This document shows, one piece after another, positions 1-64,000 of a DNA stretch of 64,000 bases (positions are counted from its first letter, which is position 1; each line of letters opens with the position of its first letter). The DNA comes from Candidatus Zixiibacteriota bacterium (GTDB taxonomy: Bacteria; Zixibacteria; MSB-5A5; GN15; FEB-12). The DNA lies in contig JACZXB010000004.1 in NCBI GenBank assembly GCA_022571845.1, positions 101,578-165,577 on the forward strand. Reading direction: 5' to 3'. The translations under genes were made by a program, and so were the position numbers. The notes below the pieces were generated by a model. That model saw only the letters and a list, made by a program, of their open reading frames with translations, was not told the DNA's origin and did no database searches.

Positions 1-2
1 CT

Positions 3-251
3 AAGGGCGTCTGGCAGCAAACCTGGGTGGATAACAGCGGCAACTATATGGACTTTGTAGGTATCTTCGAGAATGAGAAAATGACTTTGGGCCGTTCGTT
101 TGTTGGTCCCAAAGGGAAAACAGTTATGCAGCGGATGATTTTTTCTAATATTAGTGACAGCAGCTTAGACTGGAGCTGGGAGTCATCACTGGATGGCGGC
201 AAGAACTGGAAGCAGAATTGGCTGATTCATTATGAGCGAACTATAGAGTAG
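3..251 (+). CDS. 3' fragment of a small beta-rich protein (DUF1579-like); 5' end lies outside the window
   Basis: The frame is open from the window edge to the stop at 249-251. The sequence ...WSWESSLDGGKNWKQNWLIHYER resembles the C-terminus of DUF1579-type proteins, from memory only. Confidence 0.35.
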   Translation, partial: KGVWQQTWVDNSGNYMDFVGIFENEKMTLGRSFVGPKGKTVMQRMIFSNISDSSLDWSWESSLDGGKNWKQNWLIHYERTIE

Positions 252-302
252 CTGGATATTTGGATTTTCTAAAACTGCACCGGGCTCCGGAAATGCAGAG
301 TA

Positions 303-1727
303 TCATGCACTTACACTATCCTTAATTTGGTTAATCATTTCAGCGGCCGTCAATGATCGTGCTCTTAAGCGCCGGGATTCCATTAATATATTATGATAGA
401 TTCCAATCATCTCAGGAAATTCCGGATTGTAAAAGGCTCCCGGATGAAACAGGACTGTCATCGCCCCTCCTATTCGACTGAGATGATGCATCATAGCAGA
501 ATAGACTTTTAAAGCATCACGGCCGTATTGACGTACGATTGTCGAATCCATTATCGTCATTGGAACTTCCCACATTTCAATGGTCTTACTGGCGGACCTG
601 TCGAATACTTGAAAACAGCCGGCAATACCGTTTCGATATCCTATAAAATCTGAAAAGCCCGATGATTCATCGACGCGAATTCCAAACTGACTGAGAAATG
701 AAAAAGACTTGTCAGGGTCAAAGCGAAGATAATGTGCTCTGCCCGAAATTATCCGGATATTAATCACACTTTGCAATTCGGCGTACTGACTGGCAAATAA
801 GTCGCTATTAAGAAAAGTGTCGTAGTTGTAGTGAATACCCTTTCCCCAATGAAGCGGGATCACTTTGCAAAGTTCAGGTATCGGTTTTAAACCGTTTCGC
901 GCTCCGAATCTTCCGGCCGTACCATTCAAGAGATAAAAAGTTGAAGTAAAGCCGAAAGAACGTTCCAGATCAATCATGCCGGTGACGTTATCGAAATAAA
1001 AGCGACGGGGAATGACGGCGTTTTTGGCGATCCACCGGATGTTGCTCAGTTTTGGAAACCTTAGCCGACGTAGCGGCTCTATTACCCGAAAGGCGCGAAC
1101 GGCCTGGGTCCAAAAGTCGTTGCCATAGAGGACATCGCAATCATGCGACAGGCTGATTACCGGAGCCTTGACGGCATCTTTTAAATTTAAGAAAGGTTCC
1201 CCTTTTTCTTGCAAACCCAGACATCCTGCTGCCAGTACGGCGGTTGCTTCATTGAAGGCAGGAACCTCGAGCAAGCCGCACTCTTTACGCTGCGAGTAAG
1301 CTGCTACAAATCTTCCGTGACTGTCCCTTTGAATTGATTCTGCTTCTTCACCAAAGGTCAGAAGTTTATACAAATTACCGAAGAGATTCCAGCCAGGAAT
1401 TAAGGTTCCCTCTTTGTGCCGATACCAGAGAGGTGTTAATTCATTGGGAATGGCGGTCCAGCCCAGATTATGTGGTCTGTCGATTCTGTTCCAGAGTGTT
1501 AGTTTGGTGCCGCTGAAGTCTACTTTGTAAGGTTCCACGGGAACTGACGAAATTGGAATATCATACGGAATAGCAATTATTTTTTCTTTGATAGTGATGG
1601 CGTCATTGTAGGGAAGAAACCTGACTAAATGACTATCAAACAGGTGAGTAACTTTTGGGGCAAAAAACAGTTTCAGATGATTCAATATCTGGCTGTGTAA
1701 GTACTGAACTTCGGGCGGAAGACTCAT
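303..1727 (-). CDS. Hypothetical protein, possibly a polysaccharide-deacetylase-like / carbohydrate-modifying enzyme
   Basis: Long ORF. The internal ATG at 1727 forms an ATGA overlap with the stop of the upstream GNAT gene, so 1727 is preferred over the track start at 1766. The His/Asp-rich segments (SHDCDVLYGNDFW, VLFHPGAFYNPEFPE) are only weakly diagnostic. Confidence 0.45.
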   Translation of the reverse strand: MSLPPEVQYLHSQILNHLKLFFAPKVTHLFDSHLVRFLPYNDAITIKEKIIAIPYDIPISSVPVEPYKVDFSGTKLTLWNRIDRPHNLGWTAIPNELTPLWYRHKEGTLIPGWNLFGNLYKLLTFGEEAESIQRDSHGRFVAAYSQRKECGLLEVPAFNEATAVLAAGCLGLQEKGEPFLNLKDAVKAPVISLSHDCDVLYGNDFWTQAVRAFRVIEPLRRLRFPKLSNIRWIAKNAVIPRRFYFDNVTGMIDLERSFGFTSTFYLLNGTAGRFGARNGLKPIPELCKVIPLHWGKGIHYNYDTFLNSDLFASQYAELQSVINIRIISGRAHYLRFDPDKSFSFLSQFGIRVDESSGFSDFIGYRNGIAGCFQVFDRSASKTIEMWEVPMTIMDSTIVRQYGRDALKVYSAMMHHLSRIGGAMTVLFHPGAFYNPEFPEMIGIYHNILMESRRLRARSLTAAEMINQIKDSVSA

Positions 1728-2854
1728 CCGTGCAAGCCTTGGGTAAATGCTCTGGTTATATACCATTCGTTAAAGTTATCAGCCGCTGACCTGCTGCTAC
1801 CGCCATCGCAGTCATAAAGTACAAAGGCATGTCCTCGCTTTATGTGAAAAAACCCAACTTTCTTTGCTACCCTTGTAACGATACGGTCGAACGGATGCTC
1901 ATTGACATGCCAGCTTCGGATTCCATAAGCGCCCATGTTCCTAGTACGAATAACGGCTTCCAGTAGTAGTTCACGAACCAGGCTCTCTGTACTGATTCTC
2001 GACTCATCTCCATTTACCATTAAATCAATTAGATAGCCCATGCCGTCGTCGCCTAAAGAGAATGCAACCCATCCCAATAATTCTTTTTCGAAAAATATTC
2101 CCGCGATATTGCTGCGCACATAGGGATTAGTAAAAAAGCGCCATTTGAAATAATTCGAATCGCGATAGATAGTTCTGCCGCCCCATCTGTCAATGAAGCG
2201 CTGGCATACTTCGGCGGTTTCATCAGTAGGGTCGCATATGTTTTCTAACTTAAGACCGGTCAGTTTTACTCTCCTTTGCATTGATATTTTAAATGCTGCA
2301 ACAGACTGTGCGATTCTTCCGCCGGCATGAGCAACTATATTTCTAAGTGATCTCTTGATTGTCGATTGTGTTCCAGAAGTCCCTTTGGCCAACAGCATGG
2401 AAATTGCTTTTTGTGAAAAGGGAATGAACAATTGTTCAGTTCGGGCAGAAATGCTAAAGTCTAGCCTCGTGAAGGCTTTTGCGGCCGGTGTGAAGCCCCA
2501 GATATTGACATAGTTGTGCTCTTTGGCATAGTTAAAAAGGACCGTATACATTCGCTCAAACAGTTTGTTACCGCGAAACTGCGGGTCGACTAAAGTTTCC
2601 TCTGATTTTGCTGTCCAGTAAACGCCTGTTCTATCAATCATCCGGATAGGAATGAGCGCCTGAGTACCGACAATCTGTCCCTGATTAACAGCAACTGCGA
2701 AAGGAACAGAGCTTGAATTGTAAAGGTTGGATTTGAACTCCCACTGCCATTGTTCAAACGAGCGGGATTTCTTGTAGAGCTTATTATGGAACAGATTGCA
2801 GGCCTGCATTTCAGAGTCTTCAACTAATCTTACCAGTATATCCTGCTCTGTCAC
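1724..2854 (-). CDS. GNAT-family N-acetyltransferase (large, two-lobed type)
   Basis: Acetyl-CoA-binding-like segment TLVDPQFRGNKLFERMY (Q/R-x-x-G-x-G/A-like). Length and layout are typical of about 370-aa GNAT proteins. Confidence 0.6.
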   Translation of the reverse strand: MTEQDILVRLVEDSEMQACNLFHNKLYKKSRSFEQWQWEFKSNLYNSSSVPFAVAVNQGQIVGTQALIPIRMIDRTGVYWTAKSEETLVDPQFRGNKLFERMYTVLFNYAKEHNYVNIWGFTPAAKAFTRLDFSISARTEQLFIPFSQKAISMLLAKGTSGTQSTIKRSLRNIVAHAGGRIAQSVAAFKISMQRRVKLTGLKLENICDPTDETAEVCQRFIDRWGGRTIYRDSNYFKWRFFTNPYVRSNIAGIFFEKELLGWVAFSLGDDGMGYLIDLMVNGDESRISTESLVRELLLEAVIRTRNMGAYGIRSWHVNEHPFDRIVTRVAKKVGFFHIKRGHAFVLYDCDGGSSRSAADNFNEWYITRAFTQGLHG

Positions 2855-3152
2855 TAGTTGTGCTATCGAATCCTTCCCAAAAATAACTGTAGCGTTGGCT
2901 CAAAATATATGAGCCGCTTAATCAAATAGCAAGATGCCGCTTTGGCAAAATATCAAAACAGTTATCAATCTCTGTCGCAATAATTTATTAGTAATATCAG
3001 TTGTATAACCGGACTTCAACCGCTACCGTGGGTATCAATTGCTGTAAGACAATGCCGACTATGTTTTTAATCTTTTCATAAGAACTTTATAGAAAAACAT
3101 TCCCCACCGGCAGCGCTTGCTTTTAAGCCATCAGATTACTTATTATTCCATT

Positions 3153-3611
3153 ATGACAGAAACTGACAGAATTTTAGAGCAACTCAATAGAGCCTTCTAC
3201 AAAGAGGCCTGGCACGGACCTGCCTTTCTGGAAATACTTAATGGAGTAACCGCAAAGCAGGCCTCAAAACATTCGCTAGCAGAGGTACACTCTATCTGGG
3301 AAATTGTATTGCATACTAAGACCTGGATTGAGGCGGTCCGTATAAGGTGCGTGGGCAAAGAGTTCAATGTTTCCGATGAACAGGACTGGCCAAAAGTAAC
3401 AGTATTCAGCGATGATGCCTGGCAGCAGACACTTGCTGACCTAAATGACGAACACAAAAAACTTGAGGATGTTATCGCTTCGATGAGGTCATCTGATCTT
3501 AATAAAAACGCAGCCGGAAGTTCTCTGCCGAATAGTTCTATGCTCGACAGCATCATTCATCATAATATTTATCACACCGCACAGATTGCTTTGCTAAAAA
3601 AGTTAATATAG
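3153..3611 (+). CDS. DinB-family (four-helix-bundle, metal-binding) protein
   Basis: His-containing helices HSIWEIVLHTKTW and HHNIYHTAQIALL are typical of the DinB superfamily. The ATG at 3153 is preferred over the upstream TTG at 3117. Confidence 0.65.
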   Translation: MTETDRILEQLNRAFYKEAWHGPAFLEILNGVTAKQASKHSLAEVHSIWEIVLHTKTWIEAVRIRCVGKEFNVSDEQDWPKVTVFSDDAWQQTLADLNDEHKKLEDVIASMRSSDLNKNAAGSSLPNSSMLDSIIHHNIYHTAQIALLKKLI

Positions 3612-3693
3612 TAACATCTTTGGTGTCTAAGGTGAATTAATGTAACCGGGCTGAGCCGAAAAGTTGTAATATGTAATTTTATCCGGTTATGGT

Positions 3694-6129
3694 CTAGGAT
3701 ATCGGAGACTTGGCTGGTTCTGCTTTAGCTGCCTTGGTTACCACAGTAATTGTCTTGTCCAGTTCTTCTCTTACTGCTCCGGCTAAGGTTGCCAGATCGA
3801 ACGGTTTTTTGATATATTGGCCTACCCCGAGCTTGAGTGCTTGTTCGACTCTTTCATTAGCAGAAAACCCGCTGACAATAATTGCTTTTTGCATAGGCTT
3901 GTGCTCTAACATGGCGCGATAGGAATCTAAGCCGTCTAGTTCCTGTTCCAGAATCATATCAAGTAGCACTAAATCGACTGGCTGAGAGCGTACATAGTTT
4001 ATGGCATCCCGGCCGTCTTTGGCAGTAATAACTTCGTAGCCCAGAGCAGACAGACTGTCTGCTAAAAGAAGGCGCTGTTCTTCAGCATCATCTACTACCA
4101 GTATAGTTTCTGTACCCCCGACTACGTAGGTCTCAGATGGCAGCTCCGGCATGGCTTCGTTTGTTGCCGGGAAAAATAGCTTAAATTCAGTTCCCTTTCC
4201 CAGTTCTGACTGGATATCATAGTAACCTTGATGATCTTTTACGATGGCGTAAACTACCGACAATCCTAAGCCGCTGCCGCTGCGCCCTTGCATTTCTTTG
4301 TTTGAGAAATATGGTTCGAAGATTTTACTCATATCTTCGGGACGTATACCGCAGCCAGTGTCTTTAACGCTCATAACAACATATGCGCCGGCCGCTATAG
4401 TCTTGGTGCCCATCTGCATTCCGTCGGTTTGGAGGGTGAATGTTTTAATCGTCAGTTCTCCCTCCTCCCCCATAGCATCCATGGCGTTGACAATCAGGTT
4501 CATGATGACTTTGGAGAGGTGTGGAGATGATCCTCTGATTGGTGAGAGATCCGGGTCAAATTCTGTCTTGATTGTAATTTTGGGATATCGTCGGGCTAAA
4601 TCTTCAAATCCGGGCGAGTCAAGATATTCTCTAATCATCTCGTTGGAATCCATGGCAACAAGTTTATATCTTCCTCGTCTGGCCATTGTCAAAAGATCCT
4701 GGACTACGCTGGCCGCGTCGCGGGCGGCTCTTTCAATTCGCTTGAGTTGTTTTCTGACCGGGCTGTCCTTTGGAAGTTTTCTCATAATCAGTTCTGGATA
4801 ACCGACCAAAGGTCCCAGTACGTTGTTTAGATCGTGGGCAACACCGCCTGCTAAAAGACCGAGAGATTTCATCCGTTCAGCTTTTTCGAGTTGGCTCTGG
4901 AGTTCTTCATTTTTCCGTTCTTCTTCAACCTCGTGGCGAATGTCTCTCATTATTGTGCTAAGATAAAGAGGTTTACCAGTAATATTGTCCTTAGTCATAA
5001 AAACGCTCGCCTCGCAAAGTATAGGTTCGCCGGTCTTGAAGTCTTTGAGTTCTAACCTACCTCTCCAGATACCGTTTTTGAAAACGGCAGGAAATACAGT
5101 TTCCTCTATTATTTTTAAATGGTCTGCAGTATGAAAATCTTTTATGCGCAGCGTTGATATTTGTATTGTGGGATCTATATTTACGAGCCTGCATCCTGCC
5201 GGATTAACATACAGAGCTTGCCCATCTAAGGTTGCTATCGCAATAAAATCCGGAAAGTGACTTACAATTGTTTGAAGTTTTGAGCGCTCGCCTTCGGCAA
5301 TGAATTTTAACTCTTTCTCCTTCTGCAGAGTCAGCCTCTCTGTCTCCCGTAATCTGGTGATATCACGGAAAACAGATACGCAACCTATAAACGTGCCTCG
5401 CGTGTCTTTCATAGAATCAATTGTGATTTCAATCGGGATTTCATTTCCCGAGTCGTTCATCAGCTTGAAATTTCTTGTTAGTTCGTAATTTTCAAGTTCC
5501 TCCAGTCGCCTGCGAGTTGGGTACTCAAAAGGATTGCCGGTATTTTCGTCTACAAGCTTCAGAACATCCTTTATAGGTATGCCGATGGCATTATCAGCGT
5601 TATAACCAGTCAGCATTTCTGCCGCGGGGTTCATAAAGACGACTTGATTCTGACAGTCCGAAGCGATAACAGCATCTCCGATGCTCCACAGAACAGTTTG
5701 CAGCCAGGTTCGATGCGCCCTTAGTTCCTTTCCCAATTTATGGCGATGAAGGGCGATATCTATTGTAGTCTGAATCTCTATGTCTTCGAAGGGTTTTAAG
5801 AGAAAGGCAAGTGGACCTGCGGATTTTGCGCGTTCAATAGTGGCAGTATCTGAATTTGCAGACAGGAAAACTATGGGGAGATCAAACTCTGTTCTAATGA
5901 GAGAAGCAGTCTCAATACCATCAATATCTCCCTTGATTAGAATATCCATCAGGACGATATCAGGAAGTTCTTCTTTAATCAGGCGTATGGCGTCACGGCC
6001 GTTACTTACAGTAGAAGGTACTTCGTACCCCAACTGCTCCAATCGCTTCTTTATATCTAAAGCTGCAGTTATTTCATCTTCTACTACCAGGATTTTTGGC
6101 TTTGCTTTGTTGTCAAGTTCGAGTTGCAA
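3694..6129 (-). CDS. Hybrid sensor histidine kinase / response regulator (REC-PAS-PAS-HisKA-HATPase-REC)
   Basis: N-terminal receiver (ILVVEDE...DIVLMDI...KP). PAS-like segments. H-box GGVAHDLNNVLGPL. ATPase N/G boxes (NLIVNAMDAM, DTGCGI, GSGLGL). C-terminal receiver (ILVVDD...DLVLLDM...KKP). TTG start. Confidence 0.9.
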   Translation of the reverse strand: MQLELDNKAKPKILVVEDEITAALDIKKRLEQLGYEVPSTVSNGRDAIRLIKEELPDIVLMDILIKGDIDGIETASLIRTEFDLPIVFLSANSDTATIERAKSAGPLAFLLKPFEDIEIQTTIDIALHRHKLGKELRAHRTWLQTVLWSIGDAVIASDCQNQVVFMNPAAEMLTGYNADNAIGIPIKDVLKLVDENTGNPFEYPTRRRLEELENYELTRNFKLMNDSGNEIPIEITIDSMKDTRGTFIGCVSVFRDITRLRETERLTLQKEKELKFIAEGERSKLQTIVSHFPDFIAIATLDGQALYVNPAGCRLVNIDPTIQISTLRIKDFHTADHLKIIEETVFPAVFKNGIWRGRLELKDFKTGEPILCEASVFMTKDNITGKPLYLSTIMRDIRHEVEEERKNEELQSQLEKAERMKSLGLLAGGVAHDLNNVLGPLVGYPELIMRKLPKDSPVRKQLKRIERAARDAASVVQDLLTMARRGRYKLVAMDSNEMIREYLDSPGFEDLARRYPKITIKTEFDPDLSPIRGSSPHLSKVIMNLIVNAMDAMGEEGELTIKTFTLQTDGMQMGTKTIAAGAYVVMSVKDTGCGIRPEDMSKIFEPYFSNKEMQGRSGSGLGLSVVYAIVKDHQGYYDIQSELGKGTEFKLFFPATNEAMPELPSETYVVGGTETILVVDDAEEQRLLLADSLSALGYEVITAKDGRDAINYVRSQPVDLVLLDMILEQELDGLDSYRAMLEHKPMQKAIIVSGFSANERVEQALKLGVGQYIKKPFDLATLAGAVREELDKTITVVTKAAKAEPAKSPIS

Positions 6130-6581
6130 ACTTCATCCCAAGGTATTCTGTGAGCTATCTGCGCGGTGGTTAGCCCTGAGTAAAGCTTGGACCTTCAAGG
6201 TGTTAGCAAAAAACATGGATAGCTCGATGTTAGTCAAGGTTGTCTATTCAAACTAATAGGTCCACCACTCCAACTGTATATATCGACTATACTTGTTGAT
6301 TACTTAGGGATTACCCCCCTTATTGGCATGCAATCAGCGATTGGCTTAACTGCTTGGTTATGAAAGGTCTGCCAGACAGTAACCGGGAGATGATCCCCTG
6401 GCGAAAAGCTGCCAGCTACATGAGCAGCCTACTTTGGTCGCTATAGTTTTCAATTGAAACATAAACTGTTCCACAGAGTGTGCCCTCACTCCCATAGAGA
6501 TGTTTCAACCCATCTTAGCAAGCCCCTCAAAATCACCCAGTAACTGACTGGGACACAACGCCTTAAAACTAAATTTCAGTT

Positions 6582-6597
6582 TGGCACAGCTACTGCA
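6582..6597 (+). promoter_or_regulatory. Candidate sigma54 (-24/-12) promoter for the pilin-like gene array
   Basis: TGGCAC-agcta-CTGCA compared with the consensus TGGCAC-N5-TTGCW. The GG-N10-GC spacing is exact. It lies about 50 nt upstream of the ATG at 6648, which has an AAGGAG RBS at 6633-6638. Confidence 0.6.
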
Positions 6598-6647
6598 CTT
6601 AGACTTAAGTGGAAACAGTGCAACGCACTCAAAAGGAGCAGATTCTA

Positions 6648-7172
6648 ATGAAAAATATTATTACCAGAGCAGCTGTTGTTCTTCTACTCGCTGTTTTTAT
6701 GGTACCAAGCGCCATAAGCCAGGAAATAGGTATAATTCAGGCCACAGCAACCGTAATCTCCAGTTTAAGCATACTGGGTTCTAATAACTTAGTCTTTGGG
6801 TCAGTCACCCCCGGGATAAACAAAATTGTTCCCAGAACTTCAGCCGGATTTGCCGGCGAATGGTCGATTACAGGAACAAGTCTTTCAGAACTCTCTTTGA
6901 CTCTTACCCTGCCGACTGTTCTTGACCATACTTCGGCAGCCGCTACCATGCCGATCAGTTTTAGCAGTACCGACGCTGCCATAAGTGACGGCACTGGCAG
7001 CCAATCAGCCCCCAATGCAGTAGTCGACCCCAACGGCCCTTCGGTTTTCAGATTAGGAGCAGGCGGTCTAATGTATGTTTGGTTAGGCGGAACAGTTCAA
7101 CCGTCAATAGCACAAAGCGGCGGGGATTATGCCTCGAATGTAACTTTGACAATTGCTTATACCGGCAATTAA
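6648..7172 (+). CDS. Secreted pilin-like subunit A (DUF4402 / spore-coat-protein-U-like fold candidate)
   Basis: AAGGAG RBS 9 nt upstream. Signal peptide MKNIITRAAVVLLLAVFMVPSAIS. N-terminal alternating strand ATATVISSLSI, then NLVFGSV, and C-terminal strand NVTLTIAYTGN shared with its paralogs. Confidence 0.75.
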   Translation: MKNIITRAAVVLLLAVFMVPSAISQEIGIIQATATVISSLSILGSNNLVFGSVTPGINKIVPRTSAGFAGEWSITGTSLSELSLTLTLPTVLDHTSAAATMPISFSSTDAAISDGTGSQSAPNAVVDPNGPSVFRLGAGGLMYVWLGGTVQPSIAQSGGDYASNVTLTIAYTGN

Positions 7173-7205
7173 TATCCGAAAAGTGAGAGGGAGGGCCTGC
7201 CCTTA

Positions 7206-7233
7206 TTGACAAATTTACGTTTTTGAGTATGTT
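7206..7233 (+). promoter_or_regulatory. Possible sigma70-type promoter (TTGACA-16 nt-TATGTT)
   Basis: Hexamers were read directly from the sequence upstream of the ORF at 7269. The promoter consensus for this lineage is unknown. Confidence 0.25.
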
Positions 7234-7268
7234 GTTGATGTACTTGTCAATTTACATCAACGGCAGAA

Positions 7269-7700
7269 ATGAAACGATTATACTATTGTATTCTAATATT
7301 CGGATTATTCTACGGCGGAATTAAATCTGCATATGCGGAGCCGTCTGTAAACCTTTCTAACTCTGCCGATATTCAGGTTAGCGCAACAGTAATCAATCCA
7401 GTCGGATTCGTCGCTCGGATATCTGAAAAACAAGCTCAACTAACTGGAAAAGCAATTGAATTTACTTCAAGCCGTAAAATTTCTGTTCTAACTAGAGGAA
7501 ATACTCTTCTGGAAATTGAAAACGGTCAGAGAAAATTCTTTTTAATCTCATCTGAAGATTTTGGCCACTCTTCTTTTGATAATAATCTGCTCAGGTCTAA
7601 TATTACGCCATTGATATTAGTGATACCGGCGGAATTGTTCAGCAGGTCAATAACCGATTCTTCGCACTATCTGATTACACTAATTACAATCTCAGATTAG
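7269..7700 (+). CDS. Divergent secreted subunit-like protein (possible minor, tip or terminator subunit)
   Basis: Signal peptide MKRLYYCILIFGLFYGGIKSAYA. ADIQVSATVINPVG resembles the N-terminal strand of its neighbours. The C-terminal alternating strand YLITLITISD replaces LTVAYTG. Confidence 0.55.
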   Translation: MKRLYYCILIFGLFYGGIKSAYAEPSVNLSNSADIQVSATVINPVGFVARISEKQAQLTGKAIEFTSSRKISVLTRGNTLLEIENGQRKFFLISSEDFGHSSFDNNLLRSNITPLILVIPAELFSRSITDSSHYLITLITISD

Positions 7701-7718
7701 ATTATATGCAATTTGATG

Positions 7719-7747
7719 TTGACTCAAGTAGAGCCACCGAATAAACT
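7719..7747 (+). promoter_or_regulatory. Possible sigma70-type promoter (TTGACT-17 nt-TAAACT)
   Basis: Hexamers were read directly from the sequence upstream of the gene at 7775. Confidence 0.25.
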
Positions 7748-7774
7748 TAAGTCTTGTTAACTATGGAGATTTCC

Positions 7775-8239
7775 ATGAGGCGTTTGTTCATTGGTGTCAC
7801 TTTATTCTTTCTGATAGCTGCCAGCAGCGCGGCACAGACCATTACTGTCAATAATAATTTAGTGTTTGGCGATATGTTTCCGGGGGTCCCCAATACTATT
7901 TCCAAATATACGGCAGGAGCTGCAGCTGAATTTCATGTGTCCGGCACTAATGGGGCTGAAATTTCAATACAATTTACACTTCCAACTAAACTGACAAAAA
8001 TTGGAGTTAGCATACAGCTGATTTTTTTTGATACCGATTGCGCAATTGATCACCGCCCGAATCCCGATCAATCTTCGCCCCTTTTTGATAATCTGGACCC
8101 CTGGTCAACTTTGCTATATCGATTGGGTGTTCAAGGACTAACTATCTACCTGGGCGGTACTGCTGTCCCGAGAATAGTACAGCCACCCGGTGCCTATACC
8201 GCAGATATTACTTTAACGGTAGCTTATACGGGCGCATGA
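7775..8239 (+). CDS. Secreted pilin-like subunit B (short N-terminus subtype)
   Basis: GGAG lies 6 nt before the ATG at 7775. Signal peptide ...LIAASSAAQ. The mature protein starts directly at TITVNNNLVFG and lacks the ATATV strand. The C-terminus is ITLTVAYTGA. It is the same length as, and clearly paralogous to, the next gene. Confidence 0.75.
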   Translation: MRRLFIGVTLFFLIAASSAAQTITVNNNLVFGDMFPGVPNTISKYTAGAAAEFHVSGTNGAEISIQFTLPTKLTKIGVSIQLIFFDTDCAIDHRPNPDQSSPLFDNLDPWSTLLYRLGVQGLTIYLGGTAVPRIVQPPGAYTADITLTVAYTGA

Positions 8240-8240
8240 G

Positions 8241-8705
8241 ATGAAAAATCTACTGGTTATTGCTGCCACTCTTTTACTTGCTACTATTAGCTGCCCTGCT
8301 CAGACAATTACGCTCAATAATGACCTAATATTTGGAAACGTGTTTCCGGGTATTCCCAAGACGATAACTAAGTACTCGGTAGGTTCTGCCGCAGAGTTTC
8401 ATGTGGCCGGTACCAGTGGATCTGAAATTTCAATACAATTCGCCCTGCCAACTTATATGCACGGCAGCGGATTTAATATTGAGATGATTTTCTTCAACAC
8501 TGATTGTTCAATTGATACCTTAGCAAGCCCCAGCCAAACTTCTCCTTTATTTGACAATTTAAATCCCTGGACAACATTAGTCTACAGGCTGGGTTCAGCA
8601 GGATTAACCCTCTGGCTGGGTGGTACGGCCATTCCCAAAGCAGCACAGCCACCCGGTTCTTACACTGCTACTATTGTATTAACAGTAGCCTATACTGGTG
8701 CCTGA
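8241..8705 (+). CDS. Secreted pilin-like subunit C (short N-terminus subtype)
   Basis: Starts 1 nt after the stop of subunit B. Signal peptide MKNLLVIAATLLLATISCPAQ. Collinear with B (FHVAGTSGSEISIQF, FFNTDCSID, LTVAYTGA). Confidence 0.75.
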   Translation: MKNLLVIAATLLLATISCPAQTITLNNDLIFGNVFPGIPKTITKYSVGSAAEFHVAGTSGSEISIQFALPTYMHGSGFNIEMIFFNTDCSIDTLASPSQTSPLFDNLNPWTTLVYRLGSAGLTLWLGGTAIPKAAQPPGSYTATIVLTVAYTGA

Positions 8706-8728
8706 GCAAAGCAGATGAATTTGCTCAG
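8702..8728 (+). terminator. Stem-loop overlapping the stop codon of subunit C (weak terminator or attenuator)
   Basis: CTGAGCAAA-9 nt-TTTGCTCAG forms a 9-bp stem. It is AT-rich and has no following U-run. Confidence 0.25.
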
Positions 8729-8919
8729 ATGTTGGACATTATCTCCTGACATTGATAAATATAGCTCAAATTTCATAAACTCATTTTCAGAGTAGTCGAA
8801 AATAAAGCTCATAGGCCGGGATTATCCCTTATTTGCAGCCAATTAAACCCCGGTCAGTAATAATCAATTGCGATATAATATTAAATATCGGGTAATAGCA
8901 ACCGGAAAGGGAAACCGAG

Positions 8920-9480
8920 ATGAATAAAAAGGGAGTAGAAAGGAAGTTCGCAGCAGTAGTAGTCGCAGCAATAATCTGCTTCAGTTTAAGTGTGAATAGA
9001 GTTCAGGCACAGGATGTTGCCACAGGAGCAGCCACCGCTACAGTATTGGCTGCATTATCAGTCATCGCCGCGCAGAATCTGATATTTGGAAATATCTACC
9101 AGGGTGTTGCCTCTACAGTTGCTAACAATATTAACGCCAGCTCGGGAATTTTTAACATACTCGGACAGGGCAGCGCCGGAATTTCTATCAGTTTTGTTCT
9201 TCCACAATTCATAGCTTTGGCCGACGGCTCTGACAGGATGACGATCGGTTTCAGCTCAACAGATGCAACAGTCGATTCCAATAATACTACGCCAGCTACA
9301 GTAGTTGCAGGTGATGGCTGGATTAACACGAATCCCAATAATCTGCCGGCCGCTACTGTCATTGGCGCCGCCGGCCAGACAAATGTCTATTTGGGCGGAA
9401 GAGTCTACCCTTCAGTTGACCAGGCTGCTGGAGCATATAGCGGAGATATTATTCTAACCGTAGCCTATAATGGAACCTGA
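8920..9480 (+). CDS. Secreted pilin-like subunit D (long subtype)
   Basis: Signal peptide ending VQAQ. QDVATGAATATVLAALSV strand, NLIFGNIYQG, ALADGSDRMTIGFSSTDA, and C-terminus IILTVAYNGT. Confidence 0.75.
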   Translation: MNKKGVERKFAAVVVAAIICFSLSVNRVQAQDVATGAATATVLAALSVIAAQNLIFGNIYQGVASTVANNINASSGIFNILGQGSAGISISFVLPQFIALADGSDRMTIGFSSTDATVDSNNTTPATVVAGDGWINTNPNNLPAATVIGAAGQTNVYLGGRVYPSVDQAAGAYSGDIILTVAYNGT

Positions 9481-9505
9481 TCTCAAGTAATACTCGAATT
9501 CGAAC

Positions 9506-9540
9506 GCCCCAATAGCTAAGCTGTTGGGGCACTTTTGTTT
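9506..9540 (+). terminator. Rho-independent terminator after subunit D
   Basis: GCCCCAA-11 nt-TTGGGGC stem followed by ACTTTTGTTT. Confidence 0.6.
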
Positions 9541-9728
9541 ACCCTCAAGAATGCGCTTATGCTCATCGTAATGGCGCTTATTCTCAAACTATTCAAAATT
9601 TAATCAAAACAGTGCTTGAAGCTGTTAAGTATTTGAGCTCTTGGGCGATAATCATACAAAAGAGCCAATAGGGGCTGCTTTTAACTATTCGAAAAGTAAA
9701 CATGAATATCAAGAATTATACAGATTCA

Positions 9729-9822
9729 TTTGTAACATCGCTGAGATTGCACCAATGGCTGAAAACTACTCTTTTACATATTCCTTTGTAACTTCACAGA
9801 GATTGCACCTATGGCTGAAGAT
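9729..9822 (+). repeat. Two copies of a roughly 37-bp direct repeat, 56 bp apart, at the 5' end of subunit E
   Basis: TTTGTAACATCGCTGAGATTGCACCAATGGCTGAAAA (9729-9765) compared with TTTGTAACTTCACAGAGATTGCACCTATGGCTGAAGA (9785-9821). Each copy carries an ATGGCTGAA. Confidence 0.8.
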
Positions 9823-10345
9823 TTCGCTATTGGTGCTTTCATTTCTAATTGTTATGGCCGCTAGTGGTATGGCACAGGACGTAGCTGTCGGGCAGGCAAC
9901 TGCGACAGTGCTGGCCACTCTGGCAGTTTCATCAACAGCAGCTCTGGCCTTTGGAAATGTATATCAAGGCGTTAGCAGTACCATCGCTAATAACAATGCC
10001 AGCGCCAGCGTCTTTACCATAACCGGAGCTGCCAGTTCGGGAATTATGATATTTATGGCACTTCCCAACTATGTCGCATTGGCTGACGGTAGTGACCGTA
10101 TGACGATCTCGTTCAGTTCGACTGATGCTTCGGTTGATACACTGGGTGGCGGTAACCCGACCACTATGGCAGCAGGCTCCGGTTTTCAGAACATAAATCC
10201 GCATAACTTTCCTGCGGCCGCAGTGATAGGTGCTGGCGGAACGACTAATATTTACCTGGGTGGTAAAGTCTTGCCAACCATTGATCAGACCGCCGGTGCT
10301 TACACAGGTGACATAATTTTGACAGTTGCTTATACAGGGAATTAA
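9755..10345 (+). CDS. Secreted pilin-like subunit E (long subtype); start codon uncertain
   Basis: The mature part, QDVAVGQATATVLATLAV...IILTVAYTGN, is collinear with subunits D and F. The in-frame ATG at 9755 gives an unusually long n-region before the hydrophobic core ISLLVLSFLIVMAASGMA. The track start at 9641 is probably too far upstream. Confidence 0.7.
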   Translation: MAENYSFTYSFVTSQRLHLWLKISLLVLSFLIVMAASGMAQDVAVGQATATVLATLAVSSTAALAFGNVYQGVSSTIANNNASASVFTITGAASSGIMIFMALPNYVALADGSDRMTISFSSTDASVDTLGGGNPTTMAAGSGFQNINPHNFPAAAVIGAGGTTNIYLGGKVLPTIDQTAGAYTGDIILTVAYTGN

Positions 10346-10410
10346 GAAAGTAAAAAGTGAACAAAAATAAGAAACAATTCAACCTTCGAATCCAACTAAG
10401 GAGTAACAAC

Positions 10411-10971
10411 ATGCGATTAAACGTAATGAATCGTTCTGTAAAGATCATTCTGTTCGTTGCACTGGCGGCTGTTTTGGCAGTTGCGCCGGTAGTAAACTCT
10501 CAGGATGTTGCAACAGGTTCAGCTACGGCTACAGTCTTGACTGCTCTTGCCGTAACTTCAACTGCCGCACTTGTTTTTGGTAATGTCTTTCAGGGTGTTT
10601 CCGCGACAATTGCCAACATTAACGCCGCAGCTGGTGTCTATTCCATAACCGGCCAGGCCAGTGCTGTTATTTCAATCTATATGGCATTGCCCGAATTCGT
10701 GGCTTTAGCCGATGGCAGCGACAAGATGACTATTTCATTCAGTTCAACTGATGCCTCAGTTGATACCCTCGGCGGCGGCGTTCCGACCGGTATGGTAGCA
10801 ACCTCCGGTTATCAGAACATCGATCCACACAACTTCCCCGCTGCCTCAAATATAGGTTCGGGTGGAACAACCAGTATTTATCTCGGCGGTAAAATATATC
10901 CGACTATTGACCAGGCAGCCGGCGCTTATACCGGCGATATAGTATTGACAGTCGCCTATACTGGCACCTGA
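10411..10971 (+). CDS. Secreted pilin-like subunit F (long subtype)
   Basis: AAGGAG lies 7 nt before the ATG at 10411. Signal peptide MRLNVMNRSVKIILFVALAAVLAVAPVVNS. Very similar to subunit E throughout. C-terminus IVLTVAYTGT. Confidence 0.8.
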   Translation: MRLNVMNRSVKIILFVALAAVLAVAPVVNSQDVATGSATATVLTALAVTSTAALVFGNVFQGVSATIANINAAAGVYSITGQASAVISIYMALPEFVALADGSDKMTISFSSTDASVDTLGGGVPTGMVATSGYQNIDPHNFPAASNIGSGGTTSIYLGGKIYPTIDQAAGAYTGDIVLTVAYTGT

Positions 10972-11094
10972 AAAAAGTTGTAGATTGTTGAACGACTTGA
11001 AGAGATAATTACTATTGATAATTTGCCGGGGAGTGGCATTGTAGGCTGCTCCCTCTGGCAGTTGAGAGAAAATAGTAAACATTGGAAGGTTACT

Positions 11095-11964
11095 ATGATT
11101 ACAAAATGGCAGAATTTCCGGATTCCAATTAGAGAGCAGCGCCTATACGCAGGTTTGCTTATCGCCCTTATTCTATTAATTGGCAATGTCAAAGCAGGTG
11201 TTCTGGTAGCGCCTACTGTTGTCTTTATGGATGAGCACAAACGAACCGGCCGGATAACTGTTCAGAACCCCTCCGACGAGCCCAGGGAAGTTACCATTCG
11301 CATGAGTTTTGGCCTGCCCACATCTGACAGTCTTGGCAATGTCTTCGTCAACCTTCAGGACTCAGGCATCACCGATATAAAAGCGGCAACCAGCTGGGTC
11401 AAGCCCTTTCCCCGCAAAATGCTGCTTCAACCGGGAGCGACTCAGGTTGTACGGTTTGTGGCCAGGCCTCCCAAGAATCTGGTTGACGGCGAATACTGGG
11501 CGCGGGTTGTGGTTACTTCGCAGGAAGGAATAACCTCTCTGCCCAATCCGACAGGTGAAGGTCAGATATCTACTGTACTCAATATGATTATGCAGACTGC
11601 GATCATGCTGAAATACCGCCAGGGAGATCAGATTGCTCATGTAAAGCTGAACAGCGTAGACGCCTCTCATGAAGACACGCTGGTGAGCGTCATAGTCGAT
11701 TTGTCCAGTACGGGCAATGCTTCATACGTGGGATTAATGCATTGCCGATTGTTTAATGCCGACAAACAGGAGATAGGCTATCGCCGCTTTGACCTGGCGG
11801 TCTATCATGATTTGAAAAGGCGGGTAACTTTTCCTGTTGCGTCCTATAAGAGTGGTTCGCCTTATTCATTTGAACTATACATTACGCCCAACGGCCGCAA
11901 GGATATTGCCGCTGAGTATCTTATAAGAGGAAACGAAATCGAATACTCAACGATTATTCCTTAG
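11095..11964 (+). CDS. Periplasmic PapD-like (Ig-fold) pilus assembly chaperone candidate
   Basis: Signal/anchor LLIALILLIGNVKAG. VLVAPTVVFMDEHKRTGRITVQNPSDEPREVTIRM and FPRKMLLQPGATQVVRFV match the strand pattern of PapD-type chaperone N-domains. A second beta-rich domain follows. It sits between the subunit genes and the usher-like gene. The ATG at 11095 follows GGAAGG. Confidence 0.55.
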   Translation: MITKWQNFRIPIREQRLYAGLLIALILLIGNVKAGVLVAPTVVFMDEHKRTGRITVQNPSDEPREVTIRMSFGLPTSDSLGNVFVNLQDSGITDIKAATSWVKPFPRKMLLQPGATQVVRFVARPPKNLVDGEYWARVVVTSQEGITSLPNPTGEGQISTVLNMIMQTAIMLKYRQGDQIAHVKLNSVDASHEDTLVSVIVDLSSTGNASYVGLMHCRLFNADKQEIGYRRFDLAVYHDLKRRVTFPVASYKSGSPYSFELYITPNGRKDIAAEYLIRGNEIEYSTIIP

Positions 11965-11975
11965 TCCCGTTTCTG

Positions 11976-14573
11976 ATGTGGAAAGACCTGCTTAAGATGT
12001 TGGCCGTAGATGTTAATTCAAAATTTGTAAATAAAACAAGGCTCTGTCTTTTGATATGCTGCGTATTGCTTTTGCAATCGGCAGTTTTTGGACAAAAGGT
12101 AGAGAGGGAAGAAATAGTAGTCTCGTTTGTCAGCCGGGGATTATTTTCTGAAGAATTTTTTGTCCAGTATGACGGCGAGCACATTTATCTGCCACTGCTC
12201 GAGGTATTGAGCGCTCTGGACATGTTTGGGTCATTCGACCGTGCTAACCAGCGAATCGAAGGTTTTCTGTTTACACCGTCTGACAAATTTACGTTTGACT
12301 ATAAAAAGCTCGAAGTTTCCTACGGCGGCAAAAAGCATGCAGTCAGCTATAATCAATATATGGTCGAAAGCACAGACCTGTTTTTGAGAGTTGACCAGTT
12401 TAAGCGCCTCTTTGGACTCCCTTTTGAATTCGATTTTTCTGAATTGAGAGTATCAATGCCTTCCGACAAGAGATTACCATTATATCAAAAATTGATGCGT
12501 AAACGCCTTCACGAAAAGCTAAAACGAAAAGACGATGCAATCGGGCCGGTTTATACGCTGCCTCTTAAACGCAGCTGGTTTTCAGGCGGCGCTTTGGACT
12601 GGCAGATTTCTAACAGTCTGGTAGGCAGACAGAATCACTTTTACGGATTTGATCTGGGTTCATCGTTAATGGGAGGCGATCTGGTTTTTTCCGGTGGCGG
12701 CAGCAAGAGCAGGGGTTATGACCCCGAGCAGATGCGCTACCGCTGGAACTATGCTTTCCAGGATAAAAGCTACATAACCAAAGCCTCTTTAGGAGAAGTT
12801 TACACTGTTGGTGCCTTGGGCAGAAATCTTAATGGAGCTATGGTCACCAACCGGCCGTTAGTTCAGCGCCGCTATTACCAGACTATCAGTGTCAGCGACG
12901 TTATTGGCCCCAACTGGGAAGTAGAGCTGTATATAGACAATGAGTTAGTGGATGTTATGACCACAGACTTAAGAGGCGAATATAATTTCAATATCGATTT
13001 AGTATACGGTAATACGCTGGTAACTTTGAAAATGTACGGACCTAATGGTGAAATCAAAAGTGAAGACAAATATTTTCTGGTTCCATTTAACCTCATCCCT
13101 GAAGGTGAATTTGAGTATACCATTGCAGCCGGTGAAACTGAGGTACTAAGAGAAAACCGCCGCTATGCGCAGGCACAGGCGTTTTATGGAGTAAACTCAT
13201 GGCTAACAGCCGGTCTTGGGCTGGAGCAGCCGCTAGGAGCTTTGGGCGATGAAAGTATCAAGTTTGCCGGTGAGCTCGGCGTTCAAGTGGGCGGTGGACT
13301 AACGTTTAGTACAGCCATTGCGCCCAACCGGTCAATGGGTATTAACGGCGCTTTTAGCCGGTCGTCTTCCTTCTCTTTAGCAGCAGGATATACTAAGTAC
13401 TGGCCGGATGATTTTTTTAATCCTTTTAATCGCGAGTACCGGGCGATTTTTTCAGCCAGCGCACCTTTTAAGATTAAAAATACTCGTATAGGGATAAGAT
13501 ACTACGTTTCAGTAGACAAATTTCCTTCGGTGCTGGCAACCAATATGAATTATGGAATGTCCGGCTCAGCTGGGCCGGTCAATCTAAATTTTCTGGGAAA
13601 ATTCAGCCAGTCTAAATATGAATCAAGAACAGTTAATGAAATTATTAACCAGATTTTTGCTACTGTTCATATATATAAATGGATTCGCCCGCAGTTCAGA
13701 GTTGCCTACAACCATAGTAAGTCGATGCTTGACAAATATGGCATATATATCGGACGCCGGGTCTTTAAGACCTCACAACTTTCTGTTTCCTACGAACGCA
13801 ATGAAGCGATCAAAACTGACCAAATTCAACTGACTTTTCACCTCTTTACCGGTTTCTTGACTTCCACCACCCGGGGCATTTCTACCAATAGAGGCTCCAC
13901 AGTTAGCCAGGTTCAGCGCGGCTCTATTCTTTACGATGGCAATACCCATTCAATTCGTTTTGATCGCCGGAATAATGTCGGTTATGCCTCGGCAGTTGTA
14001 CGTCCGTACTTAGACCGAAATTATAATTCTCAAATGGACCCGGGCGAAGAGTGGCTGGATGGTATCCGCCCCAAGATGAAAGGTCCGTCGGGAATTCCCT
14101 CGGGGAAAAACAATCTGCATTATTTTAACAGACTTCGTCCTTATGACAATTACCTAATTCAGATAGACCAGTACAGTCTTGATGACCCGACCCTAAGAGC
14201 AGTGCATGAAAATTATATGGTAACAGTCGGACCAAATGTGGTCACGGCGATTGATGTAGCGGTGGTTGTAACCAGTGATATTTCGGGGACTGTCAACCGT
14301 TTGTTGCCGCAAGGCGGCGAAGTTGGTGTTGGCGGGATAAAAATTAGAATTGTCAATATTACAACAGATGAACTGACTGAGATATCGACTTTTAATGACG
14401 GCGAGTATTATTATCTGGGACTTACTCCCGGTTCCTACCGGGCCTATATAGACCCCAAACAGCTTGAGCAGTACGGCTACGAGAGCGAACCCGGCGGCAT
14501 AGATTTCATTATCGAACCGACCGAAGGCGGTACTTCGATAGAAGATATCAGTTTTAAGATCGTTTCGAAGTAG
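11976..14573 (+). CDS. Usher-like outer-membrane assembly platform with a C-terminal CarboxypepD_reg-like beta-sandwich
   Basis: 865 aa with a signal peptide (...LCLLICCVLLLQSAVFG). The segment WEVELYIDNELVDVMTTDLRGEYNFNIDLVYGNTLVTLKMYGPNGEIKSED resembles the usher 'vdvyvNg...G.f.i' middle-domain pattern. Long beta-rich, Tyr/Gly/Ser-rich stretches are consistent with a barrel. The C-terminus GIKIRIVNITTDELTEISTFNDGEYYYLGLTPGSYRAYID is a CarboxypepD_reg-type motif. Confidence 0.55.
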   Translation: MWKDLLKMLAVDVNSKFVNKTRLCLLICCVLLLQSAVFGQKVEREEIVVSFVSRGLFSEEFFVQYDGEHIYLPLLEVLSALDMFGSFDRANQRIEGFLFTPSDKFTFDYKKLEVSYGGKKHAVSYNQYMVESTDLFLRVDQFKRLFGLPFEFDFSELRVSMPSDKRLPLYQKLMRKRLHEKLKRKDDAIGPVYTLPLKRSWFSGGALDWQISNSLVGRQNHFYGFDLGSSLMGGDLVFSGGGSKSRGYDPEQMRYRWNYAFQDKSYITKASLGEVYTVGALGRNLNGAMVTNRPLVQRRYYQTISVSDVIGPNWEVELYIDNELVDVMTTDLRGEYNFNIDLVYGNTLVTLKMYGPNGEIKSEDKYFLVPFNLIPEGEFEYTIAAGETEVLRENRRYAQAQAFYGVNSWLTAGLGLEQPLGALGDESIKFAGELGVQVGGGLTFSTAIAPNRSMGINGAFSRSSSFSLAAGYTKYWPDDFFNPFNREYRAIFSASAPFKIKNTRIGIRYYVSVDKFPSVLATNMNYGMSGSAGPVNLNFLGKFSQSKYESRTVNEIINQIFATVHIYKWIRPQFRVAYNHSKSMLDKYGIYIGRRVFKTSQLSVSYERNEAIKTDQIQLTFHLFTGFLTSTTRGISTNRGSTVSQVQRGSILYDGNTHSIRFDRRNNVGYASAVVRPYLDRNYNSQMDPGEEWLDGIRPKMKGPSGIPSGKNNLHYFNRLRPYDNYLIQIDQYSLDDPTLRAVHENYMVTVGPNVVTAIDVAVVVTSDISGTVNRLLPQGGEVGVGGIKIRIVNITTDELTEISTFNDGEYYYLGLTPGSYRAYIDPKQLEQYGYESEPGGIDFIIEPTEGGTSIEDISFKIVSK

Positions 14574-14599
14574 CTTATCTGTGTAATAGGGACAGACAA

Positions 14600-14617
14600 G
14601 GCTCGCCGTGGCGAGCC
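14600..14617 (+). terminator. GC-rich hairpin downstream of the usher-like gene
   Basis: GGCTCGC-cgtg-GCGAGCC forms a 7-bp stem. There is no U-run. Confidence 0.3.
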
Positions 14618-14640
14618 GCCCAAGTGTTTATGCCTATTCT

Positions 14641-14740
14641 GTCACCCGCTTGTCTTTTCTGACTTTTCTTTTTCCTATACTGCCTTTCCTTTTTTCTATT
14701 CTGTCTTTCCTGCGTAGGCAGGAATCCATCTTTCCTTTGA
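14641..14740 (+). repeat. Family-B REP-like element, copy 1: polypyrimidine tract plus hairpin CCTGCGTAGGCAGG plus AATCCATCTTTCC
   Basis: Shares ...TGTCTTTCC-[hairpin]-GGAATCCATCTTT(T)CCTT with 43097-43150 (same orientation) and 44299-44370 (inverted). Confidence 0.7.
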
Positions 14741-14908
14741 TAGAAACTCTCCATAATTGCATGGTCCCGAGCGAAGTCGATGGGTAGGTCACGCGGAGAA
14801 GCAATGAAATCGATAAACTTGACGAAATCCTAAAATGAAGTATCTTTGCCTAATTGCTAACCTCAACTAAAAAGGCTTCTGACTATCCTTTTGTTTGTAT
14901 CATAATAT

Positions 14909-15493
14909 ATGGCTGAAAACACAACTTTCAGGTTCTTGGGCGGCCTCCTGCGCAATCCTAAGCATATCGGCGCCATAGCTCCCAGTTCAGAAAAACTGGC
15001 TATGGCCATGGTTGAAGGCCTGGAGCTTCATCCGGGCGAACTGATTATTGAACTGGGGCCGGGAACCGGAGCCTTTACAAAACAGATCAGCAAAATTATT
15101 CCTGAGGGCGCCTGCTATCTGGGAATCGAGCGAGACCCAAAATTTGTGCGGCTTCTGCAGAAACGCTACCCCCAATTGACATTCGTTAACGGCAACGCCG
15201 AAAATCTATGCGACCTTCGTAACGGTTACAGCAATATGAAGACGAGAGTGATAATTTCCGGTCTGCCTTTTTCAATTCAAGTTGGCGAGGTTCGCGATAA
15301 TATCATAGACGGGATTGACAAGCTGATGACCCCCGGAGCAGTCTTTCGGACTATGCAGTATTTGCACACTTATCCGATTCCTTCGGCGACAAGGTTCCGG
15401 CGGCGCATGACCGAAGTATTCGGTGATTTTCACAGAAGCAAAGTTATAATTCCCAATCTACCCCCCGCCTTTGTGCTCACCTGGCAGCGATAA
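14909..15493 (+). CDS. Class I SAM-dependent methyltransferase (COG3963 / phospholipid N-methyltransferase-like)
   Basis: N-terminus FLGGLLRNPKHIGAIAPSSEKLAMAM and SAM motif I ELGPGTGAFT. Confidence 0.65.
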   Translation: MAENTTFRFLGGLLRNPKHIGAIAPSSEKLAMAMVEGLELHPGELIIELGPGTGAFTKQISKIIPEGACYLGIERDPKFVRLLQKRYPQLTFVNGNAENLCDLRNGYSNMKTRVIISGLPFSIQVGEVRDNIIDGIDKLMTPGAVFRTMQYLHTYPIPSATRFRRRMTEVFGDFHRSKVIIPNLPPAFVLTWQR

Positions 15494-15518
15494 CTTATAG
15501 TACTGAGCACACTTGACG

Positions 15519-15575
15519 GGAACCCACGCTTCGACTTCGCTCAGGACAATGCCATAAATGGTGGAGCACCCCGCA
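15519..15575 (+). repeat. Family-A REP-like element, copy 4 (GGAACCCAC...insert...ATAAATGGTGGAGCACCCC)
   Basis: Shares its ends with 43059-43086, 43451-43503 and 44473-44498. It lies between convergent genes. Confidence 0.6.
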
Positions 15576-15604
15576 TTGGATCGCGTTTGGCTATCTTAGT
15601 TTGA

Positions 15605-18055
15605 TTAAGACTCTACGGAAGTAATGCTTTCTTTAGTCCCTTGCATGCCCGCTTCGGTAATCTTCAAAAAATCCGCTAACTTTGAAAGCGAGTGAAAAAG
15701 GGTGTAGTTGTTCCAGACTTTGCGCATGCCGTTTTGGATGTACGGCAGTCTCTCTTTTGGGTTATTCAAGAAATGCTCAAACATTTCTTTATACTCTTGA
15801 GGGGAATTAGCAACCGCCATTTCGTTGGCATCGAACAGTTCTTTCATAGCGGCCGGGTTATCCACCAGTTCAAAACCGCCGCAGGCTGGAATTACACAGG
15901 TCCGTTCGTTGACTTCGTCAAATCTTTCATACTGCGCTTCAATATGAAAGTTCGGAAGAACTTTGGCAAAGTTGTACAATAGTGCTGAGTCTGAAACAGA
16001 AAGTTCGCCGGCGCCCCGGTTCCAGCCTTTACCAGCCAGGATGCCGCGGTAGTTATTGACAATCGGCTGCAAATATTGAGTTCCTTGTTTAGCCTTTAAT
16101 TGTGAATTTGTCCCGACAAAAAAGAAATCCCATACCTGTCTGGCCGGACGCATGTAATGCTGATTTGGATTAATACCAAACGGAATCGAAATCAGCGGCT
16201 TTTTTAATGAATCGAATCTTTTGTCACCAGCCGGATTCAGATGAAAGGTAATCAAAAAATCACACATGTCGTAGCTGTCTTGTAGATTTACGATATGTCC
16301 GATTTTAAATTCGTGCTGCTGCTGATAATTTGCTATGAATTCCGAATCCAGCTTTTCGATATAAGCCGGGTCGCCGACTGTGATAAAAACTGTCGGCTGA
16401 AATGATTGAAATGTTTTTTTAGTATTGTCATTCCAGTCAAGTAGCGACGTTTGAACGCCCATGATATTGAGCGTTTCGACCCAGCTATCAAACAGATATT
16501 TTATGGCGCCGTTATTTGGGCGGTGCAGCAAAATTCTTTGGCCGCAAGCCTGGTAGCGGTTTTCAAATTTTTGAAATGCTCGATCTCGCAAAGAATGGTT
16601 TTCTTTCAGTAGCTCCAGACGGGATTCATCGACACAATGTTTAGTAGTCCAGCGGGCACTCCGGATTATGGCTGCTGACTGGTTACCGTCTAATACTATA
16701 TGGGGAGTCATGGCGCCATACAGTTCCAGCACATTATTGTGAGCGTCTGTCATATGAGGGTCAGCGTGCAGAGCCTTATCGAAGGCCCCGGCAGATTCTG
16801 TTAGCTTTCCTTGTGCATATAGCAGTACGCCGGCATTGTTCAATGTCTGCGGGTCATTGGGGCCAAGTTCTAGTGCCTCAAGACAAAAGTTTTCTGCATC
16901 TGCGACAGCACCCGACGAAAAACTAGTTTCGCTTAATCCTCTTAGCGCCCCGATTGAAACGGGACATATTCTTAGCGCCTTGCGAAATTTTGATTGAGCT
17001 TTAAAAAAATTGCCGAGCCTCAATAACTTTTGCCCTTCTACAACTTCGCTGTCAGACTCAAGCCTTATTAGCAGCTCTGAAATTTCATCTTTAAATCTTG
17101 GCGAATATTTCATAGACCGCTCTGCAAATTCTCGAATCGCCTTGTCAAAGCGCCAGAGATTTTGTTCTATCTCTTCATCGGAGTTTTGATTTTTAAAGAG
17201 TTCCGGGATATGGAAATCTTTCTTGGCCGTGTATAGATTGTCCGCTAATAGAAAATATTTGGCTGCGTTGTAATCGCCGGTTCCAGATTTAAATTGCTGC
17301 AGCATCGGATGCTTTAGATATATTCTGTCGTCGATATGCTCTGCGAAGTACTTCTTTATTGCCAGAATTCGCTCAACCTGCCAGACAATATTGCAGCTAT
17401 TGTTGTCGCCGTGTACGCGCCAGTTGAGTCCCACGCCTGAGATAATTTTGACAGACGGCCGACACAGCATGCCACAAATTGTAAACCAGATATCAGCGCC
17501 TCCCCCATATTCAAACGGTTTGAATTTAAGCTTATGATCATGCAGGAATTTGGTTCTAAAAAGTCCGTTATGCGGCATGGCAACTGAACAGTATTTCCAG
17601 GACCGAAAGAGGGCGCTATCCGGGTCAGTCTTCCAGTCGTCGTAGTGCCACTGTAGAAGTTGGTCGCCGTCTTTGTTTACTATGTTTAAGCTACCGCAAA
17701 TCCAGTCAAGAGTTTCGTTTTTGCGACATTCGTTAATCATTCGCTCAAAATAATCAGTTTCAATAAAGTCATCGCTGTCCAGCCGATAGAAATATTCTCC
17801 TCTGGCGTTTGCTATCGCTTTATTTATCGTTTCGTGTACCGCCTTAGAGCCGTGGTTGCGTTCGTGCCGGATCAAATTAATTTTGTCGCCGTAAGATTTG
17901 AGAATATCAATTGTGCTGTCGGTGGAACAGTCATCATATACGAATACGTCGAATTGTTGGTAGGTTTGATTTAAAACCGAGTCGATAGCTTGGCGGACGT
18001 AGTCTTCATGATTATAACTGGTGATGCAAACAGTAATTGTTGGTTCGAAACTCAT
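15605..18055 (-). CDS. Multidomain glycosyltransferase: N-terminal GT2, central TPR repeats, C-terminal CgeB/GT1-like domain
   Basis: GT2 signature ITVCITSYNHEDYVRQAIDSVLNQTY...VFVYDDCSTDST...DSDD. TPR-like LELGPNDPQTLNNAGVLLYAQGKLTESAGAFDKALHADP. The C-terminal roughly 300 aa resembles spore-maturation CgeB-type glycosyltransferase domains. Confidence 0.7.
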   Translation of the reverse strand: MSFEPTITVCITSYNHEDYVRQAIDSVLNQTYQQFDVFVYDDCSTDSTIDILKSYGDKINLIRHERNHGSKAVHETINKAIANARGEYFYRLDSDDFIETDYFERMINECRKNETLDWICGSLNIVNKDGDQLLQWHYDDWKTDPDSALFRSWKYCSVAMPHNGLFRTKFLHDHKLKFKPFEYGGGADIWFTICGMLCRPSVKIISGVGLNWRVHGDNNSCNIVWQVERILAIKKYFAEHIDDRIYLKHPMLQQFKSGTGDYNAAKYFLLADNLYTAKKDFHIPELFKNQNSDEEIEQNLWRFDKAIREFAERSMKYSPRFKDEISELLIRLESDSEVVEGQKLLRLGNFFKAQSKFRKALRICPVSIGALRGLSETSFSSGAVADAENFCLEALELGPNDPQTLNNAGVLLYAQGKLTESAGAFDKALHADPHMTDAHNNVLELYGAMTPHIVLDGNQSAAIIRSARWTTKHCVDESRLELLKENHSLRDRAFQKFENRYQACGQRILLHRPNNGAIKYLFDSWVETLNIMGVQTSLLDWNDNTKKTFQSFQPTVFITVGDPAYIEKLDSEFIANYQQQHEFKIGHIVNLQDSYDMCDFLITFHLNPAGDKRFDSLKKPLISIPFGINPNQHYMRPARQVWDFFFVGTNSQLKAKQGTQYLQPIVNNYRGILAGKGWNRGAGELSVSDSALLYNFAKVLPNFHIEAQYERFDEVNERTCVIPACGGFELVDNPAAMKELFDANEMAVANSPQEYKEMFEHFLNNPKERLPYIQNGMRKVWNNYTLFHSLSKLADFLKITEAGMQGTKESITSVES

Positions 18056-18063
18056 AGACTGTT

Positions 18064-18927
18064 TTATACGTGGTCAGCCGCTGACTTATGAATCTCAGCA
18101 TAGGTAGGCTGGTACGCGTGATTATCAGGAACATCTATCGTGACCATACTTGAGCAGCCAATCAAAACATTGTGGCCGACTTTGATTTTATCTCTTAGCA
18201 TTGCTTGGGGAGCAATCCAGCAGTCCCTGCCGATTTGTACCCCGCCTGAAATTGAAACTCCTGACATGATTCTGGTGCCGCTGGCGATTGTTACGTTGTG
18301 CGCTATCTGAACCATGTTATCGATACGGATATTGCTTTCTATTATGGTGTTGCCAAAAGTGCCGCAGTCTATGACCGAGCCGGGACCAATCTCAACGTTG
18401 TTACCTATGGTGACTCCGCCAAAGTGCGGCATCGAAACGAATTCCCCATTTGAGTCGCGGGAAAAACCAAAGCCGGCCTCGCCTATTACTGCGTTGGCGC
18501 CTATTATGCAATTGTCGCCTATAGTCACATTGGCATAGACAATCGCGCCGGCCTGAATAAGACTGTTTCTGGGCTGACTGCCATCGGGATTGCGCGCCCA
18601 TCTCTCTCTTGGTTGCAGCAGTTTGCCGTATTTTCTACAAGCGATTTGTGAGAAAAGTAGTTGCGGGTTGTCTGATAAGACAATCGTTTTGCCTGTTATT
18701 TTTTTAATTTCAATTTCGCATTTTAGATCAACATGGCAGACAATGACAGCTGCCGGGCTTTGGGCGATTGTATCAATATTCCCGCCGTTATAGTAAGCAA
18801 ACACGCCACTATCTGAAATTGAGCCGGGACGATTAGGAAACTCAATTAGAGAAAACATATTTTCGTTATCCGCGGTATCAATCATAAGAGCTTGTGCATC
18901 TGGATTTGTTATTATTCTACCAGACAT
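18064..18927 (-). CDS. LpxD-like hexapeptide-repeat (left-handed beta-helix) N-acyl/acetyltransferase
   Basis: Repeated [LIV]-G-x-x-x-x hexapeptides (VTIGDNCIIGANAVIGEAGFGF, VTIGNNVEIGPGSVID, VTIASGTRIMSGVSISGGVQIGRDCWI). Confidence 0.7.
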   Translation of the reverse strand: MSGRIITNPDAQALMIDTADNENMFSLIEFPNRPGSISDSGVFAYYNGGNIDTIAQSPAAVIVCHVDLKCEIEIKKITGKTIVLSDNPQLLFSQIACRKYGKLLQPRERWARNPDGSQPRNSLIQAGAIVYANVTIGDNCIIGANAVIGEAGFGFSRDSNGEFVSMPHFGGVTIGNNVEIGPGSVIDCGTFGNTIIESNIRIDNMVQIAHNVTIASGTRIMSGVSISGGVQIGRDCWIAPQAMLRDKIKVGHNVLIGCSSMVTIDVPDNHAYQPTYAEIHKSAADHV

Positions 18928-20066
18928 GTTTCAAGTTCCGCTGTTTGTGGTTCTTGGTAAATTTTCGGAGTTATCAGGTCCATCAATGTTTCTGCAACTT
19001 TTCGTGCTTCCTCTTTTGTCATAGCCGCATACAATGGCAGAGCAAGACCCTGCTTTTGAAGTACGGTCGCAGCAGGACAAGTATCTGATGGTATTGCAAA
19101 AAGCGGCAGTTGGTGCGCTGCCGGAGACCCTATGTTTGTTTCTATTCTGCTCTCTGCCATTCCAGATATAATATTATCGCGGTCAATTTCTTTGTCTAAG
19201 AGAACCATTAGCGTTTGAATAGCTATTTCGAAATTTTCCGAATGTTCTGAATTTGACAGGTACTCAGGAAGAGTTATGCTATCTTGCCCGTCGAGTATTT
19301 CCGAATATGTTTCTATGATATATTTTCTTTTTGAGAGAATAGTTTTTAGTTTACTCAATTGCACCAGACCGATCGCAGCCTGAATATCTGTCATGCGGTA
19401 ATTTAATCCGGCTGATTTGAGATTTCCGTGATTTCGCAGCGCACGGCATTTTTCAGCGAACTCGGTGCTGTCTGTTATGATAGCGCCACCCTCACCGGTA
19501 GTAATAATTTTACGCGGATGGAAACTGAATATTCCTGCTAAGCCAAAAGTACCTGCCTGCCGCCCGTTTATTTTTGTGCCAAGCGCACAGGCGGAGTCTT
19601 CGATAACTTTTAGGTTATAGTTAGTTGCAATTTCTAACACTTTGCTAATGTCACAAGGCGCGCCAAACTGATGAACGGGCAAGATTGCTTTTACTCTGAT
19701 GCCTTCTGACTTTGACTGTTGAATTATGTTTTCAAGCAGATCAACATTTAAATTGTAATCAGATGTTTTTGAATCAACGAATATTGGTTTTGCTCCAAGC
19801 AGATGTGCGATATTGGCAGCCGATGGCCAGGCGAAACTTGGGATAATAATTCCATCACCCTGCCGAATGCCTAAGGCCATAAAGCAGATGTGAAGAGCTG
19901 CTGTGCCTGAGGTTACTGCTATACAATATTTCGAACCACACTGCTTGGCGATGCTTGTCTCAAAATCGGAAACTTGTTTTCCCTGCATTATCCAGCCTGA
20001 GTCTAAGACTCTGCTGACGGCTTCTTTTTCTTTTTCGTCAAAAAATGGTTTAGCTAAAGATATCAT
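18912..20066 (-). CDS. DegT/DnrJ/EryC1/StrS-family PLP-dependent sugar aminotransferase
   Basis: FDEKEKEAVSRVLDSGWIMQG; the PLP-lysine context SFHPRKIITTGEGGAI; NLRMTDIQAAIGLVQL-type motif. Confidence 0.85.
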   Translation of the reverse strand: MISLAKPFFDEKEKEAVSRVLDSGWIMQGKQVSDFETSIAKQCGSKYCIAVTSGTAALHICFMALGIRQGDGIIIPSFAWPSAANIAHLLGAKPIFVDSKTSDYNLNVDLLENIIQQSKSEGIRVKAILPVHQFGAPCDISKVLEIATNYNLKVIEDSACALGTKINGRQAGTFGLAGIFSFHPRKIITTGEGGAIITDSTEFAEKCRALRNHGNLKSAGLNYRMTDIQAAIGLVQLSKLKTILSKRKYIIETYSEILDGQDSITLPEYLSNSEHSENFEIAIQTLMVLLDKEIDRDNIISGMAESRIETNIGSPAAHQLPLFAIPSDTCPAATVLQKQGLALPLYAAMTKEEARKVAETLMDLITPKIYQEPQTAELETCLVE

Positions 20067-21106
20067 GAAGCTGCTGTCAACTCTGTGTCGGTAATTTTGT
20101 TGTTTTTGTCAGTGTGTTTTTCTAAACTATTTAGCCGCCGGTAATAATCGGCAGTAAGTTTTATGCCAGCTTCTAAATCGATCTTTGCTTCAAAACCTAT
20201 CAGCCTTTTGGCTTTTTCCACGCCGGGGACGCGAAGTTCTACGTCAGGCCCTGAGCGTGATACAAACTTTATTTTTGAATCTCCGCCTAAGACTCTCAAA
20301 ATAGTTTGGGCTAAGCCATAGACAGTAATTACTGCCCGGGCATTACCGATATTAAATGATTCACCAACTGCCGCCGGATGGGCAATGGCGGTCAAAAGAC
20401 CATCGACAAAATCTTCGATATAACACCAGGCGCGTATTTGGTTGCCGTCGCGGTGAATAAGCAGGTCTTCGTTATTTATTGCTCTGCGAATAAAAGTAGT
20501 CATAGCGCCTTCGCCTACTTGCCCCGGACCATAGACATTAAACGGCCGCACGCTTACTGTCGGCATATTATATTCCTGATGGTAGGCTTTAGTCAGATGC
20601 TCGGCGGCAAGTTTACTTACAGCATACGTCCAGCGCGCTTCGCCGACAGCGCCAATGCTGGTGTTATCGGTTTCTTCGGAACGGAACGCTTCACGCCCGA
20701 AAACTTCACTGGTTGAAAAATTTACGAACCGTTCCAGGTTGCTAAGTGTGGCCGCGGCTTCGATAACTTTGGCAGTTCCCACCATGTTAGTGCGCATTGT
20801 TTCGGTCGGGTGTTTTATTACTGTATCTATCCCGGCGACCGCTGCGCAGTGCACAACAATATGAGAGCCTCTGATTACCTGGTGCAGTTTGGGGTAATCG
20901 AGAATGTCACCGTCTATGACCGTCAAATTCGGATGGGTAGCAAACGAGTTTTGTTTTAGAGAATTTCTTCTGAAATTATCGTAGATGACAATCTTGTTTT
21001 TCTCTATCAATCGACCCACTAATTTTGAACCGATAAAACCGGCACCACCGGTAATGAAAATCTGTCTGTTTTCGATTTTGAGCACACGTTCTCTTATTGA
21101 TTTCAC
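20063..21106 (-). CDS. NAD-dependent nucleotide-sugar epimerase/dehydratase (extended SDR)
   Basis: Rossmann motif ITGGAGFIGSKL and catalytic YAVSKLAAE (YxxxK). ATGA overlap with the aminotransferase gene. Confidence 0.85.
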   Translation of the reverse strand: MKSIRERVLKIENRQIFITGGAGFIGSKLVGRLIEKNKIVIYDNFRRNSLKQNSFATHPNLTVIDGDILDYPKLHQVIRGSHIVVHCAAVAGIDTVIKHPTETMRTNMVGTAKVIEAAATLSNLERFVNFSTSEVFGREAFRSEETDNTSIGAVGEARWTYAVSKLAAEHLTKAYHQEYNMPTVSVRPFNVYGPGQVGEGAMTTFIRRAINNEDLLIHRDGNQIRAWCYIEDFVDGLLTAIAHPAAVGESFNIGNARAVITVYGLAQTILRVLGGDSKIKFVSRSGPDVELRVPGVEKAKRLIGFEAKIDLEAGIKLTADYYRRLNSLEKHTDKNNKITDTELTAAS

Positions 21107-21260
21107 AATTATAGTAAAAGCAACGGCTGTGCCGGTACCGGACTGCGTTGCTAAGTGCTTGTTGTATTGAATGTTACAGCTGCAAGGCGTGCGGTTAGAG
21201 TCTTGATTTTAGGCCTTAAATGGAAGGGATTTCCGAGATTATTTGAAAGAATTTCTGACT

Positions 21261-21290
21261 AAAAAAAGTCAGGGCCACAAGGGCCCTGAC
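21261..21290 (-). terminator. Rho-independent terminator of the TonB-dependent receptor gene
   Basis: On the minus strand, GTCAGGGCC-cttgt-GGCCCTGAC is followed by TTTTTTT. Confidence 0.8.
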
Positions 21291-21315
21291 CTACAATTTG
21301 GAAAGGATTTTAGAT

Positions 21316-24171
21316 TTAGAATGATTTTTTGATGCGGAAGATTGCCAGCCTGCCGAGTCTGGGAGCACCGACAAATTCAATATGCTCGTTGTTTAAGATA
21401 TTTTGAATCGTCAAAGTAAGATTTGTACCGGGCATTGCTTCCCAGTCAAAGTTGGCATCAATAACAGAATACTGTTTTACCTCTACTCCTGCAAACGGGC
21501 TGGACATTTCAAAGGCATCTACCCAGCGCAGGCGGGCATCGATTGCCAGGCCCAATTTCTGATCAGTGAATCGTGCCTGAGCACCGAATTTATGTTTTGG
21601 CGCATTAAGAAAAATATCACGAATCTGGTCGGGCCCTTTTTCAAACAACTTCTTGGATACAAAAGAATAAGTGCCACGCACTGCCCAGGAGCGGTTAAGC
21701 TGAATGTCGAGGGCAAAGTCTGCTCCGTAGAAAGTTATCTCACCAAAGTTTCGGTTTGTTACCAGAAGAGCATCGGGGTTAAGAGCCTCTACGGGCGTAA
21801 CTGTACCAAAGGGAATTGACGCCGCACCGGTAGTGAACAAAGTAATCAGTTCTTCAACCGGAGAACCGTCGTTGTTGCCTCCAAAAGTAGAATCATCAAG
21901 TAGGAGTAGTACTGCTTGATCTGCAGGGCTAGCGCCGGCGTATGCAGCAGCGATGTCTCCTGTCAAGGAAGCCGCAAGGGTAGCCGGGTCCAAAAATACG
22001 TTAGGAGTTTCTACAGTAAGTGGACCAATGAAATCAAATTTCTTGGTACGATAAAAGTCGGCACTAAATTGAATTCTGTCGTTGATGATCCCTTTGTAGC
22101 CAATCTCAAAAGTTTCTGTAATTGTCGGTCTCATACGGCCGATATCAGCAATGTCTGCAATAGTTGATGGCTCAAAGCCCAGAATATCCGCATTAAATGT
22201 CATCAAAGTATTATTAACACCACTTACTGTATCTGGTGCGACGTTATTCAGTGCTGTATCCATAGCTGCTCTAGTCGCACTATCTGCAATAACACCCGTA
22301 ATTCCTGAAATCGTAGCACCGCGGCCCAGACTCCACATTAGACCAGTAAAAAATGGGTTGTTAAAATCTATGAAATCTGATGATGTCATCCCCAACAAAG
22401 GCGCAAATGTTGAACGAAATTGCGGATTACCGTTAGTATCGTATCTCCAGTTAAAGCCAGAGCTTGGAACTCCCTGCACATGAATGTCTATGCCAGCATC
22501 GTAACCTATACTTGGTAGAAAAGCAGCGCCTATCCCAAAGGGGTCCACTGCCTGGAGAAGATCGAGAAAGAGGGTGTTGTTATCGGGCGTCGAGAAAGCA
22601 CGGTTGTAAGTGCCGCGAAAGCTATTGTTTGAATTCGGCTGATAAACCAGTCCGGCACGAGGCGACCATAACTGATCTTCGAGCCTGCTGTGGTCATCAA
22701 CTCGCAGTGCTCCCACAAATTTTAACATATCAGAAAGTTTATAGTCTGTCTGAAGATAAACACCAATCTCATCGGTGTTGTCGTCATCTTCGTTACGGCC
22801 GTTTATGGTAGCTTCGGTCTCGGGACGTGTGAAAAGAAGATCCAGACCATAAGTAAGACTCATTCTGTCCGAAGGTTTGTAGCGATGCTGAATCTGTCCG
22901 GCCATTAGTTTGGAACGATCCACAATAAGCTGACCCGAGCGAAGCAGATAGGTATCGCCAGCATCGCTGGCATTAACAAATGTCTGTACAAAAAGATCTT
23001 TGTATTTCAATCTGGCCTGTCCGTACCAGTAAATCCAGTCGATTGCCTGTCCGGCGCCAAGGCCGGTCAGTTCAATGTTGCTTGACCGGTTTAAGCCGCT
23101 ATTAAATATTAGTGAAGTATTATCGCCTAATAGAAAATCAATTCTGCCTTCTCCGGAAAACTTTTTAATATCATAATTGCGCTCGTTGGCAAAAGTGCTG
23201 CCTTCAAACTGTGGGCCGCTCGGACCCGGACGGAAAAGTTGGATGGAGTCCGGCTCAAATTCATCATTTTCACTACCATGAAGTTTCCAGTCAAGGCCCT
23301 GATAATACTGACCCGAAATCTTAAAAGCTACTTTTTCACTTAGCGAAGAAGCATGCCGGAAAGAACCGATAAATAGTTCCCGCTCGCCGCCGCCTACTGA
23401 TACCGTCGTGCCCTGATGACTGAATGGAGATTTGGTAATCATATGCAGCACACCTGCGGCAGCATTGGGGCCGTACAAGGCCGAGCCCGGACCGCTGACA
23501 ACTTCAATACTCTGGATATCTTCGTCAGTTGTAGGAATGAACTGATAGGCGTTAAACCTAAGCGACGGCACCCGGGCGATGCGGTTATCAACCATGACCA
23601 TTAGCGCACCCGAAAAAAGATTGTTAAAGCCGCGAACCACCACGTTGGACTGATTTAAGCCTGTCGAAACAACATCGACAGACGGCAGACCTCTGACGTG
23701 GTCGGCAGGTGAAAGGGCAGTATGAGAAGCAATATACTCTTCACTTACTACATGAACCGCCGCGGGGGCGTCGACTAATTTTTCTTCGGCACGTGAAGCT
23801 GTCACAGATATATCTTGCAGAGTAATTATCTTCAGCGTGAGTACAAAGTTGTGAGTCAGCTCGCTGTCTCCGAGTGTCACCGTAAAAGTCTGCGACGTGT
23901 ATGATACATGGGTAACAGTCAGCAGATAAGCTCCTGCCGAAAGACCTAAGATTGAATAATTTCCATTATCATCAGCCCTGACTGAAATCGCCTCTGCCGC
24001 TCCTTCTACCGCCAGAGCCGTAACAGTTGCCCGGCCGAGTCCACTGCCATCTACCTGACTGCTAACCTGCCCTGATATCGTGACGGCGTTTGCGGTTGTA
24101 GTTATTGACAAAAAGCAAAAAACCGCGACTGCTAATGCAAAGATTTGTAGCCCGTTCTTGGATAAATTCAT
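21316..24171 (-). CDS. TonB-dependent outer-membrane receptor with N-terminal CarboxypepD_reg domain
   Basis: Signal peptide. CarboxypepD_reg-like ISGQV...DDNGNYSILGLSAGAYLLTVTHVSY. Plug motifs (VDVVSTGLNQSNVVVRGF, IEVVSGPGSALYGPNAAAGVL). C-terminal barrel ends in ...FRIKKSF. Confidence 0.9.
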   Translation of the reverse strand: MNLSKNGLQIFALAVAVFCFLSITTTANAVTISGQVSSQVDGSGLGRATVTALAVEGAAEAISVRADDNGNYSILGLSAGAYLLTVTHVSYTSQTFTVTLGDSELTHNFVLTLKIITLQDISVTASRAEEKLVDAPAAVHVVSEEYIASHTALSPADHVRGLPSVDVVSTGLNQSNVVVRGFNNLFSGALMVMVDNRIARVPSLRFNAYQFIPTTDEDIQSIEVVSGPGSALYGPNAAAGVLHMITKSPFSHQGTTVSVGGGERELFIGSFRHASSLSEKVAFKISGQYYQGLDWKLHGSENDEFEPDSIQLFRPGPSGPQFEGSTFANERNYDIKKFSGEGRIDFLLGDNTSLIFNSGLNRSSNIELTGLGAGQAIDWIYWYGQARLKYKDLFVQTFVNASDAGDTYLLRSGQLIVDRSKLMAGQIQHRYKPSDRMSLTYGLDLLFTRPETEATINGRNEDDDNTDEIGVYLQTDYKLSDMLKFVGALRVDDHSRLEDQLWSPRAGLVYQPNSNNSFRGTYNRAFSTPDNNTLFLDLLQAVDPFGIGAAFLPSIGYDAGIDIHVQGVPSSGFNWRYDTNGNPQFRSTFAPLLGMTSSDFIDFNNPFFTGLMWSLGRGATISGITGVIADSATRAAMDTALNNVAPDTVSGVNNTLMTFNADILGFEPSTIADIADIGRMRPTITETFEIGYKGIINDRIQFSADFYRTKKFDFIGPLTVETPNVFLDPATLAASLTGDIAAAYAGASPADQAVLLLLDDSTFGGNNDGSPVEELITLFTTGAASIPFGTVTPVEALNPDALLVTNRNFGEITFYGADFALDIQLNRSWAVRGTYSFVSKKLFEKGPDQIRDIFLNAPKHKFGAQARFTDQKLGLAIDARLRWVDAFEMSSPFAGVEVKQYSVIDANFDWEAMPGTNLTLTIQNILNNEHIEFVGAPRLGRLAIFRIKKSF

Positions 24172-24731
24172 AATCCCTCCAACTTCAGCTTAGATTTAGA
24201 ACCATGCCACTTCGTCACCTCTACAAGGTACGGTTTGGGATGGTTTGTTTGGTACCTTAAGGCTTGACGTGTAGACTATGATTCATTTCTTGGAATCCCG
24301 GTAAATTTGGGGCAATTCCAGCCAGAAATCAAGGGAATTTCAGACACTTAAATGGCAGTTTTTTTGAGAGTGGGCAGAGAAAATTGCTCCTATTGAGCTG
24401 ATGATTTAGCTTATTGCCCGAAAAAACAACTATTTTGAGTCCAAATGACCGTTCGCATAGTAAATTTGTCCGTTTGCAAGATTGGTTTCATATTTTGATA
24501 AATAAGTAGCTATACTCGTCTAAAACAAAGGGCCGCAAAAGGCAGTTTGGACGAAAACTTTGAAGACTTTTGATAAATGGCTGCTTGCTTGACTGGCGCT
24601 GGTTTGGAAAGCTGCGAATACCCCTCGGGCTTTCCTGACTGATAGCTGACTAATTACCTGCCGCAAAAGCTAGTGAAAATTTTGCTGCTCGCCTGCAATT
24701 GTTAATACCGCCCAAAAGTGAGAGGACGATC

Positions 24732-25256
24732 ATGAAGAAAACGTTAATTTCGACAATCATCTTAAGCGCTGCGGTATTGGGCATTACATATGTCAATCGG
24801 CCAGATGCTCCACCGAAAAAGGCGGCCTGGGACATCGATGCCAACGAAGAAGCCTACTACAACATTAAGAAACAAGGCAAGCGCCCGTTCTTGAAGCGAA
24901 TACCAAATCAATCTTTTTCCCAGCAGCGTGCATATCCTTATGATGAAATACCAAAAGAAAGGTATTTTGCGGCGATGAAAGATGTTCAGGCCCGCAGAAA
25001 ATTGTTTCGCTCATCTGCAGCAACGGGCCGGCAGTTAACCTGGGCTGCTGCCGGGCCTACCAATATCCCCGGTCGTCTGGCAGCGCTGGCGGTACATCCT
25101 TCGGACTCCAATACAATTTATATAGGCAATCCTGGCTCCTGTCCCGAAGAAAGTGACATGAATGGAGACGGCACCCCTGCCAATATCCTCGACTTAACTG
25201 TCCTGGTTGACTTTATTTTCCCCGGAAGCGCAACTCCGTCGGGTGCTTGCCTTTAG
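24732..25256 (+). CDS. Small secreted protein. The N-terminus resembles large BNR/sortilin-type beta-propeller proteins and is fused directly to a dockerin-like C-terminal motif. Possible deletion remnant.
   Basis: GAGAGGA RBS before the ATG at 24732. Signal/anchor MKKTLISTIILSAAVLG. WAAAGPTNIPGRLAALAVHPSDSNTIYIG matches the first blade of BNR-type propellers. It is followed immediately by DMNGDGTPANILDLTVLVDFIF, a D-x-N-x-D-G dockerin/EF-hand-like loop. Confidence 0.45.
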   Translation: MKKTLISTIILSAAVLGITYVNRPDAPPKKAAWDIDANEEAYYNIKKQGKRPFLKRIPNQSFSQQRAYPYDEIPKERYFAAMKDVQARRKLFRSSAATGRQLTWAAAGPTNIPGRLAALAVHPSDSNTIYIGNPGSCPEESDMNGDGTPANILDLTVLVDFIFPGSATPSGACL

Positions 25257-25304
25257 TTTTAGAAAGTCGGCATTAATAAATATATGCAAGAGGCAAGGCT
25301 AATT

Positions 25305-26471
25305 TTACTTGCGGCTGCCGCTGTACATTTCGAATTTCAACAGCCTGCATTCAATTGAGCCGTTATACAGTTGAATGCGGCGGGATGTTCGCAAACCGAT
25401 ATTCTTGGCGGCTTTTAAGTTTCCGGAAAAAACAAACGCGTCATAATCTGTAAAGTTGTGTTTGAAGGCATCCCCGATTGAATGATAGAGTTCTTCTATC
25501 TCATTTATAGAGATACGCTCTCCATAGGGAGGATTTATAATTAGAACCCCCGGTGGCTCGGGCGGAATTAAATCTTTTATGGCGCTATGCTTAAATCTGA
25601 TATTTTCGACTACTCCGGCTTCTTTGGCATTGTCTTTGGAATCATAAACAGCTGCTTCGCGGAGGTCTGCCCCTAAAATTTCAAAATTGAGCTTTGGTAT
25701 GACGGCTTCGCGCGCTTTGCTGCAGACTGAGCCGAACAGTTCTTTGTCGTAGTCCGGCCAATTCATAAAGCCAAATTGTTTTCTGGTTAAACCAGGAGCT
25801 ATATTTCGCGCTAACAGAGCAGCCTCGATTACTATAGTACCCGAACCACACATAGCGTCTACAAATGAACTCTTCTTATCCCATTCCGACTGCATCACAA
25901 TACCTGCTGCGAGAACTTCGTTTAGTGGCGCTTTACCGGTTTTCCTGCGGTAGCCTCGCTTGAACAGCGGTTCCCCCGATGAGTCGATAGCAAGCCTGCA
26001 TTCGTTTTTATAAATATAGATATTTATTCTGATGTCCGGATTGTTTAGTTCTACCGATGGTCGCCGTCCGGATTTGTCACGAAATTGGTCGACTATTGCA
26101 TCTTTTGTTTTTTGTGCTACATAGAGAGAGTTTGTAAATTGTGATTTAGTTATGACCGCGTCAATTGCGAAAGTTTGCTCAATCCCGAGATACTTCTCCC
26201 AGTCAATTTTATAGACTTCTTGGTATAGCTCTTTTTCGTTTGCGGCCTTGAAACTGGCGAATGGTTTCAAAATTCTGGTCGCGGTTCGGCACCATAAATT
26301 TGCTTCATATAATAATCGTTTATCGCCGTAAAATTCAACCGAGCGGTTCATGTTATTTAATTTGCTGGCGCCAAGATCGACCAACTCTTGGGATAAAATT
26401 TCTTCCAAACCGAACAGAGTCTTGGCGATCATCCTGAAGGGATGTCTCTTATTTCCTGTTTCAAACGACAT
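25305..26471 (-). CDS. THUMP-domain class I SAM-dependent RNA methyltransferase (RlmL/YpsC-like, COG0116)
   Basis: N-terminal THUMP-like region, SAM motif DAMCGSGTIVIEAA, and catalytic NPPYGERI. Confidence 0.8.
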   Translation of the reverse strand: MSFETGNKRHPFRMIAKTLFGLEEILSQELVDLGASKLNNMNRSVEFYGDKRLLYEANLWCRTATRILKPFASFKAANEKELYQEVYKIDWEKYLGIEQTFAIDAVITKSQFTNSLYVAQKTKDAIVDQFRDKSGRRPSVELNNPDIRINIYIYKNECRLAIDSSGEPLFKRGYRRKTGKAPLNEVLAAGIVMQSEWDKKSSFVDAMCGSGTIVIEAALLARNIAPGLTRKQFGFMNWPDYDKELFGSVCSKAREAVIPKLNFEILGADLREAAVYDSKDNAKEAGVVENIRFKHSAIKDLIPPEPPGVLIINPPYGERISINEIEELYHSIGDAFKHNFTDYDAFVFSGNLKAAKNIGLRTSRRIQLYNGSIECRLLKFEMYSGSRK

Positions 26472-26554
26472 GGCTCAAATGAAATGATTGTTGCAGAGAT
26501 TTCAAAGAGATAATCCGGCGGGGTCAGCTGAAACAGCACGGTCAGGAGCAGGCC

Positions 26555-27511
26555 TTAGTCACGCTCAATAGACTTAAGTAACAGCCTCCAGGCTTTCACT
26601 TCATTCGCTGGCCTGAAAAGATTTTTTTTATTTTTGCATAATAAGGTAAGTTCATTGTAGAAATCCGTATCACATTCCGCCTTTTGCAAAAGTTTCGCGA
26701 GGGACTTGGTGTCGCCGTATGAAAAGTATCCGGGATACTCTTCACCAAGCATTCCAATAGAGCCCGATATTCGCGTTGAGATAATCGGTACGGACGATAC
26801 AATCGCTTCCGAGACGACGTTGGCACCACCTTCCATCTTTGAAGTTAACACCAACAGCCTGCTTCGCCTCAGAATGCTTTGTGTTTTCCAGCGCGGTATT
26901 TCTCCCAGCCAGCGGTAGCGATGATTTAGGCTCTGTTCTTCTTTCGCGCGATTGGCAAATGAATTATCCAGCGCTGCCCCGATGTGAGAAATCTTTATTT
27001 TAGATGATGCCGGGAGCAGGCCAGCGGCATATGCCGCACGCAGCGGATCCTTTACGCTCCGCAAATTGGCAATGACGCAAACTTCGAAACAGTTCTTTAA
27101 TCGTTTAACGGCTTTCTTACTTGCCGGTAGTGACTGGTAGATGACAACGGTCTTCCTGCGAAGTCTCGGAGATAGTTGTTCGAGCGCATGGGGCTGTAAG
27201 GCAATTAGACGACTGGCCATTTCGAGCGACTCTCGTGCATTTGCAGAAACGTCAATTTTGAGGTAAACGTCAGTACCCGTCAGAGCTACGATTATCGGAC
27301 AGCCCGGATTTTCTGTGTGAAATTTTCGAATTGACTTCCAGCTCTTATATGCGTGCAGCGCCACCAGAAGATCAAACCTGCCGGTTGCATAATTCTGCAG
27401 GACACTAACCTTATGGCCAAGATGCCTCAAAATACGCGCCCATCGCCTGGCCGTGATACTGTTGCCGGTAAGTGATGAATTCGCCGCCGGCGTTATTAAG
27501 CATATTTTCAT
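26555..27511 (-). CDS. SenB-like glycosyltransferase (putative selenosugar/thiosugar synthase family)
   Basis: N-terminus MKICLITPAANSSLTGNSITARRWARILRHLGHKV matches my recollection of the SenB-type family (GN..TA.RWA..L). GT-B C-terminal lobe (LVLTSKMEGGANVVSEAI). ATGA overlap with the upstream EgtB-like gene. Confidence 0.5.
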   Translation of the reverse strand: MKICLITPAANSSLTGNSITARRWARILRHLGHKVSVLQNYATGRFDLLVALHAYKSWKSIRKFHTENPGCPIIVALTGTDVYLKIDVSANARESLEMASRLIALQPHALEQLSPRLRRKTVVIYQSLPASKKAVKRLKNCFEVCVIANLRSVKDPLRAAYAAGLLPASSKIKISHIGAALDNSFANRAKEEQSLNHRYRWLGEIPRWKTQSILRRSRLLVLTSKMEGGANVVSEAIVSSVPIISTRISGSIGMLGEEYPGYFSYGDTKSLAKLLQKAECDTDFYNELTLLCKNKKNLFRPANEVKAWRLLLKSIERD

Positions 27512-28821
27512 TCGGCGACAAGACAGACGCGAAAGCCGGACCAGACGTCTCGGCGGTGGGGTTCATAAAAATTGCGCCAGGTGTTTCTAATCAGTCGCGA
27601 CCTGGTGGCCCAGCTGCCTCCGCGAAGAACCTTGCGCGTTTTAAACCATGGTTCGGAATACTCTTTATACGGGTCGAGTACGAATCCGGGATAGGGCAAG
27701 AAATCACTTTGTGTCCATTCCCAGACGTTGCCAATCATTTGTCGACAGCCAGACTCTGAATCTCCGCCTGGGAGGTCATCGACGCTGATACAGCCCATAT
27801 TTTCCCAATCCATGTTCGCCTGCGCCAGCGCCGGCGGTTCGTCCCCCCACGGATACAAACGTTTTGACTTTGAGTCGTTGTTCATTGAGGCCGCAAATTC
27901 CCATTCCGCCTCAGTCGGCAGTCGCACACCTTTCCAGCGGCAGAAAGCTTCAGCCTCAAAATAATTGACGTGTATCATGGCTAATTCGGGTTCTATGGGA
28001 ACCCACTTGTCAAAAAAACGACGAAGCCACTTTCCGCTCTCATCACGTTTCCAGTAAAGCGGTTTCTCTGCCCCTGATTGTTCCAGCCACAATTTCCCGT
28101 TTTCGCTCCAGAGCTTGCTTCTTTTATAGCCGTCATCACTCACGAATTTTGAAAATTCATTCTGAGTTACGGCTGTGCGCGAAATGGAGAATGGTATTAT
28201 GTCCATAGCATGTTCCCACTTTTCGTTGTCGAAAGCAAACAGCGCTTCTTTACGCGCGCCAAGCATGAAAGAGCCGCCTGGTAATTCTACAAAACCACGA
28301 GTGGGCGTTTGAGGCTGGCCGACGTTAGTCGATTTATTTGAACTTGCGTCTTTGTCTTTTGAAGAAAACTCGAGAGGGGGATATTCAAGCGTCTGGCGCG
28401 TGTATGTAAACGCCTCGGCGTGCATATCTTCGTGAAATATCGAGAGCAGCGCGAAATAGATCAAGGCCTCGTCAGTGGGGTTACTTTCCAATTGCTCGCA
28501 GACAGCATCGCAGACATTTTGCATGTATTTGATTGTCCCCTCGCGCGATGGCAGCGGTAAATTCCAGCGAGTGTCGTGCGGAACGGCTGAGGAATCATAA
28601 AGCGAGTCGGCGTCAGCGCGGATTGGCTCTTTGCCCAGACAGTGACGCAAAACCCAACGTTCCTGAAACCAGGCGGCATGTCCAATCTCCCACAGCCAGG
28701 GGTTGATTATATCGATTTGCTTATCGAGCATTTTTTCATCAGGAATGTCAGAGACAATTTCGATTGTCCGCTCTCGAGCGTCTCTGGTCCAGTTTATTAT
28801 TTCCGATATTGGTATCTTCAA
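27508..28821 (-). CDS. EgtB/SenA-family nonheme-iron sulfoxide/selenoxide synthase (DinB_2 plus FGE-sulfatase domains)
   Basis: DinB_2 His ligands (WEIGHAAWFQERW; FHEDMHAEAF, which is HxxxH). FGE-like domain (VTQNEFSKFVSDDGY, GNVWEWTQSDF, VLRGGSWATRSRLIRNTWRNF). Confidence 0.8.
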   Translation of the reverse strand: MKIPISEIINWTRDARERTIEIVSDIPDEKMLDKQIDIINPWLWEIGHAAWFQERWVLRHCLGKEPIRADADSLYDSSAVPHDTRWNLPLPSREGTIKYMQNVCDAVCEQLESNPTDEALIYFALLSIFHEDMHAEAFTYTRQTLEYPPLEFSSKDKDASSNKSTNVGQPQTPTRGFVELPGGSFMLGARKEALFAFDNEKWEHAMDIIPFSISRTAVTQNEFSKFVSDDGYKRSKLWSENGKLWLEQSGAEKPLYWKRDESGKWLRRFFDKWVPIEPELAMIHVNYFEAEAFCRWKGVRLPTEAEWEFAASMNNDSKSKRLYPWGDEPPALAQANMDWENMGCISVDDLPGGDSESGCRQMIGNVWEWTQSDFLPYPGFVLDPYKEYSEPWFKTRKVLRGGSWATRSRLIRNTWRNFYEPHRRDVWSGFRVCLVAE

Positions 28822-28888
28822 AAATCCGTCCGATCAAAAAATTAATTTACGATACAAATTGCCAGTTCCTCGGCTACTCTTTGTATAA

Positions 28889-28978
28889 TGGCGGAGAGGC
28901 AGGGATTCGAACCCTGGGAGCCCGCAAAGGCTCAACGGTTTTCGAGACCGCCCCGTTCAACCGCTCCGGCACCTCTCC
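28889..28978 (-). tRNA. tRNA-Ser (anticodon CGA), CCA encoded
   Basis: Manual fold of the reverse complement. Acceptor GGAGAGG/CCTCTCC. Anticodon loop CU-CGA-AA. Long variable arm (TGAGCCTTTGCGGGCTCC). T-arm CAGGG-TTCGAAT-CCCTG. Discriminator G plus CCA. Length 90 nt. Confidence 0.9.
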
Positions 28979-29044
28979 GACAATCGTTGATCGATTTTTT
29001 CTCAGGCTAATAATTAAAGCTCTCAGTTCTATAATGTAAAGTAT

Positions 29045-29578
29045 TTAGTCGCCCGCCTCGTTTTCTCCCGTGTAGAACTCCCCTTTTTCTGCCATGGCGT
29101 ACTGATTATCTATCAATTTGCTGACTAAACCGTAGCGCGGACGCACCACTTGAAATACAACAAACGACAAAATTACCATGAACATTGTTTCCTCAAACCG
29201 TCCGGTCAGAACAAAATATAGCACGCCATAAAGAGAGATAGCACCGACCAGCATAAAGACCGGCCGTGAGATTCTGGTCAGACCCAGCGCCAGGTCGCTC
29301 TGAAACGTATCTCTTCGGCGGATCATCGGCTTGAGCATCAGCTGCTGCCGCCACCAAAAAGCAAAGGCTCCCTGGGTAGCGCCGAGAATCAAAAAGATAT
29401 AGAACAGGGTGTTGGCGAAGTCTCCCAAATTAATAGCAGGATGATAGCGCTGGTCGAAGAAATAGCAGGCGAGCAGCAGCCCCATAGGAATAATAATATT
29501 TGACATCATGCCAAAATAAAGAGACTTATTCATTATGCGGTAAAGTTCTATAGTGTCGCCGTTAAAATCTTTTTTCAC
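29045..29578 (-). CDS. 4-TM membrane protein, paralog 3 of a tandem triplet
   Basis: Hydrophobic helices. Shares ...LYGVLYFVLTG...RPRYG layout with the two upstream genes. ATGA overlap with the upstream gene. Confidence 0.6.
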   Translation of the reverse strand: MKKDFNGDTIELYRIMNKSLYFGMMSNIIIPMGLLLACYFFDQRYHPAINLGDFANTLFYIFLILGATQGAFAFWWRQQLMLKPMIRRRDTFQSDLALGLTRISRPVFMLVGAISLYGVLYFVLTGRFEETMFMVILSFVVFQVVRPRYGLVSKLIDNQYAMAEKGEFYTGENEAGD

Positions 29579-30027
29579 TTTTCACTTAACCTATTTACAA
29601 AGTTTTCCAATCTATTACGAGTGGGCCAATGCACAACCGACCAGCCTATGCCAACCGGATAGAAATATAGGGCCTTTAACATGTCGCCTGAAAGTAAATA
29701 AACTACGAGACCATAAATGTATATGGCTTCAATCAGCGAGAACTTTATTAGAGAAAGCATAAAAAAGAGAATTGCCGGGTTTTTCTTTTCAAAATTTTCC
29801 TTTCGCCAGTTTTGAATTTGTATTCTTGATATCAATGGTATCACCAGTGGCTGAATCATTCCGACTATCAGCAAGATAAGCAGCGTCATTTCGATTTCAC
29901 CGCCGGATTGTTTTGGAGGACTAACTACAAACATTAATGACAGTAAAACCAAAGGCATGAAAATCAGCATGGCGAATGCTATCATGCGAATCAATTTGAA
30001 CTGATTGATCTTAACTTCGTCTTTCAT
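29575..30027 (-). CDS. 4-TM membrane protein, paralog 2 of a tandem triplet
   Basis: C-terminus YIYGLVVYLLSGDMLKALYFYPVGIGWSVVHWPTRNRLENFVNRL aligns with paralog 1. ATGA overlaps on both sides. Confidence 0.65.
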   Translation of the reverse strand: MKDEVKINQFKLIRMIAFAMLIFMPLVLLSLMFVVSPPKQSGGEIEMTLLILLIVGMIQPLVIPLISRIQIQNWRKENFEKKNPAILFFMLSLIKFSLIEAIYIYGLVVYLLSGDMLKALYFYPVGIGWSVVHWPTRNRLENFVNRLSEK

Positions 30028-30482
30028 TGTTCTTCAATCTTGCTAATAAAGTTTTCATACCTTTTTCGTGTTGGCCAGAAAAAGAAAGCCCATACTGCAC
30101 CGATTGGGTAAAAATATAACATTCTTTGGATATCGCCGGACATTGTAAAAACAATAAAGCCATAAAGAAAAGTTGCTGCAACTACTGCGGACTGCATTGT
30201 CGATAGTTTTCTCCACGCATGATCCGGTGACTTGAATTTCATTTTTCCTTTACGATAAGCAATCACCATTGCCTTCTTTATTATCAGAAACACAAAGGGC
30301 GTAAAAACTCCATATAATAGGAGTATAGGCATCATAATATCTAAATATTCCGAAGTTTTTGTAACCAGCATGTCGTAATACGCAACATTTAAGTTATTCA
30401 GCGGTAGGAAAATAAGAAAGAATACCGCAATAACTCGAGATTGATTAAACTTTGAGAACGGCTTCTTTTTCTCCTGATTCAA
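30024..30482 (-). CDS. 4-TM membrane protein, paralog 1 of a tandem triplet
   Basis: C-terminus FLYGFIVFTMSGDIQRMLYFYPIGAVWAFFFWPTRKRYENFISKI. ATGA overlap with tadA. Confidence 0.65.
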   Translation of the reverse strand: MNQEKKKPFSKFNQSRVIAVFFLIFLPLNNLNVAYYDMLVTKTSEYLDIMMPILLLYGVFTPFVFLIIKKAMVIAYRKGKMKFKSPDHAWRKLSTMQSAVVAATFLYGFIVFTMSGDIQRMLYFYPIGAVWAFFFWPTRKRYENFISKIEEQ

Positions 30483-30955
30483 TTTATCCTGTCTTTCTGT
30501 AACCGAATTTGCTTAAAAAACTGTTTCATCATCTCTGAAATTTCATCGGACAAAACTCCGCTGACAACTTTGATGCGATGGTTTAGTTTTTTCTCGGTGG
30601 GAACATTAAAAATAGAACCACAGGCTCCAAATTTTGGGTCGCTGACGCCATAGACGATTCTTTTAATACGTGATAATACCGCCGCCCCGGCGCACATTGT
30701 GCATGGCTCGACAGTCGAAAATAGGTAGCAGTCTTCCAGCCGCCAGTCTCCTATATGATTAAAGGCCGCAGACAGCGCTATCATCTCGGCATGAGCGGTA
30801 GCGTCTTTGAGACGCTCGGTCTGGTTATACCCGCGCCCGATGACTTTGTTATGGTGAACCACCACCGCGCCTATGGGAACCTCGTCTGCTTCAAAAGCAT
30901 CACCGGCCTGAACAATCGCCAGCCGCATATAATCTTCGTACTGGTCAGGTTGCAT
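30479..30955 (-). CDS. tadA: tRNA adenosine(34) deaminase
   Basis: CDA zinc motifs HAEMIAL and PCTMCAGA. Size about 158 aa. Confidence 0.9.
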   Translation of the reverse strand: MQPDQYEDYMRLAIVQAGDAFEADEVPIGAVVVHHNKVIGRGYNQTERLKDATAHAEMIALSAAFNHIGDWRLEDCYLFSTVEPCTMCAGAAVLSRIKRIVYGVSDPKFGACGSIFNVPTEKKLNHRIKVVSGVLSDEISEMMKQFFKQIRLQKDRIN

Positions 30956-31005
30956 GCAAACAATATAAGATTATTGAAGAATGCGGACAATCAAATTTCT
31001 GTGCG

Positions 31006-32139
31006 CTATTTCAGTAGTCGCAGAGCTATTTCATCGGCCAGATAAAAGCCCTCATCAGACAGGCGTAGGCTGCCTTTATCATCAAGCAACAAACCTGCTT
31101 CCATCAACTTTTCATATTCTTTGTTGTCAATTCTTTCATCAAGCGGCAATCCGAATAACTGTTCAAATTTTTTGCGCTTTAGACCGTCTCTTAATCTCAA
31201 AGAAGAAATGATAGTTTCGTCGGCACGGTCTAGTAGCGCCGGTTCGTTTAAGATTCTGGGTATTTTATTTTGCTTGAGCGATTCAATATATTCTGAGATG
31301 CTTTCTTCGTTAGCAAAGCGGCGTCCGTTTAAATATGAATGCGCCGACGGTCCCAGCCCGATTGATTCTTCTCCCTGCCAGTAGTTTAGACTATGCCGGC
31401 ACTCCTGCCCTTCTCTCGCAAATGAAGCAATTTCATAATGTTCATAACCGGCAGACAGAAATTTATCGCAGCCTATTCGAAACATGGCGCTGACCAGGCT
31501 GTCGTCGGGCATAACGACTTTGCCTGAATTGACATCTGCATAAAGCTGGGTGCCCTCTTCCAGAGTCAATTGATAGAACGAAATATGCGGCGGCGCCAAA
31601 TCTACCAGCTGTGACAAATCTTTTTTCAGCATAGCGCTGGTCTGGCGCGGCAGACCGAACAAGAGGTCGACTCCGTACGACTTAAACCAGAGCACATTGG
31701 CAAAGTAGATCGCCTCTTGAATCTGATGAGGCGTATGGCCGCGCCCGATTTGCTTGAGCAGGTCAGGGTCGAAGGTTTGAATTCCAAAATTAGGACGGGT
31801 CACGCCCAAGTCCTTTAGCGCCGCTAAATATTCCTGACTTACGGAATCCGGATTGCACTCTATCGAAAACTCTATGTCGTCTGCTACGTCAAAAGATTCT
31901 CTGACCGTTTTGAGCCAGTATTCGAGCAGGTCAATTTTTGCAAGTGATGGCGTGCCGCCGCCGATAAAGATTGTTTCAATTTTTGTGTTTGGGAATTCTT
32001 CTGCGACCAGCTGAGTTTCTGTTGTGAGTGCTTCAAAGAAATCTTTTTCGTCGGATTTGTTATATAGTGATTTAAAATAGTCGCAGTAGCTACAAAGATA
32101 AGGGCAGAATGGATAATGTAGATATAAGCCGGCTGGCAT
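31006..32139 (-). CDS. hemW: Radical SAM heme chaperone HemW (HemN-like, oxygen-independent coproporphyrinogen oxidase family)
   Basis: YLHYPFCPYLCSYCDYF (CxxxCxxC); IFIGGGTPS; the C-terminal HemN_C-like region. Confidence 0.85.
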   Translation of the reverse strand: MPAGLYLHYPFCPYLCSYCDYFKSLYNKSDEKDFFEALTTETQLVAEEFPNTKIETIFIGGGTPSLAKIDLLEYWLKTVRESFDVADDIEFSIECNPDSVSQEYLAALKDLGVTRPNFGIQTFDPDLLKQIGRGHTPHQIQEAIYFANVLWFKSYGVDLLFGLPRQTSAMLKKDLSQLVDLAPPHISFYQLTLEEGTQLYADVNSGKVVMPDDSLVSAMFRIGCDKFLSAGYEHYEIASFAREGQECRHSLNYWQGEESIGLGPSAHSYLNGRRFANEESISEYIESLKQNKIPRILNEPALLDRADETIISSLRLRDGLKRKKFEQLFGLPLDERIDNKEYEKLMEAGLLLDDKGSLRLSDEGFYLADEIALRLLK

Positions 32140-32140
32140 T

Positions 32141-32866
32141 CTAAAGCGAGGCGCCGATACGTTCCCAGCGCACGTGCGTGGGAAAGCTGGCTATGCTGTA
32201 GCCGAACCAGTGTATGGCGTCAATGATGTATGGAAAAGCCCAGTCGGGTGAGTCGGGGTCTGGTTCCCAGGACCAATAGACAAATACAGTCTTGCCCAAT
32301 ATATTGTCCTCGGGAACTCCGCCCCAGAATCGGCTGTCGCGGCTGTCATCGCGATTATCTCCCATTACAAAGTATTCTCCCCCGATTACTGTGTAAGGTC
32401 CGAAATTATCGCGGAAAGACAGATCAGCCGGGACAATTTTGCGGTCGGTGTTTTTGGAGTGCAGCGGTATTTGCGCTACCTCTCCGTCGACATACAAAAC
32501 CTTGTCCGCAATCTGGACTTCCTGACCAGGACCGGCCACAATCCTCTTGATAAAATCTTTCTCAGGATTATTGGGGTACTTAAAAACGATTAGATCCCCA
32601 ATCTGTGGCTTGCCGCCGTATTGGTAGGCCAGCTTGTTGACAAAGATATAGTCACCTTCAAAAAGAGCATCTTCCATAGAGGACGAAGTCACTTTGTAGG
32701 CTGAGACTACAAACACCCGCAGCAATACTGCCGCAACCAGAGCGATTATGGCGGTTTCGACATATTCGCGCCAGAGCGGTTTGCGAGGGCGGAATGTCAG
32801 GACTTTGCGGGCTTCGCGATCGGTTTCGCTCCGCGTAAAATCCTTTATCAGATAATCTTGATCCAT
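32141..32866 (-). CDS. lepB: Signal peptidase I
   Basis: N-terminal TM. Catalytic Ser box SSSMEDAL. Lys box IKRIVAGPGQ. GDNRDDSRDSRFWG. Confidence 0.9.
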   Translation of the reverse strand: MDQDYLIKDFTRSETDREARKVLTFRPRKPLWREYVETAIIALVAAVLLRVFVVSAYKVTSSSMEDALFEGDYIFVNKLAYQYGGKPQIGDLIVFKYPNNPEKDFIKRIVAGPGQEVQIADKVLYVDGEVAQIPLHSKNTDRKIVPADLSFRDNFGPYTVIGGEYFVMGDNRDDSRDSRFWGGVPEDNILGKTVFVYWSWEPDPDSPDWAFPYIIDAIHWFGYSIASFPTHVRWERIGASL

Positions 32867-33060
32867 ACCTATCGGTTATCGGTTATGCCTGTCAGGTGCT
32901 TTAGCCCTGCAGACGTTGTATTTTTGACCTAATTTACGGCTGTTATGGGCTAATAACAACCGTATCGTTTCGATTTGAAACGAATTGGGAAAGATAATAC
33001 TAAGTTGACTTTTGGCTCTATTTCAGCAAAATTACGAAGTCCATATCGTAGGAGATATCT

Positions 33061-33771
33061 ATGCGGACTGTTAAGATAGTTTTATCAATCAGCTTTCTCT
33101 TTCTGGCAGCTGCTGTTGTTGCAGGTGATACAGAAATTTCGAACGAATTGCCGGATGAGATAAAGAATTTGGATGAGAAGAAGATTCTTAAACCGAAAAG
33201 ATACTATTTACTTAATTACCCAAATCAGGTGAGCAATATAAGTACGAAAACAATTGTTTGGGTAAAGATAAAACTCAACAAAAGAGGTGAAGTTGATACA
33301 GCTGATGTTGTCTATTGTGAAAACCCAAATATTGGCTTTGAAGAGTCTGCCCTTGAATCCGTAAAAAAGAGAATTTTTAGTCCCGTAATTAGAAGGCGAA
33401 AAGTTGACAGAAGTTGGTTTTATACAAGAGTGGAATTTGACCCGAGAAAGAAAATTCTTTCAACGGCTTTTGATTGTGATGAAGAAAATGCAACGCTTCC
33501 AAAAATTTTGATAAAGTCACGCCCGAAATATCCATCGATCGCACGTCAGACAGGTATTGATGCAAAAGTTTGGGTAAGAGTGCTAGTTGGAATAGACGGC
33601 AGACCTCTTGATGTAGTTATACAAGAGACCACCGATCCAGGCTGGAAATACGGATTCAATGAAGAAGCCTTGAAAGGTGCTAGAAAATGTAGGTTTAAGC
33701 CGGCAATTTGTGACGGTAATCCGGTAAGAGTCTGGGTTTCTTTTCCATTCGTATTCATTTTTGGTAGGTGA
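33061..33771 (+). CDS. Secreted protein with two TonB C-terminal-like domains
   Basis: Signal peptide. SRPKYPSIARQTGIDAKVWVRVLVGIDGRPLDVVI...RFKPAICDGNPVRVWVSFPFVF matches the TonB_C pattern. An earlier, weaker copy is also present. Confidence 0.6.
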   Translation: MRTVKIVLSISFLFLAAAVVAGDTEISNELPDEIKNLDEKKILKPKRYYLLNYPNQVSNISTKTIVWVKIKLNKRGEVDTADVVYCENPNIGFEESALESVKKRIFSPVIRRRKVDRSWFYTRVEFDPRKKILSTAFDCDEENATLPKILIKSRPKYPSIARQTGIDAKVWVRVLVGIDGRPLDVVIQETTDPGWKYGFNEEALKGARKCRFKPAICDGNPVRVWVSFPFVFIFGR

Positions 33772-33831
33772 CGCCAATCTAAATTTCTTACTTGCCCCTT
33801 GTCTTTCAATACATTAGCCTTTGAATCTATT

Positions 33832-36048
33832 ATGGATAATATTTCAACTAACAAACTGGTTATAGCCGTAATTGCCAATGTTATTCTTGGCGTCATTTGC
33901 GGCCTGTATTTGCCCGGCGTGATGCTGGCGCTCTCTTTTGTGGGACAAATCTATGTTAATATTCTGCAGATAATTTTTATTCCGCTGGTAGCGGCCGCTA
34001 TAATTACCGCGGTTTCGTCATACACCGACGGCCGGCAAAGAGGGAGGGCTGTGCTGGCCACGCTTTCGTTTTTTGCGGCAACTTCGATTGTGGCCATAAT
34101 TATCGGCCTGGTGACTGTATCGATTTTTCAGCCGGGAGCAGGAGTCTCCACCGGAGCCGCTTTTATCCCTGAAGAGATAGCCTCGGTGCCGATAACCCAG
34201 ACACTTGGCTTTTTTGAAGAATTAGTACCGCTTAATATTCTCAAAGCTGTGACAACCGGCAAATTTCTGGGCTGGATGATTGCACTTATAGTTATCGCCT
34301 CGGTTTTGGGTGGACTCGGCCGAAACGCGGCGCCTGTCACAAAATTCTTTGAGACAATTCATATGATAGTGCAAAAACTGTTGCACTATCTGATAATGGC
34401 CACTCCTTTTGCTATTTTCTTTATAGTTGGTGCAGTTGTTGCCCGAAACTCAGGATATCTGCCGGAGCTGGGCGGAAGTCTGCTTAAACTATCGCTGACA
34501 CTTATGACGGCCTTCTTAGTGCATGCTCTTATAGTTATTCCGCTGTTGCTCAAATTTTTTGGCGGACGCTCGCCTATAGATTATTTCAAAAATATTTTAC
34601 CGGCGCTTACTACTGCCTTTGCTACGGCCTCCCCCACAGCAGCGCTGGCAGTAACTTACGAAAACAGTCTCGACCGCAACAAGCTCGACAGCCGCTCGGC
34701 AGCGCTGGTACTTCCCCTCGGTACCAGCCTTAATGTCGACGGCCGCGCCATGTATGTCGTTATCAGCGCCATGTTCATTGCTCAAGTTTACGGCCTTGAA
34801 CTGGGCTTGGCCGGTACGCTCTATCTGGCAGCAGCGGTGTTTTTGTTTTCATTGGGTACGGCTACTGTGCCCTTTGCCGGGATGATGACTCTTGCGCTTG
34901 TTTTTGACGCTGCCGGATTCCCCAATGCGGCCTATGCCGGAATCGGGTTAATCTTTGCGGTGGACTGGTTTTGGGGACGTAATTTTGCGGCGCTTGATGT
35001 CTGGTCGGATACGGCGGTAGCGGCGACAGTCGAAGAGGTAACCTCGACGGCAGTATTCCAAAAGAAACCGCAGAAGACAAGAAAAACTGAAACAGAGAAA
35101 GCCCGCAGGCCGTTTCGCGACAGCCGGCCGGACCCAGGAAGAGATGACCGAAAACGCGACGATTTCCGCCGAGACAGCCGTTCACCTGAGCGCACCAGAA
35201 AACCTTTCGTCAAATCTGATTTAAGGACAGCTGGCAGAGGCAGACCCAGACAACCCGAAGCACCCTCGCCGTTTGAATTAAAACCGGAGAGATCAAGATC
35301 GTTCGACCCCGAAACAGCCAATGCCCGCGACCGGGCGCCATTTGAAATCGGACAAAAAGATGAAGTATCTAGCTCAGAATCTGCCCGCAAGATGCGCGAA
35401 AAAATCAGCTATGGTCCCAAAGCTAAAAAAGACAAAAAGGAAGTGACTCCCAGAAAGAAGGCACCTCTTAAAGCCGAAGTTTCCGACTCCGATGAAAAAA
35501 TCTCCGCCCCCACGGCTGCTGTGGCAGCTCCGCCGTTGATTAGAGAACTGACTCCAGATGTCAAAGAAGCGCTACCAGAAGAAATAGTTGCTATCGATGA
35601 GATTACTCCAGCCAAGGTAACTCCACCGGAAAAAATTGAGGCTGTTGATGAAACTCCGCCAGTCAAAAAAACACGGACTAGAAAAACAGCTGCTGTGAAG
35701 AAAACGCGGACTAGAAAAACAGCTGCCGTCAAAAAAACCAAGGCAGCCAAAATAGCTGAGTCTCAGCCAGAAGCTGCAAGTGAACCTGTGTCTGTGCCTG
35801 TAGTCGAAGTCGAGCTGAAAGCTCCCGATGATTCTAAAGCTGTGGCAGAACCAAAAGTGGAAAAGTCCGAAGTGAAAGAGCCGGTTGAAGCAGAATTGGA
35901 AAAACCTGATCTGTTCGGACGTACATCACATCTCAAGGGTCCCCGGCGTAAGTCGGGCAGCGCTGCGCCGCCTGTAGCAGACGAACCGGAATTTTCGACC
36001 GAAAACCAACAGTTTGGTCGCAAAAGCAGGAAAAAAAGCTCAAAATAA
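33832..36048 (+). CDS. Dicarboxylate/amino acid:cation symporter (DAACS/GltP family) fused to a roughly 320-aa disordered Lys/Arg/Pro/Glu-rich C-terminal tail
   Basis: Transporter core (IFIPLVAAAIITAV, ...LGTSLNVDGRAMYVVISAMFIAQ, ...GLIFAVDWFWGR). Low-complexity sequence begins at about aa 430 (RRPFRDSRPDPGRDDRKRDDFRRDSRSPERTRK...KKTRTRKTAAVKKTRTRKTAAVKK...). The ATG at 33832 is preferred over the TTG at 33799. Confidence 0.8.
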   Translation: MDNISTNKLVIAVIANVILGVICGLYLPGVMLALSFVGQIYVNILQIIFIPLVAAAIITAVSSYTDGRQRGRAVLATLSFFAATSIVAIIIGLVTVSIFQPGAGVSTGAAFIPEEIASVPITQTLGFFEELVPLNILKAVTTGKFLGWMIALIVIASVLGGLGRNAAPVTKFFETIHMIVQKLLHYLIMATPFAIFFIVGAVVARNSGYLPELGGSLLKLSLTLMTAFLVHALIVIPLLLKFFGGRSPIDYFKNILPALTTAFATASPTAALAVTYENSLDRNKLDSRSAALVLPLGTSLNVDGRAMYVVISAMFIAQVYGLELGLAGTLYLAAAVFLFSLGTATVPFAGMMTLALVFDAAGFPNAAYAGIGLIFAVDWFWGRNFAALDVWSDTAVAATVEEVTSTAVFQKKPQKTRKTETEKARRPFRDSRPDPGRDDRKRDDFRRDSRSPERTRKPFVKSDLRTAGRGRPRQPEAPSPFELKPERSRSFDPETANARDRAPFEIGQKDEVSSSESARKMREKISYGPKAKKDKKEVTPRKKAPLKAEVSDSDEKISAPTAAVAAPPLIRELTPDVKEALPEEIVAIDEITPAKVTPPEKIEAVDETPPVKKTRTRKTAAVKKTRTRKTAAVKKTKAAKIAESQPEAASEPVSVPVVEVELKAPDDSKAVAEPKVEKSEVKEPVEAELEKPDLFGRTSHLKGPRRKSGSAAPPVADEPEFSTENQQFGRKSRKKSSK
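35665..35730 (+). repeat. Two tandem 33-bp repeats inside the transporter tail (encoding KKTRTRKTAAV twice)
   Basis: AAAAAAACACGGACTAGAAAAACAGCTGCTGTG is followed by AAGAAAACGCGGACTAGAAAAACAGCTGCCGTC. Confidence 0.9.
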
Positions 36049-36153
36049 CAGCTTTAGTTTATTAAATTTTTGTTTGGAACTATTTTGAATCTTTGGTGAT
36101 ATATGAATTGCAAGATGAATCTCAAAGCGGTTAACTGCATATAGAGAATTGAT

Positions 36154-37029
36154 ATGAATGGATTAAAAGTAACCATAATGATGCTCGGCCTGATGATTTT
36201 ATTCATGTGGGTGGGGTTTTTAGTCGGCGGCCAGACCGGCATGATAATGGCCTTTGTTCTGGCAGCCGTCATGAACTTTTTTTCTTACTGGTATTCTGCT
36301 AAGATGGTTTTAAAAATGTATAAGGCCCGCGAAGTTACAGAAACCGACCACCCCCGTTTATTCAGGACTGTCAGGCGTGTCGCAACTCAGGCCATGATTC
36401 CTGTCCCCAAAGTTTATATTGTGCCGAACAAAGCCCCCAACGCTTTTGCCACGGGTAGAAATCTTGAAAACGCTGCAGTAGCGGTCACCGAAGGACTTTT
36501 AGAACTTCTGAGCGATGACGAACTCGAAGGCGTCATCGGTCACGAGATTGCCCACATCATGAACAAAGATATGCTGATTGGCACGATTGCGGCGACATTT
36601 GCCGGAGCAGTCGGCATTTTGGCCTCGATAGCCAGATGGGGCGCAATTTTTGGCGGATTTGGACGCGGCAGCAACCGCGGCGGAGGGCTGGGACTTTTGG
36701 TAGCGGCAATTGTAGCGCCTATAGCAGCTATGCTGATTCAGATGGCAATATCCCGTCAGCGCGAATTTAAAGCTGACCGCATCGGCGGCAAGATAACGGC
36801 CAAACCGCTGGCGCTGGCCTCGGCTTTGAAAAAACTTCACAAAGCGCCGGTCGGATTAAACCTAGGGCAACGTCCAGCCACCGCACAAGCCACGGCTCAT
36901 CTTATGATTGCCAATCCGCTTTCCGGAAAAGGGATAGCTTCTCTTTTTTCAACCCATCCGCCGGTAGAAAAAAGAATCGCGCTTCTGGAAAAACAGGCCT
37001 ACCAATCAGACTACACTCCTGTATCTTAA
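36154..37029 (+). CDS. htpX: Zinc metalloprotease HtpX
   Basis: TM helices, the HEIAHI zinc motif, and the FSTHPPVEKRI C-terminal motif. Confidence 0.9.
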   Translation: MNGLKVTIMMLGLMILFMWVGFLVGGQTGMIMAFVLAAVMNFFSYWYSAKMVLKMYKAREVTETDHPRLFRTVRRVATQAMIPVPKVYIVPNKAPNAFATGRNLENAAVAVTEGLLELLSDDELEGVIGHEIAHIMNKDMLIGTIAATFAGAVGILASIARWGAIFGGFGRGSNRGGGLGLLVAAIVAPIAAMLIQMAISRQREFKADRIGGKITAKPLALASALKKLHKAPVGLNLGQRPATAQATAHLMIANPLSGKGIASLFSTHPPVEKRIALLEKQAYQSDYTPVS

Positions 37030-37042
37030 CTACTATTATCAT

Positions 37043-37702
37043 ATGATAAAAATTCTGACAGCGCCGCTTCGCTTAACGCGCTGGCTTTATGACTGGGTTT
37101 TAGGCTGGAGCCATTCGCGTTATAGCCTGCCTGCTCTGTTTTTGCTTTCAATGGCCGAGGCTTCGTTTTTTCCAATAGCGCCCGATGTTCTTTTGATCGC
37201 CTTGTGCTTAGGAGCCTATGTGAAATGGAAACGTTTCGCACTTGTCTGCTCGGTAGGTTCTATCGTTGGTGGTATTCTGGGCTATCTGATCGGGCAGTTT
37301 GCCTTTGATCTGATTGGCGAAAAATTTCTCGCCTTTACTGCCTCGATATCCGGGACTGAGCCGGAAGCACTCCTGGAACTGGCCCGCTACTGGTTTAAAG
37401 ATAAAGAAATGTTCGGTATGAAAGTCGGCCCCTGGGCAGTCGGCATCGCTGCATTCACGCCAATTCCTTACAAAGTCTTTACAATCTCGGCAGGCTTTTT
37501 TGATATGCCCTTTCTGCCGTTTGCATTGGCTTCAATCATAGGCCGCTCTTTAAGATTCTTTGTCGTAGCCGGTCTGGTTGGCTTATTGTATGAGAAATTC
37601 GGAGACAAAATTCAGGAATTCATCGACAAATATTTTAACTGGCTGGCACTGGCGTTTGTGGTTCTGTTAATCGGCGGATTTATGGCACTCAGGCTGCTTT
37701 GA
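37043..37702 (+). CDS. YqaA/DedA-superfamily membrane protein
   Basis: EASFFPIAPDVLLIAL and a multi-TM layout typical of COG1238/YqaA. Confidence 0.65.
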   Translation: MIKILTAPLRLTRWLYDWVLGWSHSRYSLPALFLLSMAEASFFPIAPDVLLIALCLGAYVKWKRFALVCSVGSIVGGILGYLIGQFAFDLIGEKFLAFTASISGTEPEALLELARYWFKDKEMFGMKVGPWAVGIAAFTPIPYKVFTISAGFFDMPFLPFALASIIGRSLRFFVVAGLVGLLYEKFGDKIQEFIDKYFNWLALAFVVLLIGGFMALRLL

Positions 37703-37766
37703 TAAATTATAAAAGGCAGCAATAAATCCGAATTGTAATCCCTTTATTACTTGTGTAAATTGAATC

Positions 37767-38690
37767 ATGGTTCAACTGAAAATTGACACGACCGTGTCCA
37801 GAAACAGGCTATTTTGGGCCATTCTATTTAATGCCCTGATAACTGCCGCAGAGTTTGTCGGTGGCTTTATCAGCGGGTCACTGGCTTTAATTGCGGACGC
37901 AGTTCATAACCTGGCCGACGTGGCCGCCCTGGGTTTAGCCTGGCTGGGTGTTAAAGGCGCCGAGAGGCCGGCCACCAAAAAATCAACCTATGGCTATCAA
38001 CGTATTGAGGTCATGACTGCTTTTATTTCAGCCGTGTCGCTGGTTGTGATAGCATTCTTTATTTTCGGAGAAGCGGTTGACAGATTTTTCAATCCGCAAC
38101 CGATCACTAGTCCCGCTATTTTCTTAACAGTTGCAGTAATAGGCCTTCTGGGTAATCTGCTTTCTATCTGGTTCTTGCATTCGGAAAAAGACAAATCGCT
38201 CAATTTGAAAGCCGCTTTTTTGCACATGTTCTACGATGCCCTGTCATCGGCGGCAGTTGTCATAGGCGGTGTCGTCATCATTATGACCGGCTGGTACATG
38301 CTGGACACTATTCTGGCATTTCTAATCGGTTTAATGATACTCTATTCGTCCTACTTAGTCATAAAAGAAGCTCTTCTGATTTTTATGGAATCCGTACCGG
38401 CCGGGATAGATTATGACGAGGTACTCGGTTCAATTTCCAATATGGCACTGGTAAAAGAAGTGCACGACCTTCACATCTGGTCACTCTCTTCAAGCGAAAC
38501 AGCTCTCTCCTGTCACCTCTACCTTAATCGCGATGATTATCTTGAGGGCTCTGTTCTCATCAGGCAAATAAATCAAATGCTCCGCAGCAAATTCAATATA
38601 GGCCACGGAACTTTCCAGCTGGAAATAGAAGGTCAGGGTTGTGCCAACCTGCATGACCACGGCAGCAAATTGGGTCAGAGCAGTATTTAA
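37767..38690 (+). CDS. Cation diffusion facilitator (CzcD/ZitB-like) metal efflux transporter
   Basis: Six TM helices. HNLADV and FLHMFYDALSS metal-site motifs. C-terminal cytoplasmic domain VHDLHIWSLSS. Confidence 0.85.
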   Translation: MVQLKIDTTVSRNRLFWAILFNALITAAEFVGGFISGSLALIADAVHNLADVAALGLAWLGVKGAERPATKKSTYGYQRIEVMTAFISAVSLVVIAFFIFGEAVDRFFNPQPITSPAIFLTVAVIGLLGNLLSIWFLHSEKDKSLNLKAAFLHMFYDALSSAAVVIGGVVIIMTGWYMLDTILAFLIGLMILYSSYLVIKEALLIFMESVPAGIDYDEVLGSISNMALVKEVHDLHIWSLSSSETALSCHLYLNRDDYLEGSVLIRQINQMLRSKFNIGHGTFQLEIEGQGCANLHDHGSKLGQSSI

Positions 38691-40048
38691 TGAGTAAAAT
38701 CGTGGAGCTAAAAATTATCGACCTGGCTTTCGACGGCAAAGCTGTGGCAAAAGCAGATAATGGCAAGATTGTTTTCTTAAACGGCGGTCTGACAGGTGAG
38801 ACTGTCAGAGCCAAAATAGTCCGCTCCAAACGCAGGTTCGATGAGGCTATCGTGCTGGAAATACTTGAAAAATCTGATGAGCGTATTGATGCTATCTGCC
38901 GTCACTTTGACCATTGCGGAGGCTGCAGCTGGCAGGATTTACGCTATCAAAAGCAGCTTGAAATCAAAAAAACGCACGTAGCGGGCTGTATCGAAAGAAT
39001 CGGCGGACTTGAGAACGTGATTGTAAGAGATACAGTTGGCTCAATTGAGCAGTTTGGCTACCGCAATAAGATGGAGTTTTCGTTTAACAGTCATCCCGAA
39101 TTTGGCTTCACATTGGGGCTTCACCGCCGGGGTCAGTATGCCGATATATTTGACTTAGAGGAATGCCATCTGCCATCTGAAAGATATGGCAGAATTGTCA
39201 GCTGGTTGCGAGAGTATGTCAAAGAAAAGGAAATTTCGGTTTATGATATTGATGAACACAAAGGCTTTATGCGATTTCTAGTTATAAGAGACACAAAAAA
39301 CAGAGACGAACTGATGATAAACATTGTAACAAATAGCGGCGATTTTCCGTCTCAAGAAGAGTTGACTGATAAGATGACAAATGCTTTTCCGGAAATAACG
39401 ACTATCGTGCATAACGAAAACGGACAAAAAGCAAATATCGCAGTAGGTGATAAAGAGACTGTGCTTTATGGTAACGGCTTTATAACAGAAGAACTTATGG
39501 GACATTCGTTTAAGATCAGTTCCAATTCATTTTTCCAGACGAATACTTTGCAGGCCGAAAAACTGTACCAGATTGCATTCGATATGCTCAAACTGAACGG
39601 AACTGAAAAAGTCCTCGATTTATACTGCGGCACCGGGGCGATATCTATCTGTGTGGCTCCGAAAGTTGCCGAAGTTACCGGGGTGGAATTAGTCGCTGAT
39701 GCTATCACGGCAGCCAAAGAAAATGCCGATATAAATGAGTGCGCGAATGTCGTATTTATTTTGAGTGATACCAAAGATTTTTTGAGAAATAATGATACAG
39801 AATTCGATGTGGTCATAACTGACCCGCCCAGAGCCGGCATGCACCCTAAAGCGCTTAAACAGATGATTAGCTTGTTGTCTGAAAAGATTTTGTATATCTC
39901 CTGCAACCCCTCAACTTTTGCCCGGGATGCCCGGGAAATTGTTGATGCCGGTTACGAACTGCCCGAAGTGCAGCCGGTCGATATGTTTCCTCACACCAGA
40001 CATATTGAAATAGCGGCGCTGTTTGTCAAACAGGAACTTTTAGCTTAG
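38690..40048 (+). CDS. rlmD: 23S rRNA (uracil-5-)-methyltransferase RlmD/RumA family
   Basis: TRAM domain at the N-terminus. Fe-S cysteines CRHFDHCGGCSWQ. SAM motif DLYCGTGAI. DPPRAG. Catalytic ISCNP. Confidence 0.85.
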   Translation: MSKIVELKIIDLAFDGKAVAKADNGKIVFLNGGLTGETVRAKIVRSKRRFDEAIVLEILEKSDERIDAICRHFDHCGGCSWQDLRYQKQLEIKKTHVAGCIERIGGLENVIVRDTVGSIEQFGYRNKMEFSFNSHPEFGFTLGLHRRGQYADIFDLEECHLPSERYGRIVSWLREYVKEKEISVYDIDEHKGFMRFLVIRDTKNRDELMINIVTNSGDFPSQEELTDKMTNAFPEITTIVHNENGQKANIAVGDKETVLYGNGFITEELMGHSFKISSNSFFQTNTLQAEKLYQIAFDMLKLNGTEKVLDLYCGTGAISICVAPKVAEVTGVELVADAITAAKENADINECANVVFILSDTKDFLRNNDTEFDVVITDPPRAGMHPKALKQMISLLSEKILYISCNPSTFARDAREIVDAGYELPEVQPVDMFPHTRHIEIAALFVKQELLA

Positions 40049-40065
40049 ATAGTAGTTAATAAAAC

Positions 40066-41802
40066 ATGCTTCATGGAGGAAGAATGATAAAGACGTTGAA
40101 TGTTAAACTTGTAGTATTCTATATTTTCTTAATACTGTTGACGCCCGCATTTTCACTTGCAGATGCTTTTCAAGTATTATCCAATCAGATAACAGAAGAG
40201 TTACAAAAGTTTTACCCGGTTCGCTCAACCGAGATGGGCATTCACTCCTACGACCATCGATTTACAGACTACTCCTCATCGTCGGTTAAAAAAATGATTA
40301 ACAAGCTAAATCGTTTTGAAAAAAAGCTCTACAAATACCGCGGCGCAAAGCTGTCTGCCCATAACAAAATTAATTACAAACTTCTCAAGTCAAATGTTGA
40401 TGTAGCTCTGCAGGATTTAAAGAAAATCCGATGGCATAAAAAGTCACCGCAGCTTTATGTTGATGAAGCGGTCAATGGTCTTTATTTTCTAGTTCTTTCA
40501 CCACACGCTCCTATGTCTGAAAAAATCGCAACCATACTGGTCCGCATGCGGGCAGTGCCTAAACTTTTTGCAACGGCCAGAAAGAACTTGAAAAAACCGC
40601 CGCAACTTTATATCGATGCCGCTATAAAATCCCTTGAAGACGGCATTAGTTTTTACAAAGATGTTGCTGCTGATATTTCTAAACAGCATCCCGAACGAGC
40701 CGATCAGCTGATGAAATTCTCTACCCAGGCACGCGAAGCGATGAACGATTTTGTCAACTTCCTGTCGACTATGACACCGGGTAAAGACAAATCATTTGCA
40801 ATCGGTAAAAATAATTTTGACTATAAATTGAAAAATGAATATTTCCTGGATTATGATTCCGATTCACTGCTGAAAATCGGCCAGACGCTTCTTAAACAAG
40901 CTCAGGATGATTACCGGAAGTATGCCGGCTATGTTGAGTCAAACCACCAGTCTGGCAATAACCCGGTTTTTGTACCGGCTACATTTGCCAGCTCCGATAT
41001 TTTGGATTACTACAACTGGGAGACGAATCAGGTAAAGCTGTTCTGCGAAGAAAACGAAATTGTTTCAGTACCCGAAGATATCGGTCAGGTAACAGTTCTT
41101 GAAACACCCGCTTTTCTTCGGTCCATGCATGCCGGTATCTCATATCAGCCGGCCGGGCCTTTTGACACGGTGCAGCACGGATTTTTTTATGTCCGACCAA
41201 TTCCAAATATAGATGACCCCGGATTTTTGTCCGGTCGCTACCACTATGTTCACCGCCGGGGATTTAAGGGTTCGGTTGTACACGAAGCCTTCCCCGGACA
41301 TCATCTGCAGCTTCAGCTGGCCAAGATGAACGATGACCCATTGCGTAAGTCGCAGTTTAATATCATGATGATCGAAGGCTGGGCTTTATACTGTGAACAA
41401 ATGATGTATGAAGAAGGACTCTTCGGCAAAGAAAATGCCGCTCAATGGCTGGCGGTACTGGGTGGTATAAGATTCAGAGCTGCCCGTATTGTTGCCGATA
41501 TTAGCTTACATACCGGCCGGATGTCCTATGATGAATGTGTAGACTGGATGATTGATGTACTGGAGCTTGAGACTGAATCGGAAAAGAAATACATCCAAAC
41601 TGAAGTTCGGCGATATACCGTTTCACCTACCTATCAGATGTCGTACCTGATGGGTAAGCAGGAAATAATGAAACTTCGCCAGGCCATGATGAAAAAAGAA
41701 GGTGATAACTTTTCACTGCGCAAATTTCATGATGCTTTGCTGGCGGAGGGTTCTATCGCTCCGGCATTGATGTGGCAGGTCCTGGGCTTAAAGAAACCTT
41801 GA
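40066..41802 (+). CDS. DUF885-family secreted protein (metallopeptidase-like)
   Basis: Signal peptide. HEAFPGHHLQ motif and length are typical of DUF885. Confidence 0.7.
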   Translation: MLHGGRMIKTLNVKLVVFYIFLILLTPAFSLADAFQVLSNQITEELQKFYPVRSTEMGIHSYDHRFTDYSSSSVKKMINKLNRFEKKLYKYRGAKLSAHNKINYKLLKSNVDVALQDLKKIRWHKKSPQLYVDEAVNGLYFLVLSPHAPMSEKIATILVRMRAVPKLFATARKNLKKPPQLYIDAAIKSLEDGISFYKDVAADISKQHPERADQLMKFSTQAREAMNDFVNFLSTMTPGKDKSFAIGKNNFDYKLKNEYFLDYDSDSLLKIGQTLLKQAQDDYRKYAGYVESNHQSGNNPVFVPATFASSDILDYYNWETNQVKLFCEENEIVSVPEDIGQVTVLETPAFLRSMHAGISYQPAGPFDTVQHGFFYVRPIPNIDDPGFLSGRYHYVHRRGFKGSVVHEAFPGHHLQLQLAKMNDDPLRKSQFNIMMIEGWALYCEQMMYEEGLFGKENAAQWLAVLGGIRFRAARIVADISLHTGRMSYDECVDWMIDVLELETESEKKYIQTEVRRYTVSPTYQMSYLMGKQEIMKLRQAMMKKEGDNFSLRKFHDALLAEGSIAPALMWQVLGLKKP

Positions 41803-41816
41803 TGTATATTTTGTAG

Positions 41817-41849
41817 GTCAGGACCTCGTGTACTCATGATGGTCCTGAC
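41817..41849 (+). terminator. Hairpin after the DUF885 gene (GTCAGGACC-15 nt-GGTCCTGAC)
   Basis: 9-bp GC-rich stem with no U-run. The motif GTAGGTCAG(G/A)ACC recurs at about 42531. Confidence 0.35.
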
Positions 41850-41873
41850 AAGTTAGCAGGTGTAATTTAGAAA

Positions 41874-42515
41874 ATGTCAAATTTCGTTATTATTTTATCA
41901 GCAGCATTTTTCATGCTCGCTATTGCTACTCTGATTCGCCTGAGAGTAAAGCTTGACCTCTACCCCAATGTCAAGACACTTTTTGCAGGCTTAGGCCGAA
42001 CCGGTATCAGAATTGATATTACCGGTAAGACCCGTGCGTTCGTATTTGCAGGACGGACTATCAAAACATTTTCGACCGATGATATTGCAAAAAAATCAGT
42101 TGAAAAAACAGCCAAGATATCCAAAAAAGTAAAACCGAAAAGGCAGCGTCCTTTGAAAAAAATTCTGGCGGTTGTTCCTACAACACTAAAGGCACTCTCT
42201 AATTACACTTATTCTATATTGAAAAGTGCTGCCATTGAAGAGTTTGATGGTGAGATAAATGCCGGTTTCGGCCCGCCGCATATTACCGGCGCCGCTTTTG
42301 GCTTTTATCAGGCAACTCTGGCCGGAATACCAGGAATTGCCGGACGGTTTAAGTATATCCCCGACTGGAACGGCTTGTCTTTTCAAGGGCAGCTCAGATT
42401 GAGCGTCTCAATCCCTCTTTACAGGCTGCTTTTTAAGACTATGCTGATGCTCTGGCAGCTCCCCTTAAGAGAGTTGCTGAAATTGGCGATAGGAACAAAG
42501 AAGGCTCAATCTTGA
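41874..42515 (+). CDS. Membrane-anchored hypothetical protein, possibly YtfI/DUF2953-like
   Basis: N-terminal TM. It sits immediately upstream of a GerW/YtfJ homolog, as ytfI does in Firmicutes. The family assignment was not verified. Confidence 0.35.
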   Translation: MSNFVIILSAAFFMLAIATLIRLRVKLDLYPNVKTLFAGLGRTGIRIDITGKTRAFVFAGRTIKTFSTDDIAKKSVEKTAKISKKVKPKRQRPLKKILAVVPTTLKALSNYTYSILKSAAIEEFDGEINAGFGPPHITGAAFGFYQATLAGIPGIAGRFKYIPDWNGLSFQGQLRLSVSIPLYRLLFKTMLMLWQLPLRELLKLAIGTKKAQS

Positions 42516-42628
42516 GAACGAATTTCTTGAGTAGGTCAGAACCAGAAATCCTTCGACTCCCTCAAGTACGTGGGACTATGTCCGCTCAGGATGACGGTTT
42601 TGACATATAGAGCCGAAAGGAAAATAGG

Positions 42629-43042
42629 ATGGCTGAAAAAACAAATAACGTAGTAGAAATTCTCAAGGCAGTTGTCGGAGAACTCAAAGATATTTCCCGC
42701 TCGGAAACAATTATCGGTGAGCCGGTTACTATCGGCAGCCGGACAGTTATACCGATTATGAAAATATCGGTCGGTTTTGGCGCCGGCGGCGGACAGGGTG
42801 AAGGTAACAAAATCGGCGAAGGTTTTGGCGGCGGCGGTGGAGGCGGCGCCAGAATCGAGCCGGCAGCTTTTATTATAATGGACGACGACGGCGTCTCGCT
42901 GTTACCGGCCACCAAAGGCTCCTGGGAATCTCTGATAGACGCTATCCCCGGCATCGCCAGTAAGATTTCCAAAGTAGCTAAGAAGTTTAGTTCGAAGAAG
43001 AAAGATTCAGATTCAGATTCCAGCGATTCAGAAGACGCTTAA
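42629..43042 (+). CDS. GerW/YtfJ-family protein with a Gly-rich loop and an acidic Ser/Asp tail
   Basis: ETIIGEPVTIGSRTVIPIMKISVGFGAGGG...GGGGGGGARIEPAAFIIM is the characteristic YtfJ/GerW pattern. Confidence 0.8.
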   Translation: MAEKTNNVVEILKAVVGELKDISRSETIIGEPVTIGSRTVIPIMKISVGFGAGGGQGEGNKIGEGFGGGGGGGARIEPAAFIIMDDDGVSLLPATKGSWESLIDAIPGIASKISKVAKKFSSKKKDSDSDSSDSEDA

Positions 43043-43058
43043 GTTTATCATGTAGACT

Positions 43059-43086
43059 GGAACCCACCTAAAAGGTGGGCCACCGG
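43059..43086 (+). repeat. Family-A REP-like hairpin, copy 1 (GGAACCCACC-TAAAA-GGTGGGCCACCG); probably also the gerW-like gene's terminator
   Basis: CCCACC/GGTGGG stem. ATTTTTTG follows 8 nt later. Confidence 0.65.
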
Positions 43087-43096
43087 GCCATTTTTT

Positions 43097-43150
43097 GTCA
43101 TTCCCGCTCCCTTTGTCTTTCCAGCGAAGGCTGGAATCCATCTTTTCCTT
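43097..43150 (+). repeat. Family-B REP-like element, copy 2 (GTCATTCCCG...TTTCCAGCGAAGGCTGGAATCCATCTTTTCC)
   Basis: CCAGC-GAA-GGCTGG hairpin. It matches copy 1 at 14641-14740, and copy 3 at 44299-44370 in inverted orientation. Confidence 0.75.
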
Positions 43151-43201
43151 GCATCTTACTTTGTTTCACCGCATTACAGCATAACCGCTACTGTCTATAA
43201 A

Positions 43202-43284
43202 TGGGTTCGTTTTGTCATATTTAACATCCTTTTTAAAGTTACTCCCGACTGAGGGACTTCAATTGGGTTCGTTTTGTCATATTT
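43202..43284 (+). repeat. Exact 21-bp direct repeat TGGGTTCGTTTTGTCATATTT, two copies 62 bp apart
   Basis: Copies at 43202-43222 and 43264-43284. Degenerate GTTTTGTAA-like copies follow at about 43370-43415. Confidence 0.85.
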
Positions 43285-43450
43285 TACTTTTCGGATAATA
43301 GGTCTTGTAGTGAATTTGTATTCGATGTCTGTTGTCACATTGTCCACAATTCATGTTTATAGGGTGTTGCGTTTTGTAATAGGGTTGGAAGGAGTATTTT
43401 GTAACGATTTATGAGCTAATTTGGGATTGGGTATGAGCAGTCCATTCACA

Positions 43451-43503
43451 GGAACCCACCTAAAAGGCGACGTCCCGAGTGTAGCCGAGGGGTGGGCCAC
43501 CGC
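43451..43503 (+). repeat. Family-A REP-like element, copy 2, with a 23-nt insert splitting the hairpin
   Basis: GGAACCCACCTAAAAGG-[cgacgtcccgagtgtagccgagg]-GGTGGGCCACCG. Confidence 0.7.
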
Positions 43504-43518
43504 GAGCCTGACAGGCCC

Positions 43519-44208
43519 CTAATCGCCTTGGTTCCTCACTGCGCCTTGATCAGAAAGAAATTTTGCCACCTCGTCATTGCTCACAGATAGAGCATCATCG
43601 AGTGGTGTATCTCCTGAGCTATCTATCGCATTAATGCTTGCGCCTCTTTCGATTAAGTATTTTACAACATTTAATTGACCTCCAACGGCGGCAGCGTGAA
43701 GTGCGGTTGTTCCATCTTCGGGATCACTAGCGTTGACAAGAACTCCGCGCGTTATAAGTTCTTCCACAGTAGTGAGGTCTCCTGTTGCAGCAGCGTTGGC
43801 AAGAAAATCGACTGCATAGGGCCCACGTGAAACACGATCAATAGACAGACGAAGCCAAAAGCCTTGAGGAATAAATGAAACTAAAAAAATCAGACCAGCT
43901 AGGCATAACGAAATCCAGTTCATTAACGAAATTCTTTTCTTACGAATCAGGGCAACAATTGTTACGCCCAAAGCAGCGATTAGCCAAACCAGTAGTATGA
44001 ATGGCATTAAAATTAAGAAAGCATAATCGCCGTGAAGGAGTGAGAAACCAATCATCTGAGGCCCTTGTTCCCAAGTCAAGATAGTTTGCTCCCAAATTAA
44101 GCGCCCTTCAAGTGCGGCCGTTCCGATCCATACCAACAGGCCAATAACAGAAAACCAGATTGGAAATTTCGACATCTGGTCTCTCTTTATAACTTCGCTC
44201 ATAGTCAT
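43519..44208 (-). CDS. Membrane protein with 4 N-terminal TM helices and C-terminal ankyrin repeats
   Basis: ANK consensus in GTTALHAAAVGGQLNVVKYLIERGASINAIDSSGDTPLDDA. The N-terminal half is hydrophobic. Confidence 0.8.
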   Translation of the reverse strand: MTMSEVIKRDQMSKFPIWFSVIGLLVWIGTAALEGRLIWEQTILTWEQGPQMIGFSLLHGDYAFLILMPFILLVWLIAALGVTIVALIRKKRISLMNWISLCLAGLIFLVSFIPQGFWLRLSIDRVSRGPYAVDFLANAAATGDLTTVEELITRGVLVNASDPEDGTTALHAAAVGGQLNVVKYLIERGASINAIDSSGDTPLDDALSVSNDEVAKFLSDQGAVRNQGD

Positions 44209-44298
44209 AATCTTAGATAGAATCCGTTCTCCAACTTACTCCTGCCTCATTAGTTGTCAAGGGAGATTATTGGTTCTCAGTTTTAGCCCAAAATGACG

Positions 44299-44370
44299 GC
44301 AAGATGGATTCCAGCCTTCGCCCCTTAAAGGGACTAAAGCTGGAAAAACAGAAAAAAGTACGGGAATGAC
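44299..44370 (-). repeat. Family-B REP-like element, copy 3 (inverted relative to copy 2, with an 18-nt insert in the hairpin)
   Basis: The reverse complement reads GTCATTCCCGTACTTTTTTCTGTTTTTCCAGC-[tttagtccctttaagggg]-CGAAGGCTGGAATCCATCTT. Confidence 0.7.
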
Positions 44371-44472
44371 GAGGAAACGACCAAATTAGACCCAAGTCCC
44401 CCTATTTTCTCCCTTAATTAAACACTTGGCTAACAGGGACCTATGTGGTATTATTGGGGCTGAGTTGAAGTA

Positions 44473-44650
44473 AACCCACCATAAATGGTGGGGCACCCAG
44501 CAAGCAGTGGGCGACCCCTGTCATTGCCCAAATTGCGGGTGGACCTAGTGTCGAAACCATCCCGAGTACGTGAGGTTTCGACCTACTCGAAGAAATCTGA
44601 GATTGCCACGTCGTCCCGCCTGGACGGGACATCCTCGCAATGACGAGCTG
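44473..44650. repeat. Cluster of GC-rich REP-like hairpins, including family-A copy 3
   Basis: CCCACCA-TAAA-TGGTGGG (44476-44494). GTCGAAACC...GGTTTCGAC (44550-44582). GTCCCG-CCTGGA-CGGGAC (44613-44630). CTCG-CAATGA-CGAG. The overlapping 78-aa minus-strand ORF is probably spurious. Confidence 0.65.
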
Positions 44651-44797
44651 CATTTCCCAGATGGCAATTGGGCGCACAGCGGATTTGTCACCCTAAAGGG
44701 GGTGTGCAGATTTTGAACAGGCGGCCGATAATAATATCAGAGCCAGATTGGCTCTATATAAGGAGTAAGAAAATTGGATTTTCAATGGCCTCTTTTG

Positions 44798-45079
44798 ATG
44801 GCTAGCCCGGACGGCGGCGGAATGTTCACCATGATATGGTTTGGACTGATAATACTGCTGATGTATTTTCTGATGATTCACCCCCAGAGAAAAAAGCAAA
44901 AGGAACATAAGCTGCTTTTGGAACAGTTAAAAAAAGGCGATAAAGTGGTCACCACCGGCGGCATGTTCGGGACCATTTTCGCTATCGATAATAAAAATAG
45001 CAAAATTGTGATTCGTATTAACGAAAACACGAAATTAGAGTTTTTGAAATCGTCCATCGCCGCCAGAGTGGACGACTGA
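44798..45079 (+). CDS. yajC: Preprotein translocase subunit YajC
   Basis: Single TM followed by HPQRKKQKEHKLLLEQLKKGDKVVTTGGMFGTI, the YajC signature. The ATG at 44798 is preferred over the TTG at 44774. Confidence 0.85.
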   Translation: MASPDGGGMFTMIWFGLIILLMYFLMIHPQRKKQKEHKLLLEQLKKGDKVVTTGGMFGTIFAIDNKNSKIVIRINENTKLEFLKSSIAARVDD

Positions 45080-45099
45080 AAATTTATTAGGAGTTTTTT

Positions 45100-45609
45100 G
45101 TGGCAGAACGGCAGATCGTCAAGTACGGCGATCCCGTATTGCGGGAAGTTTCCGAAACGATTGATACAGTTAATTCGGAAATAAAAGATTTGGTGTCGGA
45201 TTTGATCGACACCTTAAAAGGAGCCAGCGGCCTGGGTTTGGCCGCAGTGCAAATTGGTGTCTTGTTGCGACTGTTCATTATTGATATGACGGCAATCGAC
45301 CCAACAGCTACTCTCAAGGTCTATATCAACCCCGAAATTCTGGAAACGTCCGAAGAAGAGATTGAGTTGGAAGAAGGATGTTTATCTTTTCCCGGAATTT
45401 ACCAGAAAGTCACCAGACCGGTCAGAGTCAAAGTTCGAGCAACTGATGTTGATGGCAACGTTTTCGAAGAAGAGCTCGACGAAATGCCGGCCCGTGCAGT
45501 ACTGCACGAGTATGACCATCTCGAGGGAAAGCTGTTTATCGATCACCTGACACCCCTGGCCAAAACGATGTTAAAAGGCCAGCTTAAGAAATTGGCACAG
45601 GCTTCATAA
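45100..45609 (+). CDS. def: Peptide deformylase
   Basis: Motifs GLGLAAVQIG, EGCLSFPG and HEYDHLEG. Confidence 0.95.
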   Translation: MAERQIVKYGDPVLREVSETIDTVNSEIKDLVSDLIDTLKGASGLGLAAVQIGVLLRLFIIDMTAIDPTATLKVYINPEILETSEEEIELEEGCLSFPGIYQKVTRPVRVKVRATDVDGNVFEEELDEMPARAVLHEYDHLEGKLFIDHLTPLAKTMLKGQLKKLAQAS

Positions 45610-45673
45610 GAGTTTTTTAGATTTTATCTTTTCCCCGCTTTAATTCTGCATTTTTTGCCGCAACATTTTGAAA

Positions 45674-46621
45674 ATGAAAATTGTATTTATGGGCACGCCT
45701 GAGTTTGCCTGCGCGCCGCTAACTGCGCTGCAAAATAGCGAACATACTATTATAGCGGTGGTGACCGGGCCGGACAAACCAGCAGGACGAGGCAAGAACC
45801 TGCGGCCTACCGCGGTTAAACAGCAGGCCGAGCAGTTTGGTCTGCCTGTATTAGCGCCCGAATCGCTCAAAAGTGAAGAGTTCTATCAAGAGCTGAAGAA
45901 AATCGCCCCTGATCTGATTGTGATAGTGGCATTTCGGATTCTGCCGGAGCGGATTTTCAGTTTGCCCAAATTCGGCTCGATAAATATCCACGGCTCGATT
46001 TTGCCCAAATACCGGGGAGCGGCGCCGATTCAATGGGCGCTCATAAACGGTGAAAAAGAAACCGGTCTTTCGTCGTTTCTCTTAAAGAGCAAAGTCGACA
46101 CCGGTGATATTATTTTACAGCAAAAAACAAAAATTGATGATAACGAAAATTCCGATTCTCTCTACAACCGCCTTTCGCAGATGGCCGGTGCGTTTCTGCT
46201 TGATTCTATCAAGAAAATTGAGTCAAAAGATTTCAAACCAGTCAAGCAGGACGAAGCACTATCCACACCGGCACCCAAACTGAAAAGCAGCGATGCTTTG
46301 ATTGATTTTGAGAAATCAGCAGTACAGGTCCACAACCTGATTCGAGGACTTGCCACCAGACCGGGAGCATTTACTTTTTTTCGGGGCAAAAAAATCAAGG
46401 TCTATGCATCCCAGCTCTCAGACAAAACGCCTGAAAATTCGGCTCAGCCGGGTTCGATTCTGTCTGACAAGTCTGAGCTTTTGGTGCAGTGTGACGATTC
46501 GGTGCTTGAGCTTACCAGGCTGCTGCCTGAAGGTAAAAGAGAGATGGACGGCCGTTCGTTTTTAAACGGCTACCGTCCGGAAGCCGGAGAATCGTTTGAT
46601 AATAAAAATTTATCCGCTTGA
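45674..46621 (+). CDS. fmt: Methionyl-tRNA formyltransferase
   Basis: MKIVFMGTPEFA, INIHGSILPKYRGAAPIQWALINGE, and a position directly after def. Confidence 0.9.
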   Translation: MKIVFMGTPEFACAPLTALQNSEHTIIAVVTGPDKPAGRGKNLRPTAVKQQAEQFGLPVLAPESLKSEEFYQELKKIAPDLIVIVAFRILPERIFSLPKFGSINIHGSILPKYRGAAPIQWALINGEKETGLSSFLLKSKVDTGDIILQQKTKIDDNENSDSLYNRLSQMAGAFLLDSIKKIESKDFKPVKQDEALSTPAPKLKSSDALIDFEKSAVQVHNLIRGLATRPGAFTFFRGKKIKVYASQLSDKTPENSAQPGSILSDKSELLVQCDDSVLELTRLLPEGKREMDGRSFLNGYRPEAGESFDNKNLSA

Positions 46622-46642
46622 AAAAGCGAAAAAGGAAACAAA

Positions 46643-48178
46643 TTGAAGAAAGAAATTTTAGTAAACACAACTGAGTTTGAGACGCGCGTAGCTCTTCTCG
46701 AAGACGACCGTCTGGTTGAATTGATGTCAGTGCGGCGCGATGAAAAACGCATAGTAGGTAATATTTACAAAGGCGTAATAAAAACAGTACTGCCGGGAAT
46801 GCAGGCCGCTTTTGTTGATATCGGCCTGGAGGGCAAAGCCGCTTATTTGCATTCGTCGGATATCGGCAAGATGTACGACCACGGCGGCTACGACGATGAC
46901 GATGTAGCAGCTCCGGCAGACATTATCCGCAAACACCGCCGGGCGGGAATAGAAACCGTTTTGAAAACAGACCAGGAAATTCTGGTTCAGGTCATAAAAG
47001 AACAGATATCTACCAAAGGTCCCCGGGTAGCGACGGAGATTTCTATACCCGGACGTTATGTGGTACTTGTTCCTAACGACGACCATATCAGAATTTCAAA
47101 ACGTATTGCTGATTGGAACGAAAAGAAGCGCCTTCGCAAGATTGTCGAAAATCACCGACCCGAAGGATTCGGTCTGATTGTCCGTACTGAAGGAGAAGGT
47201 AAAAAAGAATCCGAGTTTAAGATGGACATCAAACGGGTTCTGAAACTCTGGACCAAGCTCAAGAGAAAAGCAGACAGCTCGACCGCACCGGCTTTGATCC
47301 ATCAGGAAGAAGAGATGCTGGTGAGTATGATTCGCGATGTTTTTAACGATGAAATTGAAAGCTTGGTTTGCGATAACAAAGACGATTACAAAAAAGTTGT
47401 CAGCTATGCCCGTACCATAGCGCCGGAACTTCGTAAGAAAGTAAAAATCTACAAAGGCAACCTGCCGCTTTTTGATACTTACGAGCTGGAATCTGAAATC
47501 GACAAGATGCTTGACCGTAAAGTCTGGATTCGTAAAGGCGCTTATCTGATAATCGACCAGACCGAAGCCATGGTTACAATCGACGTTAACACCGGCCGTT
47601 TTGTGGGCGGCAAAGACCAGGAAAAAACTATTTTGATGGTCAATCTTGAGGCAGCCCGCGAGGCCGCCAGGCAGATACGCCTGCGGGATATCGGCGGACT
47701 GATCATCTGCGACTTTATTGATATGTACAGCCGCGAAAACCGCCGAAAACTTTACGAAGAGTTCAGTCGCTGTTTTCAGCACGACCGTGCCAAGCGCGCC
47801 ATAAACACCGTCACAGATTTTGGACTGATAGAAATGACGCGCGAGCGGGTGCGTGTTTCTCACATGCATCATCTCTCAGAGCCCTGCCCTTATTGTGCGG
47901 GACTGGGAAGAGTGGCATCCAAAGAGACAATGGCCACCAAAATTGAACGTTGGTTCCAGAGAGCCAAAGCAGACGGCAATCTGAAATCTTTCCATCTGGC
48001 AGTCAGCCCGCTTTTGGCGGAAGCCATGAGCGATAACGGCTCTAACAGAATAGAACGGCTGATGAAAAACTATAAGTTCAAAATAAATCTTGTCAGAGAC
48101 ACAACTATTCCCATTCAGGAATACAAAGTTTACAACGCGGAAAATAATCAGGAGATAACTGCCAAGTTTAAGGTCTGA
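46643..48178 (+). CDS. rng: Ribonuclease G/E family endoribonuclease
   Basis: S1 domain GNIYKGVIKTVLPGMQAAFVDIG. Catalytic region TIDVNTGRFVG...EAAREAARQIRLRDIGGLIICDFIDM. Zn-link CPYC. Confidence 0.9.
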   Translation: MKKEILVNTTEFETRVALLEDDRLVELMSVRRDEKRIVGNIYKGVIKTVLPGMQAAFVDIGLEGKAAYLHSSDIGKMYDHGGYDDDDVAAPADIIRKHRRAGIETVLKTDQEILVQVIKEQISTKGPRVATEISIPGRYVVLVPNDDHIRISKRIADWNEKKRLRKIVENHRPEGFGLIVRTEGEGKKESEFKMDIKRVLKLWTKLKRKADSSTAPALIHQEEEMLVSMIRDVFNDEIESLVCDNKDDYKKVVSYARTIAPELRKKVKIYKGNLPLFDTYELESEIDKMLDRKVWIRKGAYLIIDQTEAMVTIDVNTGRFVGGKDQEKTILMVNLEAAREAARQIRLRDIGGLIICDFIDMYSRENRRKLYEEFSRCFQHDRAKRAINTVTDFGLIEMTRERVRVSHMHHLSEPCPYCAGLGRVASKETMATKIERWFQRAKADGNLKSFHLAVSPLLAEAMSDNGSNRIERLMKNYKFKINLVRDTTIPIQEYKVYNAENNQEITAKFKV

Positions 48179-48244
48179 ATCCCGGCAAAATAGCTTACTA
48201 AAAATGTTCTGGCCTGTCTGCTTGCTATTCGTTATAATTCACTT

Positions 48245-48883
48245 ATGCCACAGCAGCCGAACATAACCCGCGAGATTGAAATAAAGCTCGACCTGGCTTC
48301 GTTCACCAATTATCTCAAACTACTGGGGTTTTTGGGACAGATCGAGCACGAAGAGAACCAGCAAAACAGTTTCTTTGATACACCTGAGAGCAAACTCGCC
48401 AAAGCCGGCTGGGCTCTGCGGGTCCGCGCCGAAAAAAAACAAGGACTGGTCACTATCAAAAGCATTCCGGCCAAACCGGGGCTGGCCGTTATACGGCAGG
48501 AGATTGAAACAGTCATCCCCAAGCGCGACGCTATCGATATCTTAAACGGGCAGATGGATGTAATGAGTCTGGAAATTATGCCAATCGACTATATCAAGAA
48601 TAATTTCGGCGTTAAACAGGTTGAGAGACTGGTCAAGTTTGACAACCTCCGTCAGAAAAAACTTTTTAAGATCGAAGATTCCAACTACATGCTGGAGATT
48701 GACAAAACCGAATTCAGCGACGGCTCCAACGATTACGAACTTGAACTGGAATTGTCCGACACCGGACGTATCGATGATGTCGAAGTTGCTTTGCGTCGTC
48801 TGTTTTCGCAGCTTGATATTCCTTTTGTTAAACAGACCGAGAGCAAATTTGCCCGCGCTTTAAAAAAAGCCGGCATTCACTAA
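48245..48883 (+). CDS. CYTH-domain protein (triphosphate tunnel metalloenzyme)
   Basis: N-terminal EIEIKL motif (ExExK). The pattern of alternating charged beta strands. Later acidic ELELELS. Confidence 0.7.
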   Translation: MPQQPNITREIEIKLDLASFTNYLKLLGFLGQIEHEENQQNSFFDTPESKLAKAGWALRVRAEKKQGLVTIKSIPAKPGLAVIRQEIETVIPKRDAIDILNGQMDVMSLEIMPIDYIKNNFGVKQVERLVKFDNLRQKKLFKIEDSNYMLEIDKTEFSDGSNDYELELELSDTGRIDDVEVALRRLFSQLDIPFVKQTESKFARALKKAGIH

Positions 48884-48946
48884 GCATAGCTGCTGCCATG
48901 CCAGATTAAACCCCGGCTGTAAAATTCAATTTTAAATTCAGTCGTC

Positions 48947-49927
48947 TTACAGAATCAGCCAGAGCAGGTCGGTGTAGCCGCGTCTTGAGCCGCCTAAATA
49001 GAAATCGTCCTGGTCATCGAAAAGTCCGATGCGAAATTGGACCGAGTCTGCCATAGGCAAATCTTCCGACCAACCGGTATTAAGTTTTCGTTTCAGGACT
49101 ACTGTTATCTTTTCATTGACTGCATCAAAAGAAGAAACCGTGAAAATATCCCAGCGACTTTGGGCGAGAGCTGAATCAGGATGAACCCTATTTCCGACTA
49201 ATGTATCAATATAATAACCTGGAACAATCTGATTAATAACCCAGGGATCGCCAACATGTTTTGATGTTGAATCGCGGTCTTCAAGATATAGAATTTCTCC
49301 GGTAAAGGCAGCGCCATCCTTATGTACCCAGGTTGGTCTTGAGCCTATTGGGAAATTTGAAAATGCAACTATCTGCCCCCCTGCATCCGTAACGGGAGTA
49401 TCATTGACATTGACCAGAGTACGGCCCTCAGCTAATCCTGCTGGTGCTGTTTCAAGAGACCGCCAATTCCAAACATCGTAAGCACCATTGGGGAGACCAG
49501 AGAACAGAACAAATAATTGATCTTCGTGCGCTTGGGCATTGGTCACAAAATTAACGTTTGTGGGATCACCTGTAATGGAATTGTGGTTTTTTAAGAGATT
49601 CAAATTTTTGTCATCATACTCTATCCTCAAATACAATTCACCGCCACTGACGATAGCTTTGACATAAACAAAATCTGAGACTCTAGTTGAGGCCGGAGCC
49701 GGGAGTTTGGGGTTGTTACTGGTGGAGATATCGAGAACAAACTCAGTAACGTTATCCCAGACAGCTTCATCGACCGACGATAGTGTCGGTGCACCGGCCA
49801 TCGTATTGGCGACCACTCTTACCGGCGGCGGTGGCGGCGGTGGTTCGGTTGGAGCCGGATCGTCGCTGCTGCAACCGCTCCAAACAGCAAAAGATAATAT
49901 GACTGCCATAGGAATTAGCTTTTTCAT
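48947..49927 (-). CDS. Lipoprotein of unknown function (possible DOMON / EB_dh-like ligand-binding fold)
   Basis: Lipobox VWSGC, a poly-Pro linker (PPPPPPP), and a beta-rich body. The fold assignment is speculative. Confidence 0.4.
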   Translation of the reverse strand: MKKLIPMAVILSFAVWSGCSSDDPAPTEPPPPPPPVRVVANTMAGAPTLSSVDEAVWDNVTEFVLDISTSNNPKLPAPASTRVSDFVYVKAIVSGGELYLRIEYDDKNLNLLKNHNSITGDPTNVNFVTNAQAHEDQLFVLFSGLPNGAYDVWNWRSLETAPAGLAEGRTLVNVNDTPVTDAGGQIVAFSNFPIGSRPTWVHKDGAAFTGEILYLEDRDSTSKHVGDPWVINQIVPGYYIDTLVGNRVHPDSALAQSRWDIFTVSSFDAVNEKITVVLKRKLNTGWSEDLPMADSVQFRIGLFDDQDDFYLGGSRRGYTDLLWLIL

Positions 49928-50013
49928 TGATTTTTCTCCTGAAAATTTGCCGATAACTTCTAACTTGTAACAACCTATAATATAAGCAAAAACAGCGAAA
50001 TTTGAAAGAGAAA

Positions 50014-51762
50014 TCAGGCGGTTCGCTTAAGAATTACCATAGTCAGGTCGTCAAAAATATGCTCTGAGGCTGCATATTCACGAACGTTGTCAACTATGTT
50101 TTTAAGCATCTCAGCTGAACTCTTCTGGCTATGCTCTTTTAGAGCAGCCAAGAGCCCGGCCTCGCCAAATTCCCGCCCTTTTTCATCAAAAACCTCGGTG
50201 ACACCGTCGGTATAAAGGACAATTAACTCTCCGGGCTTCAGTTCAACCTGCCCCTGCCTGTATTCGACACCCGGGCTTATTCCCAAAACCTGTCCGCCTT
50301 CTTTAAGATGTTCAATGGTGCCATTTTGCTTCAGGAGAAGCGGCTGATTGTGTCCGCAATTGGCATAAGTGAAAATATGTTTTTCTGAATCGAGCACTCC
50401 GTACACCGCAGTTACGAAATTTCCCGAACCGATAGATTCATACAAAAGTGAGTTTACTTTGCTGCAAATCTCAGAGATGGAATAATTGTTTCTGATTTCA
50501 GCAATCAAGGATGAGCGAAACGAGGCCATGATAATCGCGGCCGGAATTCCTTTACCGGAAACATCCCCGACGGCAACTCCCAGCTGACTGCCCATAATTT
50601 CAATAAAGTCGTAGTAGTCCCCGCCCACCTGTTCTGACGGAATATTTTTACCGGCAATATCGTAACCATCGATGACCGGGTCGGAGTCAGGCAGGAAGCT
50701 GCGCTGAATCTCGCGCGTGATACTCAGCTGATTTTCTATTTTTTGTGCGGCTATTATTTTTTGGTGAAGTCTGGTACGCTCTATACTGATAGCCGCCTGT
50801 GTAGCAAAGGCAGACAAGAGTTCTACCGAATTTTTATCGTAGGCGTTTAAGTTATTTGATTCAAGTGTCAGCACTCCGATAGTATTACCGTCCAGCAAAA
50901 TTGGTACGACTATTTCGCTTTTTGTCTGAGCGTGTACCTTGACATATTGTTCATTTACAGAAACGTCGGATACGACAACCGGCTCTCCTGTCTTGGCCAC
51001 CTGCCCGATAAGCCCCTGACCTATTTTTAGCTGTAGTTTCCCTGCAGATTCCTCGGCATAGCCGATTGTGAATACCGAGCCTATTTCTTTTTTATCAGGT
51101 TCAATCAGGAATACCCCGCCCGCTGAATAGTCTATCACCTTGCGCAGGGACGACAATATTTCTTCCAAAAGCTTGTCGAGCTCGAGCGTGCTGGAAAGCT
51201 TCATGCCTACTTCGAACAAGAGATGTTTCTCCAGCGCTTCCTGCCTGACTTTTCTGTAGAGATAAGCGTTGTCGATTGCCACTGCTATCTGATTTGCCAG
51301 ACCGGTTAGGACGTCCAGGTCAGTTTCGGTAAACGGTCCGTCTTCACGATTGAAAGCTTCGATAACACCTATCATCTGGCCTTTGCCAATAAGTGGTATG
51401 CTTATTAGCGATTTTATGGTGACGCCGGCTTTTTCACCTATCTCTTTTTCTACGTCCGATATATCTTCGCAATTATTTACGATCACCGGCTCTTTGTACT
51501 CAGCAACCTTACCGACAACACCCTGCCCGAACTCCTGATAGAAAACGTCGATTTTGCAGGCCGGGCAATTCATAAACCGGATTTTCATATCGGAGCGACT
51601 GTGGTCAACCCGGAACACTAAAGCAGCCTCGGCCTCTACCGCTGCCGCGACTATAAGAAGCACTTCCTGAATAAGTTCTTCATATTCGAGAGTAGAGTTA
51701 AACCTTCGGGCTGCTTCGAGCAGCAGTTTTTCCATTCGGGTATGTGTGGTATTAGGTGACAT
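50014..51762 (-). CDS. GAF-GAF-PP2C (SpoIIE/RsbU-type) serine phosphatase
   Basis: Two GAF-like domains. PP2C motifs GGDYYDF, VGDVSGKGIPAA and LYTDGVTE. Confidence 0.85.
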   Translation of the reverse strand: MSPNTTHTRMEKLLLEAARRFNSTLEYEELIQEVLLIVAAAVEAEAALVFRVDHSRSDMKIRFMNCPACKIDVFYQEFGQGVVGKVAEYKEPVIVNNCEDISDVEKEIGEKAGVTIKSLISIPLIGKGQMIGVIEAFNREDGPFTETDLDVLTGLANQIAVAIDNAYLYRKVRQEALEKHLLFEVGMKLSSTLELDKLLEEILSSLRKVIDYSAGGVFLIEPDKKEIGSVFTIGYAEESAGKLQLKIGQGLIGQVAKTGEPVVVSDVSVNEQYVKVHAQTKSEIVVPILLDGNTIGVLTLESNNLNAYDKNSVELLSAFATQAAISIERTRLHQKIIAAQKIENQLSITREIQRSFLPDSDPVIDGYDIAGKNIPSEQVGGDYYDFIEIMGSQLGVAVGDVSGKGIPAAIIMASFRSSLIAEIRNNYSISEICSKVNSLLYESIGSGNFVTAVYGVLDSEKHIFTYANCGHNQPLLLKQNGTIEHLKEGGQVLGISPGVEYRQGQVELKPGELIVLYTDGVTEVFDEKGREFGEAGLLAALKEHSQKSSAEMLKNIVDNVREYAASEHIFDDLTMVILKRTA

Positions 51763-51826
51763 GGGCGGGAATATATTAACTAATAGATTGAAAGAAATGA
51801 AAAAATAAATTGAGCCAGTAATTTTT

Positions 51827-52726
51827 TTATTCTTCCACCTCTTTTATGCGCTTACTGATATTGTCCCATATCTCCGGCCAGGATTTGTCAAACCCGGTCT
51901 TTTGGTATTCTTCTCTGGCGCGCTTCAAAAATGAAATTCCCCCAGTGCTATTTCCGCGGGCAAGCTCAATCTCTCCCAAATCCTCGCAAGTCTGACCTAT
52001 GGCAGAATGATTTTCCAGTCTTTCGGCCCAGGCCAAAACCGGACGAAGCCAACTCTCAGCATTGTCGAATTCCCCTTTTAAGCGATAGACCATGCCAACA
52101 TGATAATCCGCAAACAGTTTCTCTGTTTCGCCTGAAAACTGCCAGTGATATTCTCTGGCTTTTTGGTAGCAAACCAGACAGGAATCATACTGCTTATTGT
52201 CGTAGTAAACTCCGGCCAGATTATTCCAGAGCGGTCCCAGCCATCTGTTGGAATGGTGGGCTTCGGCCATTTCAATGCCGACATGGCTCCATTTTATCTG
52301 ATCTTCTCTGCTCTCGGCCACAATAGCAACCATGTGAGCGGCATCAACGGCCCGCCCCCAGAGCGATTTGGCGCTGCAGTATTCAAACATCTGCTCGAAT
52401 GTTTCTCTGGCTGCCTGAGTATTTCCTGCTTTCCATTCAAAACGTCCCTCTACTCCTAAAAACCTCGACCAGCCCAGAGGATCCGACTTATCAGCCCTCT
52501 CCCTGGCCTTATCCAGCCAGTCCTCCCCCCCTCCACTGTCCCCTTTTGCCAATGACAATCTGGCTATTTGAGCCAAGGCCTCGACCTCGACCGGCCGGTT
52601 GAATTCTTCGCGAGCTTTCTGGTGAGCCTTGTCATAAACTGCGAAAGCAGCTTCCATATCACGATCTTGAAACAGAGAATCAGCTTGTTTGAGTAAATCG
52701 CCTGAAGATTTAGCTGAGTCCGTCAT
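51827..52726 (-). CDS. TPR-like helical repeat protein
   Basis: Repeated A/W/Y-rich helix pairs (e.g. LGPLWNNLAGVYYDNKQYDSCLVCYQKARE). Confidence 0.55.
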   Translation of the reverse strand: MTDSAKSSGDLLKQADSLFQDRDMEAAFAVYDKAHQKAREEFNRPVEVEALAQIARLSLAKGDSGGGEDWLDKARERADKSDPLGWSRFLGVEGRFEWKAGNTQAARETFEQMFEYCSAKSLWGRAVDAAHMVAIVAESREDQIKWSHVGIEMAEAHHSNRWLGPLWNNLAGVYYDNKQYDSCLVCYQKAREYHWQFSGETEKLFADYHVGMVYRLKGEFDNAESWLRPVLAWAERLENHSAIGQTCEDLGEIELARGNSTGGISFLKRAREEYQKTGFDKSWPEIWDNISKRIKEVEE

Positions 52727-52936
52727 ATTAATTCCTTTTTCAAATACAGTGAGCCTTAGGATTTACCGAATATACAGCCGCTGACCGCTAAATTCAATCT
52801 AATGAAATTCACTTATTGAGATTGACCCTTAAGATATGGAGTTCTATATTTTCCAATCCTGATGAATCAGTTTATAATTAGCGGTGTAGAAAATATTAAT
52901 ATTCAGTTTTTTGAAAGATTGAACGACAAAATATAA

Positions 52937-53893
<957 letters not shown>

Positions 53894-53902
53894 TATCAAA
53901 AG

Positions 53903-54862
53903 ATGAAAAAGAAAAAAGTCTTTATAACCGGCATTGCAGGATTCGCCGGTTCTTTTTTAGCAGAAGAACTCATTAGTAGCGGCTATCAGGTAAGTGGCTC
54001 GCTGTTTGGTCGGGAGTCTTCGAGAAATATCAAGCATCTCAAAAAATATATAACTACTGTGAAGCTCGACGTCCAAAAGTCAAAAGAATGCGGTAAAATC
54101 TTAAAACAGATTAAACCTGATTATATTTTTCATCTGGCCGCCTTTTCATCGGTGGGGAAATCTTTTGAAAAAGAGAGATTAACTTACAGCATAAACTTTG
54201 ACGGCACACTAAATATGCTCAATTCTGCTCTTGAGCTAAAAAATCTCAAGAAATTTATTTTTGTAAGTTCCGCAGATGCCTACGGACTGTTTAAGCCGGC
54301 GGGCAAAACACTGACCGAATCGCAGCCCTTCAACCCAAATTCACCATATGCCGTTTCCAAAGCTGCTGCCGAATACGCTTGTAGTTACTATGTCAGCAGG
54401 TACGGACTTCCGGTTACTGTTGCCCGTTCATTTAATCATACCGGCCCAAAACAGTCTGATACGTTTGTGGTCTCTTCGTTCGCTCATCAGATCGCTCGTA
54501 TAGAAGCGAAAAGAGCAAAACCGACCATCTTTGTGGGAGACCTTTCAGCCAGACGTGATTTCTCAGACGTTCGGGATATAGTCCGCGGATACCGGCTTTT
54601 GGCAGAGAAAGGGAAACCGGGGCAGGCCTACCATTTCTGTTCAGGCAGAGCTGTCTCGATAAGAAAAATTCTCGATTTGCTATTGAAATTATCCGTCCGG
54701 ACGATTACTGTTAAGACAGATAAAGCTCGTTTGCGAAAAAATGACATACCAGTTTTAAGAGGCAGTTACGAGAAGGCAAAAAAACAGCTTGGATACCGTC
54801 CAAATTACGAACTTTCTGTTACATTGAAAGATATTCTTGATTACTGGAGGAATGAGCAATAG
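53903..54862 (+). CDS. GDP-4-dehydro-6-deoxy-D-mannose reductase-like SDR (Rmd-like)
   Basis: ITGIAGFAGSFL Rossmann motif. YAVSKAAAE (YxxxK). ARRDFSDVRDIVRGY. Directly follows gmd. Confidence 0.65.
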   Translation: MKKKKVFITGIAGFAGSFLAEELISSGYQVSGSLFGRESSRNIKHLKKYITTVKLDVQKSKECGKILKQIKPDYIFHLAAFSSVGKSFEKERLTYSINFDGTLNMLNSALELKNLKKFIFVSSADAYGLFKPAGKTLTESQPFNPNSPYAVSKAAAEYACSYYVSRYGLPVTVARSFNHTGPKQSDTFVVSSFAHQIARIEAKRAKPTIFVGDLSARRDFSDVRDIVRGYRLLAEKGKPGQAYHFCSGRAVSIRKILDLLLKLSVRTITVKTDKARLRKNDIPVLRGSYEKAKKQLGYRPNYELSVTLKDILDYWRNEQ

Positions 54863-55002
54863 TTACCGCTAAAATAAAAAAGAAAGCAAAAAAACCGGCT
54901 GCGGCGGGGACCAAAAAGAAAAAAAATGCCGCCGAGACGCTTATCGCCAGAATCAAATCCCGCAGAGTCAATGTCGGTGTAATCGGACTGGGATATGTCG
55001 GC

Positions 55003-56238
55003 TTGCCCTTGTCGGTTGAGCTGGCTAAATCTAATTTCAAGGTGACAGGCTTTGATATATCAGTTGCAAAAGTCAAGCTGTTAAACTCCGGTAAGTCCGA
55101 CATCGACGATATACGAGATAGCGAAGTTAGTAAAATTATTTCTTCCGGGAATTTTATTGCCACCACAGATCCGAGTCTGTTATCAAAAATGGACATTATC
55201 ATGATATGTGTGCCCACGCCGCTTTCTAAAACAAAAGACCCCGATGTCAGTTATATTCTGGCGGCAGTTAAATGGGTTAAGGAAAATCTTAAAGAGGGCG
55301 CTTTGGTGGTCCTTGAGTCTACCACCTACCCCGGCACAACCCAGGATGTCATACTGCCGATTCTTTCTGAAAACAGACGAAAAGTAGGCAAGAATTTCTT
55401 TTTGGCTTTCTCACCGGAACGGGTAGACCCCGGCAATAAGACTTACACCACCAAGAATACTCCGCGTATAGTTGGCGGCACAACTGCCGCCTGCGCCAAA
55501 GTTGCCAGAGTTTTTTATGAGCAGACGATTCCCGATATTAGAACCGTTTCCTCTACCCGCGCAGCCGAAATGGTCAAGCTTTTGGAAAATACTTTCAGAT
55601 CAGTTAACATTGGTCTGGTAAACGAAGTCGCCTTGATGTGCGACAAGCTGGATCTGAACATCTGGGAAATCATTGATGCCGCGGCCACCAAGCCTTTCGG
55701 ATTCATGCCCTTTTATCCGGGACCGGGTCTGGGCGGACATTGCATTCCTATAGACCCGCATTATCTGTCATGGAAACTAAAGTCTCTTAACTATCTGGCC
55801 AGATTTATTGAGTTAGCCGGCGATATCAACAGCCATATGCCGGAATATGTGGTCGATAGAATCGGAGCGCATCTCAACGAAAAATTTTCCAAATCTTTTG
55901 CAAAATCCAAAATCCTGCTTTTAGGAATAGCTTACAAAAGAGATATCAAAGATGTCCGCGAGTCCCCCGCTCTGGATGTAATGAAACTGCTGGAAAACAA
56001 GGGAGCCAGAGTCTCTTTTAACGACCCGTTTGTAGCTGAAATTGAATGGAACGGCGGCAGAATGAGTTCCAAAAAGCTGTCAGAAGCAGCTATAAAAAGC
56101 GCCGATCTGGTCGTAATTCTTACCGACCATTCTTCCTACGATTATAAGTGGATTGTCAAGAACTCTAAAGCTGTTTTTGATACCCGCAACGCTACTAAGC
56201 ATGTCCGCTCAAACCGCAGCAAGATAGAACTGTTGTAG
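55003..56238 (+). CDS. UDP-sugar / nucleotide-sugar dehydrogenase (UDP-N-acetyl-D-mannosamine/glucosamine dehydrogenase-like); the true 5' end is upstream of the first canonical start
   Basis: Catalytic GGHCIPIDP. The family's Rossmann motif VGVIGLGYVGLPLS is encoded in frame at 54973-55014, that is partly upstream of the TTG at 55003. The frame is open back to 54856, with no ATG, GTG or TTG in between. Confidence 0.8.
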   Translation: MPLSVELAKSNFKVTGFDISVAKVKLLNSGKSDIDDIRDSEVSKIISSGNFIATTDPSLLSKMDIIMICVPTPLSKTKDPDVSYILAAVKWVKENLKEGALVVLESTTYPGTTQDVILPILSENRRKVGKNFFLAFSPERVDPGNKTYTTKNTPRIVGGTTAACAKVARVFYEQTIPDIRTVSSTRAAEMVKLLENTFRSVNIGLVNEVALMCDKLDLNIWEIIDAAATKPFGFMPFYPGPGLGGHCIPIDPHYLSWKLKSLNYLARFIELAGDINSHMPEYVVDRIGAHLNEKFSKSFAKSKILLLGIAYKRDIKDVRESPALDVMKLLENKGARVSFNDPFVAEIEWNGGRMSSKKLSEAAIKSADLVVILTDHSSYDYKWIVKNSKAVFDTRNATKHVRSNRSKIELL

Positions 56239-56366
56239 CACCAATCCCCAAGCTAACTGCTTGTCCGACAAGGCCTGACCTTAAAGTCTGGCTAATTTTA
56301 TAATCAGGCTCAAAGAGAAGCTCATAATGCCGAATTATAGTGAAAACTATACTATTTGCGGGAAAT

Positions 56367-58313
56367 ATGAGCCAACAGGAAGAAATCAATAATAAAGAAC
56401 TTGAAGATATTCGTTATATTCTCAAGGATTTTCTAAAGGTCATTAAAGTTGTAACGATGTACCCCGAGGATAATCCTCTGCCTCAGTCTCTTAAGCAGTC
56501 TTTTTCAGAAAAGCTGGAATCTGTCGCCAATGAATACGGCCCGATAAATATTGTGGTCGAAAAAGAATTCTTAGTTTACAAAAACGAAGTAGTATTTCGC
56601 GATCGCTCCAAAGAAGAAAGCCTGGCCGGGCTCTTTTTTAATACCGGCATAACCCGTTTTACAATGCAGCCGACTTTGTCTGTAGACGAAATCTACAAGC
56701 TGCTGGATACATTTAAGGATTTCTTAAACGCCCCAAAAAACAGCTGTGATCTGGCGGGGCTGATATGGGAAGCAGAGATATCTGACTTCACGTTTTCGAC
56801 TGTTGAAGATATTGCCCTTTCGGGATATGACGGAAAAATAGAAGAACAATTCATAAGTGGCGGTACGTCGGGGACGCCGGCTGACCATACTTTATTTGGC
56901 GCCGATGAGGAAGCGGATTACGGCGCTATTTTTGACCACGCCTCTCTGCCGCCTGGCTCGGTAGACTCTTCGCAGCCGACTGAAACAAACCTGGACGATA
57001 CGCCTGCAAAAGGAATACCTGAGGGAGGCTCTATTTTTTATTCTCATGTCTACCGGGACCTTGATGATGAACAATCTGCTGAAGTGGTAGAAAAAGAGCA
57101 GGCTCTAAATACTGCTGCTGCTGCCGAGGCAATGGGCTTTGCTGATCTCGCGCCGGCACGTGATGTACCGAATACAACTTTGATCCTTAACGATGAATTT
57201 AAGCTATCGGAAGAAGAAGAAAACGAGTTCGGTGTTCTTTTGGATGAAGACAATAATTTTGACATGTTTGAATCTACAGCCGAAATTTTAAAAGAGATTC
57301 TTCATCAGGAAATAGATATTTCCGGCTTTTCAGAAGCTGTAACTATTTCTGAAAAAGTTATAAGTGAACTCGTAAGAGCCGGAGCTCTCGATCAGGCTGC
57401 CAGCGTCCTGAATTATATGAGTAAGCTTGAAGAAATGATAGCCTCTAAAAAACCCAGATGGGCAGAAAGGCTAAAAGAAGCAGCAATTACCGCCGGCTCC
57501 AGAGATCGTCTTCGGATATTGCTGGAAGGCTTAAATGAACATCCGGAAATTGATGAGCTCAAAATTAGAGCGTACTTAAACAATTTGGGCTGGGAGTCTT
57601 TGGCGGGCGTTACAGAAATAATGGGTGAAATAGAACACCGCTCACATCGTGAAGCTTTCAATAATTATCTCAGCCAGGCAGGCCAGAACAAAGTCGATAT
57701 AATTTCCAGGGGAATCTTTGACAAGCGCTGGTTTGTGGTACGAAACGCTGTCATTGTCTTAGCCAGAATTGGTGACGACAAAGCCCTGAGCTATCTGGAA
57801 AAAATAGCCGACCACGAAGAACAAAGAGTACGCCTGGCTATTGTTGAACATATCAAAGAGAGCAAAAACCCCAGAGCCTTAAAAATACTTTCCCAAACTG
57901 TTATGGACGAAGACCCTGAAGTTCGCAGGAGTTCCATAAATTCAATAATCGGTCTAAAGGGACAGGGGGCCTTCGATGTAATAGAAGGCATTGTAAAAGA
58001 CCAAGGCTTTACAGACTTTGACCCGACCGATCAGGAGCTGCTTTTAGAAGCCTACTCAATCATCGGCGGAGACAAATCAGTTTCATTCCTTACCAGAAAA
58101 ATCCTGAAGTACATCTTTTTCAGAAACGCCAGAGCCACTCAACTAAGAAGAGCCTCAATGGAAGCTCTGGCTATTAATCGCAGTGAAAGGGCAGAAAAAG
58201 CATTAATTAAACTGTCCAGCAGTTGGAGGGCTAATATCAGAAATCTCTCGACTCTGGCCATGAATAAACGCCGCTCTATACTCTATGGAGACAGTGATGC
58301 AGAAAACAGCTGA
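56367..58313 (+). CDS. HEAT-repeat protein with an acidic disordered centre
   Basis: C-terminal HEAT/PBS-lyase-type repeats (RWFVVRNAVIVLARIGDDKAL..., EEQRVRLAIVEHI..., DPEVRRSSINSIIGL). The ATG at 56367 is preferred over the GTG at 56340. Confidence 0.65.
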   Translation: MSQQEEINNKELEDIRYILKDFLKVIKVVTMYPEDNPLPQSLKQSFSEKLESVANEYGPINIVVEKEFLVYKNEVVFRDRSKEESLAGLFFNTGITRFTMQPTLSVDEIYKLLDTFKDFLNAPKNSCDLAGLIWEAEISDFTFSTVEDIALSGYDGKIEEQFISGGTSGTPADHTLFGADEEADYGAIFDHASLPPGSVDSSQPTETNLDDTPAKGIPEGGSIFYSHVYRDLDDEQSAEVVEKEQALNTAAAAEAMGFADLAPARDVPNTTLILNDEFKLSEEEENEFGVLLDEDNNFDMFESTAEILKEILHQEIDISGFSEAVTISEKVISELVRAGALDQAASVLNYMSKLEEMIASKKPRWAERLKEAAITAGSRDRLRILLEGLNEHPEIDELKIRAYLNNLGWESLAGVTEIMGEIEHRSHREAFNNYLSQAGQNKVDIISRGIFDKRWFVVRNAVIVLARIGDDKALSYLEKIADHEEQRVRLAIVEHIKESKNPRALKILSQTVMDEDPEVRRSSINSIIGLKGQGAFDVIEGIVKDQGFTDFDPTDQELLLEAYSIIGGDKSVSFLTRKILKYIFFRNARATQLRRASMEALAINRSERAEKALIKLSSSWRANIRNLSTLAMNKRRSILYGDSDAENS

Positions 58314-59742
58314 AGAACAGATTTCACGGATATTAGGCAGCAAATCCGAAGAAAGATTGCTTAGCAGTTTTTTTGTGCTCTATAAGACTGCCCGTATAGT
58401 TGACAGAAAAAATGAAACGTTTAAAAACCAGAGCGAAACTTTTTTTAAACACCTCCAGCCGGCGATTAAAAGCAGCGGCGACATTGCCATAAAGCTTGTC
58501 AACGGACGCTATTTTATAAACGAAATGATGATTCGTTTCGATGACCTGGGGATTTCGGGAGCAGCCTCGGTAGTCAGTGAATGGAAAAAGTTCGGACTAG
58601 GCGGTGTAGAATTTTCTTCAGATATTACCAAAGAGGGCGCCGAAAACTTTTTCGTGTTTATGGCCTCAATGAAACCGAGCGATGAAAATATTGATACGAT
58701 AATCGCAAAACTAAAATCTCAACACTTGTCGTGCATTACACTGTTTGCACTATCAGAGTTACAGCAAAACCAGTCGCTGGTATCAGAACAGATGCGCAAG
58801 CAATTCCGGCAGGCCGCCCGCCAGACGTTTTTCCGGGCGATGTCGGTAGCGCAAGAAGCAATGGTCAATACGGCTACCGGCAAGGATGTCAACACCAGCA
58901 AAACAAGAAGAGTTGTGCATAATCTAATAGATCATATCAGCCGCGATGAATCTTCGCTTATAGAACTGGCGGCCATTAAAGATTACGACGATTACACCTA
59001 TGCCCATTCAACCAACGTCTGCATCTATTCTTTGACTCTTGGTGTAAGACTAAAGATGGACAGAGCGCGCCTCTCACAACTCGGTTTTGCGGCCTTGTTC
59101 CACGATGTTGGCAAAGTAAAACTACCTTCGGACTTGATCAAAAAGCCGGAGGCCTATGATGAGAACGACTGGCTGCAGATGCAGCAGCATCCTCTTTTGG
59201 GAGCAAAAACTATTCTGCGAAATATGAAACTGGACTTACATACCGCCAGAGGAGCCAGAGGAGCCTTTGAGCATCACATCAATCAGGACTTTACCGGATA
59301 TCCACAGTTGAAATACAAAAAGAGGCCCACCAACCTTTTTTCAAAAATAATTGCCATAGCTGATTCATTTGACGCTTTGACCTCCGGCCGCATATATGTC
59401 AAAAAGCCAATTGCTCCAGACGAAGTTCTCAAGAAAATGCATTATCAAATGGCTGTAAAATATGATCCGTTTTTACTGAAAATTTTTACGAACATAGTTG
59501 GCATTTATCCGGCCGGCTCGCTGGTACTCTTGAGTACAGAGGAACTGGCCTTAATACTGACCAACAACAAAGACAATCCTGCAAAACCATGTGTCAAACT
59601 TCTCGGTGACAAAGAAAAATTATTCGAAGAGCCTGTCTGGGCAGATTTATCTCTTCCCGAACATGCCGAGAGAAATATTGTCAGGATGGTTGACCCGGCC
59701 CGCTACGGCCTTCAGGTAAAAGATTTCATTTTAGGCGATTAA
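58285..59742 (+). CDS. HD-GYP domain protein (putative cyclic-di-GMP phosphodiesterase)
   Basis: HSTNV...LFHDVGK...HHINQDFTGYP...ADSFDALTSGRIY. Overlaps the upstream gene by 29 nt, or 17 nt if the ATG at 58297 is used. Confidence 0.85.
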   Translation: METVMQKTAEEQISRILGSKSEERLLSSFFVLYKTARIVDRKNETFKNQSETFFKHLQPAIKSSGDIAIKLVNGRYFINEMMIRFDDLGISGAASVVSEWKKFGLGGVEFSSDITKEGAENFFVFMASMKPSDENIDTIIAKLKSQHLSCITLFALSELQQNQSLVSEQMRKQFRQAARQTFFRAMSVAQEAMVNTATGKDVNTSKTRRVVHNLIDHISRDESSLIELAAIKDYDDYTYAHSTNVCIYSLTLGVRLKMDRARLSQLGFAALFHDVGKVKLPSDLIKKPEAYDENDWLQMQQHPLLGAKTILRNMKLDLHTARGARGAFEHHINQDFTGYPQLKYKKRPTNLFSKIIAIADSFDALTSGRIYVKKPIAPDEVLKKMHYQMAVKYDPFLLKIFTNIVGIYPAGSLVLLSTEELALILTNNKDNPAKPCVKLLGDKEKLFEEPVWADLSLPEHAERNIVRMVDPARYGLQVKDFILGD

Positions 59743-60329
59743 AAAGAAACAGCCACCGAGGCGTACAGTCCTTTTTTGTCAAGCGGCTTTATATTAAGCG
59801 ACAGTTTATCTTCACCGGGTTTTTTGTCTTTCGGAAAACCGGAGAGATGGGCGTCGGCAAAAGCATCAAACATTGACACGAAAGTAACTATCACTGCAAA
59901 CCAGGTAAACTTGTTACGCTGGTCCTTGCTGTCGAGAAAATTATCATACAAGATATTTCTTTCAGTAGTATCTAACGACATTTCAAATTCGTCTTTAAAA
60001 TCAGATGCCTCTCGGCCATGATCGATTGCAGAACTAATCAGCCAGGCTTGCAATCCCACCACAACCGCGGCTTTAAAATACTTTCTGTTGCCGACCTGCC
60101 CCAGACCGGGCACCAGCATAGATTTAACTAACGCCATAGTAGGGTTCTGTATAAGCCGCTTTTCATAATCAATCGAGTCCGATACTGCCAGAGTAGATGA
60201 TTCAAAACCTATCGGCTTATAAATGACTGTATCGTTAGCTAAATTTGAATCTACGTATGTTGAATCTGCAGCCTGGGCATGACCTCTTAGTAGAAAAACT
60301 AAAATTAAACTCAAATAGATTTTAGTCAC
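59739..60329 (-). CDS. DUF5683-like secreted/membrane protein
   Basis: Signal peptide. LVPGLGQVGNRKYFKA matches the DUF5683 signature (PG.GQ.YN+KYWK). Confidence 0.6.
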   Translation of the reverse strand: MTKIYLSLILVFLLRGHAQAADSTYVDSNLANDTVIYKPIGFESSTLAVSDSIDYEKRLIQNPTMALVKSMLVPGLGQVGNRKYFKAAVVVGLQAWLISSAIDHGREASDFKDEFEMSLDTTERNILYDNFLDSKDQRNKFTWFAVIVTFVSMFDAFADAHLSGFPKDKKPGEDKLSLNIKPLDKKGLYASVAVSF

Positions 60330-61287
60330 CGCAAACTTTTAGCTGCCTGGAGCCAACCTCGATCTCAACAAAATTGGTGGGCAATGTCAGCAGTTCTCCA
60401 TCCAGATAGAGCAGCATTCCTTCGGCCGGCTGTATGGTTATTATCTTGCCGCGATACATTCTGACATCGCTGCCATACCAGAATTTCTCTTTAGAAAGCT
60501 GCTTAAGCAGTTTTCCGGCCTCTTTAGGTTTCACGTTGATATCGAAAATAACTTCTGCCAGACCATCGGCGGCGCCCGAAGCCGGACTTACCTTTATACC
60601 GGCACTATAAGGCAGCAGATTCACATTAAATATCAGAGGACTCAACTCGAACCTAAAGGCATCAACTTTTATTATGGTATTGCGTACACTGCAGTTTAAT
60701 GCTGCCTTTGTGCCTAAGCTGCTCCAGCCCATATTGAATCTCGGCCTGCCGTTTTGCTGCAGCAGCCTTTCGAGATTCGGAATCAAACCGATTCCCAGCG
60801 AACCAAAAAAGATCTGATTGGCAACCGTTGCATAATCTATGCTCTTGTAACTCTTTGAAAAAATTCTCTGGATGCCCTCATCCGGACTTACCGAACCAAA
60901 CAAACTAATTGCGATATTGTTCTCTTTTCCCAACGGGATGATAGCTATCGGTAGATTTGCTTTAAGCGCCGCCCTGGCTGCCAGATTAAAGGTGCCGTCT
61001 CCACCGCAAACTACCAGTTTGGTAATCTTTCCCCGGCGGTGCTCTTCGGCCGAGCGGCTGCCCCGTATACGCCTCAAACCAGCCATTGTTTGAGCTCGCT
61101 GCATCAGGCCCATGGCTGACGACGGTTCGGCTATTGAAAAGTTGGCCCTTTTTCTCTTGATTTCAGCTATCAGGTTATCCACAACCTTGCTGTCATAATT
61201 TGCGGCCGCTTGATTAACCAGAATTCCGTAATGTTCAGTTATTCGTCTTGATTTCCGAGTTGGTTTCATGCCAGCCATATATACCAA
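60322..61287 (-). CDS. Diacylglycerol/lipid kinase-family protein (DAGK catalytic / NAD-kinase-like fold)
   Basis: LVVCGGDGTFNLAARA, a glycine-rich DAGK_cat motif. Confidence 0.65.
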   Translation of the reverse strand: MVYMAGMKPTRKSRRITEHYGILVNQAAANYDSKVVDNLIAEIKRKRANFSIAEPSSAMGLMQRAQTMAGLRRIRGSRSAEEHRRGKITKLVVCGGDGTFNLAARAALKANLPIAIIPLGKENNIAISLFGSVSPDEGIQRIFSKSYKSIDYATVANQIFFGSLGIGLIPNLERLLQQNGRPRFNMGWSSLGTKAALNCSVRNTIIKVDAFRFELSPLIFNVNLLPYSAGIKVSPASGAADGLAEVIFDINVKPKEAGKLLKQLSKEKFWYGSDVRMYRGKIITIQPAEGMLLYLDGELLTLPTNFVEIEVGSRQLKVCGD

Positions 61288-61375
61288 AAATCTTAGCCTC
61301 AGTAAACTCTTATCAAGAGCAGCAACCGGCCAGTTTTAGTCTTGAAACAAGAGGAAATCTGACTTATAATCGACT

Positions 61376-62248
61376 GTGCTTAATTCCTTGATTAAACTGG
61401 CGCGTCCTTCCCAATGGATAAAAAACAGCCTTGTTTTGGCTGCCCTTTTTTTTGCAGGAGTCGCCGATGACAGCCACAGCCTGATACTGGCATTTGCAGC
61501 GGCCGCTGCTTTTTGTCTCTTGTCCTCATCTATCTATGCTCTGAACGACCTCATTGACTGCGAACTTGATAAAAATCATCCGCTCAAAAAATCGAGACCA
61601 ATTGCAGCGGGTGAAATTTCGACAGCCACCGCAGCTCTATTTTCGTTTATACTGGCTGCGGCCGGCCTTTTCTCGGCCTGGCTGATAAATTTTGAGCTTT
61701 TTATCGTATCTGTTATTTTCCTGCTTCTCAATGTCCTTTACTCAAGCTGGCTAAAGCATGTTGTCATTCTGGATGTAATGACAATTGCTCTAAGTTTTGT
61801 TATCAGAGCTTATGCCGGTGCAGTAGCTATAGAGGTCGCCGCCTCAAAATGGATGCTGATAAACACGTTGTTTTTAGCGCTCTTTTTGGCTTTTGGTAAA
61901 CGCCGGCACGAGTTGGTGCTCTTAGACGATGAAGCTACTTCGCACCGGCAATCTTTAAGCAAGTATTCACCTTATCTTTTGGATCAGCTGATATCTGTGG
62001 TAACAGCTTCGGTGGTGGTAGCTTATTTGTTGTATACCTTTTCAAGCGAGGTTTCATCAAAACTAAATACGGAGTACTTGTATATTACGGTACCGTTTGT
62101 AGTCTACGGAATTTTTCGATATCTTTATCTGATTCACTATGAAGAGAAAGGCGGCTCACCTACTAAAGTCTTGATTGGCGATAAACCTTTAATGCTGGAT
62201 GTCATCCTATGGTTAGCTACGGTAATAATTATTCTTTATTTGATATAA
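61376..62248 (+). CDS. UbiA-family prenyltransferase (decaprenyl-phosphate phosphoribosyltransferase-like)
   Basis: NDLIDCELDKNHPLKKSRPIAAGEIS (NDxxDxxxD). Multiple TM helices. GTG start. Confidence 0.8.
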   Translation: MLNSLIKLARPSQWIKNSLVLAALFFAGVADDSHSLILAFAAAAAFCLLSSSIYALNDLIDCELDKNHPLKKSRPIAAGEISTATAALFSFILAAAGLFSAWLINFELFIVSVIFLLLNVLYSSWLKHVVILDVMTIALSFVIRAYAGAVAIEVAASKWMLINTLFLALFLAFGKRRHELVLLDDEATSHRQSLSKYSPYLLDQLISVVTASVVVAYLLYTFSSEVSSKLNTEYLYITVPFVVYGIFRYLYLIHYEEKGGSPTKVLIGDKPLMLDVILWLATVIIILYLI

Positions 62249-62250
62249 GA

Positions 62251-63192
62251 TTGAAGAAATTTGTATTCATAAGTTTTCTGCTTCTCTCACTTGGGCTATC
62301 TCTTTCCTGCAGTGGAGACAAAAAAAGTAGTAAAGACACCAAGCCTCAACTTGAAACCGAATTAGCCAAAATTCCGTTTTCGGCAGATATTGTTCTGCCG
62401 CGCAACATACCTGAAAAAAATATTACAGTCGCCTCCGAGACGACCAGAATAACCCGTAAAGAAGCATCAGCAAAACTTGGTGATAAAGCTGCCGAATATC
62501 TTAATTCACTAATGATTGGTACTGTCAGAGTAATGTACAAAGTAGACAGAGATACAATCAGAGCGGAAATTGCCCAGTTTGCTTCGACCGACGACGCCTA
62601 TGGCTTTTACTCCCGCCAGAGGCCGGACGGAATCACTCTCGATGGCATCGGCACAGAATCATTCTTTTACAAAAACAAATACAAGTTCACCAAAGGTGAA
62701 TATGCGGTCTCTCTATCATTAAAAAGAAAAAGCAATGACGCTCTAAAGTCTTTTCGTAAACTGGCCGGCGAGATAGCCGGTCAAATTGCAAATTCCCCCC
62801 GGGCGCAGCAGTTTTTCATTCTGTTTCCATATGGTGGTCAGGTCGCCTCCTCGCGCAAGTATTACAGCCGAGACTTTATGGGAGTAGACGGCCTTGACAG
62901 TGTTTACACTATTAGCTACGTCTCTGATTCTGACACCTTAATTCTGTTTCTGACAATGGATACGTCCGGCGCAAAATTCGTGAACTTTTCAAAATGGGGC
63001 CAAAGTTTTGGCAAGGCCGGTCCGGTGCCCCCCGAATTTGACTTTCCCTCAGGACATTCTATTGCCTTTGAACATCCGGATAAAGGGCAGATAGTAGCCG
63101 GGATTGTCAGAAAAAAGATAGCAGGTGTTATTGGTTACAAGCGCGGCAGCGGCAGTCAATTGTGTAGTCGCTGGGTTAAGGGACTCAGATAG
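62251..63192 (+). CDS. Lipoprotein of unknown function
   Basis: The TTG at 62251, 2 nt after the UbiA-family gene's stop, gives LKKFVFISFLLLSLGLSLSCSG with the lipobox LSLSC. The track start at 62209 overlaps the upstream gene. Confidence 0.6.
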   Translation: MKKFVFISFLLLSLGLSLSCSGDKKSSKDTKPQLETELAKIPFSADIVLPRNIPEKNITVASETTRITRKEASAKLGDKAAEYLNSLMIGTVRVMYKVDRDTIRAEIAQFASTDDAYGFYSRQRPDGITLDGIGTESFFYKNKYKFTKGEYAVSLSLKRKSNDALKSFRKLAGEIAGQIANSPRAQQFFILFPYGGQVASSRKYYSRDFMGVDGLDSVYTISYVSDSDTLILFLTMDTSGAKFVNFSKWGQSFGKAGPVPPEFDFPSGHSIAFEHPDKGQIVAGIVRKKIAGVIGYKRGSGSQLCSRWVKGLR

Positions 63193-63204
63193 CAGTTTAA
63201 AAAT

Positions 63205-63235
63205 AAGAAAGGCGCCGACAAGCGGCGCCTTTCTT
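63205..63235. terminator. Bidirectional rho-independent terminator between convergent genes
   Basis: AAGAAAGGCGCCG-acaag-CGGCGCCTTTCTT forms a 13-bp stem with A/T runs on both sides. Confidence 0.8.
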
Positions 63236-63351
63236 GGGGGAGGTACTATGAAAAAAATTCTTATTGCTGTCCCAAGATGTCTTATTCTTTTCATATATTG
63301 TAACAGTTCACGCCTTAAAAAGTTCCAAAACTAGCTGCTATTTTCATACAC

Positions 63352-63906
63352 TTATTCAGATTTTTCGAGAGCCTTTTTAAGTTCTTCGAAATCCTTGCCA
63401 TCTTTTACTGAATATTCATAGTTGATATACTCAAACTTACCGTCCTTGCCGACTACAAAGACCGAGCGGCTCATCATGCCGTTCTCAGGCATATAAACGC
63501 CCATCTTCTTCCCGAATTCGCGAGTATGGTCTCCAAGAAGTTTAAATGGCAGATTATGATGTTTGGCCCAGGCCTGGTGGCTAAAGATATAGTCACCGGA
63601 GACAGGAAGAACTTCCACATCAAGTTTAGTCAAGGCATCGATAGAATCTCTAAAATTGCACATCTCGGTAGTACAACCGCCCGACCAGTCGGCCGGGTAG
63701 AAAGCCAGCACATATCTGCTGCCTTTTAAGTCTTCAGAACTTATTCCGTCAAAATCAACTTTTTCCTGAGTTGCATAAGGCAACTTGAACACCGGCACCG
63801 TATCTCCAACTTTTAGCACTATTTCCTCCGCAATTGAAATGTTGATTAACATAAAAAAGACGAGTACAGCTTTACTAACAACCGAACATACTTTTTTTTC
63901 TGACAT
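63352..63906 (-). CDS. Secreted AhpC/TSA-family peroxiredoxin / redoxin
   Basis: Signal peptide. YVLAFYPADWSGGCTTEMC (peroxidatic Cys context). FSHQAWAKHH. Confidence 0.7.
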   Translation of the reverse strand: MSEKKVCSVVSKAVLVFFMLINISIAEEIVLKVGDTVPVFKLPYATQEKVDFDGISSEDLKGSRYVLAFYPADWSGGCTTEMCNFRDSIDALTKLDVEVLPVSGDYIFSHQAWAKHHNLPFKLLGDHTREFGKKMGVYMPENGMMSRSVFVVGKDGKFEYINYEYSVKDGKDFEELKKALEKSE

Positions 63907-64000
63907 AATTAGTCCTCAAATAAATCATCAAAGTTTTTTTTGCGGTTGTCTTTGGTATCATCTTGATACGAAACACCACCCGCTTTCTTGAACGCAATAC

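Follow-up and report, generated by a model that had tools for sequence, protein, structure and literature searches.

A candidate chaperone-usher operon with DUF4402 pilin-like subunits in a Candidatus Zixiibacteriota genome

The window, a 64,000-nucleotide stretch of a Candidatus Zixiibacteriota contig, was checked for open reading frames. Nine plus-strand ORFs, all present and co-oriented, occupy ~6648-14573. Six of them encode DUF4402 paralogues (A; B/C; D/E/F) and one encodes X, which is small, secreted and divergent; the last two encode a periplasmic protein of ~289 aa and an outer-membrane protein of 865 aa. Signal peptides were assigned by visual inspection, on the criteria of a basic N-region, a hydrophobic stretch and a cleavage site of AxA or AQ type. 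The features are as follows.

6648..7172, plus strand: subunit A, DUF4402-type and pilin-like, 174 aa, N-terminal extension EIGIIQATATVISSLSIL
7269..7700, plus strand: protein X, 143 aa, secreted, hypervariable family, N-terminal motif SADIQVSATVINPVG
7754..8239, plus strand: subunit B, DUF4402 pilin-like, without N-terminal extension; likely start ATG 7775
8241..8705, plus strand: subunit C, paralogue of B, likewise without N-terminal extension
8920..9480, plus strand: subunit D, DUF4402 pilin-like, extension DVATGAATATVLAAL
9506..9540, plus strand: intrinsic-terminator-like hairpin, GCCCCAATAGC-TAA-GCTGTTGGGGC then ACTTTTGTTT
9755..10345, plus strand: subunit E, DUF4402 pilin-like, extension DVAVGQATATVLATL; ORF open from 9641, likely start ATG 9755 or TTG 9803
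10357..10971, plus strand: subunit F, DUF4402 pilin-like, extension DVATGSATATVLTAL; likely start ATG 10411 or 10426
11095..11964, plus strand: predicted PapD-like periplasmic chaperone of non-classical type; ORF open from 11023
11976..14573, plus strand: outer-membrane usher, 865 aa, as judged from an AF2 model and Foldseek

A sequence-only reading of this DNA had described seven secreted plus-strand genes of 143-196 aa, beginning at 6582. A start at 6582 is impossible because of in-frame stop codons downstream of it. The ORF of gene A is open from GTG 6609, its earliest possible start, and ATG 6648 is likelier owing to an AAGGAG 9 nt upstream. The seven ORFs themselves stand, with A being 174 aa and not 196.

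In a Pfam search, DUF4402 (PF14352; cut-off 25.2 bits) was matched by B (27.4 bits), C (31.1), D (27.1) and F (33.6). A (18.1 bits) and E (18.4 bits) fell below the cut-off, both still being clear paralogues. SCPU (PF05229) was not matched by any subunit. The alignment bears out the C-terminal strand (I/V)(T/I/V)LT(V/I)AY(T/N)G(N/A/T) as common to all six paralogues. The internal motif (N/D)L(V/I)FG, also said to be shared, is present in A-D and absent from E and F, which read AL(A/V)FG, so that LxFG is common to the six. Pairwise identities uphold the three subtypes proposed earlier: 60% between B and C, 53-68% within D/E/F (E vs F, 68%) and 31-41% between A and the others. Identity of X to all six is 17-22%.

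The AF2 model of subunit F (pLDDT 89.6) has the C-terminal strand at its end and residues 33-47 as coil. When this model was compared with the PDB by Foldseek, most matches were chaperone-usher (CU) pilins, namely CfaB, Caf1, FimA/FimI, PapE and CsuA/B, with a few glycoside-hydrolase chains interspersed. Probability was ~1 for the top matches at target TM-scores of 0.4-0.6, and the E-values were marginal (1e-3 to 2e-2). Caf1 was among the best (target TM-score 0.56-0.61); CsuA/B ranked 21 and 29. The N-terminal extension is near-invariant across 113 homologues at Q32, D33, V34, A35, G37, A39, T40, A41 and T42, and its motif ATATV presumably resembles the Caf1 donor strand. The CU pilin-like fold shown by the model of F, together with this conserved extension, supports a likeness of the subunit to CU pilins.

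The extension is missing from B, whose mature N-terminus is ~TITVNNNLVFG, and from C. B-type orthologues lacked it in all 12 loci inspected, and the B/C duplication was confined to the window and two closely related loci, L005 and L006. Subunits without an extension would fit only at the distal end of a fibre, and B/C are therefore predicted from their sequences to be the likely tip or cap subunit. The earlier remark that no adhesin gene follows the usher is correct, and the puzzle it posed is probably answered by these extension-less subunits. A orthologues hold the first operon position in other loci. The hairpin at 9506..9540 lies 25 nt past the stop codon of D. Of 55 loci, 28 carry a terminator-like hairpin at the equivalent position, behind the third subunit gene upstream of the chaperone gene; every other position has one in just 0-4 loci. 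This conserved terminator makes D the leading candidate for major subunit; a terminator likewise follows papA and fimA.

Protein X has no Pfam or NCBIfam match and ends in the strand LITLITISD. Its conserved N-terminal motif resembles the extension of the subunits; only the N-terminal 26 columns align with the subunit family (hhalign, E 3.6e-4). X thus appears, by sequence, to share only a donor-strand-like N-terminus with the subunits. The 27 positional orthologues of X lie between A-type and B-type genes, and X is possibly an accessory, adaptor or terminator subunit.

The sequence-only reading had taken the 289-aa protein to be a PapD-type chaperone. PapD_N is the most frequent weak Pfam match (79 of 113 chaperone homologues), and its cut-off of 23 bits is passed by chaperones of the same operon type from Polaromonas (25.3 bits) and Pseudoalteromonas (23.2 bits). 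The chaperone family profile matches the Polaromonas protein with 99.1% probability (E 1.5e-18), and homologues are named "P pilus assembly chaperone PapD" by JGI. In hhalign comparisons the protein aligned with EcpB over domain 1 (E 2.6e-5) and more weakly with FimC (E 0.018). Sequence comparison at the family level thus shows a very divergent homologue of PapD-like chaperones, and the assignment holds. PapD_C gave no Pfam match on this protein; the second domain and a two-domain cleft are presumed from sequence.

Residues of EcpB that hold and complement the subunit, Arg89 and the donor residues, have been defined (PMC4654587). Arg137 of the window chaperone aligns with Arg89 and is kept in 136 of 139 homologues, and Pro106, kept in all 139, aligns with an EcpB proline. 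No conserved basic residue is found in the A1 strand, and the classical Arg8/Lys112-type anchor is absent. Arg137 is the predicted anchor for the subunit C-terminal carboxylate, as in non-classical chaperones. Residues 158-166 alternate between hydrophobic and polar (hydrophobic strand I158/T160/L162/M164/M166) and fall on the EcpB G1 donor residues in a global alignment; they are the predicted G1 donor strand.

The AF2 model of the 865-aa protein (pLDDT 90.1) has the following parts.

residues ~45-165: N-terminal domain (AF2/DSSP)
residues 168-188: conserved basic helix
residues ~200-665: 24-strand barrel (AF2/DSSP)
residues ~300-369: plug, between strands 6 and 7
residues ~671-765: CTD1
residues ~767-865: CTD2, SdrD_B/CarboxypepD_reg-like

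DSSP counts six barrel strands, a six-strand plug and 18 barrel strands, which is the 24-strand FimD/PapC layout. The top Foldseek match was full-length FimD (3rfz_E, E 5.4e-28, ~900 aligned columns), followed by PapC at E 5e-23. Translocation domains alone gave 1e-15 to 1e-13, and the best non-usher barrels only ~1e-5. The model thus shows an usher fold with the canonical layout, and the earlier identification of an usher is supported. The description of this usher as atypical, with a non-canonical C-terminus, is not, as the SdrD_B/CarboxypepD_reg-like tail occupies the place of CTD2 and the C-terminal domains align weakly with EcpC (E 0.005). The Usher model of Pfam (PF00577) matched neither the window usher nor its proteobacterial homologues. 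PDB sequence and profile searches, like this model, recovered no usher, chaperone or pilin, and single-sequence hhalign against FimC, FimD, FimA and EcpA gave weak results.

The order subunits-chaperone-usher recurs in ~60 independent loci, so the operon is more than a chance arrangement; its conservation is an observed property. The operon type was found in 186 genomes; most of these are assemblies of Zixibacteria and other members of the FCB group, and Polaromonas, Marinobacter and Pseudoalteromonas also have it. A survey of related genomes confirmed the conserved neighbourhood, with no other secretion system attached. The operon belongs to a widespread, unstudied branch with DUF4402 pilins and an usher missed by standard sequence models; a literature search found no paper on the DUF4402-type operon. 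In the window, a surface-polysaccharide gene cluster (15605-21106) adjoins it.

These results suggest, with a probability of about 0.78, that the nine genes form a complete operon for chaperone-usher assembly and represent a deep lineage not yet characterised. The core of the sequence-only reading, namely that a non-proteobacterial genome encodes a fibre system of chaperone-usher type built from DUF4402 subunits, is supported by the folds, the chaperone family and the conserved gene order. The product of the operon is very probably a fibre on the cell surface, assembled by the chaperone-usher pathway. The seven subunits would be Sec-exported into the periplasm, where the chaperone would cap each one, its G1 strand (~158-166) filling the groove of the missing seventh strand and Arg137 holding the conserved C-terminus (...LTVAYTG-x). 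Chaperone-subunit complexes would dock on the usher, whose plugged barrel of 24 strands carries an N-terminal and two C-terminal domains. There each incoming subunit would insert its extension (consensus QDVAxGxATATV) in place of the chaperone strand by donor-strand exchange, and a linear fibre would be extruded through the barrel. Donor-strand complementation and exchange, fibre formation and subunit order are all inferred.

The operon could instead be an ordinary archaic (sigma) CU member like Acinetobacter baumannii Csu, Pseudomonas aeruginosa CupE and Myxococcus Mcu, too divergent for Pfam and nothing new, which we consider unlikely. It shares with these pili the order of subunit genes, chaperone and usher, several minor subunits and a spread past Proteobacteria, and a broad phylogenetic range is reported for archaic systems (PMC4654587). 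The chaperone, closer to non-classical EcpB than to FimC, also lacks the classical anchor and has its near-invariant domain 1 arginine at the non-classical anchor position (PMC4654587). However, the subunits belong to DUF4402, a Pfam family different from SCPU, and the usher and its proteobacterial homologues are missed by PF00577. Downstream of the usher there is no gene for a two-domain adhesin like CsuE, the likely tip being the upstream single-domain B/C; the hypervariable small protein X is extra; and other pilins match better in structure than CsuA/B. The labels "SCPU-like" and sigma-clade relative are thus not sustained, as the non-classical affinity comes from the chaperone only.

Export by the same route could also serve a surface coat or matrix layer of DUF4402 proteins, comparable to the Myxococcus Mcu spore coat or the Caf1 capsule-like polyadhesin. 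The machinery would be identical, F counts Caf1 among its best structural matches, and the polysaccharide cluster is adjacent; thin fibre and coat would both be donor-strand polymers that sequence does not tell apart. With five to seven different subunit classes, one of which is conserved and lacks the extension, an ordered heteropolymer that has a defined tip is nevertheless likelier than a homopolymeric coat, which makes a coat improbable. It is highly improbable that an usher-like porin, degenerate or repurposed, and an Ig-like periplasmic protein secrete or hold DUF4402 monomers without polymerisation, for instance as outer-membrane-anchored adhesins or binding proteins. In favour of this reading, the Usher and PapD_C models find no match, the extension has no structure in the model of the monomer and X has no recognisable pilin body, but the near-invariance of that disordered extension, the loss of exactly this segment in one subunit class, the amphipathic strand at the chaperone donor position and the retention of all usher domains are hard to explain without donor-strand exchange.

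Among known systems, the assembly operon proposed here finds its best sequence-profile link in the alternative-type ECP of E. coli (EcpA-EcpB-EcpC), though all ECP links are weak. The chaperone Pro and Arg are in register with EcpB, as is the donor strand in the global alignment, and the N-terminus of EcpA aligns in register (E 0.017) with the subunit extension and first strand. The ECP locus differs in that it has a single major pilin together with EcpD, a large tip adhesin, and EcpE, a second chaperone, all of them encoded downstream of the usher; the window operon shows none of this. The classical Fim, Pap and Caf1/F1 systems share the usher architecture, FimD and PapC being the best structural matches, and the pilin fold matches Caf1, FimA, FimI and PapE. 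Sequence identity to the classical systems is just 10-16%; unlike them, the operon lacks the classical chaperone anchor residues and a two-domain lectin adhesin, and has all subunit genes upstream of the chaperone. Another CU system in a non-proteobacterial phylum is Synechocystis slr1667/slr1668/slr0019, whose secreted subunit is likewise small (~178 aa) and whose chaperone is PapD-like (bioRxiv 10.1101/130278). In contrast to the window usher, that of Synechocystis is reported to be 30% identical to FimD, far nearer canonical ushers; its gene is unlinked to the others, and the role proposed for the system is in modifying type IV pili.

Nine open reading frames, all on the plus strand, were listed between 6609 and 14573 of the window, with the following genes:

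6648-7172, plus strand: A, DUF4402 subunit
7269-7700, plus strand: X, small divergent secreted protein of 143 aa
7754-8239, plus strand: B, DUF4402 subunit
8241-8705, plus strand: C, DUF4402 subunit
8920-9480, plus strand: D, DUF4402 subunit
9755-10345, plus strand: E, DUF4402 subunit
10357-10971, plus strand: F, DUF4402 subunit
11095-11964, plus strand: predicted chaperone of about 289/290 aa
11976-14573, plus strand: predicted usher of 865 aa

In a Pfam scan (E up to 1), DUF4402 (PF14352) was matched by six of the nine ORFs; SCPU (PF05229) was absent from all subunits, DUF4402 being returned instead. Subunits B (27.4 bits), C (31.1), D (27.1) and F (33.6) exceeded the DUF4402 gathering threshold of 25.2 bits, in agreement with the family proposed by the sequence-only reading, and A (18.1 bits) and E (18.4 bits) fell under it, yet are clear paralogues. 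Subunits A-F align over their whole length, and all carry an LxFG motif as well as a C-terminal strand of the form LT(V/I)AY(T/N)G-x. The division into subtypes A, B/C and D/E/F was borne out by pairwise identities of 60% for B/C, 53-68% within D/E/F and 31-41% for A against the rest. Gene A cannot start at 6582, as had been assumed, because of in-frame stop codons downstream; its start is most likely the ATG at 6648, preceded by AAGGAG. NCBIfam gave nothing useful for the locus proteins. Minus-strand ORFs at 6737-7033, 9096-9362, 9932-10204 and 11362-11670, antisense inside subunit and chaperone genes, were taken as chance, since cross-locus conservation belongs to the plus-strand genes.

The operon type is widespread and not peculiar to the window. 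Homologues of the 865-aa protein are nearly all "hypothetical proteins" from candidate division Zixibacteria. A genome scan with one genome per species gave 186 loci, the majority in Zixibacteria and other FCB-group assemblies with labels including Ignavibacteriales, Calditrichota, Kryptoniota and Bacteroidota; two Zixibacteria assemblies carry it at 92-93% identity to the window. The order of several DUF4402 genes, a gene for a protein of ~290 aa and one for a protein of ~860 aa recurred in ~60 loci when scored by script, so that the neighbourhood survey upheld the array. No other secretion genes travel along with it, in line with the chaperone-usher (CU) reading. The same operon is present in the Proteobacteria Marinobacter, Polaromonas sp. 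JS666 (plasmid 2) and Pseudoalteromonas xiamenensis, where NCBI names the large protein "carboxypeptidase-like regulatory domain-containing" and, in Polaromonas, the middle protein "fimbria/pilus periplasmic chaperone". A sub-variant was seen in Bacteroidota and Kryptoniota assemblies (loci L079-L084), with ushers of ~1060-1140 aa, chaperones of 273 aa and subunit-like proteins of ~310-330 aa.

The usher was analysed by family and structure searches. No Pfam match to Usher (PF00577) was obtained for the window protein or for its Polaromonas and Pseudoalteromonas homologues; an SdrD_B/CarboxypepD_reg match was confined to the last ~60 residues, and the SdrD_B-like tail alone was matched in PDB sequence and profile searches. 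The AF2 model (pLDDT 90.1, 108-sequence alignment) was compared with the PDB by Foldseek. Full-length FimD was matched with E 5e-28 over ~900 aligned columns (target TM-score 0.5-0.6), PapC with E 5e-23 and isolated usher translocation domains with E 1e-15 to 1e-13; the best unrelated barrels were at ~1e-5. Layout and strand count were read from the DSSP string of the model. By our own count the barrel has 6 strands, then the plug, then 18 strands, 24 in all, and the other parts are arranged as follows:

residues ~45-165: N-terminal domain
residues 168-188: conserved basic helix
residues ~300-369: six-strand plug, between barrel strands 6 and 7
residues ~671-765 and 767-865: two C-terminal beta domains

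The large beta-barrel with a plug expected for 11976-14573 is thus predicted by the model, and its modelled architecture (24-strand barrel, plug, N-terminal domain, two C-terminal domains) is that which generally defines a CU usher. The protein had been called an atypical usher. Its layout, however, follows the established FimD/PapC plan, the tail taken for non-canonical lying at the position of the second C-terminal domain. Between this tail and the EcpC C-terminal domains there is also a weak alignment (E 0.005). The basic helix (window 12477-12539, LYQKLMRKRLHEKLKRKDDA) lies between the N-terminal domain and the barrel, and its P168 and R175 are invariant among 108 homologues; no such helix is known to us from FimD or PapC.

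The fold of subunit F was modelled with 113 sequences (pLDDT 89.6) and is all-beta, the last strand being at the C-terminus. The monomer model shows residues 33-47 (DVATGSATATVLTAL), which directly follow the signal peptide, as coil, yet they are among the best-conserved parts of the subunit family. A segment that is conserved yet coil is expected of a donor strand that folds in the polymer alone; we refer to it as the extension. Among Foldseek matches of F in the PDB, CU pilins predominate (CfaB, Caf1, FimA/FimI, PapE, CsuA/B), with a few glycoside-hydrolase chains between them; E-values are marginal (1e-3 to 2e-2), with a probability of ~1 for the top matches and target TM-scores of 0.4-0.6. 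The model thus points to a pilin-type incomplete Ig fold ending in the F strand. In hhalign comparisons, the extension and first strand aligned with the EcpA N-terminus, and the subunit C-terminal strand with the FimA C-terminus, both weakly but in register. Searches of the PDB with the F sequence and the subunit family profile gave no match.

The chaperone was examined by profile comparison. PapD_N was found in the window protein below the Pfam cut-off (E 0.009-0.011), and no chaperone was found when its sequence and family profiles were searched against the PDB, where a match of the profile to abrin (E 0.013) was treated as chance. The family comprises 2308 cluster representatives at 50% identity in an exhaustive profile search. 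Many homologues are labelled PapD by JGI, and PapD_N is the commonest weak match, in 79 of 113 homologues. The operon equivalents from Polaromonas and Pseudoalteromonas are above the PapD_N cut-off, and the one from Polaromonas was matched by the family profile over 217 columns (probability 99.1%, E 1.5e-18). The profile also matched EcpB over domain 1 (E 2.6e-5), and FimC with E 0.018. When the family profiles were compared by hhalign with FimC, FimD and FimA as single sequences, the matches were weak and served as in-register hints alone. These alignments support a PapD-like domain 1. The proposal of a PapD-like chaperone is thus supported for domain 1, through the PapD_N, EcpB and Polaromonas matches; a second Ig-like domain is putative, the Pfam search of 11095-11964 with PapD_C having returned no match. 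Por_Secre_tail, the C-terminal sorting domain of type IX secretion, was matched in 4 of 139 distant homologues (best E 2e-4); it would be odd on a periplasmic chaperone.

In PMC4654587, archaic and alternative chaperones are marked out by an arginine that anchors the subunit carboxylate, Arg89 in EcpB. The EcpB numbering in PMC4654587 is that of the mature protein, as checked against the EcpB donor residues, and the equivalent is thus Arg137 of the window chaperone, which aligns to it and is kept in 136 of 139 homologues. Pro106 is invariant and falls on a proline of EcpB. In a global alignment T160, L162, M164 and M166 lie on the G1 donor residues of EcpB, and throughout the family residues 158-166 are by turns hydrophobic and polar. 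Basic residues are not conserved in the A1 strand, which hence has no equivalent of the classical Arg8; domain 2, including the Tyr and Arg partners, had no reliable placement in the alignment. As judged from the alignments, the chaperone would have a non-classical anchor, with an Arg in domain 1 and no Arg8/Lys112-type pair.

Assembly would proceed by donor-strand exchange: a chaperone strand would complement the subunit, and the extension of another subunit would replace it. Chaperone residues 158-166 are amphipathic, and one subunit class lacks precisely the extension. The order of classes was constant in the 12 of 12 loci inspected: A-type, X, B-type, then two or three D-type genes. The extension is E-x-x-x-IQAxATV... 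in A-type subunits and QDVAxGxATATV in D-type subunits; in the B-type, the mature N-terminus enters the first strand directly (AQ|TITVNNNLVFG). A subunit that accepts but never donates a strand fits the distal end alone, and B and C are predicted to be the tip subunits. Such a tip would account for the missing adhesin gene 3' of the usher.

X has 17-22% identity to the other subunits and no family match in Pfam or NCBIfam. Positional orthologues with a signal peptide occur in 27 loci (for example 4664-5077 of L009 and 4633-5055 of L055). The family has a conserved SASIQATATV-x-x-P-x-G motif, a short C-terminal strand like ...ITIIYSEN and a hypervariable middle that is almost unalignable across genomes; against the subunit profile, the extension alone aligned (hhalign, E 3.6e-4). 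X may act as an adaptor or a terminator, or in another role.

On the models, the locus would work like a CU pathway, its usher and pilin fold fitting the structural definition. Its placement was assessed against known systems. The sequence-only reading had made it a distant SCPU-like relative of the sigma clade, which the Pfam searches did not bear out. Archaic sigma systems (Csu, CupE, Mcu) have SCPU subunits, PF00577 ushers and a two-domain CsuE-like adhesin gene after the usher, whereas the window operon has DUF4402 subunits without SCPU, an usher that, like its two proteobacterial homologues, lacks a PF00577 match, and no adhesin gene after it. The likeness lies in the chaperone, as Arg137 is at the place of the domain-1 Arg89 anchor of CsuC and EcpB. 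The operons may be a very divergent archaic branch or a separate deep lineage. To the latter we give a probability of about 0.45: DUF4402 operons would join the classical, alternative and archaic CU systems as a fourth deep lineage, frequent among FCB-group assemblies (Zixibacteria, Ignavibacteria-like, Kryptoniota, Calditrichota, Bacteroidota) and scattered in Proteobacteria, with ushers and pilins invisible to current family models, a fibre capped by a single-domain, extension-less subunit instead of a two-domain adhesin, and a hypervariable X that shares the donor strand alone.

Literature searches for DUF4402, PF14352 or CU with Zixibacteria found no papers, and a broader search gave nothing relevant; what is already known is that some of the chaperones are labelled as such by automated annotation. 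If the CU reading is correct, the pathway reaches the FCB group through a lineage that current CU censuses would overlook should they start from the Usher family model. A function would also be assigned to DUF4402, so far a Pfam domain without one, and to many proteins annotated as "hypothetical" or as "carboxypeptidase regulatory-like domain". With its non-classical chaperone anchor combined with an usher of canonical layout, a single-domain cap and small donor-strand-only proteins, the system would offer a comparison point for the diversification of donor-strand assembly. Uncultured Zixibacteria would be predicted to bear a surface fibre, likely for attachment in sediments, and the prediction is directly testable in the cultivable carriers Polaromonas sp. 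JS666, Marinobacter and Pseudoalteromonas xiamenensis.

A strong terminator-like hairpin (9506-9530) with a T tract (to 9540) lies ~25 nt 3' of the D stop codon. In loci L005-L078, at the position corresponding to window 9506-9540, 28 of 55 loci had a comparable hairpin after the first D-type gene; after any other subunit gene one was present in just 0-4. A gap of ~300 bp usually follows the hairpin. This placement suggests that D is the abundantly expressed subunit, with E, F, chaperone and usher reached by read-through or from a second promoter. At 9716-9827, across the 5' end of gene E, lies a tandem direct repeat of 56 nt in two copies with 80% identity, which L005 and L006 have too. Each copy contains the start region CC(A/T)ATGGCTGAA, and the repeat may represent either a duplication of that region or a candidate regulator binding site. 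A fimS-like invertible switch was discarded, the intergenic regions having given nothing beyond short inverted repeats. A GC-rich hairpin at 14600-14617 (GGCTCGCC-ACGG-GGCGAGCC), 27 nt 3' of the usher stop and flagged on the minus strand, may mark the operon end.

Upstream and divergent is a gene for a hybrid sensor kinase (3694-6129, minus strand) with two receiver domains and PAS, HisKA and HATPase domains; response-regulator and PAS-kinase genes adjoin the operon in the distant locus L002 too. The gene 3' of the usher (14909-15493) is methyltransferase-like, and the gene beyond it is on the opposite strand. Downstream, 15605-24171 (minus strand) holds genes for a GT2/TPR glycosyltransferase, a hexapeptide transferase, a DegT-type aminotransferase and an epimerase/dehydratase, four genes that suggest surface-sugar synthesis. 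Beyond these, within the same stretch and strand, a TonB-dependent receptor is encoded whose N-terminal part is a CarboxypepD_reg domain; the receptor confirms that the host is diderm. Rfam gave no RNA family in the locus; its only match in the whole window is a single tRNA gene at 28892-28978 (minus strand).
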